From Candidatus Moraniibacteriota bacterium (GTDB taxonomy: Bacteria > Patescibacteriota > Minisyncoccia > Moranbacterales > UBA2206): DNA of 64,000 bases. The stretch covers positions 1,874 through 65,873 of the forward strand of contig JBAXKA010000001.1 in NCBI GenBank assembly GCA_037137555.1. Direction: 5' to 3'. Of the stretch, positions 1-64,000 are shown in pieces. Made by a program: the position numbers and the translations under genes. How positions within the stretch are numbered: position 1 is the first letter of the stretch; each line of letters begins with the position of its first letter. Below the pieces are notes generated by a model. That model ran no database searches and was not told the origin of the DNA. It saw only the letters and a list, made by a program, of their open reading frames with translations.

Positions 1-348
1 TTTATCAGCATTAATGCCAAATTCTTCCAAGATATGATCGGCACGAAAGCGACTTCTACATTTCTTGCAATCAACTTGCGGATCGTTGAAACCACCAACA
101 TGACCAGACGCTACCCAAGTTGTCGGATGCATAAAAATTGCACTATCCAATCCCACGACATCATCGCGAAATTGCACCATTGTTTTCCACCAAGCATCAC
201 GAATATTATTTTTTAAAAGTGTTCCGTAATGACCATAGTCATAAATGGCTTGCATACCACCATAAATTTCTGATGATGGATAAACAAATCCCCGCCTTTT
301 GCAAAGTGATGTAATTTTCTCCAATATTATTTCTTTTTTTTCTTCCAT
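1..348 (-). CDS. glyQS: glycine--tRNA ligase, N-terminal part (partial; the rest lies upstream of the window)
   Basis: Minus-strand translation from the ATG at 348-346 reads [31 protein letters not shown]...[23 protein letters not shown], which is typical of the dimeric GlyRS N-terminus. The ORF runs off the window edge. Confidence 0.6.
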
Positions 349-398
349 AATTTTTTATTAATAAATTAAAAATAGCTTAACGATTTTCTATTTTTTTG

Positions 399-1418
399 TC
401 AATTATTTTTTCCCGCCAGTTGACCACAAGCACCCGTAACTTCTTGCCCCAAACTTTTTCTAATCGTAACACTCATTCCGCCTTTTTCTAGATAATTTTT
501 AAACAAATGCATTTTATTACCCGAAGATGGCATAAATTCTTTTCCTGTTTCATTATAGGCAATTAAATTGATATGCAAAAGTTGGCGATTGCCAATTGAC
601 TTTAAATAAGTTGAAAGTGCATAAGCATCTTCTTCATTATCGTTAATGCCGGAAAGCATTACATATTCCACAAAAACTTGTCTTCTCGTTTTAGTAAAAT
701 AATCCTGCAAGGCTTTCTTTAATTCTTCTAGATTATATTTTTTATTGATCGGCATAAACTGATTTCTCTTTTCATCCGTCGCAAAATGCAAAGAAATTGC
801 CAAATTAATTTGAGGAAATTCTTCTGCTAAAAAATTAATTCCCGCCGGAATTCCTGCTGTCGAGATTGAAATACTTCGTGAGCCAAAAGCAAATAAATTT
901 TTATCCACCAAATCATGCAAACTTTTTTTTACTTCATCCCAATTCAAAAATGGCTCCCCCATTCCCATATAAACAATATTTGTTAATTTATTTTCTTTCA
1001 AGTGTTGTCTCCAAAATAAAACTTGATCGCTAATTTCTTCGGCGGTTAAATTTCGCTGAAAGCCATTTTTTCCTGTTGCACAAAAGCTGCAATTCAAAGA
1101 ACAGCCGACTTGAGAAGAAATACAAACAGACCATTTTCCGGGCATCGGCGAAAGTAAAACAGTTTCTATCTCATTTCCATCAGTCAATACTAAAAGTGCT
1201 TTCAGAGAAAGACCATCGCTAGAAATTAAAACTTTTTTTACATCAAAAGATAAAATCTTAATTTTATTTTCCAATAGTTCACGCAAATTCTTCGGGATAG
1301 TTGAAATTTCAGAAAAACTAGCTATGCCATCTTGATAAATCGCTTTTTGAATTTGACTTAGGCGAAATTTCGGTTCACCATTTTCAATGAGTATTTTTTT
1401 TAAATTTTCGATTTGCAT
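399..1418 (-). CDS. rlmN: radical SAM rRNA/tRNA adenine-C2 methyltransferase (RlmN/Cfr family)
   Basis: A CxxxCxxC cluster (CSLNCSFCATG) and a C-terminal conserved Cys, with RlmN-like overall length and order. Confidence 0.8.
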   Translation of the reverse strand: MQIENLKKILIENGEPKFRLSQIQKAIYQDGIASFSEISTIPKNLRELLENKIKILSFDVKKVLISSDGLSLKALLVLTDGNEIETVLLSPMPGKWSVCISSQVGCSLNCSFCATGKNGFQRNLTAEEISDQVLFWRQHLKENKLTNIVYMGMGEPFLNWDEVKKSLHDLVDKNLFAFGSRSISISTAGIPAGINFLAEEFPQINLAISLHFATDEKRNQFMPINKKYNLEELKKALQDYFTKTRRQVFVEYVMLSGINDNEEDAYALSTYLKSIGNRQLLHINLIAYNETGKEFMPSSGNKMHLFKNYLEKGGMSVTIRKSLGQEVTGACGQLAGKNN

Positions 1419-1440
1419 AAAAAAATTGATTTTACTTTAT

Positions 1441-2529
1441 TTATTCTGTCAAAACTTTTGCAATCAAATCTGCACAATTATTCCAACTAAATCTTTTTAT
1501 ATTTTCATGGCCTTTATTAATTATGTCTTTAATTATTTTTTTATCTTGTGTTAATGTGATAATCGCGTCAGCAATAAGTTTTGGTTCAGACGGATCAACC
1601 AGAAAAGCACTTCCTCCGGAAACTTCAGGAAGAGCAGAGGTATTTGAAGTAATCACTGGCACGCCTTGACTTTGCGCTTCAAGAACTGGCAGACCAAAGC
1701 CTTCATAGAATGTGGGAAATAGAAAAACTTCTGCATTTTTATATAAACACCATTTTTTTGCATCAGCGATAAATCCCACCAAAATAATATCTTTTTTATA
1801 TTCTGATTTTTCAATTCGCTTTTTAATTTCTTTTTCTCCATAACCAAACTTGCCACCCAAAACTAATTTATGTTTGGAATTAGTTTTTTGTTTAAATAAA
1901 TCAAAAGCTTCCACGATTCCCAGAATATTTTTTCGTTTTTCTAGTCGTCCGACAAATAATAGATACGGCTTTAAATTTATAACTTCATTCGCTTCATCCA
2001 AATTCAAGTCTAATTCTTTAGTTTTATTATCATAGCCCTCATAGACTAAATTAATTTTTTCTTCCGAAACTTCATAAAAATTCATTAAATCCATTTTGGT
2101 ATTTCGAGAAACACTGATAATTTTGCTTGCCCAGCGACAAGAACTTTTGATAGATAAACGCATATAGAATCGCTCAAAAGCCGAATAGGCTTCTGGCATA
2201 ATTTCATACTCTAAGCCATGCACCGTTACGATAGTTTTCTTAGGATGGAAAAGTGGCACGGTATGTGCTGGAATAAACAATACATCCACGGGATACAAAA
2301 AAAGTTCCAACGATAATCCAAGCTGTGTCCAGAGACGAGGAAAATAAATTCTTTTTATACGCCAATTTTTTGGCAGAGAAAAATCCACTTTTTGCGTTCC
2401 GCGTAGATATAAAATTACACGATGATCTTTTAGTCGAGTGCGAAGTCGCCTGATTACCTGATAAGAATATTCTTCGATACCAGTTCGTTGTTTTAAAAAA
2501 GCCCTTGAGCCATCAATACCGATTTTCAT
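1441..2529 (-). CDS. GT4-family glycosyltransferase
   Basis: C-terminal EGFGLPVLEAQSQGVPVITSNTSALPE motif typical of the GT-B/GT4 family. Confidence 0.75.
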   Translation of the reverse strand: MKIGIDGSRAFLKQRTGIEEYSYQVIRRLRTRLKDHRVILYLRGTQKVDFSLPKNWRIKRIYFPRLWTQLGLSLELFLYPVDVLFIPAHTVPLFHPKKTIVTVHGLEYEIMPEAYSAFERFYMRLSIKSSCRWASKIISVSRNTKMDLMNFYEVSEEKINLVYEGYDNKTKELDLNLDEANEVINLKPYLLFVGRLEKRKNILGIVEAFDLFKQKTNSKHKLVLGGKFGYGEKEIKKRIEKSEYKKDIILVGFIADAKKWCLYKNAEVFLFPTFYEGFGLPVLEAQSQGVPVITSNTSALPEVSGGSAFLVDPSEPKLIADAIITLTQDKKIIKDIINKGHENIKRFSWNNCADLIAKVLTE

Positions 2530-2548
2530 TAGTTTATAATTTTATAAT

Positions 2549-3556
2549 TTATTTAGATAACATCATTGTCCGCTTATAGAGTTCAAGATTTTCTAGCGCG
2601 ATGCCAATACCTTTGATTACACAATATAGTGCATCATCTGCCACATAGCATGGCACACCGATTGTTTTTGTTATTAATTGATCGAGATTGCGCAGAAGCG
2701 CTCCACCGCCAGAAAGCACCATGCCTTTATCCATAATATCTGCCGCGAGTTCTGGTGGAGTTTCTTGTAGAACTTTCTTAATCGCATTAATCACTTCGCG
2801 CAACTCATCCTGAATGGCTTCTGTCACTTCATTTGATGAAATTCGTACAGTTCTTGGAAGTCCTCCGGTCAAATCTCGTCCTCGCACATCCATATAATCT
2901 TCTTTTACTTGCGGAAGTGCTGAGCCAATTTTTATTTTTACATCTTCTGCTGTGCGATCTCCAATCGACAAGCTATATTTTCGTTTAATGTAATCTGCGA
3001 TTGCTTGATCAATTTTATTTCCTCCCACTCGTGCACTATGCGCTGAAACAATTCCACCCAAAGAAACTACTGCTACTTCTGATGTTCCACCACCAATATC
3101 AATAATCATATTGCCCGCGGCATTATTGATGGGAATTCCGGCACCAATTGCTGCTAAGATTGGCTCTTTTACGACATAAGCCATTTTTGCACCAGCCCTA
3201 ATCGTGGCATCAATGACAGCTCTTCTTTCAGTTGAAGTTACACCGGCAGGAATAGACACCATCACTTCTGGACGAATCAAGCGAAATCTGCCACTAACTT
3301 TATTAATAAAATATTTAAGCATTGCTTCGGTAATTTTATAATCGGCAATCACACCATCTCGCATTGGACGACTTGCCATGATTGTATCTGGTGTTCTTCC
3401 AAGCATTTCCTTGGCTTCATTACCAATTGCCAAAACCTTATTTTCCAAAAGCGAAATCGCCACTACTGATGGTTCGTTGGAAACAATGCCTTTCCCTGGA
3501 ACAAAAACTAAAACATTGGCAGTGCCAAGATCAATTCCGATTTTTCGTACAAGCAT
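2549..3556 (-). CDS. mreB: rod shape-determining actin homologue MreB
   Basis: GIDLGTANVLVFV at the N-terminus, DIGGGTSEVAV, and actin-fold motifs along the whole length. Confidence 0.9.
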   Translation of the reverse strand: MLVRKIGIDLGTANVLVFVPGKGIVSNEPSVVAISLLENKVLAIGNEAKEMLGRTPDTIMASRPMRDGVIADYKITEAMLKYFINKVSGRFRLIRPEVMVSIPAGVTSTERRAVIDATIRAGAKMAYVVKEPILAAIGAGIPINNAAGNMIIDIGGGTSEVAVVSLGGIVSAHSARVGGNKIDQAIADYIKRKYSLSIGDRTAEDVKIKIGSALPQVKEDYMDVRGRDLTGGLPRTVRISSNEVTEAIQDELREVINAIKKVLQETPPELAADIMDKGMVLSGGGALLRNLDQLITKTIGVPCYVADDALYCVIKGIGIALENLELYKRTMMLSK

Positions 3557-3574
3557 GAAATTATCCTAAAAAAA

Positions 3575-4855
3575 TTATATTCTTTTTATATTCGCACCCA
3601 ATTTTTGCAACCGTTCTTCAATTTTTTCATAACCTCTATCAACTTGATAAATTTCTTTGATGGTTGTTTTCCCCTCAGCAATCAGTGCCGCAATAATCAG
3701 TGTTGCGCCAGCACGCAAATCAAAACTAGTAATTATTTTACCTTTTAATTTTGCTGGGCCACTAATCAGCACTCTGTGTGGATCCAAAATTTTTGCCTTG
3801 GCTCCCATTTTTTTCAACTCGCTGATATAATTAAAGCGGCTTTCATATAGCGAGTCATGAATTAGCGTTTCTCCTTCAGCTTGTGTCGCAAGCACACCGA
3901 AAGGCGCTTGCACATCTGATGGAACACCAGGATAAGTTCTCGTATCAATCTTAAAAACAGCTTTTATTTTTTTAGCTGGAATAACTTCGATACTATTTTT
4001 TTCAATTTTAAAATCTGCTCCAAATTCACGCAATTTTTCTAGAACTAAAGCTAAATGTTCCTCTTTGGCGTTTTTAATTTTAATTGCGCTTCCAGTTGTT
4101 ACAGCGAGAATAAGAAAAGTAGCCGCTTCATTAGCATCGGGAATAATAGTATGCGTTGCTTTGTGCATTTTTTTTGTACCAATAATTTCCAGGCTATGCG
4201 TTCCCAGTCCCTTTATTTTTGCACCAAGGGAAATCAAAAACTTTCCTAAATCTTCCACATGCGGTTCGCAAGCACAAGCTTTAATGGTTGTTTTTCCTTC
4301 AAGTGAAGACGCCAATATCATCGCATTCTCCGTAGCCGTTACAGACATTTCTCCCAAAGTAATCCTAGCTGATTTTCTTTTTTGCGCATTAATAACATAG
4401 CCACATTCGTTTTGCAAAATATCCACACCCATCTTACGCAATGCTTCAAAATGTGTGCCAAGTGGACGTGCACCAATCACACAACCACCGGGTCGATAAA
4501 ATTTAAATTTATCAAAACGCGCACTCAAAGCACCCAAAAGTAAAATCGAGGAACGCAACTTTTTTACAGTTTCGGTGTCTATTTTTGCTGGATCAATTTT
4601 TTCATTTTTAATACTAATTTTTCTTTTTCCCAACCATTTGATTTCCGCACCCATGCTAGTCAATATTTCCAACATGCGATAAACATCCTCAATGAGCGGA
4701 ATATTGGAAATAATACATTCCTCTTTTGTCAATAATGTCGCCGCTAAAATTGGGGTTGTCGCATTTTTGGATCCACGCACCTCAATTTCTCCTTGCAATT
4801 TTTTTCCACCAACAATTTCAAATGTTTCCATAATTTTAAGTTTAAAAAAGGCCAC
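3575..4855 (-). CDS. murA: UDP-N-acetylglucosamine 1-carboxyvinyltransferase MurA
   Basis: EIVGGKKLQGEIEVRGSKNA at the N-terminus, about 420 aa and the EPSP-synthase fold pattern. The true start may be the internal Met at 4831 (METFEIVGG). Confidence 0.9.
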   Translation of the reverse strand: MAFFKLKIMETFEIVGGKKLQGEIEVRGSKNATTPILAATLLTKEECIISNIPLIEDVYRMLEILTSMGAEIKWLGKRKISIKNEKIDPAKIDTETVKKLRSSILLLGALSARFDKFKFYRPGGCVIGARPLGTHFEALRKMGVDILQNECGYVINAQKRKSARITLGEMSVTATENAMILASSLEGKTTIKACACEPHVEDLGKFLISLGAKIKGLGTHSLEIIGTKKMHKATHTIIPDANEAATFLILAVTTGSAIKIKNAKEEHLALVLEKLREFGADFKIEKNSIEVIPAKKIKAVFKIDTRTYPGVPSDVQAPFGVLATQAEGETLIHDSLYESRFNYISELKKMGAKAKILDPHRVLISGPAKLKGKIITSFDLRAGATLIIAALIAEGKTTIKEIYQVDRGYEKIEERLQKLGANIKRI

Positions 4856-4904
4856 TTATAAAGTATATTCTATGTGGTATTAAAAATCAAACATTGTGCC
4901 ATAA

Positions 4905-5492
4905 CTAATTTCTAAAAATATTTAAATTATTTTCGTCCAAATCCCATTTAAAAGGATTATTCACAATATAATTACGAATATTATAGAGGGATTTTTCATT
5001 ACAAATAATGTGATCGTGAAATGATTTTTGCCATCCAAAATAGGACAATTTTTTATGGATTATTTTGGTAATGGCAGATTTGAACGATCCAATTATAATA
5101 GGTATTTTTTGATATTGTCGATTTTGTTGGGATTGGGATTGGGATTGTAGGGAACAGGCATGCCTGTTCCCTACGGGTTTCCCTGCGGGTTTCCCTGCGG
5201 GGTTATCGGTAGAATTATTATGGGCGTCATCATTTTTAATTACCAAAATACCATGAACATGATTTGGCATAATAATAAATTCATCTAATACGCAATATGG
5301 AAAATGATTAGGAATTTCTAGCCAACAATTTTTTGCTATCTCTCCATATTCATTTAAATTCATTTTTTCATGTTCAATGTTTCCAAAAAATTCTTCTCTA
5401 TTCTTTGTGCAAATCGTTACAAAATAAAATCCATTCTCAGAATAATTATAATTTTTTAATCTGGTTGGTTTACGGTTTTTTATTTGGGGCAT
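4905..5492 (-). CDS. IS200/REP-associated tyrosine (Y1, HUH) transposase (RAYT-like), carrying an in-frame low-complexity insertion
   Basis: HuH motif HVHGIL and a C-terminal Y-x3-NP-x-KW-like motif (YNIRNYIVNNPFKW). The middle of the ORF (NPAGKPAGKPVGNRHACSLQSQSQSQ) is encoded by a GGGATT microsatellite plus a 26-bp perfect palindrome. Confidence 0.7.
   Translation of the reverse strand: MPQIKNRKPTRLKNYNYSENGFYFVTICTKNREEFFGNIEHEKMNLNEYGEIAKNCWLEIPNHFPYCVLDEFIIMPNHVHGILVIKNDDAHNNSTDNPAGKPAGKPVGNRHACSLQSQSQSQQNRQYQKIPIIIGSFKSAITKIIHKKLSYFGWQKSFHDHIICNEKSLYNIRNYIVNNPFKWDLDENNLNIFRN
5101..5210. repeat. REP-like element copy 1: 28-bp head, (GGGATT)3, 26-bp perfect palindrome TAGGGAACAGGCATGCCTGTTCCCTA, then tandem CGGGTTTCCCTG x2
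   Basis: Read directly from the sequence. Lies inside the RAYT coding region. Near-identical to the reverse complement of 9348-9439. Confidence 0.85.
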
Positions 5493-5515
5493 AATTATTT
5501 GGAAAAAATTTATTG

Positions 5516-5587
5516 TGCCCTCAGTAGGAATCGAACCTACATCTTATCCTTAGGACGGATCTGCTCTATCCATTGAGCTATGAAGGC
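5516..5587 (-). tRNA. tRNA, probably tRNA-Arg (anticodon CCU)
   Basis: Manual fold: acceptor stem GCCTTCA/TGAGGGC, D stem GCTC/GAGC, anticodon loop GTCCTAA, T arm GTAGG-TTCGATT-CCTAC. CCA is not encoded. 72 nt. Confidence 0.55.
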
Positions 5588-5609
5588 CTATTGTAATATT
5601 TTAATTTTG

Positions 5610-5682
5610 TGGACATGAGGAGACTCGAACTCCTTACCTCTTCCATGCCATGGAAGCGCTCTACCAGATGAGCTACACGCCC
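5610..5682 (-). tRNA. tRNA-Ala (anticodon GGC)
   Basis: Manual fold: acceptor GGGCGTG with a G3:U70 pair (the Ala identity element), perfect anticodon stem CTTCC/GGAAG, loop ATGGCAT, T arm AGGAG-TTCGAGT-CTCCT. 73 nt. Confidence 0.8.
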
Positions 5683-5819
5683 GATACTATCAATCACTTT
5701 TCTATCATATCAGCTGTGAATAGTTAGTCAATTTTTTAATTTATCAAATTTTTCCTCGACAGCTTATTTTCTCTGTGCTAGTATATCTATGTTAATAAAA
5801 ACTTAATCAAAAAAAATTT

Positions 5820-6479
5820 ATGAATATCCAGTATTATGGTCATTCTTGTTTTAAGATTTGCTTAAAGCCGGCTGGTCGAGGTCAGAACGAAGTAGTTTTT
5901 TTTATGGATCCTTTTGACAAATCCATCGGTCTTCGTCCACCACAAGGACAAGCGGATTTTGTTTTGGTTTCACATGGTCATCCTGATCATAATAATATTG
6001 AAGCACTGAAAGGCGAACCACGCGTCATTGATTTACCGGGAGAATATTCAGTTAAAGGTGTAAATGTCATTGGCATTTCTTCTTTTCATGACAGTGTGCA
6101 AGGAAAAGAAAAAGGGGCTAATACAATTTTCTTGGTTGATAGCGAAGATATCAAGATTTGTCATTTGGGCGATCTTGGATCTGACTTAGATGAAAAACAA
6201 CTAGAAAAAATTGGCACAGTCAATATTCTGATGGTGCCAATCGGTGGAAAATATACACTGGATTATAAAAAAGCGATTGAAACAATCAAAAAAATTGAAC
6301 CAAACATTATTATTCCGATTCATTTTAAAATGGCTGGCTCGACTGTTGATATCGAAGACGAAAATCAATTCTGTCTTGAAATGGGTTATTGCAAAAAAGA
6401 AAGACCCGCTAAGCTAAATTTGAAAAGCAAAGATTTGGAAGGAAAGAATATGGAAATTATGATTATGGGTATTGAATAG
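5820..6479 (+). CDS. MBL-fold metallo-hydrolase
   Basis: HGHPDH metal-binding motif (VSHGHPDHNN), about 220 aa. Confidence 0.75.
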   Translation: MNIQYYGHSCFKICLKPAGRGQNEVVFFMDPFDKSIGLRPPQGQADFVLVSHGHPDHNNIEALKGEPRVIDLPGEYSVKGVNVIGISSFHDSVQGKEKGANTIFLVDSEDIKICHLGDLGSDLDEKQLEKIGTVNILMVPIGGKYTLDYKKAIETIKKIEPNIIIPIHFKMAGSTVDIEDENQFCLEMGYCKKERPAKLNLKSKDLEGKNMEIMIMGIE

Positions 6480-6493
6480 TTTTTAAAAAAATA

Positions 6494-6787
6494 ATGAGCA
6501 TCCAAAGAAAATTAGAAGAAATTCGCAAGAAACCAGAGCATATCAAAAAACGCTACACCTATATTGCCGTTGCCATTTCCATGTTTTTTATTATACTACT
6601 TTGGTTTTTTTCCATTGCTGATACACTTAAAAAAACTGAATTTACCAAAAAACAAAATGTTTTTGAGGATTTGCAAGTTGAAAAAAAATCACTCAAAGAT
6701 GCCACTGATGATATGAAAAACTCACTGACAGATCTAAATAAAAATCTAAAACAAGCTCCAACTGAAACTAATCAACCCTTAGAATAA
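6494..6787 (+). CDS. small membrane protein, function unknown
   Basis: One predicted TM segment ([19 protein letters not shown]) and a charged C-terminus. Follows the hydrolase gene with a short gap. Confidence 0.4.
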
Positions 6788-6798
6788 AAAATAATATT

Positions 6799-9243
6799 AT
6801 GGAAATGAAAATTGAATTGGAAAACATCCAACCGCGTGAAATAACTGAAGAAATTCAACAATCCTATTTGGATTATGCCATGAGTGTCATTGTTTCTCGT
6901 GCTCTGCCTGATGTGCGTGATGGCATGAAGCCAGTGCATCGTCGCATTCTTTATTCTATGTGGAACACTGGCCTTCGTGCTAATGCAAAATTTAGAAAAT
7001 CTGCGACAGTGGTGGGAGAAGTTTTGGGAAAATATCATCCACATGGTGATGTGGCAGTTTATGATTCAATGGTGCGTATGGCCCAAGATTTTTCTTTGCG
7101 TTATCCCCTCGTCAAAGGTCAAGGAAATTTTGGTTCGATGGATGGAGACTCGGCAGCGGCTTATCGTTACACCGAAGCAAAACTTTCACCAATTGCCGAA
7201 GAGATGCTTACTGATATTGAAAAAAATACAGTTAATTTTGTACCAAATTTTGATGGTCAACATGAAGAGCCGACTGTTTTGCCCGCTAATTTACCCCAAC
7301 TACTCTTAAATGGTTCCATGGGAATTGCCGTTGGAATGGCGACTAACATTCCTCCTCAAAATATTACTGAATTAATTGAAGGGATTGATCATTTAATCGA
7401 TAATCCCAATGCCACAGTAGAAGATCTTTGTGAATTTGTTAAAGGTCCCGATTTTCCAACTGGTGGCATAATTTATAATAAAAAAGATATTATTGAAGCT
7501 TATAGAACTGGTCGTGGAAAAATTCTCACCAGAGCAAAAGCGGAAATCAATGAAACTAAAACTGGTGCATTTCAAATTATTGTAACAGAAATGACCTATG
7601 CCACAAACAAATCAACCATGATTGAAAGAATGGCCGATCTTGTGAAGGAAGGAAAAATTATGGGCATTCGTGATATTCGCGATGAATCCGACAAAGATGG
7701 TGTTCGACTTGTGATTGAATTAAAAAAAGATGCTTATCCTCAAAAAGTGCTCAATAAGCTTTATGATTTAACTGATTTGCAAAAAAATTTCAATGTTAAT
7801 ATGCTCGCCCTTGTTAATGGCATTGAACCAACTGTCCTAAATTTAAAATCAATTTTTGAATATTATATTATTCACAGAAAAGAAGTAATCACTCGTCGCA
7901 CAAAATATGATTTGGAAAAAGCCCGTGATCGTGCCCATATTTTGGAAGGTCTAAAAAAAGCACTTGATCATATTGATGCCGTCATTGAAACAATCAAAAA
8001 ATCCAAAACAAAAGAAGAAGCCCATGTCAATTTGATGAAAAAATTCTTGCTTTCTGACAGACAGACTACGGCCATTCTGGAAATGCGATTGCAAACACTT
8101 GCCGGATTGGAACAAAAAAAGATTGAAGATGAATTGGCTGAAAAATTACGCATCATCGCTGAACTTGAAGCAATCCTAAAAAGTGAAAAGAAAATTCTCG
8201 GCATTGTCAAAAGCGAACTTAATCGTGTGAAGGAAAAATATGGCGACGAAAGAAAAACAAAAATAATTAAATCTGGCGTATCAGAATTTAAGCAAGAAGA
8301 TTTAGTCCCCAACGAAGAAGCAATCATAACGATTTCCAAGGAAGGTTATATTAAAAGAATGAACCCTGCTGTTTATAAAGTGCAAAAACGAGGTGGCAAG
8401 GGCGTGATTGGTGCCACAACCAGAGAGGGTGACGAAGTTGAAAAACTACTTGGTGTTATGACACATGATAATTTATTATTTTTCACTAACAGTGGAAAAG
8501 TTTTTCAAACTAAGTCTTATGAAATTCCAGAATCATCCAGAATTTCCAAAGGACAATCGATTGTTAATTTCTTGCAACTTTCTGGTGAAGAAAAAGTAAC
8601 AGCTATTATTGCTTTCAACAAAGATGATAATTATAAATATCTTTTTATGGCCACCGAGATGGGCACTGTCAAAAAAACTACACTGGAAGAATTTGAAAAT
8701 GTCCGTCGTTCAGGTCTTATTGCTATAAAATTAGACAAGGGTGATGCGCTTCGTTGGGTTAATGCCACAACTGGCACAGATGAAATTGTCATCACAACTT
8801 CACATGGTCAAGCAATTCATTACAAGGAAAGTGATGTTCGCTCTATGGGTCGTGCGGCCACGGGAGTGCGTGGAATTAAATTAAAAAAAGATGATCTTGT
8901 TGTTGGTATGGATGTTTTCTTCAAAGGTCAAAAGGGCAATCAACTTTTAGTCATCACTGAAAATGGTTATGGTAAAAGATCCGATATTAAATATTACAAA
9001 ATTCAAAAACGCGGTGGCTCAGGAATTAAAACAGCAGCGACGACTGCCAAAACAGGAAAGTTAATTGGTGCTAGTATTATCAATGTGGATAATCTTGATG
9101 CAGATTTAATTCTTACTTCCGATAAAGGTCAAATTATTCGTATTCCTCTTGTTAGTGTTTCTATTCTTGGTCGTGCCACACAAGGCGTTCGCGTTATGCG
9201 ACCACAAACTGGCGATAAGGTTAGTGCGATGACGGTTTTGTAA
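6799..9243 (+). CDS. gyrA: DNA gyrase subunit A
   Basis: [26 protein letters not shown], the active-site Tyr region ([11 protein letters not shown]) and C-terminal beta-pinwheel repeats. 814 aa. Confidence 0.95.
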
Positions 9244-9347
9244 AAAAATAAATAGAGATAAGGATCGACATAAACATAATTTGCACGAAAAGAAAAATCT
9301 ACTATCATGCCAAATTATGTTCACGGGTTCTTGATGATTGAAAATAT

Positions 9348-9439
9348 AACCCCGTAATCGTAGGGAACAGGCATGCCTGTTCCCTACAATCCCAATCCCA
9401 ATCCCAATCCCAACAAAATCGACAATATCAAAAAATACC
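9348..9439. repeat. REP-like element copy 2 (inverted relative to copy 1): palindrome, (CAATCC)4, 28-bp tail
   Basis: The reverse complement matches 5101-5210, including the 28-bp segment that in copy 1 is RAYT coding sequence. The CGGGGTTAT flank is shared. Confidence 0.85.
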
Positions 9440-9460
9440 TAATAAATTAACAAAAAAAAT

Positions 9461-10168
9461 ATGCCCAGACCAATTACAACATTGTTTATGCTCACTTCGG
9501 TTGATGGTAAAATTTCAACAGTCAGTAATGACAAATTAGATGTTGATAAAGATTTTCCAAGAATAAAAGGCCTCAAGGAAGGCTTGAAACAATATTATGA
9601 AATTGAACAAGCGACTGATTCACATTCATTGAATTCGGGCAGAGTGTTAGCAAAAGTTGGAGCAAATAAACCACAAAAGAATATTGTAAAACTACCAGTT
9701 AGTTTTTTGATAATTGATAATAAGCCCCACTTGAATTGCACTGGCGTAGATAATTTTCTTAAAAAAAGCAAAAAGCTCTACATCATCACAACAAATAAAG
9801 TGCATCCTGCTTTTCAAAGAAAGACTGCTAATAATTTGGAAATCATCTACTACAAAAACAAAATTGATTTTATTGATTTATTCAGAAAATTAAAACAAGA
9901 ATATGGAATTAGTCGATTAACTATTCAAACGGGAGAAACACTCAACGCAATTTTTTTGAGGAATAAATTGATTGATAAAATTTCACTTGTAATTGCTCCA
10001 GCTTTAATTGGTGGAGAAAATACGCCATCATTGATAGCTGGAAAGTCACTATCTTCTCTCAAGGAGCTTGCCCTGATAAAAGCGTTGAAATTAACCGAGG
10101 TAAAAAAATTAAATGATTCTTATTTAAATTTAAAATACGATGTCATCAATGACACCGAAATCGATTGA
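9461..10168 (+). CDS. dihydrofolate reductase-family protein (RibD C-terminal domain-like reductase)
   Basis: LFMLTSVDGKIS N-terminal motif and C-terminal ISLVIAPALIGGE motif, typical of the RibD_C/DHFR-like fold. Confidence 0.6.
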   Translation: MPRPITTLFMLTSVDGKISTVSNDKLDVDKDFPRIKGLKEGLKQYYEIEQATDSHSLNSGRVLAKVGANKPQKNIVKLPVSFLIIDNKPHLNCTGVDNFLKKSKKLYIITTNKVHPAFQRKTANNLEIIYYKNKIDFIDLFRKLKQEYGISRLTIQTGETLNAIFLRNKLIDKISLVIAPALIGGENTPSLIAGKSLSSLKELALIKALKLTEVKKLNDSYLNLKYDVINDTEID

Positions 10169-10256
10169 TTTTTAAATACACAAACTAAACATTTCCCTTT
10201 TTTTAAAAATAGTGTATACTAAAAATTCGAGTATTATCAATTAATTTTTACGCACT

Positions 10257-11708
10257 ATGTCCACCAATGAAGTTGCTATCAGATTTAATGAAGTTTCTTT
10301 TGAATATTCCCGTGATAAAATCATTCTTGATGATGCTTCTTTTTCTTTGCGTCAAGGAGCAAAAGTAACTTTAATGGGACAAAATGGTGCTGGTAAAAGC
10401 ACGCTATTGGAAATGATCACAGGAGCATTAAAACCAAAATCAGGCACAATTCATGTCGCAAAAAATCTCACTATCGCCTATGCCAAGCAAGTTATTCCTC
10501 GTGACGAATTAGATCTTACGGTGAATGATTTTTTTGCTAAACGCTTTACGGAAAAAATTTATAATCTGACTCCGCGTATTGATAAAGTTTTAAATGTGGT
10601 TAATTTAAAAGCACCGCATGATCGAATTATCAAATCTTTTTCTGGCGGACAACAAGCTCGCTTGCTTCTTGCTTCAGCAATTATTTCTGATCCGGATTTA
10701 TTAATTCTTGATGAACCAACTAACAACCTTGATCCGGCTGGCATTGAGCATTTAACTCAATTTTTAATCAACTCCACAAAAACTTGCTTAGTCATTTCGC
10801 ATGATGCTGATTTTTTAAATTCTTTTACTGATGGCGTTCTCTATTTAGATATTTTTAATCACAAAACCCAACAATATCTCGGCGACTACTATTCTGTTGT
10901 GGAAGAAATTGCCGCGCAAATTGAAAAAGAAAAACGCAAAAATGCTCAATATGAAAAAGAAATTATTGCTAATAAAGAAAAGGCTAATTTTTTTGCAAAC
11001 AAGGGTGGAAAAATGCGACTTGTCGCCAGAAGAATGCGTGACAAGGCAGCGGAAATGGAAGAAGCCAAAGTAGATATTCGAAGAGAAGACAAAGCCATTC
11101 GTCCATTCGAAATACCTTGCCAAGCAGAATTGGGCGGAGAAGTTTTACATATCGATTCTGTTACGATTGTTAAAAATTATGAACCAACGGAAAAAACCGT
11201 CAATGTTTCATTGCGTAAAAATCAGCATCTACTTCTTTCCGGACCAAATGGTATTGGCAAAAGCACCCTACTCGAATCAATTGCCAAAGGAGAAACACTT
11301 AGTGCAAAAATTCTAACTGATGTTCGTGTCGGTTATTATCGCCAAGATTTTTCTACTCTTAATTTTGAAGATACGGTTTATGATTCCCTACTTTCGGTCA
11401 TGAAACTAAAAGACGAAGAAAAAATGCGTTCAGTTGCCTCAGGTTTTTTACTCACAAAAGAATGTGTCTATGCTAAAATCGGCAGTCTTTCTGAAGGTCA
11501 AAAAGGTCTCGTGGCTTTCGCCCAACTCGTTTTGCTTGAGCCGGGACTTTTAATTCTTGACGAGCCAACTAATCACATCAATTTTCGCCATTTACCTATT
11601 ATTGCTAAAGCCTTAGATGAATACACTGGTGCAATGGTGCTCGTTAGTCATGTGCCAGATTTTGTCGCCCAAATTAGAATCGATGAAGTACTTGATCTTG
11701 AAAGATAA
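10257..11708 (+). CDS. ABC ATPase with tandem nucleotide-binding domains (ABC-F-like, no TM domain)
   Basis: Two Walker A motifs (GQNGAGKST, GPNGIGKST), two LSGGQ/LSEGQ signatures, two Walker B (LILDEPTN), linked by a charged region. Confidence 0.8.
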   Translation: MSTNEVAIRFNEVSFEYSRDKIILDDASFSLRQGAKVTLMGQNGAGKSTLLEMITGALKPKSGTIHVAKNLTIAYAKQVIPRDELDLTVNDFFAKRFTEKIYNLTPRIDKVLNVVNLKAPHDRIIKSFSGGQQARLLLASAIISDPDLLILDEPTNNLDPAGIEHLTQFLINSTKTCLVISHDADFLNSFTDGVLYLDIFNHKTQQYLGDYYSVVEEIAAQIEKEKRKNAQYEKEIIANKEKANFFANKGGKMRLVARRMRDKAAEMEEAKVDIRREDKAIRPFEIPCQAELGGEVLHIDSVTIVKNYEPTEKTVNVSLRKNQHLLLSGPNGIGKSTLLESIAKGETLSAKILTDVRVGYYRQDFSTLNFEDTVYDSLLSVMKLKDEEKMRSVASGFLLTKECVYAKIGSLSEGQKGLVAFAQLVLLEPGLLILDEPTNHINFRHLPIIAKALDEYTGAMVLVSHVPDFVAQIRIDEVLDLER

Positions 11709-11744
11709 TTTATTTTATTTTAGTTTTAGTTTAATTTTTTATTT

Positions 11745-12869
11745 ATGGTCTTTTTGCAAATTACTTTTTTTCTCACACTTTTAGTTTTAACGCTTTTTGG
11801 TTCGCATTATTTTTTATATGCATCACTAATTAAATTTTTTCCTTTTTTACATAACTATAAAAAGCTTTTGTTTATTACGCTTTTTTTATTAGCTATTAGT
11901 TTTATTTTGACTTCAATTCTTGCGCATGTGCGTGAAGATTTGGCTACTCGTGCCAGCTATTTACTCTCTGGTTTTTGGCTTGGATTTTTGACCAATCTTG
12001 TTTTGGCTATTTTAATTATTAGTTTTCTTAATTGGCTATTTAAACTAGCTGGTATCAATTTTAATCTCTCACTTATTGCTCTGATTTCTTTTAGTTTAGC
12101 TTTTGTTTTTTCACTTTATGGAAGCTGGAATGCTTTTCAGCCAAGACTGAAAAATATTACAGTTACAATTCCTAATTTACCCGAAAATTGGCAAGACAAG
12201 AAAGTCGTGCAACTCGCAGATGTGCATTTAGGATTAATTTATCGCAAGGATTTTCTGCAAAATATTATTGACCAAATAAATCCCCTCAACCCCGAACTAG
12301 TACTTATTACTGGAGATTTTTTTGATGGCATGGATGGAAAGCTAGATCTTTTAATCTCACCATTAAATAATCTCAAAACTGCTCAAGGAACTTTTTTTGT
12401 CAACGGAAATCATGAAACATATTTGGGCACAGAAAAAACAATTGCCACGCTCGAAAAAAATAAAGTCCAAATTCTTAAAGATCAGGTTGTGGATATTTCC
12501 GGATTAAAACTAATTGGCATTGGTTATCCAGAACGAGATTTAAAAAAAGATATTATTATTACGCTACAAGAATTAAAATCCCAGTTTTTTGGCAAGCCAA
12601 ATATCTTGCTTTATCATTCCCCTACTAACATACACCAATTTGCAGAAAATGGTGTCAATTTACAACTTTCTGGCCACACCCATTTGGGACAAATTTTTCC
12701 TTTTAATCTTATCACGAAACTAATTTATCACGGCTATGATTATGGATTGCACACAATAAACAATTACACAATTTATATTAGTAGTGGTTTGGGTACATGG
12801 GGACCAGCTATGCGCACAAATAGCACTCCAGAAATTGTCGTAATCACATTAAAAAATAAAACCAACTAA
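11745..12869 (+). CDS. membrane-anchored calcineurin-like metallophosphoesterase
   Basis: N-terminal TM helices, then DVHLG, GDFFDG, GNHE, GHTH phosphoesterase motifs. Confidence 0.75.
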   Translation: MVFLQITFFLTLLVLTLFGSHYFLYASLIKFFPFLHNYKKLLFITLFLLAISFILTSILAHVREDLATRASYLLSGFWLGFLTNLVLAILIISFLNWLFKLAGINFNLSLIALISFSLAFVFSLYGSWNAFQPRLKNITVTIPNLPENWQDKKVVQLADVHLGLIYRKDFLQNIIDQINPLNPELVLITGDFFDGMDGKLDLLISPLNNLKTAQGTFFVNGNHETYLGTEKTIATLEKNKVQILKDQVVDISGLKLIGIGYPERDLKKDIIITLQELKSQFFGKPNILLYHSPTNIHQFAENGVNLQLSGHTHLGQIFPFNLITKLIYHGYDYGLHTINNYTIYISSGLGTWGPAMRTNSTPEIVVITLKNKTN

Positions 12870-12883
12870 ACAGGAGGTGTAAA

Positions 12884-13339
12884 ATGAAAAAAATTGTTCT
12901 TTGCATTATTATTCGGCACAGAGAGATTTTGCTTTTGGAATATGAACGGGGATCGCTTATGCTCCCAGGCGGACATATTGAAAAAGAAGAAACTCCAAGT
13001 ATCGCCGCCAGGAGAGAAATTCATGAAGAGCTGGGACTGAAAAATCAGCCCGTTCAAGTCATTGAACTTAAAGATTGGGGAAAGATAAAAGAATACGAAA
13101 AAGTAAGTTATCATCTTTATCTCGCTCATCTGGACAGTTTCGGAAAAGAATTTCAAATGTCTCCTCAAAAAGAAGAAGGCATAAAAAGTTTCATCTGGGT
13201 TAATCCATGGGAATTATTTAGCTCTTGGGAATCCGATGGATTTTGGCGGAATATAAAAATAAGAAATAAGATGACTGAGATCGCCAAAGAAGCCATCGAG
13301 CTTTTTATCAGCCAGCCCATTATTAAAATCATGGTCTAG
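12884..13339 (+). CDS. NUDIX hydrolase
   Basis: Nudix box GGHIEKEETPSIAARREIHEELG. Strong RBS AGGAGG upstream. Locally higher GC than the flanks. Confidence 0.7.
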   Translation: MKKIVLCIIIRHREILLLEYERGSLMLPGGHIEKEETPSIAARREIHEELGLKNQPVQVIELKDWGKIKEYEKVSYHLYLAHLDSFGKEFQMSPQKEEGIKSFIWVNPWELFSSWESDGFWRNIKIRNKMTEIAKEAIELFISQPIIKIMV

Positions 13340-13373
13340 GAAGAGGAGAGATCTATGATAAAAAAACAAAAAA

Positions 13374-13410
13374 ACCGGCCAAAGCTAAACATAGCTTTGT
13401 CGGTTTTATT
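13374..13410 (+). terminator. rho-independent terminator after the NUDIX gene
   Basis: Hairpin CCGGCCAAAGCTA-aaca-TAGCTTTGTCGG followed by a T-run. Confidence 0.6.
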
Positions 13411-13427
13411 TTTTTTAAAAATTTCTT

Positions 13428-14270
13428 GTCATAAAAATATAGCTATGTCATAGTAGCGTTTTCTAGAAATGTCATACCTGCTAAGATATTGAGTTAATCA
13501 TTAAGCTCAATATCAATGTGATCAAAAGCGGAACACAAGGAATTATCCACAAACTAAGAAATAAGACGGGCAACAATAAATTAGAAAATAAACTTTTGGA
13601 AAAAGCCAAAAAACTGCTTAAAAAAAGTATTCTGATTTCGGTCCAACATTAGCAACAGAGAAACTAATGGAACTGAATAAAATCAATTTGGGCGTAACGA
13701 CAATTCGCGAGTTAATGATCGAAGAAAAATATTGGAAACCAAAAGTGAGAAAACAAAATCAAGTCCATAAAGTATATTCCTAATTTCAATCAAAGGTTTG
13801 CAGTTATTCCTACCAAAAAAACTGATTTGCACAAACCACTAACCAAAAATGAAAAAGAAAACCTAGCTAAAATATTTTCCATTCAGTCTAAGCGATAAGT
13901 TAAAAATGATTTCACTATTCAATTTAAAAACACATAGTATCAATTAAAAGAAATTCAACTCACAACCGTTTATCGCAGAGATGAAATTTTGATTGAAGAA
14001 AGATTAGACAATTCGATTCATCTAAGCAAAAAAGCTCAGTATCTTAATTTTGAAAAGTTACCCCAAAGACCTGAAAAAGTTAAAATGAAACTGCTGGCTA
14101 TTACTCCACAAAAAACTTCATGAATACCACCGATCAATCATCCTTGGAGAGTGAGAATGGCAGCTCAATTTAAGCAAAAACAATTAGCCCATAATTCTCT
14201 TGTTTCGCAAGTATGACATTTTAAAAAAACGCGGGGGTATGACATTTCTATATAATTTTGACATACGGAA
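13428..14270 (+). mobile_element. degraded IS element (ISNCY/ISPlu15-like transposase remnant) with terminal inverted repeats
   Basis: A frame-broken translation gives FGPTLATEKLMELNKINLGVTTIRELMIEEKYWKPKVRKQNQVHK, which resembles the N-terminal part of ISNCY-family transposases; several stops and frameshifts follow. Ends: ...TAGAAATGTCATACC (13466-13480) and GGTATGACATTTCTA (14237-14251) are perfect inverted 15-mers. Confidence 0.55.
13495..13800 (+). pseudogene. transposase pseudogene fragment (ISNCY-like N-terminal region)
   Basis: Same evidence as the mobile element above. No intact ORF longer than about 40 codons. Confidence 0.5.
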
Positions 14271-14375
14271 CTAATTATTGACAATTTCTTATATATAATC
14301 TATCCTGATTTCCATTAGCATTTGTATGCTAATAATTGTTCATTAACATTTTTGATATCGAAAGGAAAGCCCACT

Positions 14376-16013
14376 ATGAGAAAAACTATTTTTGGCACGA
14401 TTCTAATTTGTTTTTTGTCTTTATTATTTGTTGGTTCGTTAATGGCAACCGCTCCCCCAGTATTTATTTTGGGGAATATTTTAGTTGATATTCGAGAAAA
14501 TACTTGCAGACCAATTCATGGTCTGGGCATATCTGGACTGGAATATGGGATTCCGCATGTTGATAATCTCATATGTCCGGCAAGATACCCTGGAACAGCG
14601 GGTACTGATTATTTTGTTCCGAGCTCATCACAGTTTCAATCTGCCAAAAGCCTCGGATCCAGAGTGGTCAGACTGCCCTTTGATCTCGGACGCTTAGTCC
14701 CAGGCTCATTGAACATAAATTATGTCCCTGGCAAGGACATTGTGTTCGATCAGGTTTACCTGGGATATTTAAGACAATGCCTAGGGATGGCACAAGATTA
14801 CGATCAACTGCTAATCCTGGACATGCATAATTATCTATACTACATTGATGATTATGCGAAAAAAATATTCTTGATTAATGATTCATTGATTCATCGAGAA
14901 CTATTAAATCAAACATGGACACAGCTCGTGCAGGAGTTTGCAAATAGTCCTGCATTGTTTGGTTATGAAATTATGAACGAACCAAATAAAACCTCCCATG
15001 AATCAAATTGGCTGTCTATTGCCCAATCGGCAATAAATAGAATCAGAGAGGTTGATTCTGACCACTTTGTTTTCGTCAACGGAAAAACATTCAGCAGTGC
15101 TGGCGGATGGCTGAATGCTGAAAATGACAATCTGGAAAAATTAACCGATACAGCAAGCAAACTGGTTTTTACTCCCCATCTATATGCCGATTCCAATTAT
15201 AATGGAAAATACGATGGGGAGATAGACGATTATCCACCAGACGGGTGGAAAAGCGAACTCTATCGATTGGCCTGGGGCGCAATTAAATGGTCACGGGAAT
15301 ACAACAAGCCACTACTTTTTGGCGAAGTTGGCTTCCTGACAAAAACTGATGCGTGGGATATTGTTTTCAAAGAACTCCTGCGTGAATATTTAATGCTTCA
15401 TAATGTAGGAATAATTCTGTGGGCATTAGAACCAGAAGATATTCCTCATCAAGATACATACATTCTTGGCGAGAGCAAGGCCATCGCCAAAACATTTGCA
15501 GAATACTCCACCAAAAAAATAAACTTTCAAAATAGAAATGGTGGGGATTACATTTTCCACAATAACCTCCAAAATGGTTACCAGGTTTATGCCTGGGAAG
15601 GAGTGGCGTCTAGAATACTAGAAGCTGGTGGCTTGGACAATAGTCCAAGTCTAAGCATACACTTCAATGGCAATTGGAGTGATGGCTTTGACATAGCCAG
15701 CAAAAATATCAAAGATGAACACTCTGACTTTGATATTAGAGGCTCCTTGAATGTTTCCTTTTATTACAAAGGGGAAGCGAGTCTCCGAACGAGTTTTTGT
15801 GACGAAAGCATTTCTGGTTGTGGACAAATCATTGTTACACCCAGACAAGCAGAACTCACAAAGATAGAAATTCCAATCACACAACAAATGCTCCCATCTA
15901 GTGGCAAATTTGATCGCATCAAATTTCAAACTGGCGATGGAGCTTTTGTCGGGGATATTATCCTCGATGAAATAATATTAACACCCTGCATTCAAAAAAG
16001 AACGCAGGGTTGA
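14376..16013 (+). CDS. secreted glycoside hydrolase family 5 (cellulase/mannanase-like)
   Basis: Signal peptide/TM (MRKTIFGTILICFLSLLFVGSLMA). The GH5 catalytic acid/base motif FGYEIMNEP and the nucleophile region (FGEVG). Start moved to the Met at 14376, which has a good RBS. Higher GC than the genome background. Confidence 0.8.
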   Translation: MRKTIFGTILICFLSLLFVGSLMATAPPVFILGNILVDIRENTCRPIHGLGISGLEYGIPHVDNLICPARYPGTAGTDYFVPSSSQFQSAKSLGSRVVRLPFDLGRLVPGSLNINYVPGKDIVFDQVYLGYLRQCLGMAQDYDQLLILDMHNYLYYIDDYAKKIFLINDSLIHRELLNQTWTQLVQEFANSPALFGYEIMNEPNKTSHESNWLSIAQSAINRIREVDSDHFVFVNGKTFSSAGGWLNAENDNLEKLTDTASKLVFTPHLYADSNYNGKYDGEIDDYPPDGWKSELYRLAWGAIKWSREYNKPLLFGEVGFLTKTDAWDIVFKELLREYLMLHNVGIILWALEPEDIPHQDTYILGESKAIAKTFAEYSTKKINFQNRNGGDYIFHNNLQNGYQVYAWEGVASRILEAGGLDNSPSLSIHFNGNWSDGFDIASKNIKDEHSDFDIRGSLNVSFYYKGEASLRTSFCDESISGCGQIIVTPRQAELTKIEIPITQQMLPSSGKFDRIKFQTGDGAFVGDIILDEIILTPCIQKRTQG

Positions 16014-16118
16014 TAAAGAAACAATCCCGAAGTGTATATTTTATACTTCGGGATTTTTAATTATTTAAACTCGTTTGTTTCTAGCATAAAGTTTATTTCC
16101 TGAGTTATTAAAAAATAT

Positions 16119-17123
16119 TTAATCCGCTATTAAATTCTTAATAATTTTCACCATAATTTCTTTTTCTTTTGGATCACTTTCTGCGACAAGAAGCGCGAGC
16201 GCCGTGAGAGCATTATCATTAATCTTTCTCTCACCGCTCATACGATAGAGATAATCCGACTTGTCTAGAAAATATACGAACAAAAATGCACCTGAGCGTT
16301 TATTGCCATCAGAAAATGGATGGTCTTTGATCGTGAAATATAAGAGATGTGCCGCTCGATCTTCGATTGTTGGATAGAGTTCTTTTTTGCCAAAAGTTTG
16401 ATAAAGTCCCTTGACAATTCCCTCAAAACTCCCGCCTCTTGCTTGCCCAAATAAATCGCTAGCTTCTTTTTTATTAACTAGCTCTTTTTTCAATTCCAAA
16501 ATTACTTGCAAGCATTTTTTATAGGATAGCACAAATTTAGTTTTTCCGCCCCTCATTTCTTTCAAACTCCCTTTGTCATATTGTTCGAGCATTGTCAATG
16601 TTTTAGCATAAGCAGAAAGTAAATTCAAAATCTCACCAGATTGTCCTGCCAGCAATTCTTTTTTTGACTTTTTTTGCAAAAAATCAATGGTCATTTTTAG
16701 TTCATTGAATTTTTCTTGTGCTTCCATGAGGCGTTTTTCATTAATGACATAGCCTTGTAGCAAATATTTTCTTAAAACATTTGTCGCCCATTTTCTAAAA
16801 TGAATAGCTCTTGCAGAATTTGTCCTGTAGCCCACCGCTAAGATAACATCCAAACCATAAAACATCACTGGTTTATCAGAATTTGCAATGTGCAAAAAAT
16901 GCACATTACTTTTTTCGTCTATTTCTTTGTCGGAAAAAATTGCTTTAATGTGCTTAGCAATGACAGATCTTTCTTTTCCAAACAAAGTTGCAATTTCTCT
17001 TTGTCTAAGCCAGATAGCCTCCTCTTTAAATTGCACTTCCAACTCAACCTCATTTTTCGTGGTTTTATAGATAATAATTTCACCTCTATTGAATTCGTCT
17101 TTTTTTATTGTAGTTTTTTTCAT
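16119..17123 (-). CDS. RhuM-family N-terminal domain fused to a Fic/Doc (Fido) domain protein
   Basis: N-terminus GEIIIYKTTKNEVELEVQFKEEAIWLRQREIATLFGKERSVIAKHIKAIF (RhuM-like). C-terminal Fic motif HPFSDGNKRSGAFL, i.e. HPFx[DE]GN[G>K]R. Confidence 0.7.
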   Translation of the reverse strand: MKKTTIKKDEFNRGEIIIYKTTKNEVELEVQFKEEAIWLRQREIATLFGKERSVIAKHIKAIFSDKEIDEKSNVHFLHIANSDKPVMFYGLDVILAVGYRTNSARAIHFRKWATNVLRKYLLQGYVINEKRLMEAQEKFNELKMTIDFLQKKSKKELLAGQSGEILNLLSAYAKTLTMLEQYDKGSLKEMRGGKTKFVLSYKKCLQVILELKKELVNKKEASDLFGQARGGSFEGIVKGLYQTFGKKELYPTIEDRAAHLLYFTIKDHPFSDGNKRSGAFLFVYFLDKSDYLYRMSGERKINDNALTALALLVAESDPKEKEIMVKIIKNLIAD

Positions 17124-17143
17124 AAAATTTATTTTCTAATCAT

Positions 17144-18256
17144 CTAATTATTTGAACTAGTCTGCTTAGAAATATTTAAAAGCACACCGATTCCCGCCAT
17201 CAGAAAAATAAGAGATGTTCCGCCATAGCTAATAAACGGTAATGGAATTCCTGTGAGTGGAATAATTCCAGAAATGGCTGAAATATTAATGAGGGCTTGA
17301 AAAGTTATCCAGCAAGTAATGCCCACTGCGGTAAGTTGCGAAAAACGATCTGGTGCATTTTTGGCAATCCGAAAACCGATCATGGCAAGAGCTAAAAATA
17401 AAAAAACTAAAATTAAAACTCCGATCAGTCCCAATTCTTCTCCGATAATGGCAAAAATAGAATCGCCGACTGGTTCTGGCAAATAATTAAATTTTTGCAT
17501 GCTATGCCCCAATCCTACTCCAAAAATTCCACCTGAACCAATAGCCAGAAGTGCTTGATTAATTTGATAGCCAATTCCTCGCGGATCTAATTCGGGATGC
17601 AAAAAAACTAAAAATCGATCCATACGATAAGATTCAAATTTAATTAGCAGTGCAAGTGCCGCGAAACCAGAACCAGCAATCATAAACATATGGGAAAGTC
17701 TGGCACCGGAAATAAAAAAAATCGACATAGCAATAAAAATAATCACACCAAGCGTTCCCATGTCCGGTTGTTTTTCCAAAAGAAAACTAACCACACCAAC
17801 CACTGCTAAAAATGGCAACAAACCTTCATAGAAATCCTTCACTTTTTCCGCGCGACTTTCCAGCCAAGCTGACAGATAAATAATAATTGCTAATTTTAGC
17901 ATTTCTGAGGGCTGAAAAGAAAACGGACCAAGTTGCAACCAACGACTCGCACCATAAACTTTGGAGCCGACACCTGGTACAAAAACTAAAATAAGCAAAA
18001 AAATACTCAGAATAAAAAAAGGAAAAGCAATTTTTCTCCAAAAATTATAATTGATTTTTTGAGTTACATATAAAATAAATAATCCTGGCAAAACTCCATA
18101 AAATAATTGATGCTTAAAAAAATAATAAGAATCACCAAAGCGACTACGCGAATAAGCGATGCCAGCCGAAGCAATCATTGCCAAACCAAAAATAACTAAC
18201 AGTGAAGTTATAAATAATAAGTTTTTATTTATTTCATGTTCTTTATATTTTGTCAT
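17144..18256 (-). CDS. SEDS-family peptidoglycan glycosyltransferase (RodA/FtsW)
   Basis: Ten TM helices and the conserved SEDS motifs (PSE, GHSMQKFNYLPEPVGDSIFAIIGEELG). Confidence 0.85.
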   Translation of the reverse strand: MTKYKEHEINKNLLFITSLLVIFGLAMIASAGIAYSRSRFGDSYYFFKHQLFYGVLPGLFILYVTQKINYNFWRKIAFPFFILSIFLLILVFVPGVGSKVYGASRWLQLGPFSFQPSEMLKLAIIIYLSAWLESRAEKVKDFYEGLLPFLAVVGVVSFLLEKQPDMGTLGVIIFIAMSIFFISGARLSHMFMIAGSGFAALALLIKFESYRMDRFLVFLHPELDPRGIGYQINQALLAIGSGGIFGVGLGHSMQKFNYLPEPVGDSIFAIIGEELGLIGVLILVFLFLALAMIGFRIAKNAPDRFSQLTAVGITCWITFQALINISAISGIIPLTGIPLPFISYGGTSLIFLMAGIGVLLNISKQTSSNN

Positions 18257-18905
18257 TTTTTTCTCGCCATTTTTTTATTTCATTATGATTTCCGCTCATA
18301 AGCACTGCTGGCACTGGCCAATTATTAAATTCTTGCGGTTTGCTATATTGTGGATGTTCTTTGTAGTTTTTAATTTTATGGGATTCATTTTTAGCGCTTT
18401 CAGCATTTCCCAATACTCCAGGCAAAAGTCGTGCAACAGAATCAACAATAATTAACGCGGGAATTTCTCCGCCCGTAAGCACATAATCTCCAATAGAAAT
18501 TTCCTCATCAGCAATATTTTTTGCCACTCGCTCATCTACGCCTTCATAGCGTCCACAAATCAAAACCAAATTAGTATATTTTGCCAACCGCTCTGCTGTT
18601 CTTTGTGTATATTTTTTGCCCTTAGCTGAAAAAAGAATTATTCGTGTATTAGCTTTATTTTGTTTTTTAGTAATTATTTTTTTTATTTTCTCAACACAAG
18701 CATAAATCGGCTGAACTTGAAGCACCATTCCTGCTCCTCCGCCATATGGCGTATCATCAACCTTACCATTTTTATCGTCCGTATAATCTCGCAAATTATG
18801 CGTAAAAATTTCAATAAATTTATTTTTTTGAGCACGCCCAATAATTGATTCTTGCAAATAAGAATTTAAAATTTGAGGAAAAATTGTGATGATGTCGAAA
18901 CGCAT
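18243..18905 (-). CDS. trmD: tRNA (guanine37-N1)-methyltransferase TrmD
   Basis: MRFDIITIFPQIL start, SPOUT knot motifs (LICGRYEGVDERV, YVLTGGEIPALIIVDSVARLLPGVLGN). Confidence 0.9.
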   Translation of the reverse strand: MRFDIITIFPQILNSYLQESIIGRAQKNKFIEIFTHNLRDYTDDKNGKVDDTPYGGGAGMVLQVQPIYACVEKIKKIITKKQNKANTRIILFSAKGKKYTQRTAERLAKYTNLVLICGRYEGVDERVAKNIADEEISIGDYVLTGGEIPALIIVDSVARLLPGVLGNAESAKNESHKIKNYKEHPQYSKPQEFNNWPVPAVLMSGNHNEIKKWREKNDKI

Positions 18906-18925
18906 ATTTTTTGGTGATTATTTTC
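18875..18925. repeat. 51-bp direct repeat, copy 1 (contains the authentic trmD start codon and first 11 codons plus 7 bp upstream)
   Basis: GAGGAAAAATTGTGATGATGTCGAAACGCATATTTTTTGGTGATTATTTTC is identical to 21690-21740. Confidence 0.9.
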
Positions 18926-20000
18926 CAGATTTAGTTCGATTACAATTCTTACAAAGCATCTGGCAATTTTTTGAAATTGTTTTTCCGCCTTCGTGCCAAG
19001 GTGTGATATGATCAGCTTCCATTTCTTCTGTTTCAAAATGTTCTTTGCATTTTATGCAAATGCCTTTTTGTTTTTCATAAATTTCCCTTTTTTGTTTATC
19101 TGCAAAAGCACGGATATTTAAATATTTTTCATTTCTTGTCAGAACATAAGGATAAATTCCAGATTTTTTTGTTACATCTTCATCTTGCATTAGTTTTGTG
19201 ATTTCTTCTTCTAATTTTTCAAAATCAACTTCTTGATCTTTGAATCGATTGTATAAATTCCCAAAAGAAACGCCTTTCATTTCTTTGCGATAATTGGGAA
19301 AAACAGCTTTAATCCAATTTATTATGCTTTGAAAATAGAGCCACAACTCATTGGCGTTTGGCTTGTGCTGATTTTCTGCCATATACTGCTCAATGTTTTC
19401 ATCACTAATCCACGAAATAGCCGTTTCTAAATATTCTTGACGAATACTAGAACCATTTAAATAATCACTTCCAATACCATAGGCAGGGCAACCAGATTTA
19501 CTAAAATATCTTTTGGCATCAGTTAACCAAGTGCCAGTATAAATTGCATTTCGCAATTCTTGATCAGTTAATTTTTCACCAGCGATATTAATTGTTTTAA
19601 ACCAATCTAGTTTTTCCTTATCATTTCCCTCGCAAAAATAAACCATAAGTTTATAATTCAAAATTTGCTCTTGCTCTATGTCGGTAAGATTGTGAAAAGA
19701 TAAGTTATTTAGAAAAAAATTGCCTACCACATATTCGCAAATACTAATTGTGCGTTGTTGTCCGTCCAAAACTTCAAAAGTTCCATCTTCATTTTTCACC
19801 CAATACATTACATTTAATGGAAAACTTTTTTGCACAGTTTCAATCACTAAATCTCTTTGCTTATCCTTATACACAAATTCTCTTTGATATTTTGGACGGA
19901 TATTTAGTTTTCCACTATAGCCAACCACACCTTCTTCATCATTATTAGCATACGCATCAACAATTTCTCTGATTGCGATTTCTTGTAGTTTAATTTTCAT
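18918..20000 (-). CDS. DUF262 (ParB/GmrSD N-terminal-like, DGQQR motif) domain fused to a C-terminal HNH endonuclease domain
   Basis: LDGQQRTISI motif. C-terminus CIKCKEHFETEEMEADHITPWHEGGKTISKNCQMLCKNCNRTKSGK is an HNH/zinc-finger nuclease motif. Confidence 0.75.
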   Translation of the reverse strand: MKIKLQEIAIREIVDAYANNDEEGVVGYSGKLNIRPKYQREFVYKDKQRDLVIETVQKSFPLNVMYWVKNEDGTFEVLDGQQRTISICEYVVGNFFLNNLSFHNLTDIEQEQILNYKLMVYFCEGNDKEKLDWFKTINIAGEKLTDQELRNAIYTGTWLTDAKRYFSKSGCPAYGIGSDYLNGSSIRQEYLETAISWISDENIEQYMAENQHKPNANELWLYFQSIINWIKAVFPNYRKEMKGVSFGNLYNRFKDQEVDFEKLEEEITKLMQDEDVTKKSGIYPYVLTRNEKYLNIRAFADKQKREIYEKQKGICIKCKEHFETEEMEADHITPWHEGGKTISKNCQMLCKNCNRTKSGK

Positions 20001-20011
20001 AAATAGTATAA

Positions 20012-20299
20012 TTAAAAGTTATTTTTTCTAGCCAATTCTGGTAATTTTTCAAATTGATTATGTATCAACGCTTCTTTTTTTTCTCTTCTCCAACCTTGCA
20101 CTTGCTTTTCTCGATAAAATGCTTCATCAATTCTAGCATATTCTTCAAAATAAACTAATTTAACTGGCAATCTCTTTTTTGTGTGATTTGCACCTTTTCC
20201 TGATTGATGTTGAGCCAAACGAAATTCCAAATCTTTTGTACTTCCAGTGTAGTAACTACCATCAGCACATTCTAAAATATACATGTATCCTTTACTCAT
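20012..20299 (-). CDS. GIY-YIG nuclease family protein (short, about 95 aa)
   Basis: [31 protein letters not shown]...QGWRREKK. Start set at MSKGYMYIL (20299). The longer 151-aa ORF reads through the repeat array and is an artefact. Confidence 0.75.
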
Positions 20300-20640
20300 A
20301 CCCGTTGGTTGAGCTTGTCGAAACCAATACTTACTAATTCGCAGGTGTTGCCTTCGATAAGCATAGACATTGTGTGTTGCCTTCGACGGGTGTGTTGCCT
20401 TCGACGGGCTCAGGCAACGGGAACGCATCCGTTGGTTGAGCTTGTCGAAACCAACTGTCGAAACCAATCACCTACTCGTTGGTTGAGCTTGTCGAAACCA
20501 ACACTCACACCAATTCGCTGAGTGTTGCCTTCGATAAACTCAGGCAACGGAGAAGGGTGTTGCCTTCGACGGGCTCAGGCAACGGGAACGCATTGTTGGT
20601 TGAGCTTGTCGAAACCAACTATCGAAACCAACACCCACCT
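20300..20640. repeat. array of about 10 hairpin repeat units of two related types in alternating orientation
   Basis: Type A is CGTTGGTTGAGCTTGTCGAAACCAAC (4 near-perfect copies). Type B is GTGTTGCCTTCGACGGGCTCAGGCAACGG (2 full copies plus 3 partial or variant copies). Both share the architecture stem-TCGAC-nn-GCTC-stem, read on opposite strands. Confidence 0.8.
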
Positions 20641-21601
20641 AAATTTTCTTGTTTTTAATTAAAATTCTAAAATATGGACACTTTCCATTTATGCTTAAAT
20701 CTTTTTCATCATCACCTTTGCGAAATTTTATAATCTCAAACTGCTCCGGATTATATTTATCTAAAAAAGTAATCGGCACGCCCATCGTTCCGGCATAATC
20801 CATTGGGATATCTTTTGTCTTATTAATATTTATTGCATCATAATTATCATATTTTGGATAATCTTCTGGATTATATTGTTTGTATAAAATTAAATCTTCG
20901 TGTCGTTTATTTATTTCTAAGTTAGTGAACCAGACAACACCAGAAACTCTAATCATTCCATCCTTATGATCTCCAGCAGTTGCATAATCTTCATAATGCG
21001 TATTAATAAAATGTGCCGCCCCACCATTAAACCCATAGCCTAGCCATAATTTATCATCCTTGATCAATTTAAATATTTCTTTATATGTTATAGCATTTTG
21101 ATGTCCAATAATAATAAACTTCTTATCATACTCAACCAATTGTGCCACATATTCCCGAAACAAAGAAAAAGGCGGATTAGTCACCACGATATCAGCTTGC
21201 TTTAAAAGTTCAATACATTCAGGACTTCTGAAATCACCATTCTTTTTTAAATGCTTGATACCAATTTCTGAAATATCTGGCACTCGATTTTCATTTTTAT
21301 CGCCAATGTATTCCAAATAAATCGCTTTTTCAGAATTATTTTGACTGAACAAATCGACACTTTGATTTTTATAACAAGTTGTGATTAATTTTTTGAGTCC
21401 TAGAAATTCAAAATTATAGGAAAAATAATGAAAAAAATTGCTCACTCTTGGATCATCGCAATTGCAAAAAACTGTTTTGCCCTTGAAATGATTTTTATAA
21501 TGAGCTAACTCTCTAGTGATATCCGCAAGTTGTGTATAAAACTCATCATTTTTGGCTTTGTTGGCTTTATGTAAATTTTGATTGGAAGATTTTCCTGCCA
21601 T
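20639..21601 (-). CDS. N6-adenine DNA methyltransferase, EcoRI-methylase-like family
   Basis: NPPF motif IV (IVVTNPPFSLFREY). N-terminus DEFYTQLADITRELAHYKNHFKGKTVFCNCDDP and C-terminal PMDYAGTMGVPITFLDKYNPEQFEI recall the M.EcoRI family, recalled from memory rather than searched. Confidence 0.6.
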   Translation of the reverse strand: MAGKSSNQNLHKANKAKNDEFYTQLADITRELAHYKNHFKGKTVFCNCDDPRVSNFFHYFSYNFEFLGLKKLITTCYKNQSVDLFSQNNSEKAIYLEYIGDKNENRVPDISEIGIKHLKKNGDFRSPECIELLKQADIVVTNPPFSLFREYVAQLVEYDKKFIIIGHQNAITYKEIFKLIKDDKLWLGYGFNGGAAHFINTHYEDYATAGDHKDGMIRVSGVVWFTNLEINKRHEDLILYKQYNPEDYPKYDNYDAININKTKDIPMDYAGTMGVPITFLDKYNPEQFEIIKFRKGDDEKDLSINGKCPYFRILIKNKKI

Positions 21602-21689
21602 AAAATTGAATAAATTGCTTAATTATTTTCAGCATATCTTTTTTTTATTTTGTGCCGTATTTCTATTATACCAAAACAAATCAAATCTC

Positions 21690-21740
21690 GAGGAAAAATT
21701 GTGATGATGTCGAAACGCATATTTTTTGGTGATTATTTTC
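21690..21740. repeat. 51-bp direct repeat, copy 2 (a dead trmD 5' fragment: ATG then 10 matching codons, then divergence)
   Basis: Identical to 18875-18925. Overlaps the stop codon of the downstream ATPase gene. Confidence 0.9.
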
Positions 21741-23034
21741 TTAAAAACTCCTCAAAAAAGTTTTTTATTTCAATCTTTCCTCCTTCTACCTTTATCTCTT
21801 CCGAATAACCCATCGTAATAAGCTGAGCTTTTTTAAGTTTAAATTTTTTCATCGCTTCTTTCAATCCAGCGATTTCTCTCTCTCTGTTTCCCTCATTCAA
21901 CTCCCAACAAGCATTTATTGCTTTTTCAATTTTAACGCCTTTTCGCAAAAGAAAATCTATTTCATTTTTTCCTTTCCAATAAAAAATATCTTCGCCTTTT
22001 CGACGATATTCTAGAAAAACCATATTTTCAAAAATACGCCCCAAATTTTCACTGAATCGAAAAGAAACTGCTCGATAAATTCCCAAATCAATAACATACA
22101 CTTTCTCCGGATTAGCTTTTTGCTTCAAATAAGAATAGTCAAATAAATTTATTCCTTGAGTTAAAAAAACATCCTGAGCGTAAGTAAAAAATTTATTCGC
22201 CGTAGGTTGAGAAATAGCCAGAGTTTTTTCCGCCCGATAACCGGAAAAGCTAGTAGCAATACTAGTTACTAGGTTTATATAATACTCCTTAATCTTTTTA
22301 GTATCTCGCACATCATATCTCTGCACAATATCTTTTTCGATAATAGAAGAATAATAATCTTTTAAGAGTTGTAATTTATCTTGAACTTTCGAACTCAGAA
22401 CCACGCGTGGAAAACCACCATACCGCAAATATTCCATAAACTGATTTTTCAATGCCGGCAGTTCCCTTCCGCCAGAAAAATTAATTAGCTTTTGTTTATT
22501 TTTAAAAAGCAGAAACTCCCAAAAACTCAAAGGAAATATTTCATTAGTATAAATTCTTCCCGTAAGTGCTGTACCATATTCCTTGGAAAGTAACTTGGAG
22601 GACGAACCAGTTATATAGAATTTTATTCGTTCTTCCCGATCATGGAGACCACGAACAAATTTTTCCCATCCGTCTATATACTGAACTTCATCAAGCACAA
22701 TTAAAATTTTTCCTTCGGGACTGAATTTTTCCAAATAAGCATCCAGCAATTGAGCGAGAAACTCCAATTTCAGTTGTGGTGCGAAGGCTGGCTCTTCAAA
22801 ATTGATATAGAGAGTATTCTCCTTGGGAAGTCCCTGCTCAACAGCTTTTTTTAAAACCTGAAGTAAAATAGTAGATTTTCCTGATCGCCTAATTCCAGAA
22901 ACTATTGAAACTTCTTTGATATTCTTTTGTCGCAACAATTCTTTCACATAGCCAACCCGCTCTATGCCTGTTTCACGCACACCACCCCACAAATTCCAAT
23001 AAGCCAGAATTTCAATGATTTGCACTTTATTCAT
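21733..23034 (-). CDS. AAA ATPase (AAA_14/DUF4143-like, 'ATP-binding protein' family), copy 1 of 3
   Basis: Walker A GIRRSGKST, Walker B ILIVLDEVQY. Paralogous to 36581-37891 and, more distantly, 35226-36365. Confidence 0.75.
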   Translation of the reverse strand: MNKVQIIEILAYWNLWGGVRETGIERVGYVKELLRQKNIKEVSIVSGIRRSGKSTILLQVLKKAVEQGLPKENTLYINFEEPAFAPQLKLEFLAQLLDAYLEKFSPEGKILIVLDEVQYIDGWEKFVRGLHDREERIKFYITGSSSKLLSKEYGTALTGRIYTNEIFPLSFWEFLLFKNKQKLINFSGGRELPALKNQFMEYLRYGGFPRVVLSSKVQDKLQLLKDYYSSIIEKDIVQRYDVRDTKKIKEYYINLVTSIATSFSGYRAEKTLAISQPTANKFFTYAQDVFLTQGINLFDYSYLKQKANPEKVYVIDLGIYRAVSFRFSENLGRIFENMVFLEYRRKGEDIFYWKGKNEIDFLLRKGVKIEKAINACWELNEGNREREIAGLKEAMKKFKLKKAQLITMGYSEEIKVEGGKIEIKNFFEEFLRK

Positions 23035-23167
23035 ACATAAGTATAGTTTAGCAATTTATATCAAAATACTAAAGTATATTTTAGTATTTGTCAAGCGATT
23101 TAATTCGCCCTTTATTTTCAAAAACAACATTTATTCATGCTACATATTCATTATACCAAAACAAATC

Positions 23168-23198
23168 AAAAAAGGCTAACTTTCGTCAGCCTTTTTTA
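23168..23198 (-). terminator. rho-independent terminator after the KH-domain gene
   Basis: Hairpin GGCTGACGAAAGTTAGCC on the minus strand, flanked by A and T runs. Confidence 0.5.
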
Positions 23199-23219
23199 TT
23201 TCACAAAATTTCAATCAAA

Positions 23220-23570
23220 TTAGACAATATCACCAACAACATCATCAATACTTTTTCGCACTTCTTCTCTTGGCTCTCGTGGTTCGCGATCTTCTCTTGG
23301 TTTTCTTTCAGATCCTTCTGGTTCGTTAATTTTAAGATTGACTCTGGCATTATTTCTAGCACCAATCACACGAAGCAAAGTTCGCAAAGCTTTCGCAGTT
23401 GCTCCTTCACGACCAATTATCATTCCCATATCCTCAGGATTGACATCGAGTGTAATAAGCACACCCATCTCATCGATTTTTCTTTCAACCTTAACATCAT
23501 CCGGATTATTTACAACTTGTTTTACAACATACTCAACAAACTCTTTGTCAGTCACTTGAATTGTAGTCAT
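23220..23570 (-). CDS. KH-domain RNA-binding protein (KhpA/YlqC-like), with a charged Pro/Arg/Glu-rich tail
   Basis: VVKQVVNNPDDVKVERKIDEMGVLITLDVNPEDMGMIIGREGATAKALRTLL (GxxG KH core). The opposite-strand 196-aa ORF is low-complexity and was rejected. Confidence 0.65.
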   Translation of the reverse strand: MTTIQVTDKEFVEYVVKQVVNNPDDVKVERKIDEMGVLITLDVNPEDMGMIIGREGATAKALRTLLRVIGARNNARVNLKINEPEGSERKPREDREPREPREEVRKSIDDVVGDIV

Positions 23571-23719
23571 TTTCGTATTTCTAGATTAAAGTTTATATTT
23601 TTTCGTAAGAACGCTTCGGAAGATCGACCACCCACCATCGCTCTATTTTCTTACTTTCTATATTATACTATTTGCTAATTATTCTGTCAAAAAAACAAAT
23701 ACTCTCAAGTTTAAATCTG

Positions 23720-24517
23720 CTAATTAAGTCGTTTTTTGGCAATCCTTTTAAGTTCAAAATTAAATTCCGCAATTGCTTGATCAATCATCGGATCAAAATG
23801 CTCATAAATTTTTTTATTTTTAACAACCACGCTTGCTTCTAAAAGTGAATCGTATGTTCCAGCATCCAACCAAGCACCTTTAATTTTTTCAACTTTAAGT
23901 TCTCCCATTTTCATATAACACCGATTAATATCTGTCACTTCAATTTCTCCTCGTTTGGATGGCTTGAGTTTTTTGGCAATTTTAATAACTTGATTATCAA
24001 AAACATAAAAACCTGTTACAGCAAAATTACTTTTGGGTTTTTTTGGCTTCTCTTCAATTGAAATTACTTTGTCATTTTTATCAAATTCCACCACACCAAA
24101 ACGCTCAGGATCACTTACTTTTTTAGCAAAAACCAAACCGCCTTTTTTGAAATTTTTAATTTTCGCACTTAAATCATCTTCAAAAATATTATCACCCAGT
24201 GCCATCGCTACACTATCTTTGCCAATAAAAGTTTCTCCCAAAATAAAAGCATCCGCCAAACCTTTGGGAATTTTTTGCACACGAAATTCTAAGTGAATTC
24301 CCACTCCTTCAAAAATTGAACCAAGCAAATTAATAAATTGTCCTGAATGTTCCGGCGCAACAATAATTAAAATTTCTTTAATCCCCGCTTTAATTAAAAC
24401 ATTTATTGGATAAAAAATCATTTGTCGATCATAGACTGGCAAAAGTTGTTTGCTTGTTGTTGCGGTCAATGGAAATAATCGCGTTGCTGTTCCACCGGCT
24501 AAAATTATCCCTTTCAT
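23720..24517 (-). CDS. sugar-1-phosphate nucleotidyltransferase (RmlA/GalU-like)
   Basis: MKGIILAGGTATRLFPLT N-terminal signature. Confidence 0.75.
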   Translation of the reverse strand: MKGIILAGGTATRLFPLTATTSKQLLPVYDRQMIFYPINVLIKAGIKEILIIVAPEHSGQFINLLGSIFEGVGIHLEFRVQKIPKGLADAFILGETFIGKDSVAMALGDNIFEDDLSAKIKNFKKGGLVFAKKVSDPERFGVVEFDKNDKVISIEEKPKKPKSNFAVTGFYVFDNQVIKIAKKLKPSKRGEIEVTDINRCYMKMGELKVEKIKGAWLDAGTYDSLLEASVVVKNKKIYEHFDPMIDQAIAEFNFELKRIAKKRLN

Positions 24518-24535
24518 AAAATTTTTAAATTAAAA

Positions 24536-25375
24536 TTAAATCTTAAAAAAATTCTCTGCTGTTTTGTTTGTCATTTTTGCAATAATTTCTTCGCTTGAAT
24601 TTTTTAGCTCAGCAATCTTTTGGGCTATATGCTTTATATAAATCGGCTCATTTCTTTTTCCACGCCTTGGTACTGGTGCCAGATAAGGGCAATCAGTTTC
24701 GAGCATAATTTTCTCAAGTGGAATTTTCCTAATCACATCAAAAATTTCCGCATTTGATTTATTATAAGTGATATTGCCGGAAAAAGAAAATATAAAATTT
24801 TTTCTTGCTAATATTTTTTTTGTAAAATTTAATCGTCCACCAAAACTATGCCAGACAAAATTTAACTCTGGAAATTGAGAAATAATCTCAAAAATATCAC
24901 AATAAGCGTCATCAGACTCGCGATAAATATCCACTATTTCTGGTCGTGATCCACGACAATGCAAAATTACTGGCAACTTTAATGCTCTGGCAAATTCTAA
25001 TTGCAGTATAAAACCTTTTTTTTGTAATTCTTTTTGTTCGTCTGAAATTAAATTTCCATCTGGCATAAAATAATCCAAACCAATCTCGCCAATCGCTCTG
25101 ATTTTTTTACTAGAAGATAACGCTTTAAACTCAGCAATTTTATCAAAACTTTTTTCGCCATATTGCATAAAATAATGCGGATGCAGTCCGATCGAACAAA
25201 AAATATTTTCATATTTTTCAGCTAGTGCCACCGAACGAACACTGCTACCAAAGCTTGCGCCAATATTTATTATTTTTTTTATGCCACCAGAAAAAGCCCG
25301 CGAGATCACTTCATCACGATCTGCGTCAAATTGTTTGTCATCAAGATGGGCATGGGTTTCGATTAGCATAATCAC
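24536..25375 (-). CDS. tatD: TatD-family metal-dependent hydrolase/DNase
   Basis: ETHAHLD start, GLHPH, GEIGLD and ETDCPYL motifs. Confidence 0.8.
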   Translation of the reverse strand: MIMLIETHAHLDDKQFDADRDEVISRAFSGGIKKIINIGASFGSSVRSVALAEKYENIFCSIGLHPHYFMQYGEKSFDKIAEFKALSSSKKIRAIGEIGLDYFMPDGNLISDEQKELQKKGFILQLEFARALKLPVILHCRGSRPEIVDIYRESDDAYCDIFEIISQFPELNFVWHSFGGRLNFTKKILARKNFIFSFSGNITYNKSNAEIFDVIRKIPLEKIMLETDCPYLAPVPRRGKRNEPIYIKHIAQKIAELKNSSEEIIAKMTNKTAENFFKI

Positions 25376-26805
25376 TTAATCCTCCCAAACAAAACCGCAT
25401 CCAGCTTTTTTGTCTCAAGGGCTTTTTTAATTTTCTCGGAAGTTTCTGGCAAAAACGGTTTTAAATATTCTGAAATTACAAATAAATTATTCGCCAACTC
25501 GCTCATGACTTTTTCAAATTCGCTAATATTATTTTTTACAAGTTCCCAGGGTTTTTTCTCTTGCATTTTTTGATTGCTATCTCTAACTATATTTTTTATC
25601 AATTCTAACGCCTGATCTAATTCCATCGTTTCGATTAATTGGCAAAGTGCATTATTTGAAATTATTTTTGATTCGTTGGTCGGTAACTCAAATTTTAAAC
25701 TGCTTTTTTCAAAAAGTTTTATTACTCGCGAAACTAAATTTCCCAAACCATTGGCTAAATCAGCATTATATCTTTCTGTTAATTTTTCCCAAGTAATATC
25801 AAAATCCTCACCAAAATTTGCTCCGACCAAAAGCAAATAACGCGTAGCATCAGTTCCAAATTTCTCCACCATTTCATACGGCAAAATTACATTGCCCAAA
25901 GATTTGCTCATCTTTTTCCCATCAACTATAATAAAACCATTTACAAAAATTTGTTTAGACTTTGGCAACTTGGCCGACATTAACATTGCTTGCCACATCG
26001 CTGATTGTTGACGCAAATTATCTTTGCCACATATCTGCACGACCGGCCAAAATTTTTCAAAATTCTCTAAATTATTTGGCCAACCTAAGGATGAAATATA
26101 ATTCACAAGCGCATCAAACCAAACATATATCACATGATTATCATCACCGGGCACTGGCACGCCCCAAGCCATTTTGCTTTTAAGTCGAGAAATACTAAAA
26201 TCTTCAAGTCCTCGCTCCACAAAACTTCGCACCTCCTTCATTTTTTTTTGTGGCAAAACAAAATCTGGATTATTTTTATATAATTCTAAAAGTTTTTCTT
26301 GATAGGCCGAAAAACGAAAAAAATAATTTTCCTCTTCAATGGTTTCAATCTCCATATTGGGATGATCGGGACATTTTCCTTTTATCAATTCTGAATCCGT
26401 TTTTTCCAATTCACATCCAACGCAATATTTTATTTTATACTTTTTTTTATAAATATCGCCATTTTTCTCGCAAAGTTGCCAAAAAGTTTGCACCGCTTTA
26501 ACATGTTCAATATCCGTAGTTCTCACAAAATTATCATAACTCAAATCAAGCGCTTGTTTTAATTTATTAAATTCCGGCACGATATTATCGCAATATGCTT
26601 GCATATCCAGCTTAAGTTCTTTCGCTTTTTGATAAATCTTTTGTCCATGCTCATCTGTTCCAGTATTAAAAAAAACTACATCGCCTATTTCCCGATGATA
26701 CCTTGCCAAAACATCTGCTTCAACAATCTCCATTGCAAAACCAATGTGCGGTTTAGCATTAACATAAGGCAATGTTGTTGTTATATAAAAGTTATTTTTT
26801 GGCAT
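25372..26805 (-). CDS. metG: methionine--tRNA ligase (compact form)
   Basis: PYVNAKPHIGF (HIGH-like), KMSKSLGN, and a Cys knuckle CVGCELE...CPDH. Confidence 0.85.
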   Translation of the reverse strand: MPKNNFYITTTLPYVNAKPHIGFAMEIVEADVLARYHREIGDVVFFNTGTDEHGQKIYQKAKELKLDMQAYCDNIVPEFNKLKQALDLSYDNFVRTTDIEHVKAVQTFWQLCEKNGDIYKKKYKIKYCVGCELEKTDSELIKGKCPDHPNMEIETIEEENYFFRFSAYQEKLLELYKNNPDFVLPQKKMKEVRSFVERGLEDFSISRLKSKMAWGVPVPGDDNHVIYVWFDALVNYISSLGWPNNLENFEKFWPVVQICGKDNLRQQSAMWQAMLMSAKLPKSKQIFVNGFIIVDGKKMSKSLGNVILPYEMVEKFGTDATRYLLLVGANFGEDFDITWEKLTERYNADLANGLGNLVSRVIKLFEKSSLKFELPTNESKIISNNALCQLIETMELDQALELIKNIVRDSNQKMQEKKPWELVKNNISEFEKVMSELANNLFVISEYLKPFLPETSEKIKKALETKKLDAVLFGRIK

Positions 26806-26822
26806 ATTTTTTATAAAAAAAT

Positions 26823-27515
26823 CTAATAAGCTACCACCACAAATTCCCCTTTAATTTTATCTTTATTTTCCATAAAATAATTCAAAACTTGCGAGACATC
26901 TCCTCGCACAATTTCTTCAAACATTTTTGTCAGCTCGCGTCCGAGAATTATTTTTTTATCTGGTGCGAGACTTTTCAAAAGTTCTAAATTTTTAATAACC
27001 CGATGCGGTGATTCGAAATAACTGACAGGATATTTTTGTGCCACAACTTCCTTGAAAAAAGTTTCTCGCCCTTTTTTATGTGGCGGAAATCCCAGAAAAA
27101 TAAACTTCGTCAAATCAATTCCTGCAATACTAATCATTGCTCCCAATGCTGAAGCTCCAGGAATCGGAACCACTATTATATTATTTTCATAGGCAGTTGC
27201 CACCATTTGTTTTCCCGGATCAGATATGCCGGGAGTTCCCGCATCACTAACTAGCGCCACATTTTTTCCCATTTTTAATTCTTCTATAAAATATTCCAAT
27301 CGTGGTGCCGGCTTCACCGCTCCGCCTGTTTTTTGCATTTGATAAAAAGGCACCGCCTTAGTTGCAATAGCATAATGATTCAACAGTTTTTTAGTTACTC
27401 GCGTATCTTCGCAAATAACAAAATCTACATTTTTCAATGTTTCAATGGCACGAATAGTCATGTCGCCTAAGTTGCCAATCGGTGTGGCGATAATATATAA
27501 TATTCCATTATTCAT
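26823..27515 (-). CDS. rsmI: 16S rRNA (cytidine1402-2'-O)-methyltransferase RsmI
   Basis: LYIIATPIGNLGDMTIRAIETL start, ALVSDAGTPGISDPG motif. Confidence 0.8.
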   Translation of the reverse strand: MNNGILYIIATPIGNLGDMTIRAIETLKNVDFVICEDTRVTKKLLNHYAIATKAVPFYQMQKTGGAVKPAPRLEYFIEELKMGKNVALVSDAGTPGISDPGKQMVATAYENNIIVVPIPGASALGAMISIAGIDLTKFIFLGFPPHKKGRETFFKEVVAQKYPVSYFESPHRVIKNLELLKSLAPDKKIILGRELTKMFEEIVRGDVSQVLNYFMENKDKIKGEFVVVAY

Positions 27516-27752
27516 AATTCAAGCTTAGCCTAAATAGATTTTTTTTTCAAGCCCCTTGACAAAACTAGTATTTAGATATATGTTATCAGGTCAATTCGTT
27601 CTTTTTAAAAAAGAATAAATTTAGTGATTTGCCACAGCAGATAGGTTTTTGATCGATAAAAAGATAAAAACTTTTCTGCTGTGGCGAAACCATATCACAA
27701 ATATCGGCCAAGTCCAACAGTATTTTTTTTTTAGCAAAAAAAGGAGAACAAC

Positions 27753-28292
27753 ATGAAAAATTTAGTAGCAGTATTTTTTTGTTTGTTGGCAATGGTATTT
27801 GTTCCAGCTTTTGCTGGATCAAGTGAAAATCAAATGTGGGTCAGCACCCACAATTACTCCTACACCCAAATGGAAATGCCCTCAGGCATTTCCATGACAG
27901 CGGAAATGACCGCTACGGAATTTGTGATGACTATTCGTGGTGTGGATAGTCTCACGACTTACTTAAGGTTGAATTTGCCAACCGGAACTTCGTCAGTGGC
28001 ATCTCCCGGAGGTCCGCAAACGATCGCTAGGCGCTACGGTTATATCGACGCAGCAGGAAAGTTTAAAAAAAATTCCGCAGGAGATTGGGAAATCTCCGTG
28101 CCGAAAGTAGTGTTATGCCAAGACAAATCTATCAATGCTTTCTTTCCCGCATTGATGATGTATGATGAAAAAAATCCATCTCAGCAAACGGAGGTGGAAT
28201 TGTATCCCAACTCGGAATATTTTAAGTTGGGCAATGGCCTGAAGACTGGCATCGTAAATCATGGCATGGCCATGATGGTCGATTGCCAGTAA
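27753..28292 (+). CDS. secreted hypothetical protein
   Basis: Signal peptide MKNLVAVFFCLLAMVFVPAFA. RBS AAGGAG upstream. Followed by a strong terminator. Confidence 0.45.
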   Translation: MKNLVAVFFCLLAMVFVPAFAGSSENQMWVSTHNYSYTQMEMPSGISMTAEMTATEFVMTIRGVDSLTTYLRLNLPTGTSSVASPGGPQTIARRYGYIDAAGKFKKNSAGDWEISVPKVVLCQDKSINAFFPALMMYDEKNPSQQTEVELYPNSEYFKLGNGLKTGIVNHGMAMMVDCQ

Positions 28293-28308
28293 CTCTTAAC
28301 AACCAACC

Positions 28309-28346
28309 CCGCCTGACATAAATTTTATGTCAGGCGGTTTTTTATT
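28309..28346 (+). terminator. rho-independent terminator
   Basis: CCGCCTGACATAAATTTTATGTCAGGCGG followed by TTTTTTATT. Confidence 0.8.
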
Positions 28347-28439
28347 GCCAAATACTATTGCAATAATGTATAGTATATTTATTCTATCAAGTTTAAAATT
28401 TAAATTTTAATTTTTAAAAAATACTCTCATCAAACTCTT

Positions 28440-28916
28440 ATGATTCTTGCAACCCACGCTCTCACCGGTGCTGTTATTGGAAAAAATATTGATAACCCTT
28501 GGCTTATTATTATTTTAGCGTTAACTATTCATTTTATTATGGACAGTTTTCGCCATGGAGAATATTTTGATGATCGCACAGCTTCAATTAAAACGACTTG
28601 GTGGAAAGTGGCACTTGATTTATTTTTTGCTTTTTCTGTTCTCCTCTCTGCTTTTTATTTCCAGCAATTTAATTTTGAAAAAACATATCACATTCTATTG
28701 GGCTCTTTCTTTTCTATGTTTCCTGATCTCTTAACTGTTTTTTATTGGAAATTTCATTTTAAATTTCTGGAAAAAATTAAAACCTTTCATTCTTTTTGTC
28801 ATAGATATACTCGCTTTCCCAAATATTCCCCCGAACGAATGTGGACAGTTCGTAATGCCATTAATGATATTTTAATTTCCAGCGTTGCTATTATTATGCT
28901 TTTCTTTTTTCTATAA
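28440..28916 (+). CDS. polytopic small membrane protein, function unknown
   Basis: Four hydrophobic segments and no recognisable motif. Confidence 0.4.
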   Translation: MILATHALTGAVIGKNIDNPWLIIILALTIHFIMDSFRHGEYFDDRTASIKTTWWKVALDLFFAFSVLLSAFYFQQFNFEKTYHILLGSFFSMFPDLLTVFYWKFHFKFLEKIKTFHSFCHRYTRFPKYSPERMWTVRNAINDILISSVAIIMLFFFL

Positions 28917-29916
28917 AATCATTTACTGCAAGACTGATAGCTGTCGCAACGGGAATGGCCAAGATCGATCCCATCACGCCACCCAAACGAAGTCCCACCA
29001 AAAGAGCAATAATTGTTGTAACAGGATTTAGTCCGACGGCTTTTTTCATCACCTGAGGAACAATTAAATTATTTTCTAGCTGTTGTGCAATTAAATAAAC
29101 TAATAATGCCAAAAATCCGGTTGTAGGAGAAATTAAAAATCCCAAAATAACACCAGGCACCGCGGAAATTATTGGTCCGATATAGGGAACGATTTCCATT
29201 ACTCCGGCAAAAATTGCCAAAATTAAAGCATACGGAACGCCAACCAAATAAAGTCCAATTGCATCAAGCACGAAAATCATTAACATTAAAAATAGTTGTC
29301 CGAGCATCCACTTGCCAATTTTTTCCTTAATTCGCGTAGTCAAGTCCGCTGCATAAACTTTATATTTATCTGGCGTAACAGAAACAATAAATTTTTTAAT
29401 GCCACTTTCTTCTACTGTCATATAAAAGGCTAAAGAAAAAACCACTACGATAGAAATAAAACCAGAAAAAACACTGGCTGTTTTGGAAAAAATACTTCCT
29501 GATAGGCTTGTTATTGACCCAGTAAAGTTATCTGCCAATTGTTGTAAGTCGAGATTGATATTTTTACTCACAAAAAAATCTTTCAAATGTGCAAATGAAG
29601 CTTCGCCTGTTTGAAAATATCTAGGAAAATTCTGAGAAAAATCTTGAAACTGGGCAATCATTGGTGGAAAAAGAAATGAAATAGCCAGGCCAATTGCTAA
29701 AAATAATAATAAAAATAATCCCAACACACCAACTGTTCGGGGAATTTTTTTTGTTTGTAACCAATCAACTAGCGGATCCATCGCTGAAGTAATAATCACA
29801 GCGATAACTACCAAGGCAATCACATCTAACACGAGATACAAAAACCAGATTGCCAGAAGAACAAAAATAGTTCTGAAAACTATGCCAGTGGAAATTTCGA
29901 TTTCATTTTTTTGCAT
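28894..29916 (-). CDS. AI-2E family transporter (PerM/YhhT-like permease)
   Basis: Eight TM helices with a central hydrophilic loop. MEIVPYIGPIISAVPG motif region. Confidence 0.7.
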   Translation of the reverse strand: MQKNEIEISTGIVFRTIFVLLAIWFLYLVLDVIALVVIAVIITSAMDPLVDWLQTKKIPRTVGVLGLFLLLFLAIGLAISFLFPPMIAQFQDFSQNFPRYFQTGEASFAHLKDFFVSKNINLDLQQLADNFTGSITSLSGSIFSKTASVFSGFISIVVVFSLAFYMTVEESGIKKFIVSVTPDKYKVYAADLTTRIKEKIGKWMLGQLFLMLMIFVLDAIGLYLVGVPYALILAIFAGVMEIVPYIGPIISAVPGVILGFLISPTTGFLALLVYLIAQQLENNLIVPQVMKKAVGLNPVTTIIALLVGLRLGGVMGSILAIPVATAISLAVNDFIEKRKA

Positions 29917-29935
29917 ATATTTTATTATTAAATGC

Positions 29936-31204
29936 TTAGATACTCAATAATTTTTGTAACTTATCGCTATTTTTATGCGGACCAATAATAGCTAAATTTA
30001 ATTTTTTGTTTTGAAAAATATCTTTGGCAACTACTAGAATATCCTCAATTTTCACTTGATCAATTCGTGCAAAAATTTCCGCTCTTTTTAAGATTTCTTT
30101 TCGTGCCAATTCTTGACCGATAAAAAACATCGCTACTTCGTCTGAGGCTTCCATGCCCATCACCATTTTGCCTTTAATATAATTCTTAGCTTTTTGCAAT
30201 TCTTTTTCTGTCACTTTTTCCGTGGCCATTTTCTGATATTCAGCCAGAATAGTTTTCAAAGCCAGTGCCAGATTTTTATGTTCCACTCCAGCTTGTGTAG
30301 CGAGATAACCACATTCTTCAAATGATTCCGTGTTTGTTCTGACATAATAGGCCAAGCCTCTTTTTTCTCGCACTTCCATAAATAATCGACTGGACATATT
30401 ACCACCTAAAATAATAGAAAGCAAGGAAAGTGCAAAACGCTTTTCGCTATATAAATCATACGCTCGCACTCCAAGCACAAGTTGCGTTTGATCGGTTTTT
30501 TTAAATTTAATTTTTAGGGCCGGCGTTTTTTGTTTTTCCACGACTTTTTTAATTTCTGGTTTTTTGCCGTCTGACATTTCCTGAAAATATTTTTTAACTT
30601 GCTCAACGATTTTTTTTTCGTCAAACTTCCCTGCCACACAAATTACTGTGTCATTTGCCAAATAAAACCGCTTGAGATATTTCAAAAAATCTGCCCGCTT
30701 AAAATTGTTAATTGTTTTTTTATAACCAATAATATCTCTCCCCAAATTATTTTCCGGATAAAGCAAGTTTTCAAAAACATCACCCACACTACGCATCGGC
30801 ATATCTTCATACATATTCAATTCTTGAATAATTGTTCCTCGTTCTTTTTCTACTTCTGTTTCTTCGATTTTAGAATGCAAATACATATCCGCCACCACAT
30901 CCAGTGCCACATTAATATGATTAGCATCGACTTTTACATAATAACCAGTTGAATCCTTGGAAGTAAACGCATTAAACTCTCCACCAATCGCATCAAGTTC
31001 TTCAGAAATAGCCAAAGCTGTTGGTCGTTTTTCCGTGCCCTTAAAAAACATATGTTCAATAAAATGTGAAAGTCCCGCCTCTTTTTCATTTTCATAGCGA
31101 CTACCAACACCAACCATTGCCACCACCGTTACTGTTTGCGTTTCAGCCATTGGCACTGTGATAATTCGCAGACCATTTTTTAGTTCTAGTTTTTTGTAAT
31201 TCAT
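29936..31204 (-). CDS. M16-family (pitrilysin/insulinase-like) zinc peptidase
   Basis: Inverted zincin motif HFIEHMFFKGT (HxxEH), about 420 aa. Confidence 0.8.
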   Translation of the reverse strand: MNYKKLELKNGLRIITVPMAETQTVTVVAMVGVGSRYENEKEAGLSHFIEHMFFKGTEKRPTALAISEELDAIGGEFNAFTSKDSTGYYVKVDANHINVALDVVADMYLHSKIEETEVEKERGTIIQELNMYEDMPMRSVGDVFENLLYPENNLGRDIIGYKKTINNFKRADFLKYLKRFYLANDTVICVAGKFDEKKIVEQVKKYFQEMSDGKKPEIKKVVEKQKTPALKIKFKKTDQTQLVLGVRAYDLYSEKRFALSLLSIILGGNMSSRLFMEVREKRGLAYYVRTNTESFEECGYLATQAGVEHKNLALALKTILAEYQKMATEKVTEKELQKAKNYIKGKMVMGMEASDEVAMFFIGQELARKEILKRAEIFARIDQVKIEDILVVAKDIFQNKKLNLAIIGPHKNSDKLQKLLSI

Positions 31205-31263
31205 AAGCTGTAATTTTTTTATAATTAAATTTTTTCAATAAACTATTTCATGTATCCGCAAAA

Positions 31264-32034
31264 TTATGCCAAAATCGTATTTATAATTTGCAAAATATCA
31301 TGTTTATGATTAACAGACAAGGTGCCAAACATTTTTAGCATTTCTAAAAAAACCTTGATATTGTTTTTTGTTATTTCAAAATGGGCGATTTCTTTTGTTT
31401 TGGCAGTTCGTCCAATTAAATTGATTTCCGTTTTTAGCTCTGTAATGGGAAAACATAAATATAACATCGGTTGCGTGCCGACTGCATATTGTTTTTCAGT
31501 AATTTTTATCTCGGTAACTATTTCATATCCATTGAATTTGTGAATTAAAAGAGGATATTTGACCTGAGTATACTCAAAATCAAATCCATTTATATTTCTT
31601 GCTACTGGATGACTACGATCAATTTGCAATTCAGAATTATTATCAATTAAATCATTGTTTTGTATCGAATTAAGATAATTAATAACATTCTCTAGATCTT
31701 TTCTAGATATAATACCCCACTTAAAAAAATACCAAATGTATTCCGATAATTCATAAAGTGCTTTAATCTTTCCATTTGCTCCAATAAATTCCGTGTCTGG
31801 CAATGATGATTCTGCAAGCTTTTCAACTTCCTTTTTAACAACATCATAACCGATTTGCCATTCGACATAATTACTCAAAACAAACCCATCGCGTCTAGTT
31901 GCAACTGGCGTTCCATACTCATTTAAAATTGAACGATTTTTAACGCGAATTTTCCCACTAACAGTAGTTAATAAAATTGGCACTTCAATCTTATGTTCTT
32001 GTTCTTTAATTAAAATTTTTGGCATATTTTTCAC
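31264..32034 (-). CDS. hypothetical protein; candidate restriction endonuclease partner of the upstream methyltransferase
   Basis: No recognisable family. Overlaps the 3' end of the methyltransferase gene by 29 bp on the same strand. PD...E-like residues around PDTEF...YELSEY are weak. Position only. Confidence 0.3.
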   Translation of the reverse strand: MKNMPKILIKEQEHKIEVPILLTTVSGKIRVKNRSILNEYGTPVATRRDGFVLSNYVEWQIGYDVVKKEVEKLAESSLPDTEFIGANGKIKALYELSEYIWYFFKWGIISRKDLENVINYLNSIQNNDLIDNNSELQIDRSHPVARNINGFDFEYTQVKYPLLIHKFNGYEIVTEIKITEKQYAVGTQPMLYLCFPITELKTEINLIGRTAKTKEIAHFEITKNNIKVFLEMLKMFGTLSVNHKHDILQIINTILA

Positions 32035-33172
32035 CTAATTTACTTCCTAATAATTCCCTAAAATAATTATCTATTTTTAGCTTAGCATTAGGAATTTCTC
32101 TAAATTTAAATTTATTTTTTAAAACTGGATTTGTGTGAACACTCTGTGCAATAAAACATTCCTTTATATCATTGAATTTTTCATTATCAATTATTATATC
32201 ACAATTTCCAATAAAATATGGCATTTTATCTGCGTATTGCTTAAAGATATCAATATAACAATAATAGGGAAGTTTTTCCATTAATATATAAACTGTATTA
32301 TAAGTATCAGAATCAATAAAAGTGCGATTGCGCTTAAGTGCGTTTATATCTCTCAATGTCCAAAATTTTGCGACTGGTTTATCGTTTTTATTTAAGTATT
32401 TTTTGTTCGGATATTTTTGAACATAATTAACTATGGTATCAAAATCTTTTAATCGAAAAATACCATCATCTTTTATTTTAAATTTATAATTTTGAATATA
32501 ATCATATGTCATTCCGTCCTGATCCTTTTTATAGAAAGCTACCAAGATAGGAAAGGCCATGCCTCGAGAGGTGCTGGAAAACTCATGACTACTTATAATC
32601 ATTCCGTCAATCAATTTATAATTTCTAGAAAATTTTGAAAGTAACGAAAAATTCGCTTTTTTAATAAGATATGACAACGGATGCAAAACACAAACATAAT
32701 CCGCTCGAAGCTTATTATAAGACAGTAAAAATGACATTCCCAAATCGCGAGTCTTTATATCAAAATCAGTTTTATCTTGAAGTGAACCATCTTTTATGGA
32801 ATTACGGATTATAGACATAGTATCATTGTATGGCGGATTACCAATAACTATAAGTTTTTCATCATTTTCAATTGTTAGATTTTTACGGCAAACATTCAAG
32901 AGTGAATTTTGGCAAATATAATCGATAGTATCAATTGTTTTCTTCGCTTCAAAAATAGCATCTTGATCTATATCTGCACCAACCAATCTTTTTGCAATAT
33001 TTTTTTTTACCAAAAATGAACCATACCCGCAAGACGAATCTAGAATTGTAAAATCTTTTATATCCTTAATATTCTTTTGCAAAATAAGATAGGCCAAATC
33101 AACGATAGTCTCTGGCGTATAATAAGAGCCAAGATTGACAGTGTCTATATGATTTAAATGTTTTTGATCCAT
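32006..33172 (-). CDS. N6-adenine DNA methyltransferase, gamma class (Eco57I/TaqI-like order X-I-IV)
   Basis: Motif X YYTP, motif I LDSSCGYGSFL, motif IV IVIGNPPYN, followed by a long target-recognition region. Confidence 0.7.
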   Translation of the reverse strand: MDQKHLNHIDTVNLGSYYTPETIVDLAYLILQKNIKDIKDFTILDSSCGYGSFLVKKNIAKRLVGADIDQDAIFEAKKTIDTIDYICQNSLLNVCRKNLTIENDEKLIVIGNPPYNDTMSIIRNSIKDGSLQDKTDFDIKTRDLGMSFLLSYNKLRADYVCVLHPLSYLIKKANFSLLSKFSRNYKLIDGMIISSHEFSSTSRGMAFPILVAFYKKDQDGMTYDYIQNYKFKIKDDGIFRLKDFDTIVNYVQKYPNKKYLNKNDKPVAKFWTLRDINALKRNRTFIDSDTYNTVYILMEKLPYYCYIDIFKQYADKMPYFIGNCDIIIDNEKFNDIKECFIAQSVHTNPVLKNKFKFREIPNAKLKIDNYFRELLGSKLGEKYAKNFN

Positions 33173-33183
33173 ACTTATAATTT

Positions 33184-34200
33184 TTATTTATTTTTATTCC
33201 GACTATACCGAATCAATCCGGCAAACGGAATTATTTCTAAACCTTTTTTTTCCAGCTCATCCAAAAATAAATTCATGCCGATTGAATCTGATGAAATGTG
33301 TCCGGCAATCACTACATTGATGTGTGCCGCTTCTGCTGCTTTTCTGTGATCTTCACTTTGATGCATGCCAATAATCGTTCCCACTCCAGCATTCGCCATG
33401 GCTTGATAAATTTCCTTTGAACCTTCCGTGCCTCCAGTAATTTCTGAAGCGACAATTTTTCCAGCCCGATTTTTTTTATCTCCGGAAAAAAGCACCGGTC
33501 CCGCTCCTTGCTTTTTAGCTTCTTGATATTCCGGCACTCGTTCCAGAATTTCCAAAACTTCTCCCACATAACGGGGATTTTCTTTTGCAATTTGTTTTGT
33601 GATAAACTGGGCCACTAAATTATCCGCTGGTGTATGAATATTGATTAAATTTATTTTCAAAAGTCGTGCCGCATCTACCGTCACAAAATGATTAACCGGA
33701 TTTAAGCCCCGTGCCACTTCCGAAATTCTTTTGTGAATCATTTTTTCAGCAATATTAACTGGCACGCCAATTTTTTCCATCAAATCAATTTGCAAATCCA
33801 TCACCGCATCCAGACCAGAAAGTGCCAAGCCCACTGGATGATGATTGATTACCAAATCCACACCAAGCTCTCGTGCCAAAATTAAACCGCCGACAGAGAT
33901 GTCGATGCCCGCCAAGATTTTCTTGATTTTTTTTGCACCGTTGTCATTATGAATCCGCGAATCAGCATACGGATTAGTTAGCCTCTCTTTGTCAAAATAT
34001 TTTTGTTCTTCTTTTGGAAGTTTATTATATTCTGTTTTTTTATGTGCCAAATAATCTTCAATTTCTTTTTTAGTACGAAAATCATTTTTAATTCCCAGCT
34101 CAATGGCTAAATTATAGATTTCTTGGATTAGCATAATATTTTTTATAAAATTTAACTTCAGCTTAATAGAAATTCTAACATAAACCAAAGAACAAAGCAA
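33184..34200 (-). CDS. Nif3-family dinuclear metal centre protein (GTP cyclohydrolase 1 type 2 homologue)
   Basis: LVINHHPVGL and VVIAGHISSDSIGMN motifs with an inserted PII-like middle domain. Confidence 0.6.
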   Translation of the reverse strand: MLCSLVYVRISIKLKLNFIKNIMLIQEIYNLAIELGIKNDFRTKKEIEDYLAHKKTEYNKLPKEEQKYFDKERLTNPYADSRIHNDNGAKKIKKILAGIDISVGGLILARELGVDLVINHHPVGLALSGLDAVMDLQIDLMEKIGVPVNIAEKMIHKRISEVARGLNPVNHFVTVDAARLLKINLINIHTPADNLVAQFITKQIAKENPRYVGEVLEILERVPEYQEAKKQGAGPVLFSGDKKNRAGKIVASEITGGTEGSKEIYQAMANAGVGTIIGMHQSEDHRKAAEAAHINVVIAGHISSDSIGMNLFLDELEKKGLEIIPFAGLIRYSRNKNK

Positions 34201-34204
34201 AATT

Positions 34205-34243
34205 AAAAAAGAGCAGGCAATCAGCCCACTCTTTTTTGTTTTT
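34205..34243 (-). terminator. terminator-like A-run/hairpin/T-run after HepT-1
   Basis: AAAAAAGAG...CTCTTTTTT inverted arms. The same architecture recurs at 37993-38030. Confidence 0.4.
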
Positions 34244-34675
34244 TTATTTTTTAGTTACAAATTCTAAAATATAATGGCAATACTGATTATAGTCACGGAG
34301 ACAATCGCCGATTGAATGATACACTTTTTCTTTATCCACATTATCATATTCATGAACTAACACATTTCTCGTTCCCGCACTTTTGGCAATTTCTTTGGCA
34401 AAATCATAAGGATAAACTTTTAATTCAGCTAAGATTAAAAAAGTCTCCGTATAGGCCAATGGAGTTCTGGATGTCTTTTCTGCCAATTCATAAACAATGT
34501 GCTGATTAATATCAATCGCACGATTAACTATTCTTTCTAGAAATCTCTCGACTGCCGCCAATTTCACTGGGTCACTAGCCACTTCATCAAATGAATATCT
34601 GGCAAACGGCAATAGATTTTGCAATTCGTCTTCAATTAGTGTTATTTTTCTTTGAATAAAAGTTTTATTTATCAT
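34244..34675 (-). CDS. hepT: HepT-like HEPN toxin (DUF86), pair 1
   Basis: HEPN Rx4HxY motif RNVLVHEY. Start overlaps or abuts the MntA gene. Confidence 0.75.
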   Translation of the reverse strand: MINKTFIQRKITLIEDELQNLLPFARYSFDEVASDPVKLAAVERFLERIVNRAIDINQHIVYELAEKTSRTPLAYTETFLILAELKVYPYDFAKEIAKSAGTRNVLVHEYDNVDKEKVYHSIGDCLRDYNQYCHYILEFVTKK

Positions 34676-34681
34676 AATGAG

Positions 34682-35110
34682 TTAGGCTTGAAGTGCTTGA
34701 TTTATTATCATATATTTCCTTTGAGACATTTTCGCTTCAAAATCAAAAAGTGGTTTCGCATCAACAAAATAGCGATAGGATCGCGCACGCAATTCATCAA
34801 ATTCATTGCGCTCGCCATAAAGCATTTTTCCTTGGAATAAGACCTCGTACGCCAATAATGGATTGGCCTTGTTCAAATTCGTCAAATCAATTAAGCCATC
34901 TGAAACATTCAATACGCGAGATAAAAAAGATAACACGGCACTATAGTTATCCATGCTTTCCCCAATATTTTTCTCTTCTGAAGTTAAGATAGCAATATCA
35001 TAATCACTATTTTCTTGCGCTTTTCCGCTGGCACGCGAACCAAAAAGAATGACCATTTTTATGCCCAATTCTGATGCCTCTTTCTTAAATTTTTTATTAT
35101 CAATTTCCAT
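34682..35110 (-). CDS. mntA: MntA-like minimal nucleotidyltransferase antitoxin, pair 1
   Basis: GSxxxG...DxD motif LFGSRASGKAQENSDYDIAI. Start set at MEIDNKK (35110). The longer ORF begins in the 5' UTR. Confidence 0.75.
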   Translation of the reverse strand: MEIDNKKFKKEASELGIKMVILFGSRASGKAQENSDYDIAILTSEEKNIGESMDNYSAVLSFLSRVLNVSDGLIDLTNLNKANPLLAYEVLFQGKMLYGERNEFDELRARSYRYFVDAKPLFDFEAKMSQRKYMIINQALQA

Positions 35111-35225
35111 ATTTCCAATATACCATATATCCAAAAAAAACACAAAAACAAAAAAGAGCAAGCAAATCACCCAATCTTCTTGTTTTATTTTTCTTCTTTG
35201 ATTGTCGGTGGTGCATTACCAATCA

Positions 35226-36365
35226 TTAAGCCACAAAATCATGATAATTATCGCGATTTATTATCGTAAATTCTGATTGCGGATAGCTCTCCATAAATTT
35301 CTTCGGATAAGGCGCATGTGTTTTTTTCCACTTGAATTCATAGGCATGATATTTTCCACCACTATCTTCGATATAATCAATCTCACTACCAGTATAGGCT
35401 CGCCAAAAATAACTCGTCGCTATTACTTCTTGATATTTTATTTTCTTCATCCTTTCGACTACTAATAAATTCTCAAACAGTGCGCCTTGATCATTGCGAT
35501 CATTCATTGCATTAAGGTTATCAATGAGAATATTTCTAATACCAAGATCATAAAAATATATTTTATCCTTTTTGGTGATTTCTTTGCGTGGATTTTTTGA
35601 CAAGGCTGACAGGCGAAAAATAACAAAAGACTTTTCCAATAAATCAACATACCTGTTCACCGTCTCACTGCTCAGCTCCAGACTATCGGCCAATTCATTA
35701 ATAGAAACTTCCTGTCCGATCTGAAAGGCCAGCAACTTCAGCAATTTATATATTTTATCAGATTTCTTAATCGATTCCAGTTCCAAAATATCCTTATAGA
35801 GATACGAGGTAGCAATTTCTTCTAAAAGTTTCTTTTTATTTTTCAAATTCTCCATAGTGAAAACTTCCGGATATGCTCCATGAATTAAAAAATTATCGAG
35901 ATAGCCACCGAGTTCAAATTCATTATGATAACTGGATAATTCCAAAAATGATAATGGATAGAGAGTATATGTCCAAACTCTGCCAGTTAGTGGTTCTTTT
36001 ATTTTATTTGCCAATTCAAAGGAAGATGAGCCAGTCACAATTATTTTCAAATCCTTCATTCCATCAGCCAAAATTTTCAAATTAATTCCAATATTTTCAA
36101 TCCTTTGCGCCTCATCAATAAATAACAATTCGTAACCGCTTACAAGTGATTTCAGTCTAGAAAGATCACGACTACTCAACACATCGTGGTATTTTTTCTC
36201 ATCAGCATTGATTTTTAGGGTTTTCAAATTAAGCCTGCTAATTATTTGATTCACTAGCGTCGTTTTTCCCACCTGCCTGGCGCCATAAACAATCACAATT
36301 TTATTGCTTTGAGTTAATTTGCCTATTATTGGCTCCAAAATGGCTCTTTCAATTATTTCAACCAT
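35226..36365 (-). CDS. AAA ATPase (AAA_14/DUF4143-like), copy 2 of 3
   Basis: Walker A GARQVGKTT, Walker B LLFIDEAQ. Confidence 0.75.
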   Translation of the reverse strand: MVEIIERAILEPIIGKLTQSNKIVIVYGARQVGKTTLVNQIISRLNLKTLKINADEKKYHDVLSSRDLSRLKSLVSGYELLFIDEAQRIENIGINLKILADGMKDLKIIVTGSSSFELANKIKEPLTGRVWTYTLYPLSFLELSSYHNEFELGGYLDNFLIHGAYPEVFTMENLKNKKKLLEEIATSYLYKDILELESIKKSDKIYKLLKLLAFQIGQEVSINELADSLELSSETVNRYVDLLEKSFVIFRLSALSKNPRKEITKKDKIYFYDLGIRNILIDNLNAMNDRNDQGALFENLLVVERMKKIKYQEVIATSYFWRAYTGSEIDYIEDSGGKYHAYEFKWKKTHAPYPKKFMESYPQSEFTIINRDNYHDFVA

Positions 36366-36416
36366 AAATATTAGCGTTAATTTTTAAGGCTAATATTAAA
36401 TATTAGCGTTAATATG

Positions 36417-36445
36417 ATTATATTACCTAACCGCTTTTCTGTCAA
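36417..36445 (-). promoter_or_regulatory. near-consensus sigma70 promoter (TTGACA, 17 nt, TATAAT) for ATPase copy 2
   Basis: Minus strand reads TTGACAGAAAAGCGGTTAGGTAATATAAT. Downstream in the 5' UTR there are two direct AATATTAGCGTTAAT copies and a 17-bp palindrome CTAATATTAAATATTAG at 36366-36414. Confidence 0.6.
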
Positions 36446-36580
36446 ATTTTCGCTAAAAATGGATGAATTATAGCCTGATTTTTTAGCACAAAAAAAGAAT
36501 CCACGCCGAGGCGGGATTCTTTTTTTTATTTTTTACTGAATTTGATAAAAGGTACTTGACCCCTTTTTTCTTTATCACTT

Positions 36581-37891
36581 TTATTGCAGTAACCAACGCC
36601 AAACAGGCATAACAACGATCTCTCCACTTTCCATTCCAACTGAATCTTCCTCGCTTTCAGTTAGAATTAATGCTTTTTTCAGACCTAGCTCGCGCATAGC
36701 CGATACCGTGGCATTAATTTCTCGCTCGCGAGTTTCAAATTTTTCTAGCGATACGCAAACTTGAATTATGGCTTCTATTTTCTGTTTTTTTCTGATCAAA
36801 AAATCAACTTCGAGATTATTTTTTGTTTTATAATAATATACTTCTTCCTCTTTTTTTAATAAGTGCAAAAAAACCAAGTTTTCCAACAATTTTCCACGAT
36901 CTTCATTAAAGCTAAAACTTATAGCATTACGCAATCCCAAATCTGACGCATACACTTTGCGCGGATTAACAGCCTGCTCCTTCAAAGAATAGGCAAATTT
37001 TGGCAGGAAATAAAGCAGGAAAGGCGTTGTCAAATATTCGGAAAAACGCTCGACTGTTGAAAGGGGGATTTTTAAAAAATCCTTCACTTTATTGTAAGAC
37101 ATTAGAGCGGAGATGTTAGTCAAATAAAATTTTGTCAAAATCCTCAATTTCTCAGATTGCCTTATCTTAAACCGACTCAGCAAATCTCTGTTTATAATGT
37201 CCTCGAAATAATTGCGCAGAATCGTGTTTTTATCCTCTGCTGTTTTCAAAAAAACTGTTTTTGGCATACCGCCAAATTTCAAATATTCCCCAAATAGCTC
37301 CTTTATTTTTGCCTTTTGCCTTACAATACTAAGTTGATCAGAAATTTCGATTTTATTAAAAATCAAAAATTCCGCAAAAGTCAACGGATAGATTTTTAAA
37401 GTCAGTTGCCGTCCGGTCAAAACCGTGCTCAACTCAGAATTGAGTAAATGAGAATTGCTTCCGGATACAAAAATCGACGCCACTTTTCTTTCATGTAAAC
37501 TATTCACGAATTTTTCCCAGCCAGGCACATTTTGAATTTCATCCAACAGAATGAGCGGCTTTCCTCCCGGTTTCAAATTTTGCAAATATGTTTCATATAT
37601 CTCACCCAAAAGCTCAGGGGAATATTCGCCCAAGAATCTCGCATCCTCAAAATTGACATACAAAATATCTTGAGGCAAGAATTTTTTTTCTTCCAGCATT
37701 TTTTTGGCAAACTGCAACATCAAAGTTGATTTTCCGCTTCTTCTGATTCCAATAAGCGACACTACTAAGCCAATATTAAAATATCGCTCCATTTTATCAA
37801 CATATTCCTTTCTTTCTATGCCAGTTTCGATCTTTTTTTGCCAAAAATTCCAATCATTGAGAATTTCCAACAACTTTTCATTATTTATCAT
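36581..37891 (-). CDS. AAA ATPase (AAA_14/DUF4143-like), copy 3 of 3
   Basis: Walker A GIRRSGKST, Walker B LILLDEIQ. N-terminus resembles copy 1. Confidence 0.75.
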   Translation of the reverse strand: MINNEKLLEILNDWNFWQKKIETGIERKEYVDKMERYFNIGLVVSLIGIRRSGKSTLMLQFAKKMLEEKKFLPQDILYVNFEDARFLGEYSPELLGEIYETYLQNLKPGGKPLILLDEIQNVPGWEKFVNSLHERKVASIFVSGSNSHLLNSELSTVLTGRQLTLKIYPLTFAEFLIFNKIEISDQLSIVRQKAKIKELFGEYLKFGGMPKTVFLKTAEDKNTILRNYFEDIINRDLLSRFKIRQSEKLRILTKFYLTNISALMSYNKVKDFLKIPLSTVERFSEYLTTPFLLYFLPKFAYSLKEQAVNPRKVYASDLGLRNAISFSFNEDRGKLLENLVFLHLLKKEEEVYYYKTKNNLEVDFLIRKKQKIEAIIQVCVSLEKFETREREINATVSAMRELGLKKALILTESEEDSVGMESGEIVVMPVWRWLLQ

Positions 37892-37929
37892 ATATGTGGG
37901 TTAAGATTAGTCTTTTTTAAACTATATGC

Positions 37930-37957
37930 AGTATAACAAATTCTGTGCTCTTGTCAA
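37930..37957 (-). promoter_or_regulatory. sigma70-like promoter (TTGACA, 16 nt, TATACT) for ATPase copy 3
   Basis: Shares the core TGTCAAATTTTC(C/G)CTAAAAATGG with the promoter at 36417-36445. Confidence 0.5.
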
Positions 37958-38034
37958 ATTTTCCCTAAAAATGGCTTCAATAAAGCAAACAAAAAAGAGC
38001 AAGCATTTCACTCACTCTTTTTGTTTTCTTTTTT

Positions 38035-38457
38035 TTATTTTGACTTTAAAAATTCATCAATATAGATTAAATATTCCTCAAATTGCGAAAGTCCATCCTT
38101 CAGATCTTGAATCATTTTTTTATTATCCACTTTATCATATTTATGCACGACCATATTTCTCAATTTAACTGCCTCCGCAATTTTATAGGAAAAATCGACT
38201 GGTATCACTCCCTTCTCGCCAAGAATAATAAAAGTATTGCTATATGTGTCAGGAATACCAAAATTTTCTTCCACAATGATATGTGAGTTTATATCCAGCA
38301 TAGTATCAACAATCAACTGAAAATTTCTTTCAAAAAATCTTAAGTTTTTAACATCACGCAATATATCAAAAACATCCAGATCTTTAATAGACTCAATTTC
38401 GCCAAGATAATTGACGATGGAACCCATTTTAGATCTTATTAAATCATTATTGAGCAT
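38035..38457 (-). CDS. hepT: HepT-like HEPN toxin (DUF86), pair 2
   Basis: Rx4HxY motif RNMVVHKY. Paralogue of 34244-34675. Confidence 0.75.
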   Translation of the reverse strand: MLNNDLIRSKMGSIVNYLGEIESIKDLDVFDILRDVKNLRFFERNFQLIVDTMLDINSHIIVEENFGIPDTYSNTFIILGEKGVIPVDFSYKIAEAVKLRNMVVHKYDKVDNKKMIQDLKDGLSQFEEYLIYIDEFLKSK

Positions 38458-38857
38458 AAACTTTTTTTAATTTTTTAATTTTATTGGTGATTATACTATC
38501 TCGTATTTCAAAAAGTCGTTTAGCTTCAAAATACTCTTGCATAGTATTGACAAAAAAATATTCATATTCATTTTTAGCGTCATACAAAACTTTATTATTT
38601 TTAACAATTTCGTATTGCAACAATGGTCCGACATTTTTCAAATCAACAACATCGGCTTCTTTCTTGACTAATTGAGATAACTCAATGCTTAGACTGTCTT
38701 TTTCCAAATAATCCAACCCTCTCTCGCCAATAAAACCAAAATCGAAATCACTCATCGGGTGAGTTTTTCCACTAACTTGTGAACCAAAAAGAAGCAATAG
38801 CTTTAGGCCGTATTTTTGAGCAAGTTCTTTAATTTTCTTTTCATCAATTTTTTCCAT
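38447..38857 (-). CDS. mntA: MntA-like nucleotidyltransferase antitoxin, pair 2
   Basis: LFGSQVSGKTHPMSDFDFG. Start set at MEKIDEKK (38857). The 5' UTR is nearly identical to that of pair 1. Confidence 0.75.
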   Translation of the reverse strand: MEKIDEKKIKELAQKYGLKLLLLFGSQVSGKTHPMSDFDFGFIGERGLDYLEKDSLSIELSQLVKKEADVVDLKNVGPLLQYEIVKNNKVLYDAKNEYEYFFVNTMQEYFEAKRLFEIRDSIITNKIKKLKKVYAQ

Positions 38858-38967
38858 ATTTCCAATATACCATATATCCAAAAAAAACACAAAAACAAAA
38901 ACCAGCACAAAAAAGAAGGGAGGGATTACTCGAAAAAAAAGTAGCTGTAAAAAAAACTAGCAAAAGC

Positions 38968-38998
38968 AAGAGCCCCACCTAGGCGGGGCTCTTTTCGT
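38968..38998 (-). terminator. rho-independent terminator (bidirectional in appearance) after the pilin gene
   Basis: AGCCCCACCTAGGCGGGGCT hairpin with T-runs on both sides. Confidence 0.7.
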
Positions 38999-39094
38999 TT
39001 TCTTTATCCATAACGGTAACCAAAATACTCAGAGAAAAACAATAAACCGGAAAAAAACCAAAAGAAGCAGGCGATAAAACCTGCTCCTGCAAGA

Positions 39095-39490
39095 TTAACA
39101 TCCTGTAGGAAATGTTGCTCCAGTAGCACTAATTGTCGTTGTGTTACACGCCACTGGTATGCCAACATATCTTGTAGCAGGAGTAACTGTTGGACTAGTA
39201 ACAAAATCTCCATTAACACAAGCACTCGTAAGTGTAACTGACACACCATCAGGAACAGCGATTACTGCAGTTTGCGTTCCGGTTGTTCCATCACAAAACA
39301 TCGTTATAGCAGGAACCATGCTTTGAGTAGAAGCCTTAAATCCAGAAATTTTCGCTTTTGTTCTTGCAGTATTCAAACTAACCAAAACAATCGAAGCTAA
39401 AATTCCGATGATTGCGATTACGATTAAAAGTTCGATTAATGTAAAGCCCTGTCTGCCGTTAGGCATGACTTTTAAATTTTTATTTTTCAT
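39095..39490 (-). CDS. type IV pilin (class III signal peptide)
   Basis: [25 protein letters not shown] prepilin N-terminus. Cys pair near the C-terminus. Confidence 0.8.
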   Translation of the reverse strand: MKNKNLKVMPNGRQGFTLIELLIVIAIIGILASIVLVSLNTARTKAKISGFKASTQSMVPAITMFCDGTTGTQTAVIAVPDGVSVTLTSACVNGDFVTSPTVTPATRYVGIPVACNTTTISATGATFPTGC

Positions 39491-39643
39491 TTTTTATTCA
39501 CCTGTCTTTCTAGTTAACCTCGCAGTTATTAAAAATAAGTTGCGAAATTTTATTTTTTCTTGCCAAATTTCACTTGATGTGAGTTCTAGCTTCGCCAGAT
39601 TTGGCAAAATTGTTTTCTATATTAAATCTGTTTTTTGTCTTTC

Positions 39644-40009
39644 TTATGGACAGGCAGTGAAATCTGCGCCTGATTCTTTCAGAGTTGCTCCTGTACATGT
39701 TGCTGGAACACCGGCAATTGCTGGAGTTACTGCAACATCAGTAAAACTTCCTGCTCCGTCGCAATTGTTTCTTGCTGGCACGGTAACTGATGGTGGTGGA
39801 GTAATGTTAGTTGTGTCGCCTGTAAGACTATCACATTCATTGACATAAGCTTTTGCCAAGCTGGCTGCTCCTGATTTAAAATCGGCTTGTTTCGCTTTGT
39901 CTCTTGCGCTACTAAGACTAACTAGCACGATCGAAGCTAAAATTCCGATAATAGCAATCACGATTAAAAGTTCGATTAATGTGAAACCCTGCTTATTTTT
40001 ATTTTTCAT
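39644..40009 (-). CDS. type IV pilin, second paralogue
   Basis: [32 protein letters not shown]. The 5' end is nearly identical to that of the first pilin. Confidence 0.8.
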
Positions 40010-40154
40010 ATTTTCACCAACCTTTCTAGTTTTTAATTTTTATTTTCTTTTTATCTCAAATGCTGTCAGAAATCTAAATTTTAACTTTTTCTAGCACGAA
40101 TTCTTTAATCTTTTTTGCCGCAACGACCACAAATAATTTTTCTATTATCCTCTT

Positions 40155-40493
40155 TCATGATGATTTTTTTTCATATAAAAGCATTCCTTTTTTTGAAACC
40201 TTGGTTATAAATGGCTCCTCGAAAGAAAGCTCTTTTTTAAGCTGATTAGGGGTGTAAACAAATAAATCCATCGGAAAAGGTCTCGGGAAGATTGAACCGT
40301 CAATTTCCATGGCTGTTTTTCTATTATCTGTTGTTTCTTTTACCACAAACAAATCTACATCTGAATCTTCCGTTGGCTCACCCCACGCCCAAGAGCCAAA
40401 AAGAATAATTTTTTCCGGCTGAAATTCCTGGACAATTTTGTCCGCCACTTCCTGAATCTTTTTTTCCATTTTCTTTCTGTTTATTACTGCCAT
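40155..40493 (-). CDS. minimal nucleotidyltransferase (MNT, Pol-beta superfamily), third MNT in the window
   Basis: LFGSWAWGEPTEDSDVDLFV motif. Confidence 0.7.
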   Translation of the reverse strand: MAVINRKKMEKKIQEVADKIVQEFQPEKIILFGSWAWGEPTEDSDVDLFVVKETTDNRKTAMEIDGSIFPRPFPMDLFVYTPNQLKKELSFEEPFITKVSKKGMLLYEKKSS

Positions 40494-40681
40494 ATAGTTA
40501 GTCTATTATTACTTTGCTGATCAAATTTTTCAATCATCATCTGTTGGTATTCCACCAAAAGACCTAGTCTATAATTCAAATCTTCCAGTATGGGAATATG
40601 TTTCTTCCATACTTCTCGTTCTTTTCTTTCAGTTTTTTTTCTATCTTTTTTTATAGCTCGCTTTTTCATAAAATTCATCAA
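40484..40681 (-). CDS. small hypothetical protein upstream of, and overlapping, the MNT gene
   Basis: 65-aa ORF, Lys/Arg-rich N-terminus, no HEPN motif. Overlaps the MNT start by 10 bp. Confidence 0.3.
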   Translation of the reverse strand: MMNFMKKRAIKKDRKKTERKEREVWKKHIPILEDLNYRLGLLVEYQQMMIEKFDQQSNNRLTIWQ

Positions 40682-40719
40682 AAATTCTCTCTCTTAATAG
40701 CATAGCACACTTTTAATTT

Positions 40720-41928
40720 TTATTGAATTTGTCCGGCGATATTATAGATTGGCATCAACACTCCAACTGCCATAAAAGCCACACCAATTCCAATAGCGAT
40801 CATCAAAATCGGTTCGATAAGTGTGGACATATTTTTTGCCATCAATTCAACCTCTTGGCCATAAAATTTTGTAATATGTCCCAACACGGAATCAATTTGT
40901 CCAGAATCTTCACCAATCTTGATCATGTGTGCAACCATTGGCGGGATAAGTGGACTTCGCCTGAGAACATCACTCATATTCTCTCCTCGCTTAACACTTT
41001 CCGCTGTGCGTAAAAATAATTCTTCATAAACAGAGCTTCCAACCACGGCACTGACAATTGTCAGTGATTTAATGATCGGAATACCGCCATCCAAAAGCAC
41101 CGCTAAGTTTTCAGAAAATCTGGTAATATAGACATAACGAAACATCACGCCAACAACAGGTAATCTCAGCTTGATTTGATCCCATTCTTTTTTTCCATCA
41201 GCTGTTCCAAGATAATAAACCACACCAGCAACAACACCAGCAACAAGCACGAGCACTGCCCACCAATATTGTGCCATAAAATCACCAGTGGTGATGAGCA
41301 CTTTAGTATACCATGGGACATTCGCTCCCAGCTCCTTAATCATCACGGTTAATTTTGGAATAATCAATGTGATAACCAAAAAAGCAATCACAAAAAAGAC
41401 CACCAGAACAATTAAGGGATAAAGCATTGCGGATTTGACTTTATTGGTCAGATTGTAATTCCTTTCGATATTATCTGCAACATATTCCACGGATTTTTTT
41501 AAATTTCCTGATGCTTCTCCTGATTTAATCACATTCAAAACCAAATTAGAAAAAACTTCTTTATGCTTTGCCAGAGCATCAGAAAGTGGCACACCATCTT
41601 CAATTTCCTTTATAGATTCAGCGAGAATAATTTTCAAATACGCACCACTAGTTTGCTCACTGATCGCTGTAAGTGCCACAACGATTGGCACGCGAGCTTC
41701 AATCAGGATTGCCAACTGTCGGAAAAAAATTACTAACTCCTTATCTGTCACTCTATCATAATATTTAGAAAAAACTTTTTTCGCCAAGCCATCAACTTCT
41801 TCTTCAATTTGAATCGGAAAAAGTTCATTTTTTTGCAAGATTGCCGCTGCCAAATCTCGATTGGCCGCACTCACAACACCAGTATTTATTGTGCCTGCTT
41901 TTGTTTTAGCTTTGAATTTAAATTTCAT
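40720..41928 (-). CDS. pilC: type IV pilus platform protein PilC (GspF family)
   Basis: Two repeats of the GspF domain, three TM segments, about 400 aa. Confidence 0.85.
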   Translation of the reverse strand: MKFKFKAKTKAGTINTGVVSAANRDLAAAILQKNELFPIQIEEEVDGLAKKVFSKYYDRVTDKELVIFFRQLAILIEARVPIVVALTAISEQTSGAYLKIILAESIKEIEDGVPLSDALAKHKEVFSNLVLNVIKSGEASGNLKKSVEYVADNIERNYNLTNKVKSAMLYPLIVLVVFFVIAFLVITLIIPKLTVMIKELGANVPWYTKVLITTGDFMAQYWWAVLVLVAGVVAGVVYYLGTADGKKEWDQIKLRLPVVGVMFRYVYITRFSENLAVLLDGGIPIIKSLTIVSAVVGSSVYEELFLRTAESVKRGENMSDVLRRSPLIPPMVAHMIKIGEDSGQIDSVLGHITKFYGQEVELMAKNMSTLIEPILMIAIGIGVAFMAVGVLMPIYNIAGQIQ

Positions 41929-41952
41929 ATTTATTTTTTTAATTATTACAAT

Positions 41953-43023
41953 TTAATATTTTAAAAGTGTTTCAAAGTTTTTTTGATCCCGTGCATAAAT
42001 CGTTGCCACTTCCAAGGAAACAAAGCCACGACGAACCAAATCAACCAATGCCTTGTCCATTGTAATCATCCCTTCTTGCGAGCTAGTTTCAATCACATTG
42101 GAAATTTGATAACTCTTATTTTCTCGAATTAAATTTTCCACTGCGTGATTTTTAATCATTATTTCCACGGCCGGAATTCTGCCCTCGTCAACTCGAGGAA
42201 TCAGTCTTTGAGAAACCACAGCCAAAAGCACATTGGCCAATTGTGCTCGCACTTGATTTTGCTGATGTGCAGGAAAAACATCCACGATACGATCGATTGT
42301 TTGCGGAGCATCATTAGTATGCAATGTTCCAAAAATTAAATGGCCTGTTTCTGCTGCTGTCATTGCGGCTGAGATAGTATCTAAATCACGCAATTCTCCA
42401 ATCAACACCACATTCGCATCTTCACGAAAAAGACCCTTAAGCGCCGACTGAAAGGAATTTGTATCTTGATAGACTTCTCTTTGATTTATAATTGAACGAT
42501 CCTGCTCATAAACATATTCAATCGGATCCTCGATTGTCAGTATGTGTTTTTCCTGATTTATATTTATATCATTAATCATCGCTGCGAGCGTTGTTGATTT
42601 TCCATGTCCCACGGGGCCAACCAGCAAAAATAATCCTTGAGAAACTTTGGTAAAATCATAAAGAATTTCTGGTATACCCAATTCTTCCAGCGTTTTAATG
42701 TTTCGGGAAATTAAACGAAAAGCAATACTCGTGAAACCTTGCTGAGTAAAAGCATTCACGCGAAAACGCACCTTATCTTCAAAATTATAGGAAAAATCAA
42801 CTTGCCCTTCTTCAGCTAATTGCTTTCTTTTTTCCTCTTTTAAAATAACCTCACAAATTTCTTGTGTAATATTTGGCGTAATAATCTCATCCTGATTGAG
42901 TTGAATGAGTTTTCCATCAATGCGATAAGTCGGATAACGACCAACCACAAGATGCAAATCCGAAGCGCCTCGCTGAGCGGCAATTCTTAATAAACTTTTT
43001 ATTTTTTGTTCAATTCGTAGCAT
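41953..43023 (-). CDS. pilT: twitching-motility retraction ATPase PilT
   Basis: Walker A GPVGHGKST, Asp box, His box (GHLIFGTLHTN), about 356 aa. Confidence 0.85.
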   Translation of the reverse strand: MLRIEQKIKSLLRIAAQRGASDLHLVVGRYPTYRIDGKLIQLNQDEIITPNITQEICEVILKEEKRKQLAEEGQVDFSYNFEDKVRFRVNAFTQQGFTSIAFRLISRNIKTLEELGIPEILYDFTKVSQGLFLLVGPVGHGKSTTLAAMINDININQEKHILTIEDPIEYVYEQDRSIINQREVYQDTNSFQSALKGLFREDANVVLIGELRDLDTISAAMTAAETGHLIFGTLHTNDAPQTIDRIVDVFPAHQQNQVRAQLANVLLAVVSQRLIPRVDEGRIPAVEIMIKNHAVENLIRENKSYQISNVIETSSQEGMITMDKALVDLVRRGFVSLEVATIYARDQKNFETLLKY

Positions 43024-43042
43024 TGTTTTTTTTTAAATTATA

Positions 43043-43426
43043 TTAAGCTAAAATAACCCTAATTTTTTCCAAAACTTCTGATGGTGTAAAATGTGATTTG
43101 ATTAAATAATCTACTGCTCCCAATTGCATACCTTCACTGATTTCTTTTTTTTGACTTAAGTTTGTTAAAAGAAGCACGGGAATATTTTTAAGTCTATCGT
43201 CTGTTTTAATTTGCTTCAATACTTCAATCCCATTGAGGTATGGCATAATAATATCCAGAAGAATCAAGTCGGGAATATTTTTCTCTGCTTGCAGTTTCTG
43301 TGCTCCCTCTTTGCCATCACTGGCACATATTACATCAAAACCAGACTGAATTAATTTTAAATTATAGATATCCATCACAAAAAAATCATCCTCAATAATC
43401 ATTATCCGTTTTTTTTTATTTTCCAT
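43043..43426 (-). CDS. stand-alone response-regulator receiver domain (CheY/PilH-like)
   Basis: DD at the N-terminus, phospho-acceptor Asp (LLDIIMP) and a conserved Lys (DYLIK). Confidence 0.8.
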   Translation of the reverse strand: MENKKKRIMIIEDDFFVMDIYNLKLIQSGFDVICASDGKEGAQKLQAEKNIPDLILLDIIMPYLNGIEVLKQIKTDDRLKNIPVLLLTNLSQKKEISEGMQLGAVDYLIKSHFTPSEVLEKIRVILA

Positions 43427-43459
43427 AAAATTATAAATTAAAAAATAAATCGATTAACT

Positions 43460-45130
43460 TTAATCATTTTCCTCCGCTAATGTCGTAAAATAACATTCTG
43501 TCACCCTCTCTACCTCTTCGATGGTAGTTAGTCCCTGGATAATTTTAAGAGCACCGTCTTGCTCAATTGTCAAAACACCCATTTTTTCTCTTTCTTTTTT
43601 GATTAAATCTTCACTGCCTCTTTTTTCAATAATAATATTTTTCACTGCTTCTGTCACGGGAACTGCTTCATAAATTGCCACTCGTCCTTTGAGTCCTGTT
43701 CCGTTACAAACATCACAACCAGCGCCATGATAAAATTTAATTCCGTCTGCCAAGTTTATCGCATAACTTTCCAATTCTTTGGTAGAAATATTTTTTATTT
43801 TTTCCATCACGCGTTCTTTGATAAAATCAGAAATTTTAATTTCTTCTTTGCATTTTTCACAAATTCGACGCACCAATCTTTGCGCGATCACCATTCGCAA
43901 AGATGATGATAATAAAAATGGTTCAATTCCCATATCGATAAGTCGTGGGATTGCTCCAATTGCTGTGTTTGTGTGCAAGGTAGAAAACATTAAATGACCA
44001 GTTAGAGCCGCATGCACAGCAAGCTCTGCTGTTTCTGCATCGCGAATTTCTCCCACCATAATTACATTCGGATCCTGACGCAAAACTGTTCGCAAACCAG
44101 AAGCAAATGTATAACCGATTTCCGGTTTAATCTGACTTTGATTCATACCTTCAATAAAATATTCCACAGGATCCTCTAGCGTAATAATATTTCGCTCTTC
44201 GCTATTGAGCATTTTCAATAGAGTATATAATGTCGTTGACTTTCCCGAGCCAGTTGGTCCTGTCATTAAAATCATACCATAAGTTTCTTTGATTGCCAAT
44301 GTGATATCATCTCTGGCTTTTCCCACTAAGCCCAAAAGTTCCGTACTACTGGATTCCGCTTCTTTGTCCAATATTCGCATCACAATTTTTTCTCCTCCCA
44401 CAACCGGCAATGACGAAACACGAAAGTCAATATCTTTTTTATTAAAATTAAGTCTAAATCTTCCGTCTTGCGGTTTTCGTTTTTCATCAATTTTTAAATT
44501 AGCCAAAATTTTAATGCGCGAAATTACAACAGGACCAATCTCGAGTGGAAAAATCAAACTAACATGCAAAATTCCATCAACACGAAAACGCACACGATAA
44601 TCCTTATCCATTGGTTCGATATGAATATCGCTCGCTTTTCCCTCTACCGCATGACTAATCACCACTTCAACTAATTTAGTTACTGGGGCGTCCTTTAATA
44701 TCTCTGCTTCATTTTTATCTTTTTTAGTATTTTCATTATTTTTTTCATAGGCATCCTCCTGATCTTTATCATCTTTATATGAATCAAGTGCGTCCTTCAG
44801 TGCTTCACTCGTTTCGTTATAGTGTGCCAATAAAATAACAAAATTTTCTCTTGAAACTTCATAAGTTTCTATCGTCACTTTTTCTTTTTCCGCCACGAAA
44901 TTCAAAGCATTTAAGGCTTCTGTGTTCTCCAAATCAATCATCGCCACCTTTAAAATACCTTCGGATTTTTCGAAAGCCATCATTTCATACTTTTTAGCAA
45001 CTTCACTAGGAATAATATTTATAATATCTCCAGCAATATTTTTTGGCAATTCACTTAAGATATTTTTTTTATTTTCCTGATCATTAAGGCTATCGTTGTT
45101 GCTTTCAATTTTGTCATCATTTTTGGTCAT
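43460..45130 (-). CDS. pilB: type IV pilus assembly ATPase PilB (GspE family)
   Basis: Walker A GPTGSGKST, a tetracysteine motif (CEKC...CDVC) and an N-terminal GspII domain. Confidence 0.85.
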   Translation of the reverse strand: MTKNDDKIESNNDSLNDQENKKNILSELPKNIAGDIINIIPSEVAKKYEMMAFEKSEGILKVAMIDLENTEALNALNFVAEKEKVTIETYEVSRENFVILLAHYNETSEALKDALDSYKDDKDQEDAYEKNNENTKKDKNEAEILKDAPVTKLVEVVISHAVEGKASDIHIEPMDKDYRVRFRVDGILHVSLIFPLEIGPVVISRIKILANLKIDEKRKPQDGRFRLNFNKKDIDFRVSSLPVVGGEKIVMRILDKEAESSSTELLGLVGKARDDITLAIKETYGMILMTGPTGSGKSTTLYTLLKMLNSEERNIITLEDPVEYFIEGMNQSQIKPEIGYTFASGLRTVLRQDPNVIMVGEIRDAETAELAVHAALTGHLMFSTLHTNTAIGAIPRLIDMGIEPFLLSSSLRMVIAQRLVRRICEKCKEEIKISDFIKERVMEKIKNISTKELESYAINLADGIKFYHGAGCDVCNGTGLKGRVAIYEAVPVTEAVKNIIIEKRGSEDLIKKEREKMGVLTIEQDGALKIIQGLTTIEEVERVTECYFTTLAEEND

Positions 45131-45930
45131 TATTTTGCGATAATAAATGGATTATTTCCACTTTTTTGTCCTGGCGAAACATTATTCACATCAATGCTTC
45201 GACTACTTTTTATTTTTCCCACAACCTGTTTATTAAAAACTCCAGTTGCAAAGACAGGATTATTGATATCGCCATCTACTAATCTTTTTAATTCTTTGAG
45301 ATAATTAAATTCCAGCGTGATATTGGCCTGCAAAGACTCACTAATGCTTTGATCTTCTTTTGAAAATGTTTTTATTTCCAGTGTCGACAATGCATTAAAT
45401 CTTTTTAATTTTTGAATCTTATCAATTAAAATTTTTATATTTCCATAATCACCAATAACAGACAACTTCACTTCTAGCTTTCTTGATTCAGCTTTTGGTG
45501 TTATCGGAGCTTGTATTGGAGCATCCGGAGTTAATCCTGGAATTGGATTAACAGAAAGACCAGCTGTAGCAGCCTCAGTAACAGCAACCGCTTCTTTCGC
45601 CTCAGAAATAGAAATATTCAACACTGAGAGAGCACTATCCTTAGACAAAGAATTTAAATTTTCAATAATTTTTTCTTCTTCTTTATCTGATGGAATATAA
45701 CTAAATACAGCCCCATTTTCAAGATAATTGGCCACCAAATCTGCCTTTAATAATTCTGCATTATTTATTGTATTCTCCAAATTTTTTGCCAAACTTTCTT
45801 GTATTAAAAGTTTCGCTTTTTTTTCTCTAACACCATCAAACCCATTTGTGTAAGCAGGATAAATATACCAAATAATCATCGTTATAATTATTACAATCAA
45901 AAATGGTGCTGCTAGTATTTTTATTTTCAT
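45130..45930 (-). CDS. PilO-like pilus assembly protein (single N-terminal TM)
   Basis: TM helix, then a coiled region and a C-terminal domain. Sits in the PilM-N-O order. Confidence 0.45.
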   Translation of the reverse strand: MKIKILAAPFLIVIIITMIIWYIYPAYTNGFDGVREKKAKLLIQESLAKNLENTINNAELLKADLVANYLENGAVFSYIPSDKEEEKIIENLNSLSKDSALSVLNISISEAKEAVAVTEAATAGLSVNPIPGLTPDAPIQAPITPKAESRKLEVKLSVIGDYGNIKILIDKIQKLKRFNALSTLEIKTFSKEDQSISESLQANITLEFNYLKELKRLVDGDINNPVFATGVFNKQVVGKIKSSRSIDVNNVSPGQKSGNNPFIIAK

Positions 45931-45935
45931 ATTTT

Positions 45936-46496
45936 TTATTTAATAGTTATAACTACAGGAAAATTAATTTTATTATTTTTTGTATCAAATTTAGTTTCTC
46001 CCGCAAGCACATTGGAAAAATAATCAAAACTCTTAAAACTTAAAATTTGCTTGGCGATTGTTTCATAGTTATCCGAAAAACAATCCAGGGTAATCGCCTT
46101 TGTTGCATCATCATATTTATAAGAACCAATAAAAACACCTGCTATCATAGCTTCTTCAATTTTTGCAATATCCCGATTACCACTTCGCTCCCTAGCCAAA
46201 AGTTCTTCTGAAATTGTTAATCTGCTCTGAAAATCAACAACTTTACTTGCATCGCTAGCAACAAATCCGAAAGATTTAAGTTTTGAATCATCATCAATAA
46301 GCTTCATGTTATTATCAAGCTGTTTTCCATAAAAAAGCAATCCCCCATAAACCAACAGGATTAACACGAGTACGCCAAGAAGCATACCAATGCCCGCTCC
46401 CAATGCATTACCATCTTCTTTATTTGTGACTAAATTTATATTTGCCATTTTATTTTTATCCCGCGAGATTCCGCTTCGAGCGAAAATATCCAGCAA
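45936..46496 (-). CDS. PilN-like pilus assembly protein
   Basis: Single TM after a short cytoplasmic N-terminus. Located between the PilM and PilO-like genes. Confidence 0.45.
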   Translation of the reverse strand: MLDIFARSGISRDKNKMANINLVTNKEDGNALGAGIGMLLGVLVLILLVYGGLLFYGKQLDNNMKLIDDDSKLKSFGFVASDASKVVDFQSRLTISEELLARERSGNRDIAKIEEAMIAGVFIGSYKYDDATKAITLDCFSDNYETIAKQILSFKSFDYFSNVLAGETKFDTKNNKINFPVVITIK

Positions 46497-46508
46497 GATG
46501 AAATTAAT

Positions 46509-47606
46509 TTATTTATTATTTTTAACTTCTTTTTTAAAATATTCGTCAACACCTTTTAGTGCTGAACCAATCGCTACAGAAAAACCAGCTCGCATTTCAG
46601 AAACCGCATATTCCAATCTGCTGTCGTATCCAATTCCAGAAAGTGGATTGCCGATAACCGTTTTTATTTTCAATTTATTGAAAAAATAACCAGTTAGGCC
46701 AACCATATTAGCCGTTCCACCAGAAAGAATTATTTCAGTTATTTTATCTCTACCCTCTTCTTTATAATATGTTCGGACCATTCTTTCCACTTCTCCTGCT
46801 ATCAATTCCAGTGTATAAAAACTAATCGGCGATTCTGTTGTAAAAAAATTCTTACCAGAAATTTTTAAACTATCAGCTCTCTCAAAATCAATTTGCATTC
46901 CCTTAGCAATTGTATTTGTCATTTCAAATCCTCCTGCGTCAATATTTCTATTAATCCTAATCACGCCCTTTTCTACTAAAATAATATTGCAAATCCTAGC
47001 ACCGATATCCACAATGACAAAGCTTCCAGGATCATTGCCAATAAGCGCACGAGCGATAGAAAAAGTCTCAATATTTATTGATTTTAATTTTAACCCAACG
47101 GTTTTGACTAAATTTTCATATTTCAAAATTTTACTTTTTGACGCTGCTACCAAAAGCACTTTCACTACCATACCAGCACTACTTGTTTCTGTTTTTTTCA
47201 AAACTTCCTTTCTTTCTACAATATCCCAACTAATCACTACATCGTCCAAGGATGTGGGAATATATTTGTGTGCTTCAAATTTAATTGCCTGCTCCATATC
47301 AGCAATTGCCATTTCAGGAAAATCAATCAGCGTTATAAGTCCACCAAAAGATGGCAACGAAGCATATGCATCATCTCCATTAAATTTTGCTTTTTTTATA
47401 ATCTTTTTTATACACGCTGGCAATATAGAATAAAAATATTCGGAATCACTATCTCTTTTACCTAAATTATCACCACGAAGATCCATCCATGCATAATTAG
47501 AAAGCACGGGCTTACCATCAACTATCCTTATTTCTACAATTTTGATTGAGGCTGTCCCCACATCAATACCCAGAAACATATTATTCTTGAAATTAAAATC
47601 AAACAT
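46509..47606 (-). CDS. pilM: type IV pilus assembly ATPase-like protein PilM (actin fold)
   Basis: FLGIDVGTASIKIVE N-terminal actin-like phosphate-1 motif, about 365 aa. Confidence 0.75.
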   Translation of the reverse strand: MFDFNFKNNMFLGIDVGTASIKIVEIRIVDGKPVLSNYAWMDLRGDNLGKRDSDSEYFYSILPACIKKIIKKAKFNGDDAYASLPSFGGLITLIDFPEMAIADMEQAIKFEAHKYIPTSLDDVVISWDIVERKEVLKKTETSSAGMVVKVLLVAASKSKILKYENLVKTVGLKLKSINIETFSIARALIGNDPGSFVIVDIGARICNIILVEKGVIRINRNIDAGGFEMTNTIAKGMQIDFERADSLKISGKNFFTTESPISFYTLELIAGEVERMVRTYYKEEGRDKITEIILSGGTANMVGLTGYFFNKLKIKTVIGNPLSGIGYDSRLEYAVSEMRAGFSVAIGSALKGVDEYFKKEVKNNK

Positions 47607-47638
47607 TGTATAGAATTATATTTTTTATTTTTCTTATT

Positions 47639-48049
47639 TTATGATCTTGAGACAGAAATTAGCATTGTATTTTTATTTATTTTATCATAGGTTACAATAA
47701 CTAAATCGCCCTTTTTGAGATCTGCCAGTTGACCAACAACTGGACTCGCACTTCCAACCATCAACATAACAGGAGTAGCACCATTAATATTGACCACAAT
47801 TGATTCTTGCGGATTTTTTACAGTCAGCGTTTTTTCAGCAATAATCTCTACGCTACCAGTAACAGTTGCAATATTTGCTTTATTTTCTTCTGTATTTTGC
47901 CCAAACAAGTTAGCTGGCTGTTTTTCTCCACCGATAGGTGCTTGCGCCGTACCAGCTTGTTTTTCTTTAATACTCCTAGCAACAAAGAAGATTCCACCGA
48001 AAAGCACTAATAGTGCGAAAGCGATGATAGCAATTTTTTTTCTTTCCAT
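47639..48049 (-). CDS. secreted/membrane-anchored hypothetical protein
   Basis: N-terminal TM (IAIIAFALLVLFGGIFFVA). No known motif. Confidence 0.4.
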   Translation of the reverse strand: MERKKIAIIAFALLVLFGGIFFVARSIKEKQAGTAQAPIGGEKQPANLFGQNTEENKANIATVTGSVEIIAEKTLTVKNPQESIVVNINGATPVMLMVGSASPVVGQLADLKKGDLVIVTYDKINKNTMLISVSRS

Positions 48050-48178
48050 ATTATTTTTTATCTTACTCGCTAAATCGAATTAAAAAAATATTTAATGAGC
48101 AGATTTTTTTATTTTATAAATTATTTTAATTAACTTTTTTATTATATCACATGCTTATTTTTATCGCAATTTATTTTA

Positions 48179-48799
48179 TTATTCTCTCCCTGTACATTCT
48201 CTCGTTCCTCGTTGTCTTACGCAACCATCCGAACAATAGACATCTTTGCAGGTACTTTTAGCACAGTCAGGATTGTCTGGTCGGCAGATGGGTTTAATTG
48301 GCACAGTAGTTTCAGTATTATCCGCATCTTCAATAATAACACTCGCGAAACAAGCCCCCCCCGCAACGCTTCCGCTGAATGGAATAAATGTGCAAGTTTG
48401 CGTACCAATCTGATCAATTGAAAAGGAAAATGGATAACCAGAATAATTCAAACCGTAATCCGCTTTTATTAGTGGCACTGGACCAGTGCAAGAACCAATC
48501 ATTTTATCCGCACCAAAAGAGCTCCACGAAAGACTAGAAATTCCCGGAACAATTATCTTATTTAAAGAAAATGAAACTGAACAAGTTGGCGCAACAACAT
48601 CCTCTGAATTTTTTATTTCGATACTAGCACAATCCTCATTTTTATTTCCCGCAACATACTTCACACCATCCCAACAAGAAATATTTTCAAAAGAAATGGC
48701 GACAGCAGACTGACTTGCCAAAACAAAACACGAAAAAATAAAAATTCCTGCAAACTTTTTTTTATTAACAAAATATTTTTTTGATTTTATTTTATGCAT
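48179..48799 (-). CDS. secreted Cys-rich hypothetical protein
   Basis: Signal peptide. Multiple Cys in the C-terminal 60 aa (CRPDNPDCAKSTCKDVYCSDGCVRQRGTRECTG). Confidence 0.4.
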   Translation of the reverse strand: MHKIKSKKYFVNKKKFAGIFIFSCFVLASQSAVAISFENISCWDGVKYVAGNKNEDCASIEIKNSEDVVAPTCSVSFSLNKIIVPGISSLSWSSFGADKMIGSCTGPVPLIKADYGLNYSGYPFSFSIDQIGTQTCTFIPFSGSVAGGACFASVIIEDADNTETTVPIKPICRPDNPDCAKSTCKDVYCSDGCVRQRGTRECTGRE

Positions 48800-48859
48800 A
48801 TCATTATATTACTACAAATTAAAAAACCTTGCAAGGGCTATTTCTCTTTTTGTTAATTT

Positions 48860-51106
48860 ATGCTAAATTATATTTATCAAACAATCCTGCTTATTATTAT
48901 CCCTATGACCAAAAAGAAAATGGACAAAAAAATACCTCGATTGGAACCGCAATTTCATGATGTTTTGATTTGCAAAAAAAATAATTGTCGGCCATTTCTA
49001 GAAATATTAGTTGAAGAGCCAGAAAATATTTCTCATCAAAATCTGGGAATCCTTGTGGGTATTTTTCAAATCGATGATCATAGTGAAGATTCTTCCTATG
49101 TCGTGAACTATTTAATTTCTATCATAAAAAAGGAATATTTCTCGCATACTAATCGCGGACCAGTGGAAAATTTTGAATCAGCTTTGCACAAAGCCAATCT
49201 TGCTCTTGCCAAATTAGCCACCCATGAAAATATCAATTGGATTGGAAAAATTAATGCTCTTTGCGCTGTAATTGAAAAAAATAATCTTTTGCTTTCTCAG
49301 ACTGGCAATGCTTCAGCTTTTCTTTTGCGTGGTAATACTTTCACAGAAATTACTGAGTTACCCTCTGATGAAGAAAATTCCAATCCATTAAAAACATTTC
49401 AGGATGTTATTTCAGGAAAAATCGAAAAAAATGACAAACTTCTTTTTACCACCAAGGAACTTTTTGATATTTTCTCGCTAGAAGAAATTAAAAAAAGTGC
49501 TATTAAGTTCTCTCGCGAAAATTTTGTCCAATTCATAAACACGGCGCTTGTCAATGAACTCGACCAAGTTGCTACGCTAATTGTTGATATTGATGAAAAA
49601 AGCGAAGAAATAATCAGAAACACACCAGCACAAAAAACGAAAGAAATAAATGCTTTTAGCCAAAATGCTTTCAGGAAAGAACCTTCGCCGAAAACAAAGG
49701 CTCAAGAAAAAGTAAAAGAAGAATCTTTGAAAAAAGAACGCCAAGCCATGTTACAAGAATTGAAAAACGAAAAAAATGATTTTATTGATGAAAAAACTGG
49801 ACACATCTATATTAAAGAAGCAGAAACTGACTCATCGCAAGAAACTCCCACAGAAAAAATCGAATTTGATCCCTCCGCTTTCTTTGGCGAAAAATTTTCA
49901 ACGCTATCAATCTTAAGCATTAAGGCGCTTAAAAAAACAACAAATATTACACGAGATTTTTCACTTTCTCTTTGGCAAAAAAGTCGTTCAAGAATTACTA
50001 AAATAAAGCCTGGGACTAGTTGGATGAAAGATAAATCTATTGATGGACTCATTCTGCTCCTGCAAAAACCAACTGCTCTTTCACTTAAATTTATTATTTT
50101 CCTGAAAAAAAATTGGCGTGATTATAAGACAAGCAAATACTCAGAAATAAAACTAAAAAAAATTCTGCCTAATTTTTCTCGCCTAAAACAAATAATCAAA
50201 AATCTCAACCAAACACAAAAGCTTTCTGCCGTGGCAATATTAATTCTGCTTTTAATTGTGCCTTATTGGATTGCGAAGCTAGGAAATGTGCCCGAAAAAA
50301 AACCGGTCGTTGTCGAAGAGCTTCCGGCGATTGTTTTGCCACTCGAAAAAGATCTCAATGTTTCACGAATTGAAAAATTAAACGAAGTTTATCCAATAAC
50401 CGTTGCTAAAATTATTAATCTTAATAATAAATTTTTTGCCCTGAGTGATACGGAAATTATAGATTTAGAAAATAAAAAAAGTCTTTCAATTCCGAATGAT
50501 TTTCAAAATCCCGAATTATTCTTGGGCATGGATGACTTAAATTTAATCTTTCTAATCAAAAACAATCAAACAATTTCGCTCTCCCCCACAACTGGAAAAT
50601 TTCAAAACAATACGCTAGCACTTTCTTCTGGCGAAAAAATAATTGCTGCCAAAACTTATCTGACCTATATTTATTTACTTGATACAAATAACAGCCAACT
50701 CTATCGCGTGCCAAGAGCTGAAGGTGGTTTTGGCGAAAAAGCTTCCTGGCTTAAAGAAAAACTAGATTTATCCACTGCTACGGATTTCGTTATTAATGAA
50801 AATATTTTTATTATCAACAATCAAACTATTCTAAAATTATTTCGTGGAAAAAAACTTGATTTTTCTATCGAAAATACCGCCACAACAATTTTGCCAGATA
50901 AACTTTATGCCAAAAATACCAGCACTAATTTATATGTTCTTGATAAAGTCAACGCCAGAATAATAAAATTAGATGCTACTGGAAAAATTCTTGCTCAATA
51001 TTATAATCAAGCTATCACAACGACAACTGATTTTTCTGTGAATGAAGATGCTAATTTAGTTTATCTTTTGGATACAACTGGCGTAAAAAGTTTTGAAATG
51101 AATTAA
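48860..51106 (+). CDS. large membrane protein: N-terminal PP2C-like (apparently degenerate) domain, one TM, about 270-aa extracytoplasmic C-terminal domain
   Basis: GILVGIFQIDDH...ALCAVIEKNNLLLSQTGNASAFLLRG...NDKLLFTTKELFD follows the PP2C motif order, but the metal-binding Asp residues appear substituted. TM at LSAVAILILLLIVPYWIA. Confidence 0.45.
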   Translation: MLNYIYQTILLIIIPMTKKKMDKKIPRLEPQFHDVLICKKNNCRPFLEILVEEPENISHQNLGILVGIFQIDDHSEDSSYVVNYLISIIKKEYFSHTNRGPVENFESALHKANLALAKLATHENINWIGKINALCAVIEKNNLLLSQTGNASAFLLRGNTFTEITELPSDEENSNPLKTFQDVISGKIEKNDKLLFTTKELFDIFSLEEIKKSAIKFSRENFVQFINTALVNELDQVATLIVDIDEKSEEIIRNTPAQKTKEINAFSQNAFRKEPSPKTKAQEKVKEESLKKERQAMLQELKNEKNDFIDEKTGHIYIKEAETDSSQETPTEKIEFDPSAFFGEKFSTLSILSIKALKKTTNITRDFSLSLWQKSRSRITKIKPGTSWMKDKSIDGLILLLQKPTALSLKFIIFLKKNWRDYKTSKYSEIKLKKILPNFSRLKQIIKNLNQTQKLSAVAILILLLIVPYWIAKLGNVPEKKPVVVEELPAIVLPLEKDLNVSRIEKLNEVYPITVAKIINLNNKFFALSDTEIIDLENKKSLSIPNDFQNPELFLGMDDLNLIFLIKNNQTISLSPTTGKFQNNTLALSSGEKIIAAKTYLTYIYLLDTNNSQLYRVPRAEGGFGEKASWLKEKLDLSTATDFVINENIFIINNQTILKLFRGKKLDFSIENTATTILPDKLYAKNTSTNLYVLDKVNARIIKLDATGKILAQYYNQAITTTTDFSVNEDANLVYLLDTTGVKSFEMN

Positions 51107-51112
51107 TTACAT

Positions 51113-51964
51113 TTATATTAGATATTTTTTCAAAAGACCCTTAAAAATTTCTTGATAGTTATCAGCTAGTTTTTTCGTTGCTTCAGGACTGAGCGTTAGA
51201 TTTTTCAAATCAGCATAAATCCCTTGTGTTGCAACACCGCTCACTCGCTCAGAAAGTAAGTGCCAAAGATCAGCATAACCGCCAATTTCAATTCCCTGCT
51301 CTGTTTTTATAATTTCTTTTACTCGTGCCAGATTTGGCCAATAACCTTTTTCCAAAAACCAAATTAAATCATAAAAATCTCGTCCACGAAAATCATATTG
51401 ATTAAGAAAGATTTTTCCCTTTCTACCCAAAATTGCTCCAATTTTTCCCGCAAATAAAGTTGGGAAATCATAACTCTCCACCACAAAAAAAAGATTATTT
51501 TTCATAATAGCGGTTTTTTGAGTCGCAAAATGCTCATAATGATTATTTTCTACCTCTATTTTCAAATGCAAGAAATTTGTTTGTGCCTTATTGTCGCACA
51601 ATCCTAATTTTTCCAATATTGGAAATTTTAAAGTAATCACCTTTCCATTGGATTTAATTGATAGTTCAGCATCCGGAAAACCCATTTTTTGAAATCTTTC
51701 CAATAAATCAACAGAAAATGCCTGTGAATCAAACTCCCGTTCCAAATTATCCAAGTCCAAATCTTCCGAAAGTCTGGCGGTTTCGCCCAAAACCCGCAAT
51801 GCCGTTCCGCCAGTAAAAATCAGATTGCTCCATCTGGGTGAATTATAAATAAAATCCAGACAAGCCAAAATCATAAATTCCTTTAATTGAATTTTTATAA
51901 TCTCCCCTGACAGCCTGCCCACTTTGCCATCCCTTACAATTTCTTCTAATTTTTCTAAAATCAT
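51113..51964 (-). CDS. abiEii: AbiEii/AbiGii-family nucleotidyltransferase toxin (type IV TA, DUF1814)
   Basis: NLIFTGGTALRVLGETARLSEDLDLD matches the GGTAL...RxSxDxD signature. Confidence 0.7.
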   Translation of the reverse strand: MILEKLEEIVRDGKVGRLSGEIIKIQLKEFMILACLDFIYNSPRWSNLIFTGGTALRVLGETARLSEDLDLDNLEREFDSQAFSVDLLERFQKMGFPDAELSIKSNGKVITLKFPILEKLGLCDNKAQTNFLHLKIEVENNHYEHFATQKTAIMKNNLFFVVESYDFPTLFAGKIGAILGRKGKIFLNQYDFRGRDFYDLIWFLEKGYWPNLARVKEIIKTEQGIEIGGYADLWHLLSERVSGVATQGIYADLKNLTLSPEATKKLADNYQEIFKGLLKKYLI

Positions 51965-52590
51965 TTATGCTCAATTAATTTAATTAATTTATACACTATT
52001 TGCATTTTTTTTCCCGCAAGATTAAGATATTTTTCAAATTCCAACCAATCTTGCTTAGTAAAAACTTCAAAATTAATTCTTAAATCAAGAATATCATTCC
52101 CAGAAACAATCTTTTTTTTTCTTAATTTCAGACGCAAAAAATCAAATAGTGCCCTTGCCTTAGTTGCTTCATACCAAATCATATCTCCATACTTCTTTTT
52201 CTCAAAACCAGAAAATAACCCAGGATCAATTGAATAATAATTAAAACTACCGAATTGATTTTTGATTGTTGTTGTTTTTTTTGTAGTCATCAGTGAATAA
52301 CCAAAGACAACATCCGTGAGTGCTTGATATTCCTGCAATATAAATTCTGCACTCAAATAGCTCGGCTCAATCAATTTTGTTCCTAAAAATCTAGCATAAT
52401 AGAGAGAGTTATCACTCTTATCAATAAAATTTTTAAAAACATAAAAACCTCTTTTAACAGGCAAGAGTTCTTCTTTTTTTTGCCAATAACTAATATAATT
52501 TCGTAGCGTATTTAAATTAGGCTTATTTAAAGCCTTCCCGAGTGCAGTTTTAGAAATATAGGGCATTCGTTGTATATCCTTTTTTTCCAT
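51961..52590 (-). CDS. abiEi: AbiEi-like antitoxin/transcriptional regulator (by position and size)
   Basis: About 209 aa, immediately upstream of AbiEii with a 4-bp overlap. The N-terminus is predicted helical. Weak by sequence. Confidence 0.5.
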   Translation of the reverse strand: MEKKDIQRMPYISKTALGKALNKPNLNTLRNYISYWQKKEELLPVKRGFYVFKNFIDKSDNSLYYARFLGTKLIEPSYLSAEFILQEYQALTDVVFGYSLMTTKKTTTIKNQFGSFNYYSIDPGLFSGFEKKKYGDMIWYEATKARALFDFLRLKLRKKKIVSGNDILDLRINFEVFTKQDWLEFEKYLNLAGKKMQIVYKLIKLIEHK

Positions 52591-52814
52591 AGATACTTAT
52601 TTTTTTAGTATTTAGTGTCTTAATTATACACTATCAGCCCTATTGTGTCAATTATTTTTCCCTAGCCTTGACTTTTTCCCATTTTTATGCCAAGATATCC
52701 AGTCAATGCAATAATCGTTATTGTAACGACTTGGCTCTAAAATTCAAAGAGCTGAATGGTCGGCTCTTTGACAATTTTTATATAAATTAAAATTTAAAAA
52801 AGGGGGAACGGGCT

Positions 52815-53564
52815 ATGTTATCAGGAATTATCGCAGGATTGAAGAGTTTGTCTGGTTTCGGCGTAGAAGTTGCCGCCGATGCAGCAGTAATAAAAGGAAT
52901 CCCAGCCATATGGGGCTGGCTCAAGAAAAGTAGAGAAACGCTTTCTCCTGAGGCAAAGGAGAAATTAGACAAATTCCTTCTTAGTCCGATTAATTCGGAC
53001 GGAAGAACGAGGGAAGATGAAATGGTTTTTTCCGTTTCATTATTCACATTGCCAGGAGTGCCACAATGGATAAAAGAGCTTTTTATCAAGAAGCACGATG
53101 AGCTCTTGAATCCAGATTTATCAGGAAAGTCTCCTGATGAAATAAAAAAATTAAAAGAATGGGAGAGGAGGGCAAAGGGATTTATTTTCCTTATTGCCAC
53201 CGATCCCACGGTCAAGGAGATTGACGAAAGCAAGCGATTTGTTTTCGCCAAAAAAATATGGTATGGAATTTTTTCAGAAGTTGAAAAACTTCCAAGCGAT
53301 GACGCTCGACTCGAAAAGTTTGAGCGGGACATTTTGCTCTGGGGAAAGAATTACCAGGAAAAAATGTCCAAAGAAGAATTGCTAGAAAAAACTAGCGCCT
53401 TTTTTAAGGAAGCTGATTCCGTAATAGCAAGCGGAATCGACCTTATCTCGGGAAAAATAAATTCCCAATGGGACGAGATTGAAACGCAAAGAGTTGCACG
53501 TAAAAATCTCCCATGGAAGGGAAATGCAACCGAAAAAATATGGGGCTGGCTAATGGATTGCTAG
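52815..53564 (+). CDS. hypothetical soluble protein (first gene of a GC-richer two-gene module)
   Basis: Strong RBS AAGGGGGAA. No recognisable motif. Local GC is clearly above the window background. Confidence 0.45.
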   Translation: MLSGIIAGLKSLSGFGVEVAADAAVIKGIPAIWGWLKKSRETLSPEAKEKLDKFLLSPINSDGRTREDEMVFSVSLFTLPGVPQWIKELFIKKHDELLNPDLSGKSPDEIKKLKEWERRAKGFIFLIATDPTVKEIDESKRFVFAKKIWYGIFSEVEKLPSDDARLEKFERDILLWGKNYQEKMSKEELLEKTSAFFKEADSVIASGIDLISGKINSQWDEIETQRVARKNLPWKGNATEKIWGWLMDC

Positions 53565-53585
53565 TACCCACAATAGGAGGAAAAA

Positions 53586-54791
53586 ATGAACACGATGGGT
53601 TCATTGAGAGCGTTTTTCGCAGCTTTTCCCCGCATGGTACAAGGAGAATTGCGTGGTCTGAGGAATCTGCTTCTGCGGTTAGCAGGAGCACTTTGTTTTC
53701 TTTTTCTTTTCCAGCTGACGATGGACAGTTATATTTTTTCGTCTGTCGTAGGAATTGTTTTGTGGATATTTAGTTTTTTATGGATAGTAAATATCCGCAG
53801 GATAACAAATATGGCAATCGTCGGAGAGGCTTTTGAAGCTCTTCATATAACACCAATAACACCCGCCGAAAGATCAGCTGAAGGGGCTGCCGCAATAGTG
53901 GTCAATCCCCTCAATGATCTTTTCTGGCGGGTTTCGCTGCAACTGTTTTTTTTCATGACAGTTGCAGCGTTAGTTGTTCCGCTGTTACCATTGCGGAACA
54001 ACCCCGCGCTAGTTTTTCTTTTCCCCTTGATGCTAGTCGCTTCGGCGATTGCATTTAGGGGAGCCGTGCTCATCACGGCGAATATATTGTCCGGAATTTT
54101 CATTGCTGGACTAATCATGTTTCATTGCGGGATGTTATTTCTCCCGCAAATTCTATTAATTTTCCCATCATTCGCAACAGAGTATGTTGCGAAGTTCAGA
54201 ACGGGAAATCTCGCTGGCAGAAATGCTAGCGAGCTTGGTGAAATCGTCACAATTCGTGAGCGACAACGCCAAGAAATGGTCGCCGAGGCTATGGGAAAAG
54301 CTCGGCGATGGCAAGAACAAAATCGGGGGAAGCCTCTCCCTGTGGAAATTGAGCGAGACATAGAGGCAGCGAAGCAAGGCCTGAGTCTGGCTGAATTACA
54401 AGCCAGACTCAAGGCCGAAGCCGACGCCAAAGCGAAAGCCGAGGCGGAGGCAAAAGCCAAGGCCGAAAAAGCCGAAGCAGAAGCAAAGGCGAAAGCCCAA
54501 GCTGAAGCCAAGGCTTTGGAACTCCGCCGACAAGCTGAAAAGCTTGAGGCAGAAAAAAACAAAATAAAAACCATCAGCAATGGGTATGTTTTACGCCCTG
54601 CCGATGGTGGCGTCGTCTGCTTGACGATGCAGGCGGGCGACTGGAATGTTTTTCCAGCTAATACAAGAATGAAGGAAGCGGGTGATAAGATTCCAAGGGA
54701 AACCGGAGGGGAAATGTTCGTTTCTAGAGAAACGACCTCATGCTTTTTCCCCTCCCCTGGCACGAGGGAAATCGTGCTAACGAAAAAATAA
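53586..54791 (+). CDS. hypothetical membrane protein with a long Ala/Lys/Glu coiled-coil and a C-terminal globular region
   Basis: RBS AGGAGG. About six TM helices (residues about 25-200), then KAEADAKAKAEAEAKAKAEKAEAEAKAKAQAEAKALELRRQAEKLEAEKNK, then a 70-aa C-terminal region. Confidence 0.5.
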   Translation: MNTMGSLRAFFAAFPRMVQGELRGLRNLLLRLAGALCFLFLFQLTMDSYIFSSVVGIVLWIFSFLWIVNIRRITNMAIVGEAFEALHITPITPAERSAEGAAAIVVNPLNDLFWRVSLQLFFFMTVAALVVPLLPLRNNPALVFLFPLMLVASAIAFRGAVLITANILSGIFIAGLIMFHCGMLFLPQILLIFPSFATEYVAKFRTGNLAGRNASELGEIVTIRERQRQEMVAEAMGKARRWQEQNRGKPLPVEIERDIEAAKQGLSLAELQARLKAEADAKAKAEAEAKAKAEKAEAEAKAKAQAEAKALELRRQAEKLEAEKNKIKTISNGYVLRPADGGVVCLTMQAGDWNVFPANTRMKEAGDKIPRETGGEMFVSRETTSCFFPSPGTREIVLTKK

Positions 54792-54820
54792 ATAACTTTC
54801 AACGAAAGGAGGTGAAAAAA

Positions 54821-54850
54821 GGGCAGACTCAAAATTGAGCTGCCCTTTAA
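54821..54850 (+). terminator. rho-independent terminator (convergent genes on both sides)
   Basis: GGGCAGACTCAAAATTGAGCTGCCC followed by TTTAAAATT. Confidence 0.7.
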
Positions 54851-54880
54851 AATTGTCTATTTTTAAAACTTCTATAAATT

Positions 54881-55576
54881 TCATCTTAATAAGAAATCCA
54901 CTGTTTTAATTGCAATAAATCCAGATAACGCCACAACCAAACCAATAATCGAAGCCACCATTGTTTTCTTGGCTTTTTCAACCATCTTCTCATCCGTTGC
55001 TACTAGAAAATATTGAAATCCGGAAATTATAAATCCAATAATTGCAATAATCCCAACGATACTCAAAAGCCAATCAACAACATTAGTGAGAATACCTTTT
55101 ACTAAATCTGGATTGGCTGGTAATCCTACATCTGGAATATCTAAGTCACCTCCAGATGTTCCACTTTTTGTAGCTGAACAACTAACAGAATCACATGTTC
55201 CAGTGAGTGCACAACTCCAAGTCCATGGACCAGTCCCAGTAACAGAAGTGTTTGTTCCCGTAGAACAAAGATTAGTAGTAGGTTTACTTGTAAATGGACC
55301 AGAAGAACCGCATACACAGAGAGTTGCAGATCCACTTTTTGTAGCCGAACAATTAACGGAATCGCATACCCCAACAGCATCACAACTCCACTGCCACGGA
55401 CCAGCTCCTGTAACAGAAGTGTTATTTCCCGTAGTGCAAAGACCAGTGGTAGGCTTACTTGCGAATGGACCAGAAGAACCGCAAGTACAAGGTGCTGCCA
55501 AAACCTGCTCTGTCATCAAAAACCCACCCCCGAAAACTATCACCATCATCAAAAACAATTTCATTTTATTTTGCAT
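54881..55576 (-). CDS. secreted protein with two tandem about 55-aa Cys-containing repeats and a C-terminal VirB2/TrbC-like (T4SS-pilin-like) hydrophobic module
   Basis: Internal repeat C(T/V)CGSSGPF(A/T)SKPTT(G/N)LC(T/S)TG(N/T)NTSVTG(A/T)GPW(Q/T)WSC...CDSV(N/S)CSATKSG occurs twice. C-terminus VVDWLLSIVGIIAIIGFIISGFQYFLVATDEKMVEKAKKTMVASIIGLVVAL. Confidence 0.5.
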   Translation of the reverse strand: MQNKMKLFLMMVIVFGGGFLMTEQVLAAPCTCGSSGPFASKPTTGLCTTGNNTSVTGAGPWQWSCDAVGVCDSVNCSATKSGSATLCVCGSSGPFTSKPTTNLCSTGTNTSVTGTGPWTWSCALTGTCDSVSCSATKSGTSGGDLDIPDVGLPANPDLVKGILTNVVDWLLSIVGIIAIIGFIISGFQYFLVATDEKMVEKAKKTMVASIIGLVVALSGFIAIKTVDFLLR

Positions 55577-56414
55577 ATTTTTTTATTTTAAAATTTTTAA
55601 CATGTAACATTTTTGCGTTTTTACTTGTGAGCACTTTTTTACCAGTTTCACTTTCAATATCTTTGCGTGCATTCCCCGCTATTCCTCCACCAACGCGTGC
55701 CACGATTTCATTTTCAGCTAAATTTTTCGGCTCGCGTTTTTTGGAAATTTCCATCGTTGCAGTTTCTGCCAGCATATTCAAAACCAATTCCATATTGGTC
55801 ATATTATCTCGCAAATTTTCTTTTTTGAGATTTTTTAAATTTTTATACTCCTTGGTTGTGAGTCCTGTCCACGCCTGAGTAATTTCATTCGTCAAAATAG
55901 CAAATTCCAAACCTTCTTTCACTCCGCGTTTTTCCCACTCATCAGTCAAAGTTTTTCTGATTTCAATACTTTTTAATCTTTGATTAACCCAGTTTTGACT
56001 GTAGCCTTTTTGTAAATAAGTTTTCAACGCACGATCAATCGCTAATTCCGGATCGGCTGTTTCTTCCAGTCTTTCATAGCCCACCCGTGCAAGCCAAAGC
56101 TTGAATGGCTCAGCGTTTGGTGAAGGAATTGATTGGATGAGCCGAAGCATAACTTCAGTGTCCACAGTATCAGTCAAATATAACTTGCCATCGCTAGCCA
56201 ACATTTTCAGTTGGTTACATTTTGTAACCAACTCACTTCCCTCAGTTTTTAAGCGGCTCTTAAACACTTTCCAGTAATTTCTAGGGTCAGTACTTTTAGT
56301 CAGCACTCCTATGACATCAACCACTGAAAAATACCACAACTCTTTTTCCGCATCCCAATGACGACGAATTTGACTGCCTTCGAAAATTGCAACTGTTTTA
56401 ATTTTTTTTTGCAT
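55566..56414 (-). CDS. DinD-like (DNA-damage-inducible protein D) / Bro-N domain protein
   Basis: N-terminus FEGSQIRRHWDAEKELWYFSVVDVIGVLT (Bro-N-like), with middle and C-terminal regions aligning by eye to E. coli DinD (recalled from memory). Confidence 0.55.
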   Translation of the reverse strand: MQKKIKTVAIFEGSQIRRHWDAEKELWYFSVVDVIGVLTKSTDPRNYWKVFKSRLKTEGSELVTKCNQLKMLASDGKLYLTDTVDTEVMLRLIQSIPSPNAEPFKLWLARVGYERLEETADPELAIDRALKTYLQKGYSQNWVNQRLKSIEIRKTLTDEWEKRGVKEGLEFAILTNEITQAWTGLTTKEYKNLKNLKKENLRDNMTNMELVLNMLAETATMEISKKREPKNLAENEIVARVGGGIAGNARKDIESETGKKVLTSKNAKMLHVKNFKIKKYAK

Positions 56415-56567
56415 ATTTTCTTATTTTAAATTTTTAATAATTATTTTTATATTTTTAGTATAGCATAAATAAAAAAAATTAACCAAGCAAAAAAGTATTA
56501 CTTTTTATATACCATAGTATATTAAATAACCTATTTTTTTCAATATTTCAAAAATAATTCCCACAAA

Positions 56568-56948
56568 CTAGATACCTCCCTGTCCAGTCAATAAGGCGTC
56601 CGCCGCATAAATTATCACTAATCCGGAAATTGCCACAACAACACCGAGGATAGAATTAACCATGGCTTTTTTGGCTAGCTTGATCTGTTCCTCCTGTCCA
56701 GCTGATGTGAGATACATTATGCCAGCAATTGCAAAACCAATCACACCAACAATTCCCACGATTCTTAATAACCAATTCAATACACCAGTAAGAATATCGC
56801 TGATAGTTGCACTTGATAGGCCAGTGTTGGTCATAGCACCAGGATCCCATCCTGTTGCCATCGCTATTTCCCCGAAAACAAATAAACCGATTACACTCAA
56901 TCCCACAACTGAAAAAACTTTTTTTATGCTTGTTTTTTTTCTTTGCAT
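56568..56948 (-). CDS. VirB2/TrbC-like (T4SS-pilin-like) small membrane protein, paralogue A
   Basis: Signal/TM, then ISDILTGVLNWLLRIVGIVGVIGFAIAGIMYLTSAGQEEQIKLAKKAMVNSILGVVVAISGLVII. Confidence 0.55.
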   Translation of the reverse strand: MQRKKTSIKKVFSVVGLSVIGLFVFGEIAMATGWDPGAMTNTGLSSATISDILTGVLNWLLRIVGIVGVIGFAIAGIMYLTSAGQEEQIKLAKKAMVNSILGVVVAISGLVIIYAADALLTGQGGI

Positions 56949-57059
56949 TGTATTTATTTTAAATTATTAATTACACTAAAATTATAGCACAAATCTAAAA
57001 ATAAAAACAATCCCAATAAATTGGAACTGTTTTTATTTAAACTAACAAAAATATTTTTA

Positions 57060-57431
57060 CTAGAATGTTCCCGTTCCTTTGAGCATTGCGTTTGCTGCGC
57101 TAAGTGCCACAACACCAACTAATGCCACAATTACTCCAATAATAGAATTAACCATTGCGCGCTTAGCAGCCTTGATTCTGTCTTCGTCTCCCGCTGCTGT
57201 AAGATAGAGAATTCCAGAAATCGCAAAACCAATCACACCAGCAATTCCCACTGCGGTCAAAAGCCACTTCATGATACCAGTTACAATTTCCATCAATGAT
57301 CCTCCTGGAAGATTCGTTCCTCCGCCTGCTGTTGGATCGAAAGCTCCCGTAACGGCACCAAAAACCACAGCTGGCAAAGTCAATGCCAAGAGTGAAGCTC
57401 CGTATGTCAATCCTTTAATTTTATTTTTCAT
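57060..57431 (-). CDS. VirB2/TrbC-like (T4SS-pilin-like) small membrane protein, paralogue B
   Basis: LMEIVTGIMKWLLTAVGIAGVIGFAISGILYLTAAGDEDRIKAAKRAMVNSIIGVIVALVGVVAL, about 60% identical to paralogue A. Confidence 0.55.
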   Translation of the reverse strand: MKNKIKGLTYGASLLALTLPAVVFGAVTGAFDPTAGGGTNLPGGSLMEIVTGIMKWLLTAVGIAGVIGFAISGILYLTAAGDEDRIKAAKRAMVNSIIGVIVALVGVVALSAANAMLKGTGTF

Positions 57432-57470
57432 GAAAACACCTCCTTCTATTTTTATTTTTTATTTTCAAAT

Positions 57471-58634
57471 TTAGCCAGTAATCAAAATTTTTATTTGCTC
57501 GACTGCCACAAGCGAACCGAGGGCAACAATAATTCCAATGATCGCATATGTTCCCATTTTCTTAGCTGTCTTTATTCGCTCATCATCACCATAAGCTGTC
57601 ATATACATACTGCCAGCAATCACTAAACTAATTATAGCAATGATTCCCACAATCGACAAGAGCATTGACAAAACTCTTGTCGCAATATCTTTAATCGTTG
57701 GTGCTCCCTGGAGTTCACTCCCAGGCAAATTGCCTCCCAAAATTTCTTGCACTTGTGCCAAAAATGTTGGTGCCGCAATTACAATCGCCAAACCAATCAC
57801 CGCACCAGTCCAACAATCTTTCGCTCGCTTCAACATTGTAGGATCCCCCGCTGACATCATATACAAAATTCCACCCAACACAATAAAAATAATCGCCAGC
57901 GTAACCACAAAACCTTTCAAAGCAGTCAAAAGCCCAGTCAAAACCCCCTCAATACTATTAAAGTTAAGTGGATTAACAAAAGAAGCAGAGGTGCTACTAG
58001 TGCCCGAATTAGATCCTGTACAATAAGTAGTACATGCGCCCTCCTTTATTGAACCCTTTGCGCATGTTCCATCTGTTTTTGGACTATCGCAAGTTGCAGT
58101 ACTGCCACTACCATCCACACAACATTTGGAGCTTGTGCAATAAGAAGAGCAATCATTATCTTTCTTTTTGCCAACAGCACATTTTCCATCAGCATCAGGA
58201 ACTCCTGGACATTCATTGGGAGTTTTACTTTCATCAACACAACATCCTCCTTTTGTACCACCGCATTTACTAATTTGATTACAAGGTTTTTCTGTTGGTT
58301 TTCCTGATGAGCAACTCCCCCCAGGAAAAACATCCGTACATTTATCCTCACAACACCATTTTTCAGCTGTGGCACACTCCTTGTCAATTGGACTACCATA
58401 GCCAGAACATACAGAAAGATTTCCATCGCAACAACCTTCTTGCGTACCCCTTGTGTATTCAGTGCATTTTTGACAAACCCCCGCAGCTACACAATCACCA
58501 GCAGTTTCAGCTGAATGACATTGATTATTGAAATAACAACAGTCTGGATATGCATTAACAATACCTCCCCCAAAAACTCCCATCAACATAATCACAAAAA
58601 CTGCCAGACTAAAAAAATATTTTTTCTTTTGCAT
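57471..58634 (-). CDS. Cys-rich surface protein fused to two tandem VirB2/TrbC-like pilin modules
   Basis: Signal/TM, then about 180 aa with more than 30 Cys (CCxxNxC, CxxC patterns), then two copies of the W/LLxxxGxxAIIxxVxxGxxYMxxxGDxxxxKxAK module. Confidence 0.5.
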   Translation of the reverse strand: MQKKKYFFSLAVFVIMLMGVFGGGIVNAYPDCCYFNNQCHSAETAGDCVAAGVCQKCTEYTRGTQEGCCDGNLSVCSGYGSPIDKECATAEKWCCEDKCTDVFPGGSCSSGKPTEKPCNQISKCGGTKGGCCVDESKTPNECPGVPDADGKCAVGKKKDNDCSSYCTSSKCCVDGSGSTATCDSPKTDGTCAKGSIKEGACTTYCTGSNSGTSSTSASFVNPLNFNSIEGVLTGLLTALKGFVVTLAIIFIVLGGILYMMSAGDPTMLKRAKDCWTGAVIGLAIVIAAPTFLAQVQEILGGNLPGSELQGAPTIKDIATRVLSMLLSIVGIIAIISLVIAGSMYMTAYGDDERIKTAKKMGTYAIIGIIVALGSLVAVEQIKILITG

Positions 58635-58658
58635 TTTATTTTAAGAATAAATTAAAAA

Positions 58659-60035
58659 TTATTTCATTTCCAACTTCCGAATTCTTTCTTCGGCTGTTCG
58701 CAAGGCATCTGACACACTGGAAATACCTTTGTTCACATTATCAATCATCTCGGCAAAAATTGCTTCTGTTGCCACAGGATCAAGTTGCATCCAATTTTTA
58801 GCTGTCAGATTACCTTTGGCAAAAATGCCTAAATCCATATCGGCTTTTTGTTTTTCAATTAAATCTCTTCTGGCGGCTGGTTGTTTAGTTTTTTCCAAAT
58901 ACGCTTCCGCTGCATCTATTGCACTGACTGGTTTTTTTACGACTGTTGTGGCTGAAGTCGCAGCTGTCAGTGACGCTTCAACTTTTGTTGTGAGATAAGT
59001 CAAAAATTTCCAGGCTTCCGCCACACGAATTTCATTTGTGATTGGAGCTGTTGTGCTTCTTGGATCAACTTCAATAATTTTATTGCCAGCCACTGCATAG
59101 CCCCAATAGTTTGCATAATTAACTGGAACACTAAGATTTACTTGCGGAGCATCGGCCACTGCAAAATTTAATTTTGGTGATTTACTTCGAATAACTGGCA
59201 GTTGCCAAGAATAATTTAGCATCATCGCCAGTGTTCCCTCGGAAAAAGCATCAACAGAATAATGTGATTGTGTATTCCAAGAAAAGTTAGGCGCTCCGCT
59301 TGTGGAAAATTGTGTATAAAAATCCAAGGCCTTTGTGGCACCAGCATCATTGCCAAAAGAAACGCGATTACTTGTGTCTCGCAACCTTGCTCCATTTTGT
59401 AGCATCAACATGCCCAAAACATCGGTTGAACGATTGATATTATAGGCCATTCCCATCGCTGCGCCGGAAGGATTGATTTCTCCAACTGCATTAATTTTTG
59501 TAATTTTTTCGGTTATTGCCACAAATTCATCCCAAGTTTTTGGTGGAGCAGTTACACCCGCCGCATTAAATAAATCTCGATTATAATAAAGTGCGAGCGA
59601 ATTAGCTGAAAGTGGCACAGCAAAAACATCACCTTTGGAAACAAAATCATCGGCACAAACATCCACAAAATCTTTGCGAAATTTTTGTTCTGTCAAGATT
59701 GTTTTTGGTGCAGCAACTATCTTATTCGAAAAAGTTGGCAACCAGGTATTGTGAATTAAAAAAATATCTGGTCCTTTGCCTGACGCCAAAGCATCAATCA
59801 AATCTTTTTCATAAGTCTCAATTCTTTGTTTTTTATAGACAATTTCACCAATATTAGGATTTATTTCACGATAACTTTTGAAAATTTCGCCAAAAGTATC
59901 ACTGTCATCAATCGCCCCCCAAACTTCCAGATTGACTTTATATCTATTCACCGTTGGTTTACATCCACAACCAGAAATAGTCAGGAGACCGATAATTAAA
60001 CAGGCTGTCGAAAATAATTTAAATTTAGTTTGCAT
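58659..60035 (-). CDS. extracellular solute-binding lipoprotein (ABC transporter SBP family 1, sugar-type)
   Basis: Lipobox LTISGCGC, about 458 aa, SBP_bac_1-like periplasmic fold features. Confidence 0.7.
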   Translation of the reverse strand: MQTKFKLFSTACLIIGLLTISGCGCKPTVNRYKVNLEVWGAIDDSDTFGEIFKSYREINPNIGEIVYKKQRIETYEKDLIDALASGKGPDIFLIHNTWLPTFSNKIVAAPKTILTEQKFRKDFVDVCADDFVSKGDVFAVPLSANSLALYYNRDLFNAAGVTAPPKTWDEFVAITEKITKINAVGEINPSGAAMGMAYNINRSTDVLGMLMLQNGARLRDTSNRVSFGNDAGATKALDFYTQFSTSGAPNFSWNTQSHYSVDAFSEGTLAMMLNYSWQLPVIRSKSPKLNFAVADAPQVNLSVPVNYANYWGYAVAGNKIIEVDPRSTTAPITNEIRVAEAWKFLTYLTTKVEASLTAATSATTVVKKPVSAIDAAEAYLEKTKQPAARRDLIEKQKADMDLGIFAKGNLTAKNWMQLDPVATEAIFAEMIDNVNKGISSVSDALRTAEERIRKLEMK

Positions 60036-60040
60036 ATTTT

Positions 60041-60634
60041 TTATTTTTCAAAAATTATTCCAAAATGGAAATGACTAATTTCAATTTCTCGCACAATAGT
60101 TAGACCGCAATCTTTGGCTAATTTTAAAATTTCTGTTTTCGAAATACGCAGATCACTAGTTGGACCGAAAGTTGAATCACCCATATTCCATTCGATAACT
60201 AAAACTTTTCCACTTTTTTTCAAAACACGCACGGCTTCTTCAAAAATTAAATTTTTACTTTTATTTTGAAACAGCATATTGACCAAGCACACCAAATCCA
60301 AACTGTCGGCTTCTAATTTTGATCCACCAGTCATTTCTAAGTTCGCTCGCTTAGTCACTACATTATTAAGTCCCAAAATTTTTGCTTCTGATTCGATGGC
60401 TTCTAATTTTTCTTTTAAAATATCCAAAGCATACACCACGCCACTATCCCCCACTTTTTGTGCCAAGGGAAAAGTGAAATAACCAGTGCCTGCTCCGAAA
60501 TCTCCGATTAACATTCCAGTTGTAATTTCCAGCGTATCAATAATTGCTGAAGGATTAATAAATTTCAAGCCAGAAGATGCTTCGTCTGCTCCACCAAAAT
60601 TATTGCCTGTTATTTTTTTTTCTTGTTTTTCCAT
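60041..60634 (-). CDS. class I SAM-dependent methyltransferase
   Basis: Motif I LIGDFGAGTGYFT. Start placed at MEKQEKK (60634) rather than at the start of the long ORF. Confidence 0.7.
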   Translation of the reverse strand: MEKQEKKITGNNFGGADEASSGLKFINPSAIIDTLEITTGMLIGDFGAGTGYFTFPLAQKVGDSGVVYALDILKEKLEAIESEAKILGLNNVVTKRANLEMTGGSKLEADSLDLVCLVNMLFQNKSKNLIFEEAVRVLKKSGKVLVIEWNMGDSTFGPTSDLRISKTEILKLAKDCGLTIVREIEISHFHFGIIFEK

Positions 60635-60762
60635 TTTAGTTTTTTTTAAAAAAATATTTTTTAATTCTCTACTTCTATATATTACAACTAAATTAAAAAA
60701 ACGACAAGCCAGCATAAACTACAGTCTTTACATAAGTTGTTTTTAATGCTAGCTTTAACTAT

Positions 60763-61287
60763 ATGGAGATTATTACAGCTACAATTGAAGCAAACTTATT
60801 TCTGCTATTTATTGTTGTTTTTTTAATTTTAATTTTGGCACTGATTTGGAATATTTTTTTGCATCTGAGATTGCAGAAAATCGAAACTGCCAATGCCATA
60901 TTTTTCAAAGGAGAAAAAGTTATTAACTTAGAAGAGCTACTTCTTGAACAAGCTAAAAATCTCAAAGTGCTCGACAAAGACATTCAAGAACTCTATGCTA
61001 TTTCTAATGAAATAAACAATTTGGCACTCCGTGGTATTCACAAAGTTTCAGCTATTCGTTTTAATCCTTTCAAGGATGTTGGTGGAAATCAAAGCTTCTC
61101 GATTGCGTTATTAAATGGAAAAAATACTGGCATAACAATCACCGCATTATATACAAAAGAAGGCACTCGAGTTTATGCCAAAGCCATCACAGAAGGTGAA
61201 TCAATTAATTTTCCCCTGACAGATGAAGAAAAAATGGCCATCAAAACCGCTCTCCTGCCAGAAGAACCTAAGAAAATAAAAAAATAA
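60763..61287 (+). CDS. hypothetical membrane-anchored protein (DUF4446-like)
   Basis: N-terminal TM, about 174 aa, divergent from infB. Confidence 0.4.
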   Translation: MEIITATIEANLFLLFIVVFLILILALIWNIFLHLRLQKIETANAIFFKGEKVINLEELLLEQAKNLKVLDKDIQELYAISNEINNLALRGIHKVSAIRFNPFKDVGGNQSFSIALLNGKNTGITITALYTKEGTRVYAKAITEGESINFPLTDEEKMAIKTALLPEEPKKIKK

Positions 61288-61339
61288 AAACGGCTTTAAT
61301 AAATTTGTTAAGTTATAACTTCATTAATTTAAAAATATC

Positions 61340-63121
61340 ATGCCAGAAATTGAAAGAAAAAAAGTTATTCTCCCACCATCAGTCACCGTAAAAAAATTCG
61401 GTGAGCTTTTGACAACGCCCGTTAATATTATTATTACCGAGTTAATTAAAAATGGTATTTTTGCTACTATCAATGAAAAGATTGATTTTGAAACGGCTTC
61501 TATTATTGCCAGCGATCTTGGCTTTGATGCAACGGAAGAAGTTTTTGACGCTGGAGACACAATGACTTTGGAAAAATTGCTAGATATTTGCAAAAGTGAA
61601 ATAAATTCAGGAGAAAATCTCAAATCCCGCCCTCCCGTTGTCACAATATTGGGTCATGTTGATCATGGGAAAACAACACTCTTGGACACAATCAGAAAAA
61701 CTAGCGTCGCCATGAAAGAATCTGGCGGAATCACACAACATATTAGCGCCTATCAAGTAAAAAAGAAAGGTCAACTAATCACTTTTATTGACACTCCTGG
61801 TCATGAAGCTTTTTCTGCAATGCGTGAACGCGGAGTTAGTCTCGCTGATATTGCCGTTTTAGTTGTGGCAGCTGATGATGGAGTGCGACCACAAACCAAA
61901 GAAGTAATTGAATATCTTTTGGCAAAAAAAATTCCAGTTGTTGTTGCCATTAATAAAATTGATAAACCGGGTGTTAATATTCAACGAGTCAAACAAGAAT
62001 TGGCCGAAAATGGAATCCTGCTTGAAGAATGGGGTGGACAAGTGCTTTCATCGAAAGTTAGTGCTAAGCAAAATATTGGCATTGATGATCTTTTAGATAA
62101 TATTTTATTGATTGCTGAAGTGGAAGAATTTAAAGCTAATCAAGAACGAACAGCCCTTGGAATAATTCTGGAAGCGCATCTCGATCCACATAAAGGTCCT
62201 GTTTCAACTATCTTAGTCAAAACCGGAATCCTGAAAGAAGGTCAAGATGTTATCGCTGGAAATACTTTTGGACGGGTGCGCCGACTAGAAGATTTTATGG
62301 GAAAAAGAATTGCTCTGGCTTTGCCTGGCACGCCGGTTAGTTTAATTGGTTTGCATGCCACGCCTAATTCTAATGACATTTTGCAAGTTGTAGCTTCAAA
62401 ATCTATTGGTCAAGCGAAATTAAATGAAGCAAAAATATTTTCTCATGCTGAAAGTGGATCAAACCTAAACACAGAAAAAATTTATTCCAGTCTTGCTAAT
62501 GAAAAAATTGCTAAATTAAATATTATTATTAAATCCGATGTCCATGGTTCACTAGAAGCAATCCAACAAATACTGAGCGAAATAAAATCTGACAAAGTTG
62601 CCATTGATTATGTTGGCACTGGCGTTGGTAATATTACGGAATCAGATGTGCGTTTTGCTGGAAGCTCTAAATCAATTATTTTCGGTTTTAATGTTGAAAT
62701 TACTCCGGTTGCCAAAAGAATGGCAGATGCTAGTAATGTCTTGGTGAAAAATTATAAAATTATTTATGAACTAATTGATGATATTAAAGCTCGTCTGATG
62801 GCGATGCTACCTGACGAATTCGAAAGAGAAGATTTTGGCAAAATGAAAGTCCTCGCTATTTTTAAAACTGGGAAAAAAGACATGATTGTTGGCGGAAAAG
62901 TTACGGCTGGTCGCATTGAAAATAATTCTTCTTTGGAAGTGGAAAGAAACGACACGATTATTGGCAAAGGCGTAATGGGCAATTTGCAATCCAATAAAGT
63001 TGATGTTAATGATTGCAAGATGCCAAATGAATGTGGCATTACTTTTATGGGGGAAACAAAAATTAAAGTTGATGATATTTTAATTTCTTTCAGAGAAAGC
63101 CCTAAGAAAAAAGTTTTATAA
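61340..63121 (+). CDS. infB: translation initiation factor IF-2 (short form)
   Basis: G-domain GHVDHGKTTLLD, DTPGHEAF, NKID, and C-terminal beta-barrel domains. Confidence 0.9.
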   Translation: MPEIERKKVILPPSVTVKKFGELLTTPVNIIITELIKNGIFATINEKIDFETASIIASDLGFDATEEVFDAGDTMTLEKLLDICKSEINSGENLKSRPPVVTILGHVDHGKTTLLDTIRKTSVAMKESGGITQHISAYQVKKKGQLITFIDTPGHEAFSAMRERGVSLADIAVLVVAADDGVRPQTKEVIEYLLAKKIPVVVAINKIDKPGVNIQRVKQELAENGILLEEWGGQVLSSKVSAKQNIGIDDLLDNILLIAEVEEFKANQERTALGIILEAHLDPHKGPVSTILVKTGILKEGQDVIAGNTFGRVRRLEDFMGKRIALALPGTPVSLIGLHATPNSNDILQVVASKSIGQAKLNEAKIFSHAESGSNLNTEKIYSSLANEKIAKLNIIIKSDVHGSLEAIQQILSEIKSDKVAIDYVGTGVGNITESDVRFAGSSKSIIFGFNVEITPVAKRMADASNVLVKNYKIIYELIDDIKARLMAMLPDEFEREDFGKMKVLAIFKTGKKDMIVGGKVTAGRIENNSSLEVERNDTIIGKGVMGNLQSNKVDVNDCKMPNECGITFMGETKIKVDDILISFRESPKKKVL

Positions 63122-63125
63122 ATTT

Positions 63126-63458
63126 ATGCCCGCCAATCGCCTACCAAAAATTAATGAACTTGTACGGAAATATGTCAACGACATTATTCTCAGAGAACTC
63201 TCGCTCAAGAGCGGAGTTTTTTTGACGATTGCCAAGGTTGACACCAGTCCAGATGTTCGCTATACTCGAGTGTTCATTAGTGTTTTTCCTGAAAGTGAAT
63301 TTGCTTATGCCCTGAAAACGCTAGAAAAAGAACGACACAATATCCAGCTACTTCTCAATCAAAAACTGCGTATTAAACCTTTTCCTCGCCTTGAATTTAG
63401 AAGTGATTTCACGGAAAGCGAAGCGGATAAAATTGAAAAGTTGCTGAAAGAACTCTAG
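63126..63458 (+). CDS. rbfA: ribosome-binding factor A
   Basis: 110 aa immediately after infB. KH-like RbfA fold motifs (VRYTRVFISV). Confidence 0.8.
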   Translation: MPANRLPKINELVRKYVNDIILRELSLKSGVFLTIAKVDTSPDVRYTRVFISVFPESEFAYALKTLEKERHNIQLLLNQKLRIKPFPRLEFRSDFTESEADKIEKLLKEL

Positions 63459-63486
63459 AAAAAATTACTGTTTAGCTTTTTTGCTT

Positions 63487-64000
63487 ATGCCTAAATTTGC
63501 CAAAGAATTTCATACTTTGAATTATGCTATCCGTGGCTCAGAAAATATTTTGCTTTTTGCCCACAGCCGACCTGACGGAGATACTGCCGGATCTGTTTTG
63601 GCGTTGCGAGAATACATACAAGTTTTGGGAAAAAATGTTGATATCGCCTGTTTCGATTCTTTTCCAGATTACTTAAGCTCATTTTCTTCCGTGGCTTTTA
63701 TTCATCCTGACAAACTGGATCTGGGAAAATATAAACTTATTATTGCAGCTGATAGCGTTGAACGCGGTTTTGAAAAAATCCTTCCCCTTATTGATACAGA
63801 AATAATTACGGCTATCGTTGATCATCATCCTGACATCACGATTGCTGGCGACATAACTATTATTGATGCGACTTATTCATCGGTTTGCGAGATGGTTTAT
63901 GATTTTTTTATTTCCAATAAAATTGAAATCACCAGAGAAATGTCTATTTTTTTAATGCTCGGCATTATTGCTGACACGGGCATATTACAACATTCCAACA
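63487..64000 (+). CDS. nrnA: DHH-family phosphoesterase (NrnA-like oligoribonuclease/pAp phosphatase), 5' partial within the window
   Basis: LLFAHSRPDGDTAGSVLAL (DHH motif I) and DHH at about residue 100. The ORF runs off the window end. Confidence 0.65.
   Translation, partial: MPKFAKEFHTLNYAIRGSENILLFAHSRPDGDTAGSVLALREYIQVLGKNVDIACFDSFPDYLSSFSSVAFIHPDKLDLGKYKLIIAADSVERGFEKILPLIDTEIITAIVDHHPDITIAGDITIIDATYSSVCEMVYDFFISNKIEITREMSIFLMLGIIADTGILQHSN

What the first reader, a model, noticed from the sequence alone, without database searches (positions are those of the whole stretch)
34244..38908. Duplicated promoter-ATPase and MntA-HepT cassettes: AAA (DUF4143-like) ATPases tightly linked to HEPN/MNT toxin-antitoxin pairs
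The three-part unit (AAA_14/DUF4143-like ATPase with its own near-consensus sigma70 promoter, then MntA, then HepT) is present twice. The copies are arranged back-to-back on the minus strand in the order MntA2-HepT2-ATPase3-ATPase2-MntA1-HepT1. The two MntA 5' UTRs are almost identical (CCATATTTCCAATATACCATATATCCAAAAAAAACACAAAAACAAAAA). The two ATPase promoters share TGTCAAATTTTC(C/G)CTAAAAATGG. A third ATPase paralogue (21733-23034) sits at the boundary of the trmD island. DUF4143 ATPases are widespread but functionally uncharacterised. Their repeated co-duplication with HEPN/MNT modules, and their placement at defense-island edges, suggest an NTPase-plus-HEPN/MNT defense or abortive-infection module rather than housekeeping genes.
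Basis: partly seen in the sequence, partly recalled or inferred. Interest (0 to 1): 0.7.

Follow-up and report, generated by a model that had tools for sequence, protein, structure and literature searches.

The report
Toxin-antitoxin pairs beside stand-alone ATPase-nucleases
This is a strain-variable accessory patch in a Moraniibacteria (CPR) genome where two ordinary MntA-HepT toxin-antitoxin operons sit next to two separately transcribed ATPase-nuclease genes that are already catalogued as a defence candidate; they are neighbours, not one three-gene machine.

Summary
All six genes are real and intact. They are two MntA-HepT type VII toxin-antitoxin operons and two AAA_14/DUF4143 ATPases.

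The claimed "three-part unit present twice" does not hold:
- The two ATPases are only 25% identical and the TA pairs 34-41% identical.
- The gene order is TA2 | ATPase3 | ATPase2 | TA1.
- Each of the four units has its own promoter and terminator.

Near-identical strains carry the parts independently. One variant has both TA operons directly adjacent with no ATPases, later hit by an IS66 insertion. Another has TA2 and both ATPases but not TA1, with an IS30 at the breakpoint.

Across 80 homologous loci in other species, only 2 of 136 immediate neighbours are nucleotidyltransferases, and HepT is not among the common neighbours. Six ATPase2 orthologue contexts have no MNT or HepT at all.

The ATPases match PADLOC's PDC-S01, a very common but unvalidated defence candidate (AAA+ ATPase, wHTH, PD-(D/E)xK nuclease). 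The one published phage challenge of a PDC-S01 gave no protection.

Verdict: known kinds of genes placed side by side in a recombination-prone accessory hotspot. Interest is low.

The parts
38838..38907 (-). P_mnt element, copy 2: T-run, extended -10 promoter (TGGTATATT) and the ATG of mntA2. The 51-nt core is identical to copy 1.
   Evidence: and the alignment. The -10 ends 6 nt before the ATG, so the mRNA is probably leaderless (inference).
38447..38857 (-). mntA2: MNT nucleotidyltransferase antitoxin, 136 aa from the ATG at 38857. GSX10DXD motif present.
   Evidence: Pfam Polbeta 3.7e-17 and NTP_transf_2 1.7e-8. Called as 136 aa in public contigs. Motif read from the translation.
38035..38457 (-). 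hepT2: HEPN RNase toxin, 140 aa. Rx4HxY motif is RNMVVHKY. Overlaps the mntA2 stop by 11 nt.
   Evidence: Pfam HepT-like 2.6e-23; sequence.
37992..38022 (-). Intrinsic terminator hairpin C, after hepT2.
   Evidence: 14 pairs plus T-run. Related to hairpins B and D (family D1).
37930..37957 (-). ATPase3 promoter: TTGACA-16-TATACT with TG.
   Evidence: 11/12. Upstream motif shared with the ATPase2 promoter.
36581..37891 (-). ATPase3: AAA_14 + DUF4143, 436 aa, PDC-S01 subtype PDLC04787. The third nuclease motif is Q-V-C instead of E-x-K.
   Evidence: Walker A is GIRRSGKST and Walker B is LLDE.
36489..36528 (-). Terminator-like hairpin after ATPase3 (AGAATCC...GGATTCT followed by a T-run).
   Evidence: Read by eye. 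Not reported by the scan because the loop exceeds 8 nt.
36417..36445 (-). ATPase2 promoter: TTGACA-17-TATAAT.
   Evidence: 12/12.
35226..36365 (-). ATPase2: AAA_14 + wHTH + DUF4143, 379 aa, PDC-S01 subtype PDLC04789. Canonical PD-(D/E)xK residues E298, D330 and E343-x-K345.
   Evidence: AF2 model with pLDDT 89.3, fold search, alignment.
35160..35195 (-). Terminator hairpin B after ATPase2. Its right arm and T-run are a 19-nt direct repeat of hairpin C.
   Evidence: The L002 (IS30) breakpoint lies in its loop.
35091..35160 (-). P_mnt element, copy 1: T-run, extended -10 promoter and the ATG of mntA1.
34682..35110 (-). mntA1: MNT antitoxin, 142 aa from the ATG at 35110. GSX10DXD motif present.
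   Evidence: NCBIfam NF047752 MntA_antitoxin, 76.9 bits against a cutoff of 60. PDB 7ae2_B MNT antitoxin at 1.2e-12.
34244..34675 (-). hepT1: HEPN RNase toxin, 143 aa. Rx4HxY motif is RNVLVHEY.
   Evidence: NCBIfam NF047751 HepT_toxin, 90.1 bits against a cutoff of 60. PDB 7ae9_A HEPN toxin at 7.8e-17.
34205..34237 (-). Intrinsic terminator hairpin D, after hepT1.
21733..23034 (-). ATPase1: third AAA_14/DUF4143 paralogue, 40% identical to ATPase3. It sits between khpA and an R-M/type IV island inserted in front of trmD.

Best explanation
The segment is part of a strain-variable accessory hotspot between the type IV pilin genes and NIF3 in a Candidatus Moraniibacteriota genome. It holds four independent cassettes.

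1. **Two autonomous type VII toxin-antitoxin operons (mntA-hepT).** By homology to the solved systems, the HepT HEPN RNase (Rx4HxY) is kept inactive by MntA-catalysed AMPylation of the motif tyrosine.
2. **Two stand-alone PDC-S01-type genes.** Each encodes an ORC/Cdc6-like AAA+ ATPase, a winged helix and a C-terminal PD-(D/E)xK nuclease-fold domain. Each has its own strong promoter and terminator.

The cassettes lie side by side because related terminator-hairpin/promoter junctions serve as recombination and IS-insertion points. They do not act together.

The most likely role of the ATPases is inferred, not shown. I take each to be a self-contained ATP-dependent DNA-binding nuclease that acts on foreign DNA or behaves as a selfish accessory gene, independently of the TA pairs.
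For: **Shown: identity of the parts**
- HepT1 and MntA1 pass the NCBIfam equivalog cutoffs.
- The closest solved proteins are the HEPN toxin and MNT antitoxin of 7ae9/7ae2 and 5yep.
- The catalytic motifs are intact.

**Shown: separate transcription units**
- There are two consensus promoters and three scanned terminators, plus two more hairpins read by eye.

**Shown: the parts separate in relatives**
- L087, L095 and L098 are 99.4-99.6% identical to the window. They have mntA2-hepT2, then an IS66 transposase, then mntA1-hepT1.
- That IS has 23-nt perfect inverted repeats and an 8-bp target duplication (CTTTTTTG). Removing it leaves the two TA operons directly adjacent with no ATPases.
- L002 and L004 have mntA2-hepT2-ATPase3-ATPase2 followed by an IS30 transposase and unrelated genes, with no mntA1-hepT1.
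- L003 lacks the neighbouring R-M pair.

**Shown: no conserved partner elsewhere**
- Among 136 immediate neighbours of 80 ATPase3 homologues, the counts are DUF4143 5, SMC_N 4, NTP_transf_2 2, with 187 families in all.
- My own HMMs found any MNT, HepT or HEPN in 9 of the 80 loci.
- None of 6 ATPase2 orthologue loci has one.

**Shown: structure**
- The AF2 model (pLDDT 89.3) has a C-terminal alpha-beta-beta-beta-alpha-beta domain carrying E298, D330 and E343-x-K345.
- Its best fold matches are Orc1/Cdc6, RuvB, PAB2304 and STAND NTPases.

**Literature**
- DUF4143/COG1373 is listed as a PD-(D/E)XK family (PMC3424549).
- PDC-S01 is described as an ATPase plus PD-(D/E)XK and the fourth most common candidate defence (PMC12988326).
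Against: - In L002 the block mntA2-hepT2-ATPase3-ATPase2 is 98.9% identical to the window, while the flanking pilus genes are 89.3% identical. These four genes therefore travelled together at least once.
- A few distant loci do have an MNT or HEPN next to the ATPase: L017, L033 and L044, with L059 about 1 kb away.
- Neighbour genes were called with a crude ORF-based caller, so some small genes may have been missed.
- No experiment shows what the ATPases do.
Confidence: 0.8

Rival explanations
1. One reading: the DUF4143 ATPase and the MntA-HepT pair form one functional three-gene defence or abortive-infection module, in which the ATPase senses infection and works through the HEPN/MNT pair.
For: - Both ATPases are adjacent to TA pairs in this locus.
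- The four-gene block was exchanged as a unit: 98.9% identical against 89.3% for the flanks.
- MNT or HEPN genes lie next to or near the ATPase in a few of the 80 distant loci.
Against: - Each unit has its own promoter and terminator.
- The gene order is not repeated, and the ATPases are 25% identical.
- Near-identical strains have TA pairs without ATPases, and ATPases without TA1.
- Only 2 of 136 immediate neighbours are nucleotidyltransferases, and HepT is not among the top 25 families.
- None of 6 ATPase2 orthologue loci has MNT or HepT.
- MntA-HepT pairs are established as self-sufficient two-gene systems (PDB 7ae9, 5yep).
Confidence: 0.06
2. ATPase3 and ATPase2 act together as a two-gene paralogue pair, for example as a hetero-oligomeric ATPase-nuclease. 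On this view the conserved unit is the ATPase pair, not ATPase plus TA.
For: - The two ATPases are gained or lost together between strains.
- DUF4143 is the commonest immediate neighbour of ATPase3 homologues, at 5 of 136.
- 2 of 6 ATPase2 orthologues have another AAA_14/DUF4143 gene directly upstream, in L088 and L092.
- The two promoters share a 23-nt upstream motif.
Against: - Each has its own promoter and terminator.
- The upstream partners in L088 and L092 are only 40% and 26% identical to ATPase3, so no specific pairing is conserved.
- Most homologues stand alone.
- Clustering could simply reflect shared insertion hotspots.
Confidence: 0.12
3. The DUF4143 ATPases are not defence genes at all. 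They are selfish or mobile accessory genes, or DNA-transaction factors, that accumulate in variable regions because insertions are tolerated there.
For: - Their neighbourhoods are essentially random, including housekeeping genes such as aminotransferases, tRNA synthetases and glycosyltransferase clusters.
- Close homologues (44-68% identical) are spread across CPR bacteria, DPANN and methanogenic archaea, which implies frequent transfer.
- The family is found on 504 plasmid records.
- The one PDC-S01 tested in E. coli B against T7, T5 and T4 gave no protection (bioRxiv 10.1101/2024.09.26.614923).
- ATPase1 is flanked by a perfect 21-nt direct repeat.
Against: - PADLOC selected the family because it is recurrently embedded in known defence systems (bioRxiv 10.1101/2024.01.29.577857).
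- All three copies here abut R-M, type IV restriction or TA genes.
- No transposase or recombinase domain was detected in the protein.
- A single negative heterologous assay is weak evidence.
Confidence: 0.2

Closest known systems
Type VII toxin-antitoxin system MntA-HepT (Shewanella oneidensis SO_3165/SO_3166, PDB 5yep; Aphanizomenon flos-aquae HEPN-MNT, PDB 7ae2/7ae9)
   Same: - Antitoxin-first bicistronic operon with overlapping or abutting genes.
- HepT carries Rx4HxY and MntA carries GSX10DXD.
- NCBIfam equivalog hits are above cutoff, and the best PDB sequence hits are exactly these proteins.
   Different: - The two pairs are divergent from each other and from the solved proteins.
- They share an identical 51-nt promoter/start region.
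- The mRNA is probably leaderless.
- AMPylation and toxicity are untested.
PADLOC phage-defence candidate PDC-S01 (AAA_14 + DUF4143; COG1373)
   Same: - Full-length matches to PDC-S01 models, E 1e-106 to 1e-146.
- Single-gene units.
- ATPase plus PD-(D/E)xK architecture.
- Located in variable or defence islands.
   Different: - The three copies belong to two sub-models (PDLC04789 and PDLC04787).
- The ATPase3/ATPase1 subtype has Q-V-C where the canonical E-x-K lies.
- PDC-S01 itself is only a candidate, and its one published test was negative.
PAB2304 / 'archaeal ATPase' PF01637 (PDB 2qen) and Orc1/Cdc6-type AAA+ proteins
   Same: - 2qen has the highest full-length TM-score among the PDB matches (TMq 0.49, rank 4 by E-value); Orc1/Cdc6 2qby_B has the lowest E-value.
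- Shared AAA+ core, lid and winged helix.
   Different: - Only weak, sub-threshold Pfam matches to ATPase_2.
- The proteins here carry an extra C-terminal nuclease-fold domain.
PADLOC PDC-M05 (nucleotidyltransferase + HEPN two-gene candidate)
   Same: Same general MNT plus HEPN logic. One PDC-M05 protected E. coli against phage (bioRxiv 10.1101/2024.09.26.614923).
   Different: MntA1 matches PDC-M05A only weakly (5e-4), and the HepTs match no PADLOC model. These pairs are therefore not members of that candidate family as modelled.

Membership tests
Type VII TA MntA-HepT | Toxin is a HepT-type minimal HEPN protein with the Rx4HxY motif. | tested here: met
   - PF01934 at 9.5e-24 and 2.6e-23.
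- NF047751 at 90.1 bits against a cutoff of 60 for HepT1.
- Motifs RNVLVHEY and RNMVVHKY.
- PDB 7ae9_A at 7.8e-17.
Type VII TA MntA-HepT | Antitoxin is a minimal nucleotidyltransferase with GSX10DXD. | tested here: met
   - Polbeta and NTP_transf_2 hits.
- NF047752 at 76.9 bits against a cutoff of 60 for MntA1.
- GSRASGKAQENSDYD and GSQVSGKTHPMSDFD.
- PDB 7ae2_B at 1.2e-12.
Type VII TA MntA-HepT | Two-gene operon with the antitoxin first and translationally coupled genes. | tested here: met
   mntA2 and hepT2 overlap by 11 nt. mntA1 and hepT1 are 6 nt apart. Each pair has one promoter upstream and one terminator downstream.
Type VII TA MntA-HepT | MntA AMPylates the HepT tyrosine, and HepT cleaves RNA and is toxic. 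| not testable with these tools
   Needs biochemistry or a toxicity assay.
PDC-S01 (PADLOC candidate) | Full-length match to PDC-S01 profile HMMs, as a single-gene unit. | tested here: met
   E 2.7e-146 (ATPase2), 5.6e-119 (ATPase3) and 2.7e-106 (ATPase1). Each has its own promoter and terminator.
PDC-S01 (PADLOC candidate) | P-loop ATPase with intact Walker A, Walker B and arginine. | tested here: met
   G-x-R-x-x-G-K-[ST]-T, hhhhDE and LTGR are invariant in alignments A1 and A5.
PDC-S01 (PADLOC candidate) | C-terminal PD-(D/E)xK nuclease domain with catalytic residues. | tested here: inconclusive
   - ATPase2 has the canonical topology with E298, D330 and E343-x-K345.
- The ATPase3/ATPase1 family has E, then E-x-D, then Q-V-C with no lysine at the third motif.
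- The domain fold was not compared on its own with nuclease structures.
PDC-S01 (PADLOC candidate) | Confers protection against phage or other mobile DNA. | not testable with these tools
   One homologue tested in E. coli B against T7, T5 and T4 did not protect (bioRxiv 10.1101/2024.09.26.614923).
STAND / Avs antiviral NTPases | STAND NTPase with a C-terminal sensor repeat domain and a separate effector domain. | tested here: not met
   - Only sub-threshold nSTAND5/6 hits, 16-19 bits against cutoffs of 28-34.
- The protein is 379-436 aa with no repeat domain in the model.
- STAND structures match only through the shared NTPase/wHTH core.
   Strain variants separate them. Only 2 of 136 neighbours are NTases. 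None of 6 ATPase2 orthologue loci has MNT or HepT.
Integron-type cassette array | Adjacent integrase and attC recombination sites at cassette ends. | not tested
   - No integrase search of the window was made.
- The junction hairpins pair partly through G-U wobbles that exist only in the transcript of the coding strand (and reading). That fits RNA terminators rather than DNA attC sites.

The most novel reading that the evidence does not exclude
The related terminator-hairpin / T-run / promoter junctions may act as portable cassette boundaries. These are hairpins B, C and D and the 51-nt identical P_mnt element. On this reading, CPR genomes could shuffle TA and defence-candidate cassettes by recombination at these junctions without an integrase. 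The four-gene block (TA2 plus two ATPases), exchanged at 98.9% identity between lineages whose flanks are 89% identical, would be one such mobile unit. It might also have a functional reason to travel together.
Probability: 0.1. Interest if true: 0.55.

Novelty: new member of a known kind. Interest (0 to 1): 0.22.

Why it matters
The result matters mainly as a caution. In small CPR genomes, accessory genes pile up in a few hotspots, so adjacency inside one genome is weak evidence for a shared mechanism. Here, comparison of a handful of near-identical strains was enough to separate the parts.

The locus does add three useful observations:
- PDC-S01-type ATPase-nucleases are polymorphic within a Moraniibacteria population at more than 99% identity.
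- They tend to occur in tandem paralogue pairs.
- Terminator hairpins are the breakpoints for cassette indels and for IS30 and IS66 insertions.

The function of PDC-S01 is still open, although it is among the commonest candidate defence genes. This locus does not make that question easier to answer.

Tried and rejected
- **Viral contigs:** a scan with ATPase3 found no relatives.
- **PDB sequence search** with ATPase3 found nothing.
- **Metagenome scan** for the 25-nt P_mnt core gave a single contig. That contig turned out to be the informative IS66 variant. It also shows the element is lineage-restricted, not a general regulatory motif. Both promoter motifs occur only in this locus's own variants among the 93 loci held at that point.
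- **AAAATTTGACA** is not over-represented in the window: 8 matches against 11.9 expected. The shared ATPase promoter motif is therefore not a genome-wide promoter signature.
- **My own iterative HMMs** for MNT, HepT and HEPN were built from few seeds and may under-detect. I therefore re-scored the immediate neighbours with Pfam.
I re-ran it without them.
- **Integron-like attC reading** of the hairpins was considered and set aside. Stem pairing relies on G-U wobbles, which fits RNA terminators.
- **STAND/Avs membership** was considered and rejected (see the membership test).
- **IS66-mediated deletion** of the ATPase pair was considered and rejected. The IS has an intact 8-bp target duplication.

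Full report
**What is in the sequence**

On the minus strand between 38908 and 34244 there are six intact ORFs. Pfam assigns them as follows:
- MNT nucleotidyltransferase (Polbeta/NTP_transf_2)
- HepT-like HEPN
- AAA_14+DUF4143, 436 aa ("ATPase3")
- AAA_14+DUF4143, 379 aa ("ATPase2")
- MNT
- HepT-like

A third AAA_14+DUF4143 gene ("ATPase1") lies at 21733-23034.

HepT1 and MntA1 pass the NCBIfam equivalog cutoffs for the type VII toxin-antitoxin system: NF047751 at 90.1 bits against 60, and NF047752 at 76.9 bits against 60. Their best solved relatives are the HEPN toxin and MNT antitoxin of 7ae9/7ae2 and 5yep.

The catalytic signatures are present in the translations:
- Rx4HxY in both HepTs (RNVLVHEY, RNMVVHKY)
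- GSX10DXD in both MntAs

The long GTG-initiated ORFs in the mechanical list are upstream extensions. The likely starts are the ATGs at 38857 and 35110, which give 136 and 142 aa, as called on public contigs.

- A 33-nt core of the mntA upstream element occurs exactly twice, with none expected by chance. The two copies are 89% identical over 70 nt and have a 51-nt identical core.
- The ATPase promoter motif occurs exactly twice, against 0.01 expected.
- The promoter scan finds TTGACA-17-TATAAT (12/12) upstream of ATPase2 and TTGACA-16-TATACT with TG (11/12) upstream of ATPase3.
- It also finds intrinsic terminators upstream of mntA2, after hepT2 and after hepT1.
- Two further hairpin-plus-T-run structures follow ATPase3 and ATPase2 (read; the ATPase2 one is hairpin B).

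The region therefore contains four transcription units: mntA2-hepT2 | ATPase3 | ATPase2 | mntA1-hepT1.

The mntA element is not really a 5' UTR. It is a T-run plus an extended -10 (TGGTATATT) that ends 6 nt before the ATG. The mRNAs are therefore probably leaderless (inference).

**The "three-part unit present twice" is not there**

- ATPase2 and ATPase3 are 25% identical and best match different PDC-S01 sub-models.
- ATPase3 is closer to the distant ATPase1, at 40%.
- MntA1/2 are 41% identical and HepT1/2 34%.
- The order is TA-ATPase-ATPase-TA, not a repeated ATPase-MntA-HepT.

These are old paralogues placed side by side, not a duplicated cassette.

**Strain comparison separates the parts**

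The exact ATPase3 and HepT1 proteins occur on public contigs annotated as Candidatus Moraniibacteriota. Three locus variants exist.

1. **Window, L001 and L003.** All six genes are present. L003 lacks the neighbouring R.Pab1/MTase pair and one pilin.
2. **L002 and L004.** These have mntA2-hepT2-ATPase3-ATPase2 and then diverge in the loop of hairpin B.
   - The next gene is an IS30-family transposase (257.8 bits), followed by unrelated genes. There is no mntA1-hepT1.
   - The four-gene block is 98.9% identical to the window, while the flanking pilus genes are 89.3% identical. The block was therefore exchanged recently between lineages.
3. **L087, L095 and L098.** These are 99.4-99.6% identical to the window. 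They have mntA2-hepT2, an IS66-family transposase on the opposite strand (237.5 bits), then mntA1-hepT1-NIF3.
   - The IS has 23-nt perfect terminal inverted repeats and an 8-bp target duplication, CTTTTTTG, in the T-run of the hepT2 terminator.
   - Removing it restores a clean hairpin/T-run/P_mnt junction. Before the IS arrived, the two TA operons were directly adjacent with no ATPases between them.

In the window, the ATPase3-ATPase2 segment is bounded by a 19-nt direct repeat, the right arm plus T-run of hairpins C and B. This is consistent with either insertion or deletion at these hairpins.

So TA pairs exist without the ATPases, and the ATPases exist without TA1.

**Distant relatives show no conserved partnership**

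*ATPase3 family.* A genome-collection scan with an ATPase alignment returned 80 loci from CPR bacteria, DPANN and methanogenic archaea, Omnitrophota, Elusimicrobia and others, at 36-68% identity.
- My own iterative HMMs found any MNT, HepT or HEPN gene in 9 of the 80 loci, and adjacent in only a few.
- I then scored the 136 nearest flanking ORFs with Pfam. They hit 187 different families.
- The commonest were DUF4143 itself (5), SMC_N (4) and AAA_21 (4). NTP_transf_2 and Polbeta each had 2. HepT-like was not among the top 25.

*ATPase2 family.* I looked up six orthologues at 72-88% identity on long contigs.
- None has MNT or HepT within 4 kb.
- Their contexts include glycosyltransferase clusters, pilin genes, Fic and large hypothetical proteins.
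- Two of the six have another AAA_14/DUF4143 gene immediately upstream. Those partners are only 40% and 26% identical to ATPase3.

**What the ATPases are**

All three match PADLOC's PDC-S01 (E 1e-106 to 1e-146).
- PDCs are untested candidates, chosen because they are found embedded inside known defence systems (bioRxiv 10.1101/2024.01.29.577857).
- PDC-S01 is described as the fourth most common defence candidate in prokaryotes, an ATPase fused to a PD-(D/E)XK domain (PMC12988326).
- DUF4143/COG1373 was already listed in the PD-(D/E)XK superfamily survey (PMC3424549).
- In the one phage challenge I found, a PDC-S01 representative did not protect E. coli B against T7, T5 or T4. A nucleotidyltransferase+HEPN candidate (PDC-M05) did protect (bioRxiv 10.1101/2024.09.26.614923).

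*Structure.* An AlphaFold2 model of ATPase2 (pLDDT 89.3, pTM 0.89) shows four parts:
- an AAA+ core
- a helical lid
- a winged helix
- a C-terminal alpha-beta-beta-beta-alpha-beta domain carrying E298, D330 and E343-x-K345, the canonical PD-(D/E)xK arrangement

The ATPase3/ATPase1 family keeps E and E-x-D but has Q-V-C at the third motif. Its nuclease activity is therefore uncertain.

Foldseek against the PDB returns Orc1/Cdc6, RuvB, the Pyrococcus Walker-type ATPase PAB2304 (highest full-length TM-score, 0.49) and STAND NTPases through the shared core.

*Distribution.* Homologues occur on 504 plasmid records but only 19 phage records, most of them unannotated virome contigs.

**Context in the window**

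- The segment lies between the type IV pilus genes (PilC and two pilins) and NIF3.
- An orphan MNT sits at 40155-40493; its HEPN partner is present in L002 but absent here.
- A type II R-M pair lies at 31264-33172.
- ATPase1 lies between khpA and an EcoRI-like methylase, a GIY-YIG nuclease, a GmrSD-HNH protein and trmD.

Within this genome the three ATPases are all island-associated.

**Conclusion**

The best explanation is four independent cassettes brought together in a recombination-prone hotspot whose junctions are related terminator hairpins and a shared promoter element.

The mechanism of the TA pairs follows from close homology to characterised systems. The mechanism of the ATPases, an ATP-dependent DNA-binding nuclease acting alone, is inferred from domain architecture only.

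Two points remain open:
- the four-gene block was exchanged as a unit at least once
- DUF4143 paralogues tend to sit in tandem

Noticed in passing
window 18860-18925 and 21675-21740; genes 18243-21601: A 2.8-kb island sits directly in front of trmD. It holds an EcoRI-like adenine methylase, a GIY-YIG nuclease and a GmrSD-N/HNH type IV restriction protein. It is flanked by a 66-nt direct repeat (91% identical) that contains the first 11 codons of trmD, so a trmD 5' fragment (MRFDIITIFPR) is left behind after ATPase1.
   Followed up: partly
window 21665-21685 and 23150-23170: A perfect 21-nt direct repeat, ATTATACCAAAACAAATCAAA, brackets ATPase1 together with its own promoter. On the coding strand it reads TTTGATTTGTTTTGGTATAAT, an extended -10 promoter. 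This looks like an insertion footprint or a duplicated promoter.
   Followed up: no
window 20300-20640: A cluster of short direct repeats lies between the methylase and the GIY-YIG gene and overlaps the 5' end of the latter. There are 4 copies of GTTGGTTGAGCTTGTCGAAACCAAC and 4-5 copies of GTGTTGCCTTCGAYRRRCTCAGGCAACGG. Their nature is unknown.
   Followed up: no
window 40155-40493; L002 5837-6570: A third MNT gene is an orphan in the window. In the relatives L002 and L004 it is followed by a PF05168 HEPN gene that is missing here. A conserved 62-65-aa ORF overlaps its start.
   Followed up: partly
L087 413-1897 (also L095, L098): An active-looking single-ORF IS66-family element of 1.54 kb, with 23-nt perfect inverted repeats (GTAACTATTCACCTTTCTCCAAC) and an 8-bp target duplication. 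It is inserted in the T-run of the hepT2 terminator and is seen in at least three independent assemblies.
   Followed up: yes
L002 12727-13704: An IS30-family transposase is inserted in the loop of the terminator hairpin after ATPase2. Synteny with the window ends at this point.
   Followed up: partly
window 35168-38907 compared with L002 8967-12725: The block mntA2-hepT2-ATPase3-ATPase2 is 98.9% identical between two lineages whose flanking pilus genes are only 89.3% identical. This indicates recent horizontal exchange of the 3.76-kb block.
   Followed up: partly
L088 507-3378; L092 2681-5140; A2 neighbour set: AAA_14/DUF4143 genes tend to sit next to other, divergent AAA_14/DUF4143 genes. 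They make up 5 of 136 nearest neighbours of ATPase3 homologues, and 2 of 6 ATPase2 orthologue loci have one upstream.
   Followed up: partly
window 31264-33172: A type II R-M pair (R.Pab1-like endonuclease plus N6-adenine methylase) is present in the window but absent from the otherwise 98%-identical assembly GCA_964482625.1 (L003).
   Followed up: partly
window 36365-36413: A perfect 17-nt direct repeat, TAAATATTAGCGTTAAT, occurs twice 32 nt apart in the leader between the ATPase2 promoter and its start codon (family D19).
   Followed up: no

What the first reader, a model, noticed from the sequence alone, without database searches (positions are those of the whole stretch)
52600..54860. Compositionally foreign two-gene module of unknown function between the AbiE pair and the T4SS-pilin cluster
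GC content jumps for about 2.1 kb, to roughly 45% by eye against a ~30% background. This generates long spurious antisense ORFs. Both genes have unusually strong RBSs (AAGGGGGAA, AGGAGG) and the module ends with a strong terminator. Gene 1 (249 aa) is soluble with no known motif. Gene 2 (401 aa) has a multi-TM N-terminal region, a long Ala/Lys/Glu heptad coiled-coil (KAEADAKAKAEAEAKAKAEKAEAEAKAKAQAEAKA...) and a small C-terminal globular region. It is wedged between a type IV TA (AbiEi/AbiEii) and a conjugation-like pilin cluster. That is the kind of context in which uncharacterised defense or exclusion systems are found. A membrane coiled-coil effector with a cytoplasmic sensor is a recurring abortive-infection architecture.
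Basis: partly seen in the sequence, partly recalled or inferred. Interest (0 to 1): 0.7.

Follow-up and report, generated by a model that had tools for sequence, protein, structure and literature searches.

The report
Shuffled membrane gene pair beside pilins
This GC-rich two-gene unit is not freshly imported defence DNA; it is a resident operon of unknown function in Moranbacteria that always sits beside an array of VirB2-like pilin genes, and whole sections of it are swapped between strains by recombination.

Summary
g1 (52815-53564, 249 aa) and g2 (53586-54791, 401 aa) have 45.2% GC against a 34.5% background (z = 5.3). Their GC3 is 0.40-0.46 against 0.28. The strong RBSs, the bidirectional terminator and the described architecture are all present.

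The "foreign defence module" reading is not supported.
- Both proteins belong to small orphan families, with no match in Pfam, NCBIfam, PADLOC, PHROGs, PDB or viral collections.
- These families were found only in Moranbacteria.
- In every locus long enough to judge, the order is g1, g2, then a convergent T4SS_pilin array and a solute-binding protein. Only the upstream side varies; toxin-antitoxin and ATPase genes insert there.
- GC enrichment recurs in six of seven other lineages and across deeply divergent alleles, so it belongs to the locus.

The locus is mosaic. In a genome 96% identical in its flanks, g1 plus the membrane half of g2 is replaced by an allele with no nucleotide similarity. 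A 138-nt coiled-coil segment and a 115-nt leader stay near-identical even where everything else differs.

My best guess is a membrane complex that carries a stalk and a variable head and is functionally tied to the pilin array. Function remains inferred.

The parts
52667..52789 (+). Conserved leader and promoter region of the operon, and the upstream recombination anchor. A putative promoter, TTGACT-17 nt-TGnCAAGAT, lies at about 52669-52703.
   Evidence: It is 90% identical in L007, whose flanks are 84.6% identical, and is also retained in L001 and L003. It aligns to TTGACT-17-TGCTAATAT in L015 and TTGACT-17-TGATAATAT in L009. The promoter assignment is inferred.
52744..52771 (+). Leader stem-loop (12 bp) followed by a U-rich tract. 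It may be an attenuator or a 5' stabiliser.
   Evidence: Free energy -17.1 kcal/mol, z -5.7. L015 has the same hairpin with compensatory changes, GAGC/GCTC to GAAC/GTTC. L009 has a different hairpin at the same place.
52800..52808 (+). Ribosome-binding site of g1 (AAGGGGGAA)
   Evidence: Read from the sequence
52815..53564 (+). g1: a 249-aa all-alpha protein with an amphipathic or hydrophobic N-terminal segment and a C-terminal Pro-Trp-basic tail. It belongs to an orphan family.
53575..53580 (+). Ribosome-binding site of g2 (AGGAGG, 5-nt spacer)
   Evidence: Read from the sequence
53586..54176 (+). g2 residues 1-197: polytopic membrane domain with 5-6 hydrophobic helices. G80, E81 and P187 are nearly invariant across the family.
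   Evidence: Hydropathy scan, alignments A6 and A9, and 70 family clusters among 1.84 billion representatives
54177..54395 (+). g2 residues 198-270: conserved basic juxtamembrane helix with K203, R224, Q227, R228, W242, Q243, N246, G248, P252, G265 and E270
   Evidence: Invariant columns in alignment A6
54396..54569 (+). g2 residues 271-328: helical stalk rich in Ala, Lys and Glu, resembling TolA domain II in composition
   Evidence: AlphaFold helix with pLDDT 75-87. 24-nt tandem repeats. TIGR02794 scores 29.7 bits against a cut-off of 59.45.
54422..54559 (+). Stalk-coding DNA that serves as the internal recombination anchor
   Evidence: It is 94.2% identical to L007, whose flanks are 84.6% identical (P = 5e-4). 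39 of 45 codons are identical despite mixed synonymous Ala, Lys and Glu codons. The allele breakpoint with L003 is at 54375.
54570..54791 (+). g2 residues 329-401: small variable beta-rich head with a G-x-[YW]-x-[VIL] motif and 2 Cys
   Evidence: AlphaFold predicts five short strands at low confidence. Family tails were surveyed and aligned. dS against L001 is 1.29.
54818..54848 (.). Bidirectional intrinsic terminator shared by g2 and the convergent pilin gene
54881..58634 (-). VirB2-like (PF18895) pilin array: pil1 54881-55576, pil2 56568-56948, pil3 57060-57431, pil4 57471-58634. This is the invariant neighbour of the pair. It is interrupted by a Bro-N/PDC-S13 gene at 55566-56414.
51113..52590 (-). 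AbiEii and AbiEi toxin-antitoxin pair. It is a variable insertion upstream of the operon and not part of it.
   Evidence: It is replaced by an AAA_14/DUF4143 gene in L001 and L007, and absent from main-clade loci.

Best explanation
g1 and g2 form a resident operon specific to Moranbacteria. It encodes a membrane complex built from two orphan protein families.

Shown:
- The pair has its own conserved promoter and leader, and a terminator shared with the convergent pilin gene.
- It is always immediately next to, and convergent with, a VirB2-like pilin array followed by a solute-binding protein and a methyltransferase.
- It is under purifying selection.
- It is a mosaic, polymorphic locus. Block A (g1 plus the membrane and juxtamembrane part of g2) and block B (the C-terminal head of g2) are exchanged independently between strains by homologous recombination. 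The anchors are the leader, the stalk-coding DNA and the terminator.
- The elevated GC, including GC3, accompanies the pair across lineages and alleles.

Inferred:
- g1 is a peripheral membrane partner that docks on g2's membrane or juxtamembrane domain. The two are always replaced together.
- g2 holds a rigid spacer (an Ala/Lys/Glu helix, or a Pro-rich rod in relatives) that presents a small variable beta head, most likely outside the cytoplasmic membrane.
- The complex works with the pilin array as a platform, anchor or recognition module. This is a VirB5/VirB6-like role by position and architecture, not by homology.
- Allelic diversity is maintained by host-cell, partner-cell or phage pressure.
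- The GC3 excess is a by-product of the high recombination rate (GC-biased conversion) or of exchange within a somewhat GC-richer gene pool.
For: Conserved unit and synteny:
- g1 followed by g2 occurs in every locus that reaches that far.
- The pilin array follows in 18 of the 25 loci plus the window. The other loci mostly end before or just after g2.
- These loci represent about 11 distinct lineages at 15-100% identity.
- The upstream neighbour changes: NusA, PDT, a type IV pilus cluster with a 748-aa protein, AbiE, AAA_14, or HEPN/MNT.

Restricted orphan families:
- g1 has 29 clusters among 5.8 billion; the g2 N-terminal domain has 70 clusters among 1.84 billion representatives.
- Only 4 loci were found in 185,579 species genomes. 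Two record titles name Moranbacteria, one says 'uncultured bacterium' and one says Bdellovibrionales.

Mosaicism:
- Against L003, flanks are 96% identical, there is no similarity over 52789-54374, and identity is 90% from 54375 onward.
- Against L007, only the leader, the stalk segment and the terminator are retained.
- Against L001, dS is 3.3 for g1 and 0.43 for g2, compared with 0.03-0.23 for flanking genes. dN/dS is 0.10-0.19.
- The L003 g1 allele is closer to the main clade than to the window allele.

Composition: GC3 is 0.39-0.46 in the pair against 0.24-0.38 (mostly 0.25-0.32) in neighbouring genes in L001, L003, L007, L009, L010 and L012.

Spacer logic: relatives have Pro-rich rods (PAPTPAPAPKPQPKP, TPTPPPPPPP) where the window has the Ala/Lys/Glu helix. 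The head carries exactly 2 Cys in 9 of 16 tails surveyed.

Literature: VirB2-like pilin arrays are widespread, variable and (in one cultured strain) essential in Patescibacteria, while VirB6 homologues are scarce in some classes (PMC12102498).
Against: - Function rests on gene order and architecture only.
- The pair is transcribed convergently to the pilins, not with them.
- All the genomes belong to one order, so adjacency could partly reflect inherited gene order.
- No VirB4 gene lies within 10 kb.
- Membrane topology is unresolved. The basic juxtamembrane helix argues for a cytoplasmic C-terminus by the positive-inside rule. The g2 model is poor in the membrane domain (pLDDT below 50).
- Pilin alleles do not strictly co-vary with g1/g2 alleles.
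- One lineage (L013) lacks the GC3 excess.
Confidence: 0.45

Rival explanations
1. This is the first reader's view: a two-gene anti-phage or abortive-infection system. g1 is a cytoplasmic sensor and g2 is a membrane effector.
For: - Toxin-antitoxin and defence-type genes cluster directly upstream: AbiE, AAA_14/DUF4143 and HEPN/MNT.
- A PDC-S13 candidate defence gene lies in the adjacent array.
- Deep allelic diversity and cassette exchange are typical of arms-race genes.
- The architecture, a membrane protein plus a soluble partner, fits.
Against: - No PADLOC or PHROG hit.
- The pair has a fixed chromosomal position in every lineage, while the recognised defence genes come and go around it.
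- It was never seen outside Moranbacteria or on viral contigs.
- No enzymatic or pore-forming motif is conserved; the invariant residues of g1 are Gly, Ala and Pro.
- dN/dS is 0.1-0.2, so the diversity is old imported variation, not rapid positive selection.
Confidence: 0.15
2. The pair is a housekeeping envelope protein pair with no functional connection to the pilins. Adjacency is inherited gene order. Hypervariability arises because the exposed parts serve as a phage receptor or antigen.
For: - The pair is convergent with the pilins and is a separate transcription unit.
- All loci come from one order.
- Pilin alleles do not co-vary with alleles of the pair.
- Purifying selection acts on the pair.
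Against: - The upstream junction has been rearranged several times and genes have inserted within the pilin array, yet the g2-pilin junction is never broken.
- The variable block includes the membrane domain and the non-secreted g1. These are not obvious receptor surfaces.
Confidence: 0.2
3. The pair is an allele-specific exclusion or kin-recognition determinant of the pilin/T4SS-like apparatus, analogous to TraG/TraS or TraG/Eex entry exclusion. Matching alleles of g1 and g2 would define compatibility groups.
For: - g1 and the g2 membrane domain are replaced together as a block, while the rest is kept.
- Discrete, deeply divergent alleles coexist among genomes about 96% identical.
- The pair is adjacent to VirB2-like pilins.
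- The precedent is from my own knowledge: exclusion specificity in F-like and SXT/R391 systems maps to co-varying segments of a polytopic VirB6-like protein and a small inner-membrane partner.
Against: - No homology to TraG, TraS or Eex.
- No relaxase or VirB4 gene nearby.
- There is no evidence that these organisms conjugate.
Confidence: 0.12
4. The pair is a recently acquired foreign island that entered this genome by horizontal transfer from a GC-richer donor.
For: GC z = 5.3 and a GC3 excess.
Against: - The same slot is occupied in all relatives.
- GC3 is elevated in six other lineages and in alleles with no nucleotide similarity.
- No flanking repeats, integrase or tRNA gene.
- No homologue outside the order.
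Confidence: 0.04

Closest known systems
VirB5/VirB6 (TrwJ/TrwI) module of type IV secretion systems, including the amplified variable trw copies of Bartonella
   Same: - Gene order: an all-alpha protein of about 220 aa followed by a polytopic membrane protein with at least 5 helices.
- Position next to VirB2-type pilin genes.
- Strain-variable components.
- 'Extended' VirB6 proteins carry large C-terminal extensions.
   Different: - No sequence or fold similarity was detected.
- The window's g1 has no clear signal peptide.
- The pair is transcribed convergently to the pilins.
- No VirB4, VirB3 or VirB8 gene is nearby.
- The stalk-plus-head C-terminus is not a canonical VirB6 feature.
TolA and TonB (envelope-spanning rod proteins)
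   Same: A membrane anchor is followed by a rigid spacer and then a small globular C-terminal domain. The spacer is an Ala/Lys/Glu helix as in TolA domain II, or a Pro-rich rod as in TonB in relatives. TIGR02794 gives a weak compositional hit.
   Different: - The score is below the cut-off (29.7 against 59.45 bits).
- g2 has 5-6 membrane helices, not one.
- There is no TolQR or ExbBD partner.
- These organisms are thought to lack an outer membrane (my own knowledge).
Specificity loci such as agr (agrB-D-C) and com (comC-comD) in Gram-positive bacteria
   Same: A small upstream gene and the N-terminal polytopic domain of the downstream membrane protein are replaced together as discrete alleles. 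The C-terminal part stays conserved, and recombination breakpoints lie inside the membrane protein gene.
   Different: - There is no histidine-kinase domain or peptide precursor.
- g1 is a folded protein of 210-250 aa.
- The resemblance lies in population-genetic pattern only.
Mosaic surface proteins with conserved repeat linkers (for example pneumococcal PspA/PspC and streptococcal M proteins)
   Same: An Ala/Lys/Glu-rich helical region flanks variable domains. Alleles are mosaic and generated by recombination.
   Different: These proteins are anchored to the wall or to choline, are not polytopic, have no co-varying partner gene and are unrelated in sequence.
AbiE (AbiEi/AbiEii) type IV toxin-antitoxin system
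   Same: Immediate neighbour at 51113-52590.
   Different: It is a separate, divergently transcribed unit and is absent from most loci that carry the pair.

Membership tests
Known or candidate anti-phage defence systems (PADLOC-DB 2.0) | Protein matches a defence-system HMM | tested here: not met
   g1 and g2 match no family at E <= 0.1, while the neighbouring AbiEi, AbiEii and PDC-S13 genes score 1e-29 to 1e-131 in the same search.
Known or candidate anti-phage defence systems (PADLOC-DB 2.0) | Patchy, accessory distribution in variable islands or on mobile elements | tested here: not met
   The pair holds the same slot next to the pilin array in all lineages; only the upstream genes vary. 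It is absent from IMG/VR.
Known or candidate anti-phage defence systems (PADLOC-DB 2.0) | Confers protection against phage or plasmid | not testable with these tools
   This needs a challenge assay.
Recently acquired genomic island | Deviant base composition | tested here: met
   GC 45.2% against 34.5% (z = 5.3); GC3 z = 2.6 and 3.7.
Recently acquired genomic island | Absent from close relatives at the same site; mobility genes or flanking repeats present | tested here: not met
   The pair is present at the same site in L001, L003 and more distant relatives. No bounding repeats and no adjacent tRNA gene.
TolA (TIGR02794) | Score above the curated cut-off; single N-terminal membrane helix; TolQR partners | tested here: not met
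   29.7 bits against a cut-off of 59.45, and the match covers only the low-complexity helix at residues 228-326. g2 has 5-6 hydrophobic helices.
VirB6/TrbL (PF04610) | Sequence match to the family profile | tested here: not met
   No hit in any of 61 family members at E <= 5.
VirB6/TrbL (PF04610) | Polytopic inner-membrane protein with at least 5 helices, encoded beside VirB2-type pilin genes | tested here: met
   Hydropathy and AlphaFold helices; adjacency in all loci.
VirB6/TrbL (PF04610) | Fold similarity to solved VirB6 (R388 TrwI) | not testable with these tools
   The g2 model has pLDDT below 50 across the membrane domain, so a fold search would be meaningless.
VirB6/TrbL (PF04610) | Co-location with virB4 and other T4SS core genes | tested here: not met
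   None appears within +/-10 kb in the precomputed Pfam lists or among the window ORFs I scanned.
VirB5/TraC minor pilin | Sequence or fold match to VirB5 | tested here: not met
VirB5/TraC minor pilin | Sec signal peptide | tested here: inconclusive
   The main clade has a basic N-terminus followed by a short hydrophobic stretch (VLxGSAxAVGL). In the window clade this segment carries Glu and Asp. No signal-peptide predictor was available.
ECF sigma / anti-sigma pair | Sigma70 region 2 and region 4 domains in the upstream protein | tested here: not met
   Only one weak NCBIfam hit (E 0.047, 13.9 bits against a cut-off of 211). No Sigma70 domain in 29 members.

The most novel reading that the evidence does not exclude
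The pair is the specificity module of the Patescibacterial VirB2-like pilus. It would be a non-homologous functional counterpart of VirB5/VirB6, or of TraG/TraS-type exclusion pairs. g1 and the g2 membrane domain form allele-matched complexes, and the stalk presents an exchangeable head. Strains would shuffle these blocks through conserved DNA anchors to change which host or partner cells they recognise or exclude.
Probability: 0.2. Interest if true: 0.8.

Novelty: new variant of a known kind. Interest (0 to 1): 0.5.

Why it matters
Patescibacteria (CPR) live attached to host cells. Their VirB2-like pilin arrays are widespread and variable, and in the one strain tested they are essential. How the pilins are assembled and how host specificity is set is unknown, and VirB6-type components often cannot be found.

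A two-gene unit of unknown function that is locked to such an array and exchanged in blocks between near-identical strains is a concrete candidate for a specificity or assembly determinant.

It is also a clean natural example of two things:
- A short repeat-coding linker serving as a recombination junction for domain shuffling.
- A locus whose GC3 stays high across alleles in an AT-rich genome, which bears on GC-biased gene conversion in bacteria.

There is a practical point as well. Deviant GC next to toxin-antitoxin genes need not mean foreign defence cargo.

Tried and rejected
- **Family libraries.** Pfam, PHROGs, PADLOC and NCBIfam gave nothing for g1 or g2 except a sub-threshold TolA low-complexity hit. 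Scanning all family members (61, 29 and 11 sequences) at E <= 5 gave no recurrent family. A single NfeD_membrane hit (1 of 61) and a few DUF4131 and Wzy_C hits look like generic multi-helix noise.
- **Solved structures by sequence.** Nothing significant for the g2 N-terminal domain, the head domain or g1. The g1 main-clade profile scored 5.8e-7 against tandem protein A constructs, but no single stretch passed, so I treat it as spurious.
- **Viral origin.** No g1 relative in IMG/VR. The g2 alignment was too variable for that scan.
- **RNA element.** Rfam found only two tRNAs far away.
- **Island boundaries.** No meaningful flanking repeats.
- **ECF sigma/anti-sigma, Zorya-like and NfeD/SPFH-like readings.** I considered these and dropped them for lack of any profile support.
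- **L007 pair as homologue.** hhalign found nothing for its g1 (E 0.63) or its g2 N-terminal domain (E 0.13). That slot holds an undetectably related or unrelated pair.
Full report
**1. The observation**

The region contains two co-directional ORFs: g1 (52815-53564, 249 aa) and g2 (53586-54791, 401 aa).
- The module has 45.2% GC. Windows of equal length elsewhere average 34.5% (sd 2.0%, maximum 40.7%), which gives z = 5.3. The true background is about 34-35%, not 30%.
- The excess is present at third codon positions. GC3 is 0.40 and 0.46 against 0.281 +/- 0.048 for 60 other ORFs.
- The two long antisense ORFs exist.
- The Shine-Dalgarno sequences are AAGGGGGAA and AGGAGG.
- The terminator hairpin at 54818-54848 folds at about -19.5 kcal/mol on either strand.
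- g1 has no segment that passes a transmembrane hydropathy threshold. g2 has 5-6 hydrophobic helices, a long helix and a small beta-rich C-terminus.
- The upstream genes are AbiEi and AbiEii. The downstream genes are four PF18895/TrbC-type pilins.

The description is therefore accurate.

**2. Source and homologues**

The exact g1 protein is annotated as a hypothetical protein of a Candidatus Moraniibacteriota MAG. Neither protein matches Pfam, PHROGs, PADLOC or NCBIfam. The one exception is a sub-threshold TolA hit caused by the Ala/Lys/Glu helix.

Close homologues are very rare: 3 clusters for g1 and 5 real ones for g2 among 5.8 billion.
- A profile of divergent g1 sequences recovers 29 clusters of 208-264 aa. 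The one cluster that carries an organism name is annotated as Moranbacteria.
- A profile of the g2 membrane domain finds 70 clusters among 1.84 billion representatives.
- hhalign links the window's g1 clade to the main clade at E 1e-4, and the L003 allele to the main clade at 2.7e-6.
- Scans of 185,579 species genomes and of JGI metagenomes found 4 and 8 loci. The viral collection gave none.

**3. Genomic context across relatives**

I tabulated g1, g2 N-terminal domain, pilin and solute-binding-protein hits in all 25 fetched loci plus the window.
- Whenever the contig reaches far enough, the order is g1, g2, then the convergent pilin array (3-6 genes), the SBP_bac_1 protein and a methyltransferase.
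- This covers about 11 distinct lineages.
- The upstream side differs between lineages. It is NusA in several main-clade loci and a PDT gene in others. In the window's lineage it is a type IV pilus cluster plus a 733-748-aa protein.
- Between that backbone and the operon's leader, toxin-antitoxin or ATPase genes come and go. AbiE is in the window, L003 and the ERZ1426830 contig. AAA_14/DUF4143 is in L001, L007 and the ERZ contig. MNT/HEPN is in the ERZ contig.

The pair is therefore the resident gene set, and the recognised defence-type genes are the cargo. The one invariant association is with the VirB2-like pilin array.

**4. Composition is a property of the locus**

The pair is GC3-enriched relative to its neighbours in L001, L003, L007, L009, L010 and L012: 0.39-0.46 against 0.24-0.38 (mostly 0.25-0.32). 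This includes alleles that share no nucleotide similarity with the window. L013 is an exception.

No bounding repeats, tRNA gene or integrase are present. A single recent transfer does not explain this pattern. A persistent process is needed, and the evidence for intense recombination in section 5 makes GC-biased conversion a natural candidate. That is an inference and was not tested.

**5. The locus is a mosaic of exchangeable blocks**

*Window against L003 (GCA_964482625.1).* The flanks are 96% identical and the AbiE pair is shared. Window 52789-54374, which is g1 plus the first 263 residues of g2, has no detectable nucleotide similarity. The proteins there are 23% and about 28% identical. 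From 54375 onward identity returns to 90%.

*Window against L001.* The flanks are 96% identical but the pair is only 80% identical. dS is 3.3 for g1 and 0.43 for g2, against 0.03-0.23 for flanking genes, and dN/dS is 0.10-0.19. These are old, selectively maintained alleles brought in by recombination, not fast in-situ evolution. Within g2, dS varies by segment: 0.76 for residues 1-75, 0.30 for 76-262, 0.09 for the stalk and 1.29 for the head.

*Window against L007 (flanks 84.6%).* Only three pieces survive:
- the leader (90%);
- 138 nt of stalk-coding DNA, which is 94.2% identical (P = 5e-4), with 39 of 45 codons identical despite mixed synonymous codons;
- the terminator with the 3' end of the pilin gene (89%).

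The L007 proteins in between have no detectable homology to g1 or to the g2 membrane domain. They do have the same architecture.

The leader, the stalk DNA and the terminator therefore act as recombination anchors. They delimit block A (g1 plus the g2 membrane and juxtamembrane domain) and block B (the head).

**6. What the proteins look like**

- Across the family only Gly, Ala, Pro and Trp positions are invariant.
- The His-rich motif of the main clade is not kept in the window clade, which argues against an enzyme.
- The N-terminus is amphipathic to hydrophobic, and the C-terminus ends in a Pro-Trp-(Trp)-Lys-Lys type tail. Both suggest association with the membrane surface. This is inferred.

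*g2* has a conserved membrane domain in which G80, E81 and P187 are nearly invariant. It is followed by a conserved basic juxtamembrane helix (R224, Q227, R228, W242, Q243, N246, G248, P252, G265, E270). After that the family diverges:
- The spacer is an Ala/Lys/Glu helix, a Pro-rich rod, or both.
- The head is a small beta-rich domain with a recurrent G-x-[YW]-x-[VIL] motif. It has exactly two Cys in 9 of 16 cases.
- The head has no significant Pfam or PDB match.

Spacer types that recall TolA and TonB, together with the paired cysteines, lean towards an extracytoplasmic head. The basic juxtamembrane segment leans the other way. Topology is unresolved.

**7. Regulation**

The leader carries a plausible promoter, TTGACT-17-TGn-CAAGAT. 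It aligns with better promoters in L015 and L009. It also carries a 12-bp hairpin (-17.1 kcal/mol, z -5.7) followed by a U-rich tract. L015 keeps this hairpin through compensatory changes, and L009 has a different hairpin at the same place. Rfam has no match there.

**8. Interpretation**

*Shown:*
- The pair is a conserved two-gene operon specific to this order.
- It is locked to the pilin array.
- It is under purifying selection.
- It is highly polymorphic through block exchange.
- It is persistently GC-rich.

*Inferred:*
- g1 contacts the g2 membrane or juxtamembrane domain, because the two are replaced together.
- g2 presents a variable head on a rigid spacer.
- The complex serves the VirB2-like pilin system as a platform, anchor or recognition element.

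This echoes VirB5/VirB6 in gene order and architecture. It is not a member of those families: sequence and fold tests were negative, no VirB4 gene is nearby, and the pair is transcribed convergently to the pilins. The literature notes that VirB2-like arrays are common, variable and essential in one cultured strain, and that VirB6 homologues are hard to find in some classes (PMC12102498). That leaves room for non-homologous substitutes.

The defence reading keeps some probability because of the neighbourhood and the diversity. It fails the distribution test and has no profile support. The recent foreign-island reading is essentially excluded.

**9. Verdict**

The finding is real. It is more interesting as a polymorphic, pilin-linked orphan operon than as a defence candidate. 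Function remains inferential, so the overall interest is moderate at 0.5. It would rise if the specificity-module reading were confirmed.

Noticed in passing
window 55566-56414 (-): A 282-aa Bro-N/DinD-like gene sits inside the pilin array. It matches the PADLOC candidate defence family PDC-S13 (8e-131) and phrog_15286 (7e-126). It is flanked by 39-nt direct repeats that are 90% identical (55559-55597 and 56397-56435). It is 99.3% identical to the L001 copy (dS 0.006), far closer than the surrounding genes, which suggests a recent insertion or spread.
   Followed up: partly
window 36581-37891 (-); L001 8409-9629 and 13617-14789; L003 12819-13991; L007 7715-9088: AAA_14/DUF4143 ATPase genes recur at variable positions. 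In relatives they occupy the AbiE slot, and a second slot inside the pilin array that is empty in the window. They behave like mobile or hot-spot cargo.
   Followed up: partly
window 54881-55576 (pil1) and 57471-58634 (pil4): The Cys-rich ectodomains of the two large pilins are themselves hypervariable between genomes 96% identical. dS is 0.49 and 0.33, dN/dS is about 0.4, and there is no nucleotide similarity over about 58004-58135. pil1 contains an internal 171-nt tandem duplication (55160-55327 and 55331-55498).
   Followed up: partly
L007 9150-11221: The slot holds a gene pair with no detectable homology to g1 or to the g2 membrane domain (hhalign E 0.63 and 0.13). It has the same architecture and shares the leader, the 138-nt stalk DNA and the terminator. 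This looks like replacement by an unrelated or unrecognisably diverged cassette.
   Followed up: partly
window 52744-52771 (+): A conserved leader hairpin is followed by a U-rich tract upstream of g1. L015 shows compensatory base changes. It may be an attenuator. There is no Rfam match.
   Followed up: partly
window 27753-28292 (+): This 179-aa ORF has the highest GC3 in the window (0.472; GC 43.7%) and no Pfam match. It is a second compositional outlier.
   Followed up: no
window 52623-52651 (-): A perfect consensus sigma-70 promoter (TTGACA-17-TATAAT) faces the abiEi-abiEii pair.
   Followed up: no
window 48860-51106 (+): A conserved 748-aa protein (733-743 aa in relatives) has no Pfam family. 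It has only a faint PP2C-like N-terminal hit (E 0.009), and a hydrophobic stretch is visible by eye in its translation (not computed). It lies between the type IV pilus cluster and the variable region.
   Followed up: no
L017 (CAZVVG010000010.1): This contig is titled 'uncultured Bdellovibrionales bacterium', but it carries the typical Moranbacteria arrangement: NusA, g1, g2, pilin array, SBP. The bin is probably mislabelled or contaminated.
   Followed up: no
g1 main clade (alignment A5), profile positions 49-85: The profile scores 5.8e-7 against engineered tandem protein A constructs in the PDB, but no single stretch is significant. It is probably a summed weak resemblance to a three-helix-bundle motif.
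   Followed up: no

What the first reader, a model, noticed from the sequence alone, without database searches (positions are those of the whole stretch)
54881..58634. Cluster of four paralogous VirB2/TrbC-like pilin genes, including repeat-containing and Cys-rich fusions, with a DinD/Bro-N gene but no T4SS ATPase in the window
Four consecutive minus-strand genes end in the same hydrophobic module (W/LL-x3-VGI-x2-VIGF-AI-x-G-x2-Y-x3-G-x5-K-x-AK-x2-M-x3-I-G-x2-V-A). This module resembles conjugative T4SS pilins (TrbC/VirB2) and is distinct from the type IV pilins elsewhere in the window. Two genes encode bare pilin-sized proteins of 126 and 123 aa. One has two tandem 55-aa Cys-containing repeats N-terminal to the module. 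One has a domain of about 180 aa with more than 30 cysteines followed by two tandem pilin modules. Pilins with large Cys-rich extracellular extensions are unusual and may be adhesin-tipped or host-contact pilins of an episymbiont. A DinD/Bro-N-like gene is interleaved. A sugar-type SBP lipoprotein and a methyltransferase follow.
Basis: partly seen in the sequence, partly recalled or inferred. Interest (0 to 1): 0.65.

Follow-up and report, generated by a model that had tools for sequence, protein, structure and literature searches.

The report
Patescibacterial VirB2-like pilin gene array
This is a chromosomal array of four VirB2-like "T4SS pilin" genes in a Moranbacteria (Patescibacteria) genome; such arrays have been described since 2023-2025, but here some subunits carry swappable cysteine-rich outer domains and the array sits in a conserved operon with a sugar-binding lipoprotein, far from any secretion ATPase.

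Summary
Four minus-strand genes (231, 126, 123 and 387 aa) carry five copies of one two-helix module. All four score above Pfam's cut-off for PF18895 T4SS_pilin, and the 387-aa protein also passes TrbC/VirB2.

The organism is a Candidatus Moraniibacteriota MAG, and NCBI already calls the 387-aa protein "pilin". VirB2-like pilin arrays of 2-11 genes in Patescibacteria are published (PMC12102498; PMC10633639), so the core finding is a known kind.

What I add comes from 79 related species:
- The array is lineage-wide, with about 5 genes per locus.
- It usually holds one double-module pilin and one to three pilins with Cys-rich N-terminal ectodomains (Cys 6.7% vs 0.7% background).
- The ectodomains are mosaic between strains, while the modules track phylogeny.
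- In 54 of 70 loci a MalE-like lipoprotein lies directly upstream, usually preceded by a methyltransferase.
- No VirB4 lies within 10 kb in any locus. Yet 8 of 9 such genomes listed in the published table have VirB4 elsewhere.

The interleaved Bro-N gene belongs to a candidate defence and phage family (PDC-S13), so it is probably an insertion.

Most likely these are subunits of a T4SS-dependent surface filament whose variable ectodomains contact the host. This is inferred, not shown. Interest is moderate.

The parts
60041..60715 (-). Class I SAM methyltransferase and first gene of the co-directional cluster. The true start is probably the internal Met at about 60637, giving about 197 aa as in relatives.
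   Evidence: Pfam Methyltransf_31/25/11. It lies directly upstream of the SBP in 45 of the 54 loci that have the SBP next to the array. It has a weak PADLOC mad2 hit.
58659..60035 (-). MalE-like family-1 solute-binding lipoprotein (lipobox LTISGC), 24 nt upstream of the first pilin gene, with no ABC permease or ATPase gene beside it.
   Evidence: Pfam SBP_bac_1 at 6e-26. The best PDB relative is a maltodextrin-binding protein, 1elj, at 3e-18. It lies directly upstream on the same strand in 54 of 70 related loci, median gap 26.5 nt.
57471..58634 (-). 387-aa double-module pilin. It comprises a signal peptide, a Cys-rich ectodomain (aa 29-205, nt 58020-58550, 28 Cys, two or three 40-aa six-Cys units), module 1 (nt 57735-57980) and module 2 (nt 57474-57722).
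   Evidence: PF18895 56.6 bits with 2 stretches; PF04956 32.6 bits against a cut-off of 27.9. The AF2 model has four long helices forming two hairpins. Cys positions are and the internal units. NCBI MEI7425358.1 is named 'pilin'.
57060..57431 (-). 123-aa bare pilin, the best-conserved paralogue (77-78% module identity to orthologues) and the candidate major subunit.
   Evidence: PF18895 30.6 bits; orthologue identities.
56999..57038 (-). AT-rich terminator-like hairpin after the 123-aa pilin gene, followed by a TGcTATAAT promoter-like site before the next pilin gene.
   Evidence: These are consensus matches only.
56568..56948 (-). 126-aa bare pilin.
   Evidence: PF18895 35.6 bits.
55566..56414 (-). 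Bro-N / DinD-like gene inserted in the array. It belongs to candidate defence family PDC-S13 and to phage family phrog_15286, and is probably not part of the pilus system.
   Evidence: Pfam Bro-N 32.6 bits; PADLOC PDC-S13 8e-131; phrog_15286 7e-126. It sits at the same position in L008 and L009, and is absent from the arrays of L002 and L005.
54881..55576 (-). 231-aa pilin. It comprises a signal peptide, two 57-aa six-Cys repeats (nt 55154-55495) and one pilin module (nt 54884-55150).
   Evidence: PF18895 44.2 bits; repeats. The repeat family also occurs in non-pilin proteins.
53586..54791 (+). 401-aa polytopic membrane protein with a Lys/Glu/Ala coiled coil and a small C-terminal domain, convergent with the array and 90 nt from its end. 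Possible partner; function unknown.
   Evidence: No Pfam, PHROG or PADLOC hit. Homologues lie convergent in 16 related loci (17 hits with the window itself), 61-314 nt after the array end in 15 of them and 1,495 nt in L078. In 47 of 67 loci the next large ORF is convergent, and in 33 it is multi-TM. GC3 is atypical at 0.46.
52815..53564 (+). 249-aa protein of unknown function, upstream of and co-directional with the 401-aa gene.
   Evidence: Homologues lie at the same relative place in 6 related loci. No family hit.

Best explanation
The locus is the Moranbacteria version of the Patescibacteria VirB2-like pilin array.

Each gene encodes a Sec-exported protein with one or two helical hairpins. 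Each hairpin has two hydrophobic helices joined by a short Lys-rich loop.

By homology with TrbC/VirB2 pilins, the hairpins first sit in the cytoplasmic membrane with both ends outside. A VirB4-powered, monoderm-type T4SS encoded elsewhere in the genome then extracts and polymerises them into a surface filament.

The bare 123- and 126-aa proteins would form the shaft. The 231- and 387-aa proteins carry disulfide-rich N-terminal ectodomains that would lie on the filament surface or tip and contact the host cell. These ectodomains are exchanged as cassettes between strains, as expected for host- or phage-driven diversification.

The array is co-transcribed with an orphan MalE-like lipoprotein and a methyltransferase, whose roles are unknown. 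The Bro-N gene is an unrelated mobile insertion.

Shown here: family membership, architecture, lineage-wide conservation, mosaic ectodomains, SBP linkage, and the absence of a nearby VirB4.

Inferred: export, polymerisation, T4SS dependence, and host contact.
For: Family and architecture:
- PF18895 is above the gathering score for all four proteins, and PF04956 for the 387-aa protein.
- Signal-peptide-like N-termini and paired hydrophobic segments.
- Four long helices forming two hairpins in the AF2 model.
- The array fits the published description of 441 Patescibacteria VirB2 arrays of 2-11 genes, in tandem or split by a non-pilin gene, with low mutual identity (PMC12102498).

Link to a T4SS:
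- The pilin array of Southlakia epibionticum lies in its T4SS cluster and is essential (PMC10633639; PMC12857230).
- VirB4 is listed as present in 8 of 9 genomes that carry this type of array.

Conservation and variation:
- 82 loci hold arrays averaging 4.9 genes, and 67 have a double-module pilin.
- 100 Cys-rich extended pilins; Cys 6.7% against 0.69% background.
- Ectodomain identity is uncoupled from module identity.
- P0126 keeps an identical signal peptide and module with a different ectodomain.
- GC3 of the pilin genes is native.
Against: - No VirB4, VirB6, VirB3 or VirD4 was found in the 64-kb window.
- None of the large-ORF families within 10 kb of the array in the 79 related loci that I scanned (one representative each) is VirB4-like. 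They are housekeeping genes, plus two Pfam-less families that precede the arrays lacking the SBP. Singleton ORFs were not scanned.
- T4SS presence in this very genome was not testable.
- The relation to bona fide VirB2 is remote. hhalign probability is 26%, with only helix 1 in register. The bare pilins miss PF04956.
- Fold searches return generic helical bundles and no T4SS pilin.
- One related array-bearing genome is listed without VirB4.
- Proteins with up to 17 concatenated modules exist. This is not obviously compatible with subunit-by-subunit pilus assembly.
- No filament has been seen in any Patescibacterium, according to the literature read.
Confidence: 0.6

Rival explanations
1. T4SS-independent envelope module. 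The hairpin proteins stay in, or just above, the cytoplasmic membrane as oligomeric scaffolds or a short conduit. They work with the co-transcribed oligosaccharide-binding lipoprotein and the convergent polytopic membrane protein to capture or import host-derived glycans. The Cys-rich ectodomains act as surface-displayed binding domains.
For: - The SBP lies directly upstream on the same strand in 54 of 70 loci, median gap 26.5 nt, and the linkage survives rearrangement of IF-2.
- No ABC permease or ATPase is near the SBP.
- No VirB4 lies within 10 kb in any locus.
- A convergent polytopic membrane protein follows the array in many loci.
- Polyproteins of up to 17 hairpins look like polytopic membrane proteins.
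- A review speculates that the Patescibacteria T4SS and pilus serve uptake.
Against: - Profile homology is to pilins of a secretion machine.
- In Saccharimonadia the arrays lie inside essential T4SS clusters.
- Most related genomes do have VirB4.
- Bare pilins with no ectodomain are the best conserved members.
- SBP adjacency is missing in 16 of 70 loci.
- No precedent exists for such a system.
Confidence: 0.2
2. The module is a generic two-helix membrane anchor unrelated to VirB2, and the cluster is a family of anchored surface proteins that merely resembles pilins.
For: - The hhalign link to bona fide VirB2 is weak.
- Fold searches are non-discriminating.
- A PDB sequence search finds no pilin.
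- NCBIfam Mbov_0395 hits are below the cut-off.
Against: - All four proteins pass the curated PF18895 threshold, and the 387-aa protein and most of its homologues also pass PF04956.
- Two members are nothing but signal peptide plus module, so they anchor nothing.
- The same family sits next to virB4 in 1135 assemblies.
Confidence: 0.07
3. The array is a remnant of an integrated conjugative or mobile element, brought in together with the Bro-N gene and the neighbouring AbiE toxin-antitoxin pair.
For: - Bro-N is a phage and defence-type gene.
- AbiEi/AbiEii lie at 51113-52590.
- Regional GC is raised.
- An independent assembly breaks inside the Bro-N gene.
Against: - The array sits at the same chromosomal place, beside infB, DUF4446, the MTase and the SBP, across dozens of species.
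- GC3 of the pilin genes equals that of housekeeping genes, so the GC rise comes from amino-acid composition.
- No relaxase, integrase, VirB4 or VirD4 was found in the window.
- Bro-N is absent from the arrays of L002 and L005.
Confidence: 0.03

Closest known systems
VirB2-like pilin arrays of Patescibacteria (Quinonero-Coronel et al. 2025, PMC12102498; essential array of Ca. Southlakia epibionticum ML1, Wang et al. 2023, PMC10633639)
   Same: Same Pfam families (PF18895, PF04956). Tandem paralogues with low mutual identity, sometimes split by a non-pilin gene. Chromosomal, with no relaxase. Same phylum.
   Different: - In Southlakia the array lies inside the T4SS cluster. Here, and in 79 related species, no VirB4 lies within 10 kb.
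- Here the array is in an operon-like unit with a MalE-like lipoprotein and a methyltransferase.
- The double-module pilin and the Cys-rich mosaic ectodomains are not mentioned in the papers I could read.
TrbC/VirB2 conjugative pilins of diderm T4SSs (Agrobacterium VirB2, RP4 TrbC, F TraA)
   Same: Long signal peptide, two hydrophobic helices joined by a short basic loop, small size of the bare members, and profile similarity (PF04956 passed by the 387-aa protein).
   Different: - Very remote in sequence (hhalign probability 26%).
- Monoderm host.
- No adjacent VirB1, VirB3 or VirB4, whereas the six plasmid virB2 genes I fetched sit between virB1 and virB3.
- Large N-terminal domains and tandem hairpin fusions are not features of the classical pilins.
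Amplified, variable VirB2 paralogues of Bartonella and Anaplasma T4SSs (as cited in PMC12102498)
   Same: Several divergent pilin copies in tandem, interpreted as variation of a host-exposed surface.
   Different: Those vary within the pilin itself. Here the modules are conserved (65-78% to orthologues) and variation is concentrated in appended Cys-rich domains that are swapped as cassettes.
Mycoplasma ICE Mbov_0395 pilin-like conjugal transfer protein (NCBIfam NF045849)
   Same: A two-helix pilin-like protein of a wall-less or monoderm lineage; weak profile similarity (26-34 bits).
   Different: Scores are below the curated cut-off of 40. There is no ICE context here.

Membership tests
Pfam PF18895 T4SS_pilin | Whole-protein score above the curated gathering cut-off (26.6 bits) | tested here: met
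   44.2, 35.6, 30.6 and 56.6 bits for the 231-, 126-, 123- and 387-aa proteins.
Pfam PF18895 T4SS_pilin | N-terminal signal peptide followed by a hairpin of two hydrophobic helices with a short charged loop | tested here: met
   Hydropathy segments; helices 228-260/265-299 and 314-346/351-386 in the AF2 model. Signal-peptide cleavage is inferred from sequence only.
TrbC/VirB2 pilins (Pfam PF04956) | Score above the gathering cut-off (27.9 bits) | tested here: inconclusive
   The 387-aa protein scores 32.6 bits (met). The 231-aa protein scores 24.3 bits (below). The two bare pilins give no hit. hhalign against six bona fide plasmid VirB2/TrbC proteins gives probability 26%.
TrbC/VirB2 pilins (Pfam PF04956) | Fold match to solved T4SS pilins | tested here: inconclusive
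T4SS pilus system | Pilin gene encoded with VirB4 and other mating-pair-formation genes | tested here: not met
   No VirB4, VirD4, VirB11 or VirB6 family hit in the window. None of the large-ORF families scanned within 10 kb of 79 related arrays is VirB4-like; they are housekeeping genes plus two Pfam-less families.
T4SS pilus system | VirB4-type T4SS present somewhere in the same genome | not testable with these tools
   Only this contig could be read. Indirectly, 8 of 9 related array-bearing genomes are listed with VirB4 in Table S1 of PMC12102498.
T4SS pilus system | Subunits polymerise into an extracellular filament | not testable with these tools
   Needs microscopy or proteomics. No multimer prediction was available.
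Patescibacteria VirB2 arrays (PMC12102498) | [quoted passage not shown] | tested here: met
   Four genes and five modules, 25-44% identity to the first module, with one interleaved Bro-N gene.
Type IV pilins (T4P) | Class III signal peptide with the N-methylation motif (PF07963) | tested here: not met
   No N_methyl hit in the four proteins. The true T4P pilins at 39095-40009 have it.
Mbov_0395 ICE pilin-like protein (NF045849) | Score above the curated cut-off (40 bits) | tested here: not met
   26.2-34.2 bits.
ABC sugar importer (for the adjacent SBP) | SBP encoded with permease and ATPase subunits | tested here: not met
   The SBP is flanked by the methyltransferase and the pilin gene. No permease family hit in any scanned ORF of the window, and the one ABC_tran protein (10257-11708) is a tandem-ATPase type far away.
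PADLOC PDC-S13 / phrog_15286 (for the Bro-N gene) | Full-length profile match | tested here: met
   8e-131 over residues 6-273; 7e-126 over residues 6-268. The family is only a candidate defence system with no tested function.

The most novel reading that the evidence does not exclude
In Moranbacteria the pilin array has become a self-contained operon of methyltransferase, orphan oligosaccharide-binding lipoprotein and pilins, with a convergent polytopic membrane protein. This operon would build a host-contact conduit for nutrient capture. The filament or membrane tube delivers or exposes host glycans to the SBP. The cassette-swapped Cys-rich ectodomains set host range. Covalently concatenated 'polypilins' (2 to 17 hairpins) would represent an undescribed way of building such a structure, possibly without VirB4.
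Probability: 0.15. Interest if true: 0.8.

Novelty: new variant of a known kind. Interest (0 to 1): 0.42.

Why it matters
Patescibacteria are a large share of bacterial diversity and live attached to host cells. Their T4SS and its pilin array are the only such system shown to be essential for growth, and nobody knows what it transports or how it recognises a host.

This locus shows three things for one large order. The pilin genes are kept apart from the secretion ATPase. They are tied to a sugar-binding lipoprotein. The variation is concentrated in exchangeable disulfide-rich outer domains.

This gives concrete candidates for host-range determinants and for a link between the filament and nutrient uptake. 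It does not change the known picture, which is that these are VirB2-like pilin arrays.

Tried and rejected
- Structure of the 231-aa protein from a 6-sequence alignment. pLDDT was 46, which is unusable, so no fold search was run.
- Homologue search with the Cys-repeat ectodomain alone. It gave only 4 hits because the word index handles this low-complexity sequence poorly. It did show that the repeat also occurs in non-pilin proteins.
- PDB sequence search with the pilin profile. The only hit was a spurious one to photosystem II CP43.
- The 748-aa ORF at 48860-51106 as a possible VirB4. It has no Walker A motif and no family hit, so I rejected it.
- The 401-aa polytopic protein as VirB6/TrbL. 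It has no Pfam hit even at E = 10 and only 5 database homologues, too few for a good model. This is left open.
- Locating the T4SS of this very genome. Exact-protein look-ups returned only short ENA and Logan contigs of the same organism. The MAG (MEI7425358.1, locus tags WCK16_) is not in the supplementary tables of PMC12102498. I had no Patescibacteria VirB4 sequence to search with.
- Foreign origin of the array, suggested by the GC rise at 52-60 kb. I rejected this because GC3 of the pilin genes is native and the rise lies in GC2.
I repeated it with window-only modules.

Full report
**1. What is in the sequence**

Between 54881 and 58634 the minus strand carries five ORFs.

| ORF | Size | Content |
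|---|---|---|
| 57471-58634 | 387 aa | double-module pilin |
| 57060-57431 | 123 aa | bare pilin |
| 56568-56948 | 126 aa | bare pilin |
| 55566-56414 | 282 aa | Bro-N gene |
| 54881-55576 | 231 aa | pilin with two Cys repeats |

- Four of the five end in the same hydrophobic module, and the 387-aa protein has it twice.
- Each protein starts with a Lys-rich, hydrophobic, signal-peptide-like segment. Each module is a pair of hydrophobic stretches.
- The 231-aa protein has two 57-aa repeats, 72% identical, with six Cys each. At DNA level this is a 171-nt tandem repeat at 55160-55483.
- The 387-aa protein has 28 Cys in residues 32-205. This stretch includes two or three copies of a 40-aa six-Cys unit.

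**2. Family**

- All four proteins pass Pfam PF18895 (T4SS_pilin) above the gathering score. The 387-aa protein also passes PF04956 (TrbC/VirB2). The 231-aa protein falls just short, and the two bare pilins do not hit PF04956.
- NCBIfam gives only sub-threshold hits to the Mycoplasma ICE pilin-like family.
- None of the four has the N_methyl motif of type IV pilins, which the true T4P pilins at 39-40 kb do have.
- An AF2 model of the 387-aa protein built from 31 homologues (pLDDT 67.5) shows four long helices forming two hairpins. The Cys-rich part is small beta hairpins of uncertain fold.
- Structure searches returned only generic helical bundles, so they say nothing either way.
- A profile-profile comparison with six bona fide plasmid VirB2/TrbC proteins, which I fetched between virB1 and virB3, aligned helix 1 in register at only 26% probability.
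- These are therefore members of PF18895 and remote relatives of classical VirB2.

**3. Organism and prior knowledge**

- The 387-aa protein is NCBI MEI7425358.1, 'MAG: pilin [Candidatus Moraniibacteriota bacterium]', on a 74.5-kb contig.
- Quinonero-Coronel et al. 2025 (PMC12102498) searched 3,035 Patescibacteria genomes with PF04956 and PF18895. They found VirB2-like pilins in 1,948 VirB4-containing assemblies, near virB4 in 1,135 of them.
- Wang et al. 2023 showed that the pilin array inside the T4SS cluster of Southlakia epibionticum is essential (PMC10633639).
- A 2025 review speculates about a pilus that serves uptake from the host (PMC12857230).
- The core of the finding is therefore a known kind of locus.
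- The papers I could search do not mention cysteine-rich or multi-module pilins, nor Moranbacteria arrays.

**4. Context in the window**

- I scanned the ORFs of the 52-61 kb region and most of the other large ORFs against Pfam, including every ORF of 477 aa or more.
- The window holds a type IV pilus cluster at 39-48 kb (PilB, PilT, PilC, PilM, PilO and pilins), toxin-antitoxin pairs, restriction-modification genes and housekeeping genes.
- No scanned ORF hit a VirB4, VirD4, VirB11, VirB6 or relaxase family, and none hit an ABC permease family.
- Upstream of the array and co-directional with it lie a class I methyltransferase (60041-60715) and a MalE-like lipoprotein SBP (58659-60035). The SBP ends 24 nt before the first pilin gene.
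- Downstream and convergent lie a 401-aa polytopic membrane protein and a 249-aa protein with no family.
- An independent assembly extends the right flank into rbfA, a DHH protein and rpoC.

**5. Related loci**

A scan of one genome per GTDB species returned 79 loci, nearly all Moranbacteria-type. I analysed these with a local module HMM, together with two loci fetched by exact protein look-up.

- *Array composition.* Every locus with enough sequence has an array. There are 403 pilin genes in 82 loci, a mean of 4.9 per array, and 67 arrays have one double-module pilin. 112 genes have an N-terminal extension of at least 70 aa, and 100 of these have at least 4 Cys. Cys frequency is 6.7% in the extensions against 0.69% in other ORFs.
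- *SBP and methyltransferase.* In 54 of 70 loci with enough upstream sequence the SBP lies directly upstream on the same strand, median gap 26.5 nt. In 45 of those the methyltransferase precedes it. The linkage persists where infB has moved.
- *No nearby VirB4.* Representatives of the ten main families of large ORFs within 10 kb are iPGM, NusA, H+-PPase, UvrD, GyrA, RNase J, an SBP_5 protein, a TPR protein, and two Pfam-less families that precede the arrays lacking the SBP. None is VirB4-like, though ORFs that did not cluster were not scanned.
- *VirB4 elsewhere.* Eight of the nine array-bearing genomes that appear in the published Table S1 are listed as having VirB4. In this lineage the T4SS ATPase is evidently encoded elsewhere.
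- *Convergent membrane protein.* Homologues of the 401-aa protein lie convergent in 16 related loci (17 hits including the window), 61-314 nt after the array end in 15 of them. In 33 of 67 loci the next large ORF is a convergent multi-TM protein.

**6. Variation**

- Modules are 65-78% identical to their orthologues, but ectodomains are mosaic.
- The 387-aa protein's ectodomain is 72% identical to that of L002 and 22% to that of L008, although both modules are 70.9% identical.
- The 231-aa protein's repeats resemble L005 (51%), not the closer L002 and L008 (26%).
- A close relative (P0126) has an identical signal peptide and module but a different ectodomain.
- The Cys repeat of the 231-aa protein also occurs in non-pilin proteins.
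- This is cassette exchange at the exposed end, which fits selection by hosts or phages. No binding function was shown.

**7. Size of the family**

- An exhaustive profile search found 57,703 cluster representatives at E <= 1e-3 and 4,762 at E <= 1e-10.
- Among the best hits are proteins with 4 to 17 modules behind a single signal peptide.
- The double module is therefore one step in a widespread series of 'polypilins'. I found no description of these in the literature searched.

**8. The interleaved gene**

- The Bro-N/DinD-like protein matches PADLOC candidate defence family PDC-S13 (8e-131) and phrog_15286 (7e-126) over its full length.
- It sits at the same place in the two closest species (L008, L009). 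Those two species keep a fourth, 277-327-aa pilin that this genome lacks. It is absent from the arrays of L002 and L005.
- An independent assembly breaks inside the gene.
- I read it as a mobile insertion, not a part of the pilus system.

**9. Origin**

The GC rise at 52-60 kb comes from second codon positions, that is from Gly, Ala, Ser, Thr and Cys codons. GC3 of the pilin genes (0.26-0.35) equals that of housekeeping genes. Only the 401- and 249-aa genes have atypical GC3, at 0.46 and 0.40.

**10. Mechanism**

- The most likely account (0.6) is that these are Sec-exported hairpin subunits, first held in the membrane and then polymerised by a VirB4-type monoderm T4SS encoded elsewhere.
- The 123-aa protein is the best conserved and its gene is followed by a terminator-like hairpin, so it would be the main subunit.
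- The extended proteins would display disulfide-rich domains for host contact.
- Family, architecture, conservation, mosaicism and gene linkage are shown. Export, polymerisation, T4SS dependence and binding are inferred.
- The main rival (0.2) is a T4SS-independent envelope module working with the orphan SBP and the convergent membrane protein. It draws on the strict SBP linkage, the absence of nearby VirB4, and the polypilins.
- A generic anchor (0.07) and an integrated mobile element (0.03) are unlikely.

**11. Verdict**

The locus is a real, correctly described member of the published Patescibacteria VirB2-like pilin arrays. Three lineage-specific traits appear undescribed: Cys-rich cassette ectodomains, a double-module pilin, and an operon with a MalE-like lipoprotein kept apart from virB4. 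I rate it a new variant of a known kind, with interest 0.42.

Noticed in passing
window 38900-48100: A complete type IV pilus cluster: PilB 43460-45130, a response regulator 43043-43426, PilT 41953-43023, PilC 40720-41928, PilM 46509-47606, a PilO-like protein 45130-45930, and N_methyl pilins 39095-39490 and 39644-40009. This genome therefore has two unrelated pilin systems within 20 kb.
   Followed up: partly
window 55566-56414: The Bro-N/DinD-like gene matches PADLOC candidate defence family PDC-S13 and phage family phrog_15286 over its full length. It is inserted in the pilin array of this species and its two closest relatives only, and an independent ENA assembly breaks inside it.
   Followed up: partly
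proteins P0141, P0143, P0145, P0146, P0149, P0151, P0236: 'Polypilins': single proteins with 4 to 17 tandem T4SS_pilin hairpin modules behind one signal peptide (for example 1775 aa with 17 modules). I found no description of them in the papers searched. Their taxonomic origin was not determined.
   Followed up: partly
window 52815-54791: The convergent 401-aa polytopic protein and the 249-aa protein have atypically high GC3 (0.46 and 0.40, against 0.25-0.33 for neighbours) and no family hit. The 401-aa family lies within 61-314 nt of the array end in 15 other species.
   Followed up: partly
L011 6312-9614, and the same place in L013, L031, L032, L039: In the sub-lineage whose arrays lack the upstream SBP, two other large proteins without Pfam family (615-804 aa and 472-591 aa) sit directly upstream of the pilin array instead.
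   Followed up: no
window 48860-51106: A 748-aa ORF with no family hit in Pfam, PHROGs or PADLOC. It has an N-terminal soluble part, one hydrophobic segment near residue 460, and a repeat-like C-terminal half. It has no Walker A motif and is not a VirB4.
   Followed up: partly
window 51113-52590; L002 17041-17769; L042 9244-10104: An AbiEi/AbiEii toxin-antitoxin pair lies just beyond the array. AbiEii homologues recur near the array end in at least two other species.
   Followed up: no
window 18918-23034 and 31264-38908: A dense set of defence-type genes: a GmrSD/HNH protein, a GIY-YIG protein, an EcoRI-like methylase, R.Pab1 with an N6 methylase, two MNT/HepT pairs (34244-35170, 38035-38908), and three AAA_14/DUF4143 ATPases (21733-23034, 35226-36365, 36581-37891).
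   Followed up: no
window 14322-16013 and 16119-17123: A GH5 cellulase (563 aa) and a RhuM/Fic-domain protein. The glycoside hydrolase may be relevant to an epibiont that also carries an orphan oligosaccharide-binding protein.
   Followed up: no
C-termini of the bare pilins (window 57060-57431; L002, L005 orthologues): Many pilins of the arrays end in a Gly/Thr-rich tail closed by an aromatic residue (..GTGTF, ..GGNQF, ..GTPLF, ..AQPLF). The mature N-terminus seems to start at a conserved F/W-D-P motif, echoed by F-x-N-P just before module 1 of the double pilin. These may be processing signals.
   Followed up: no
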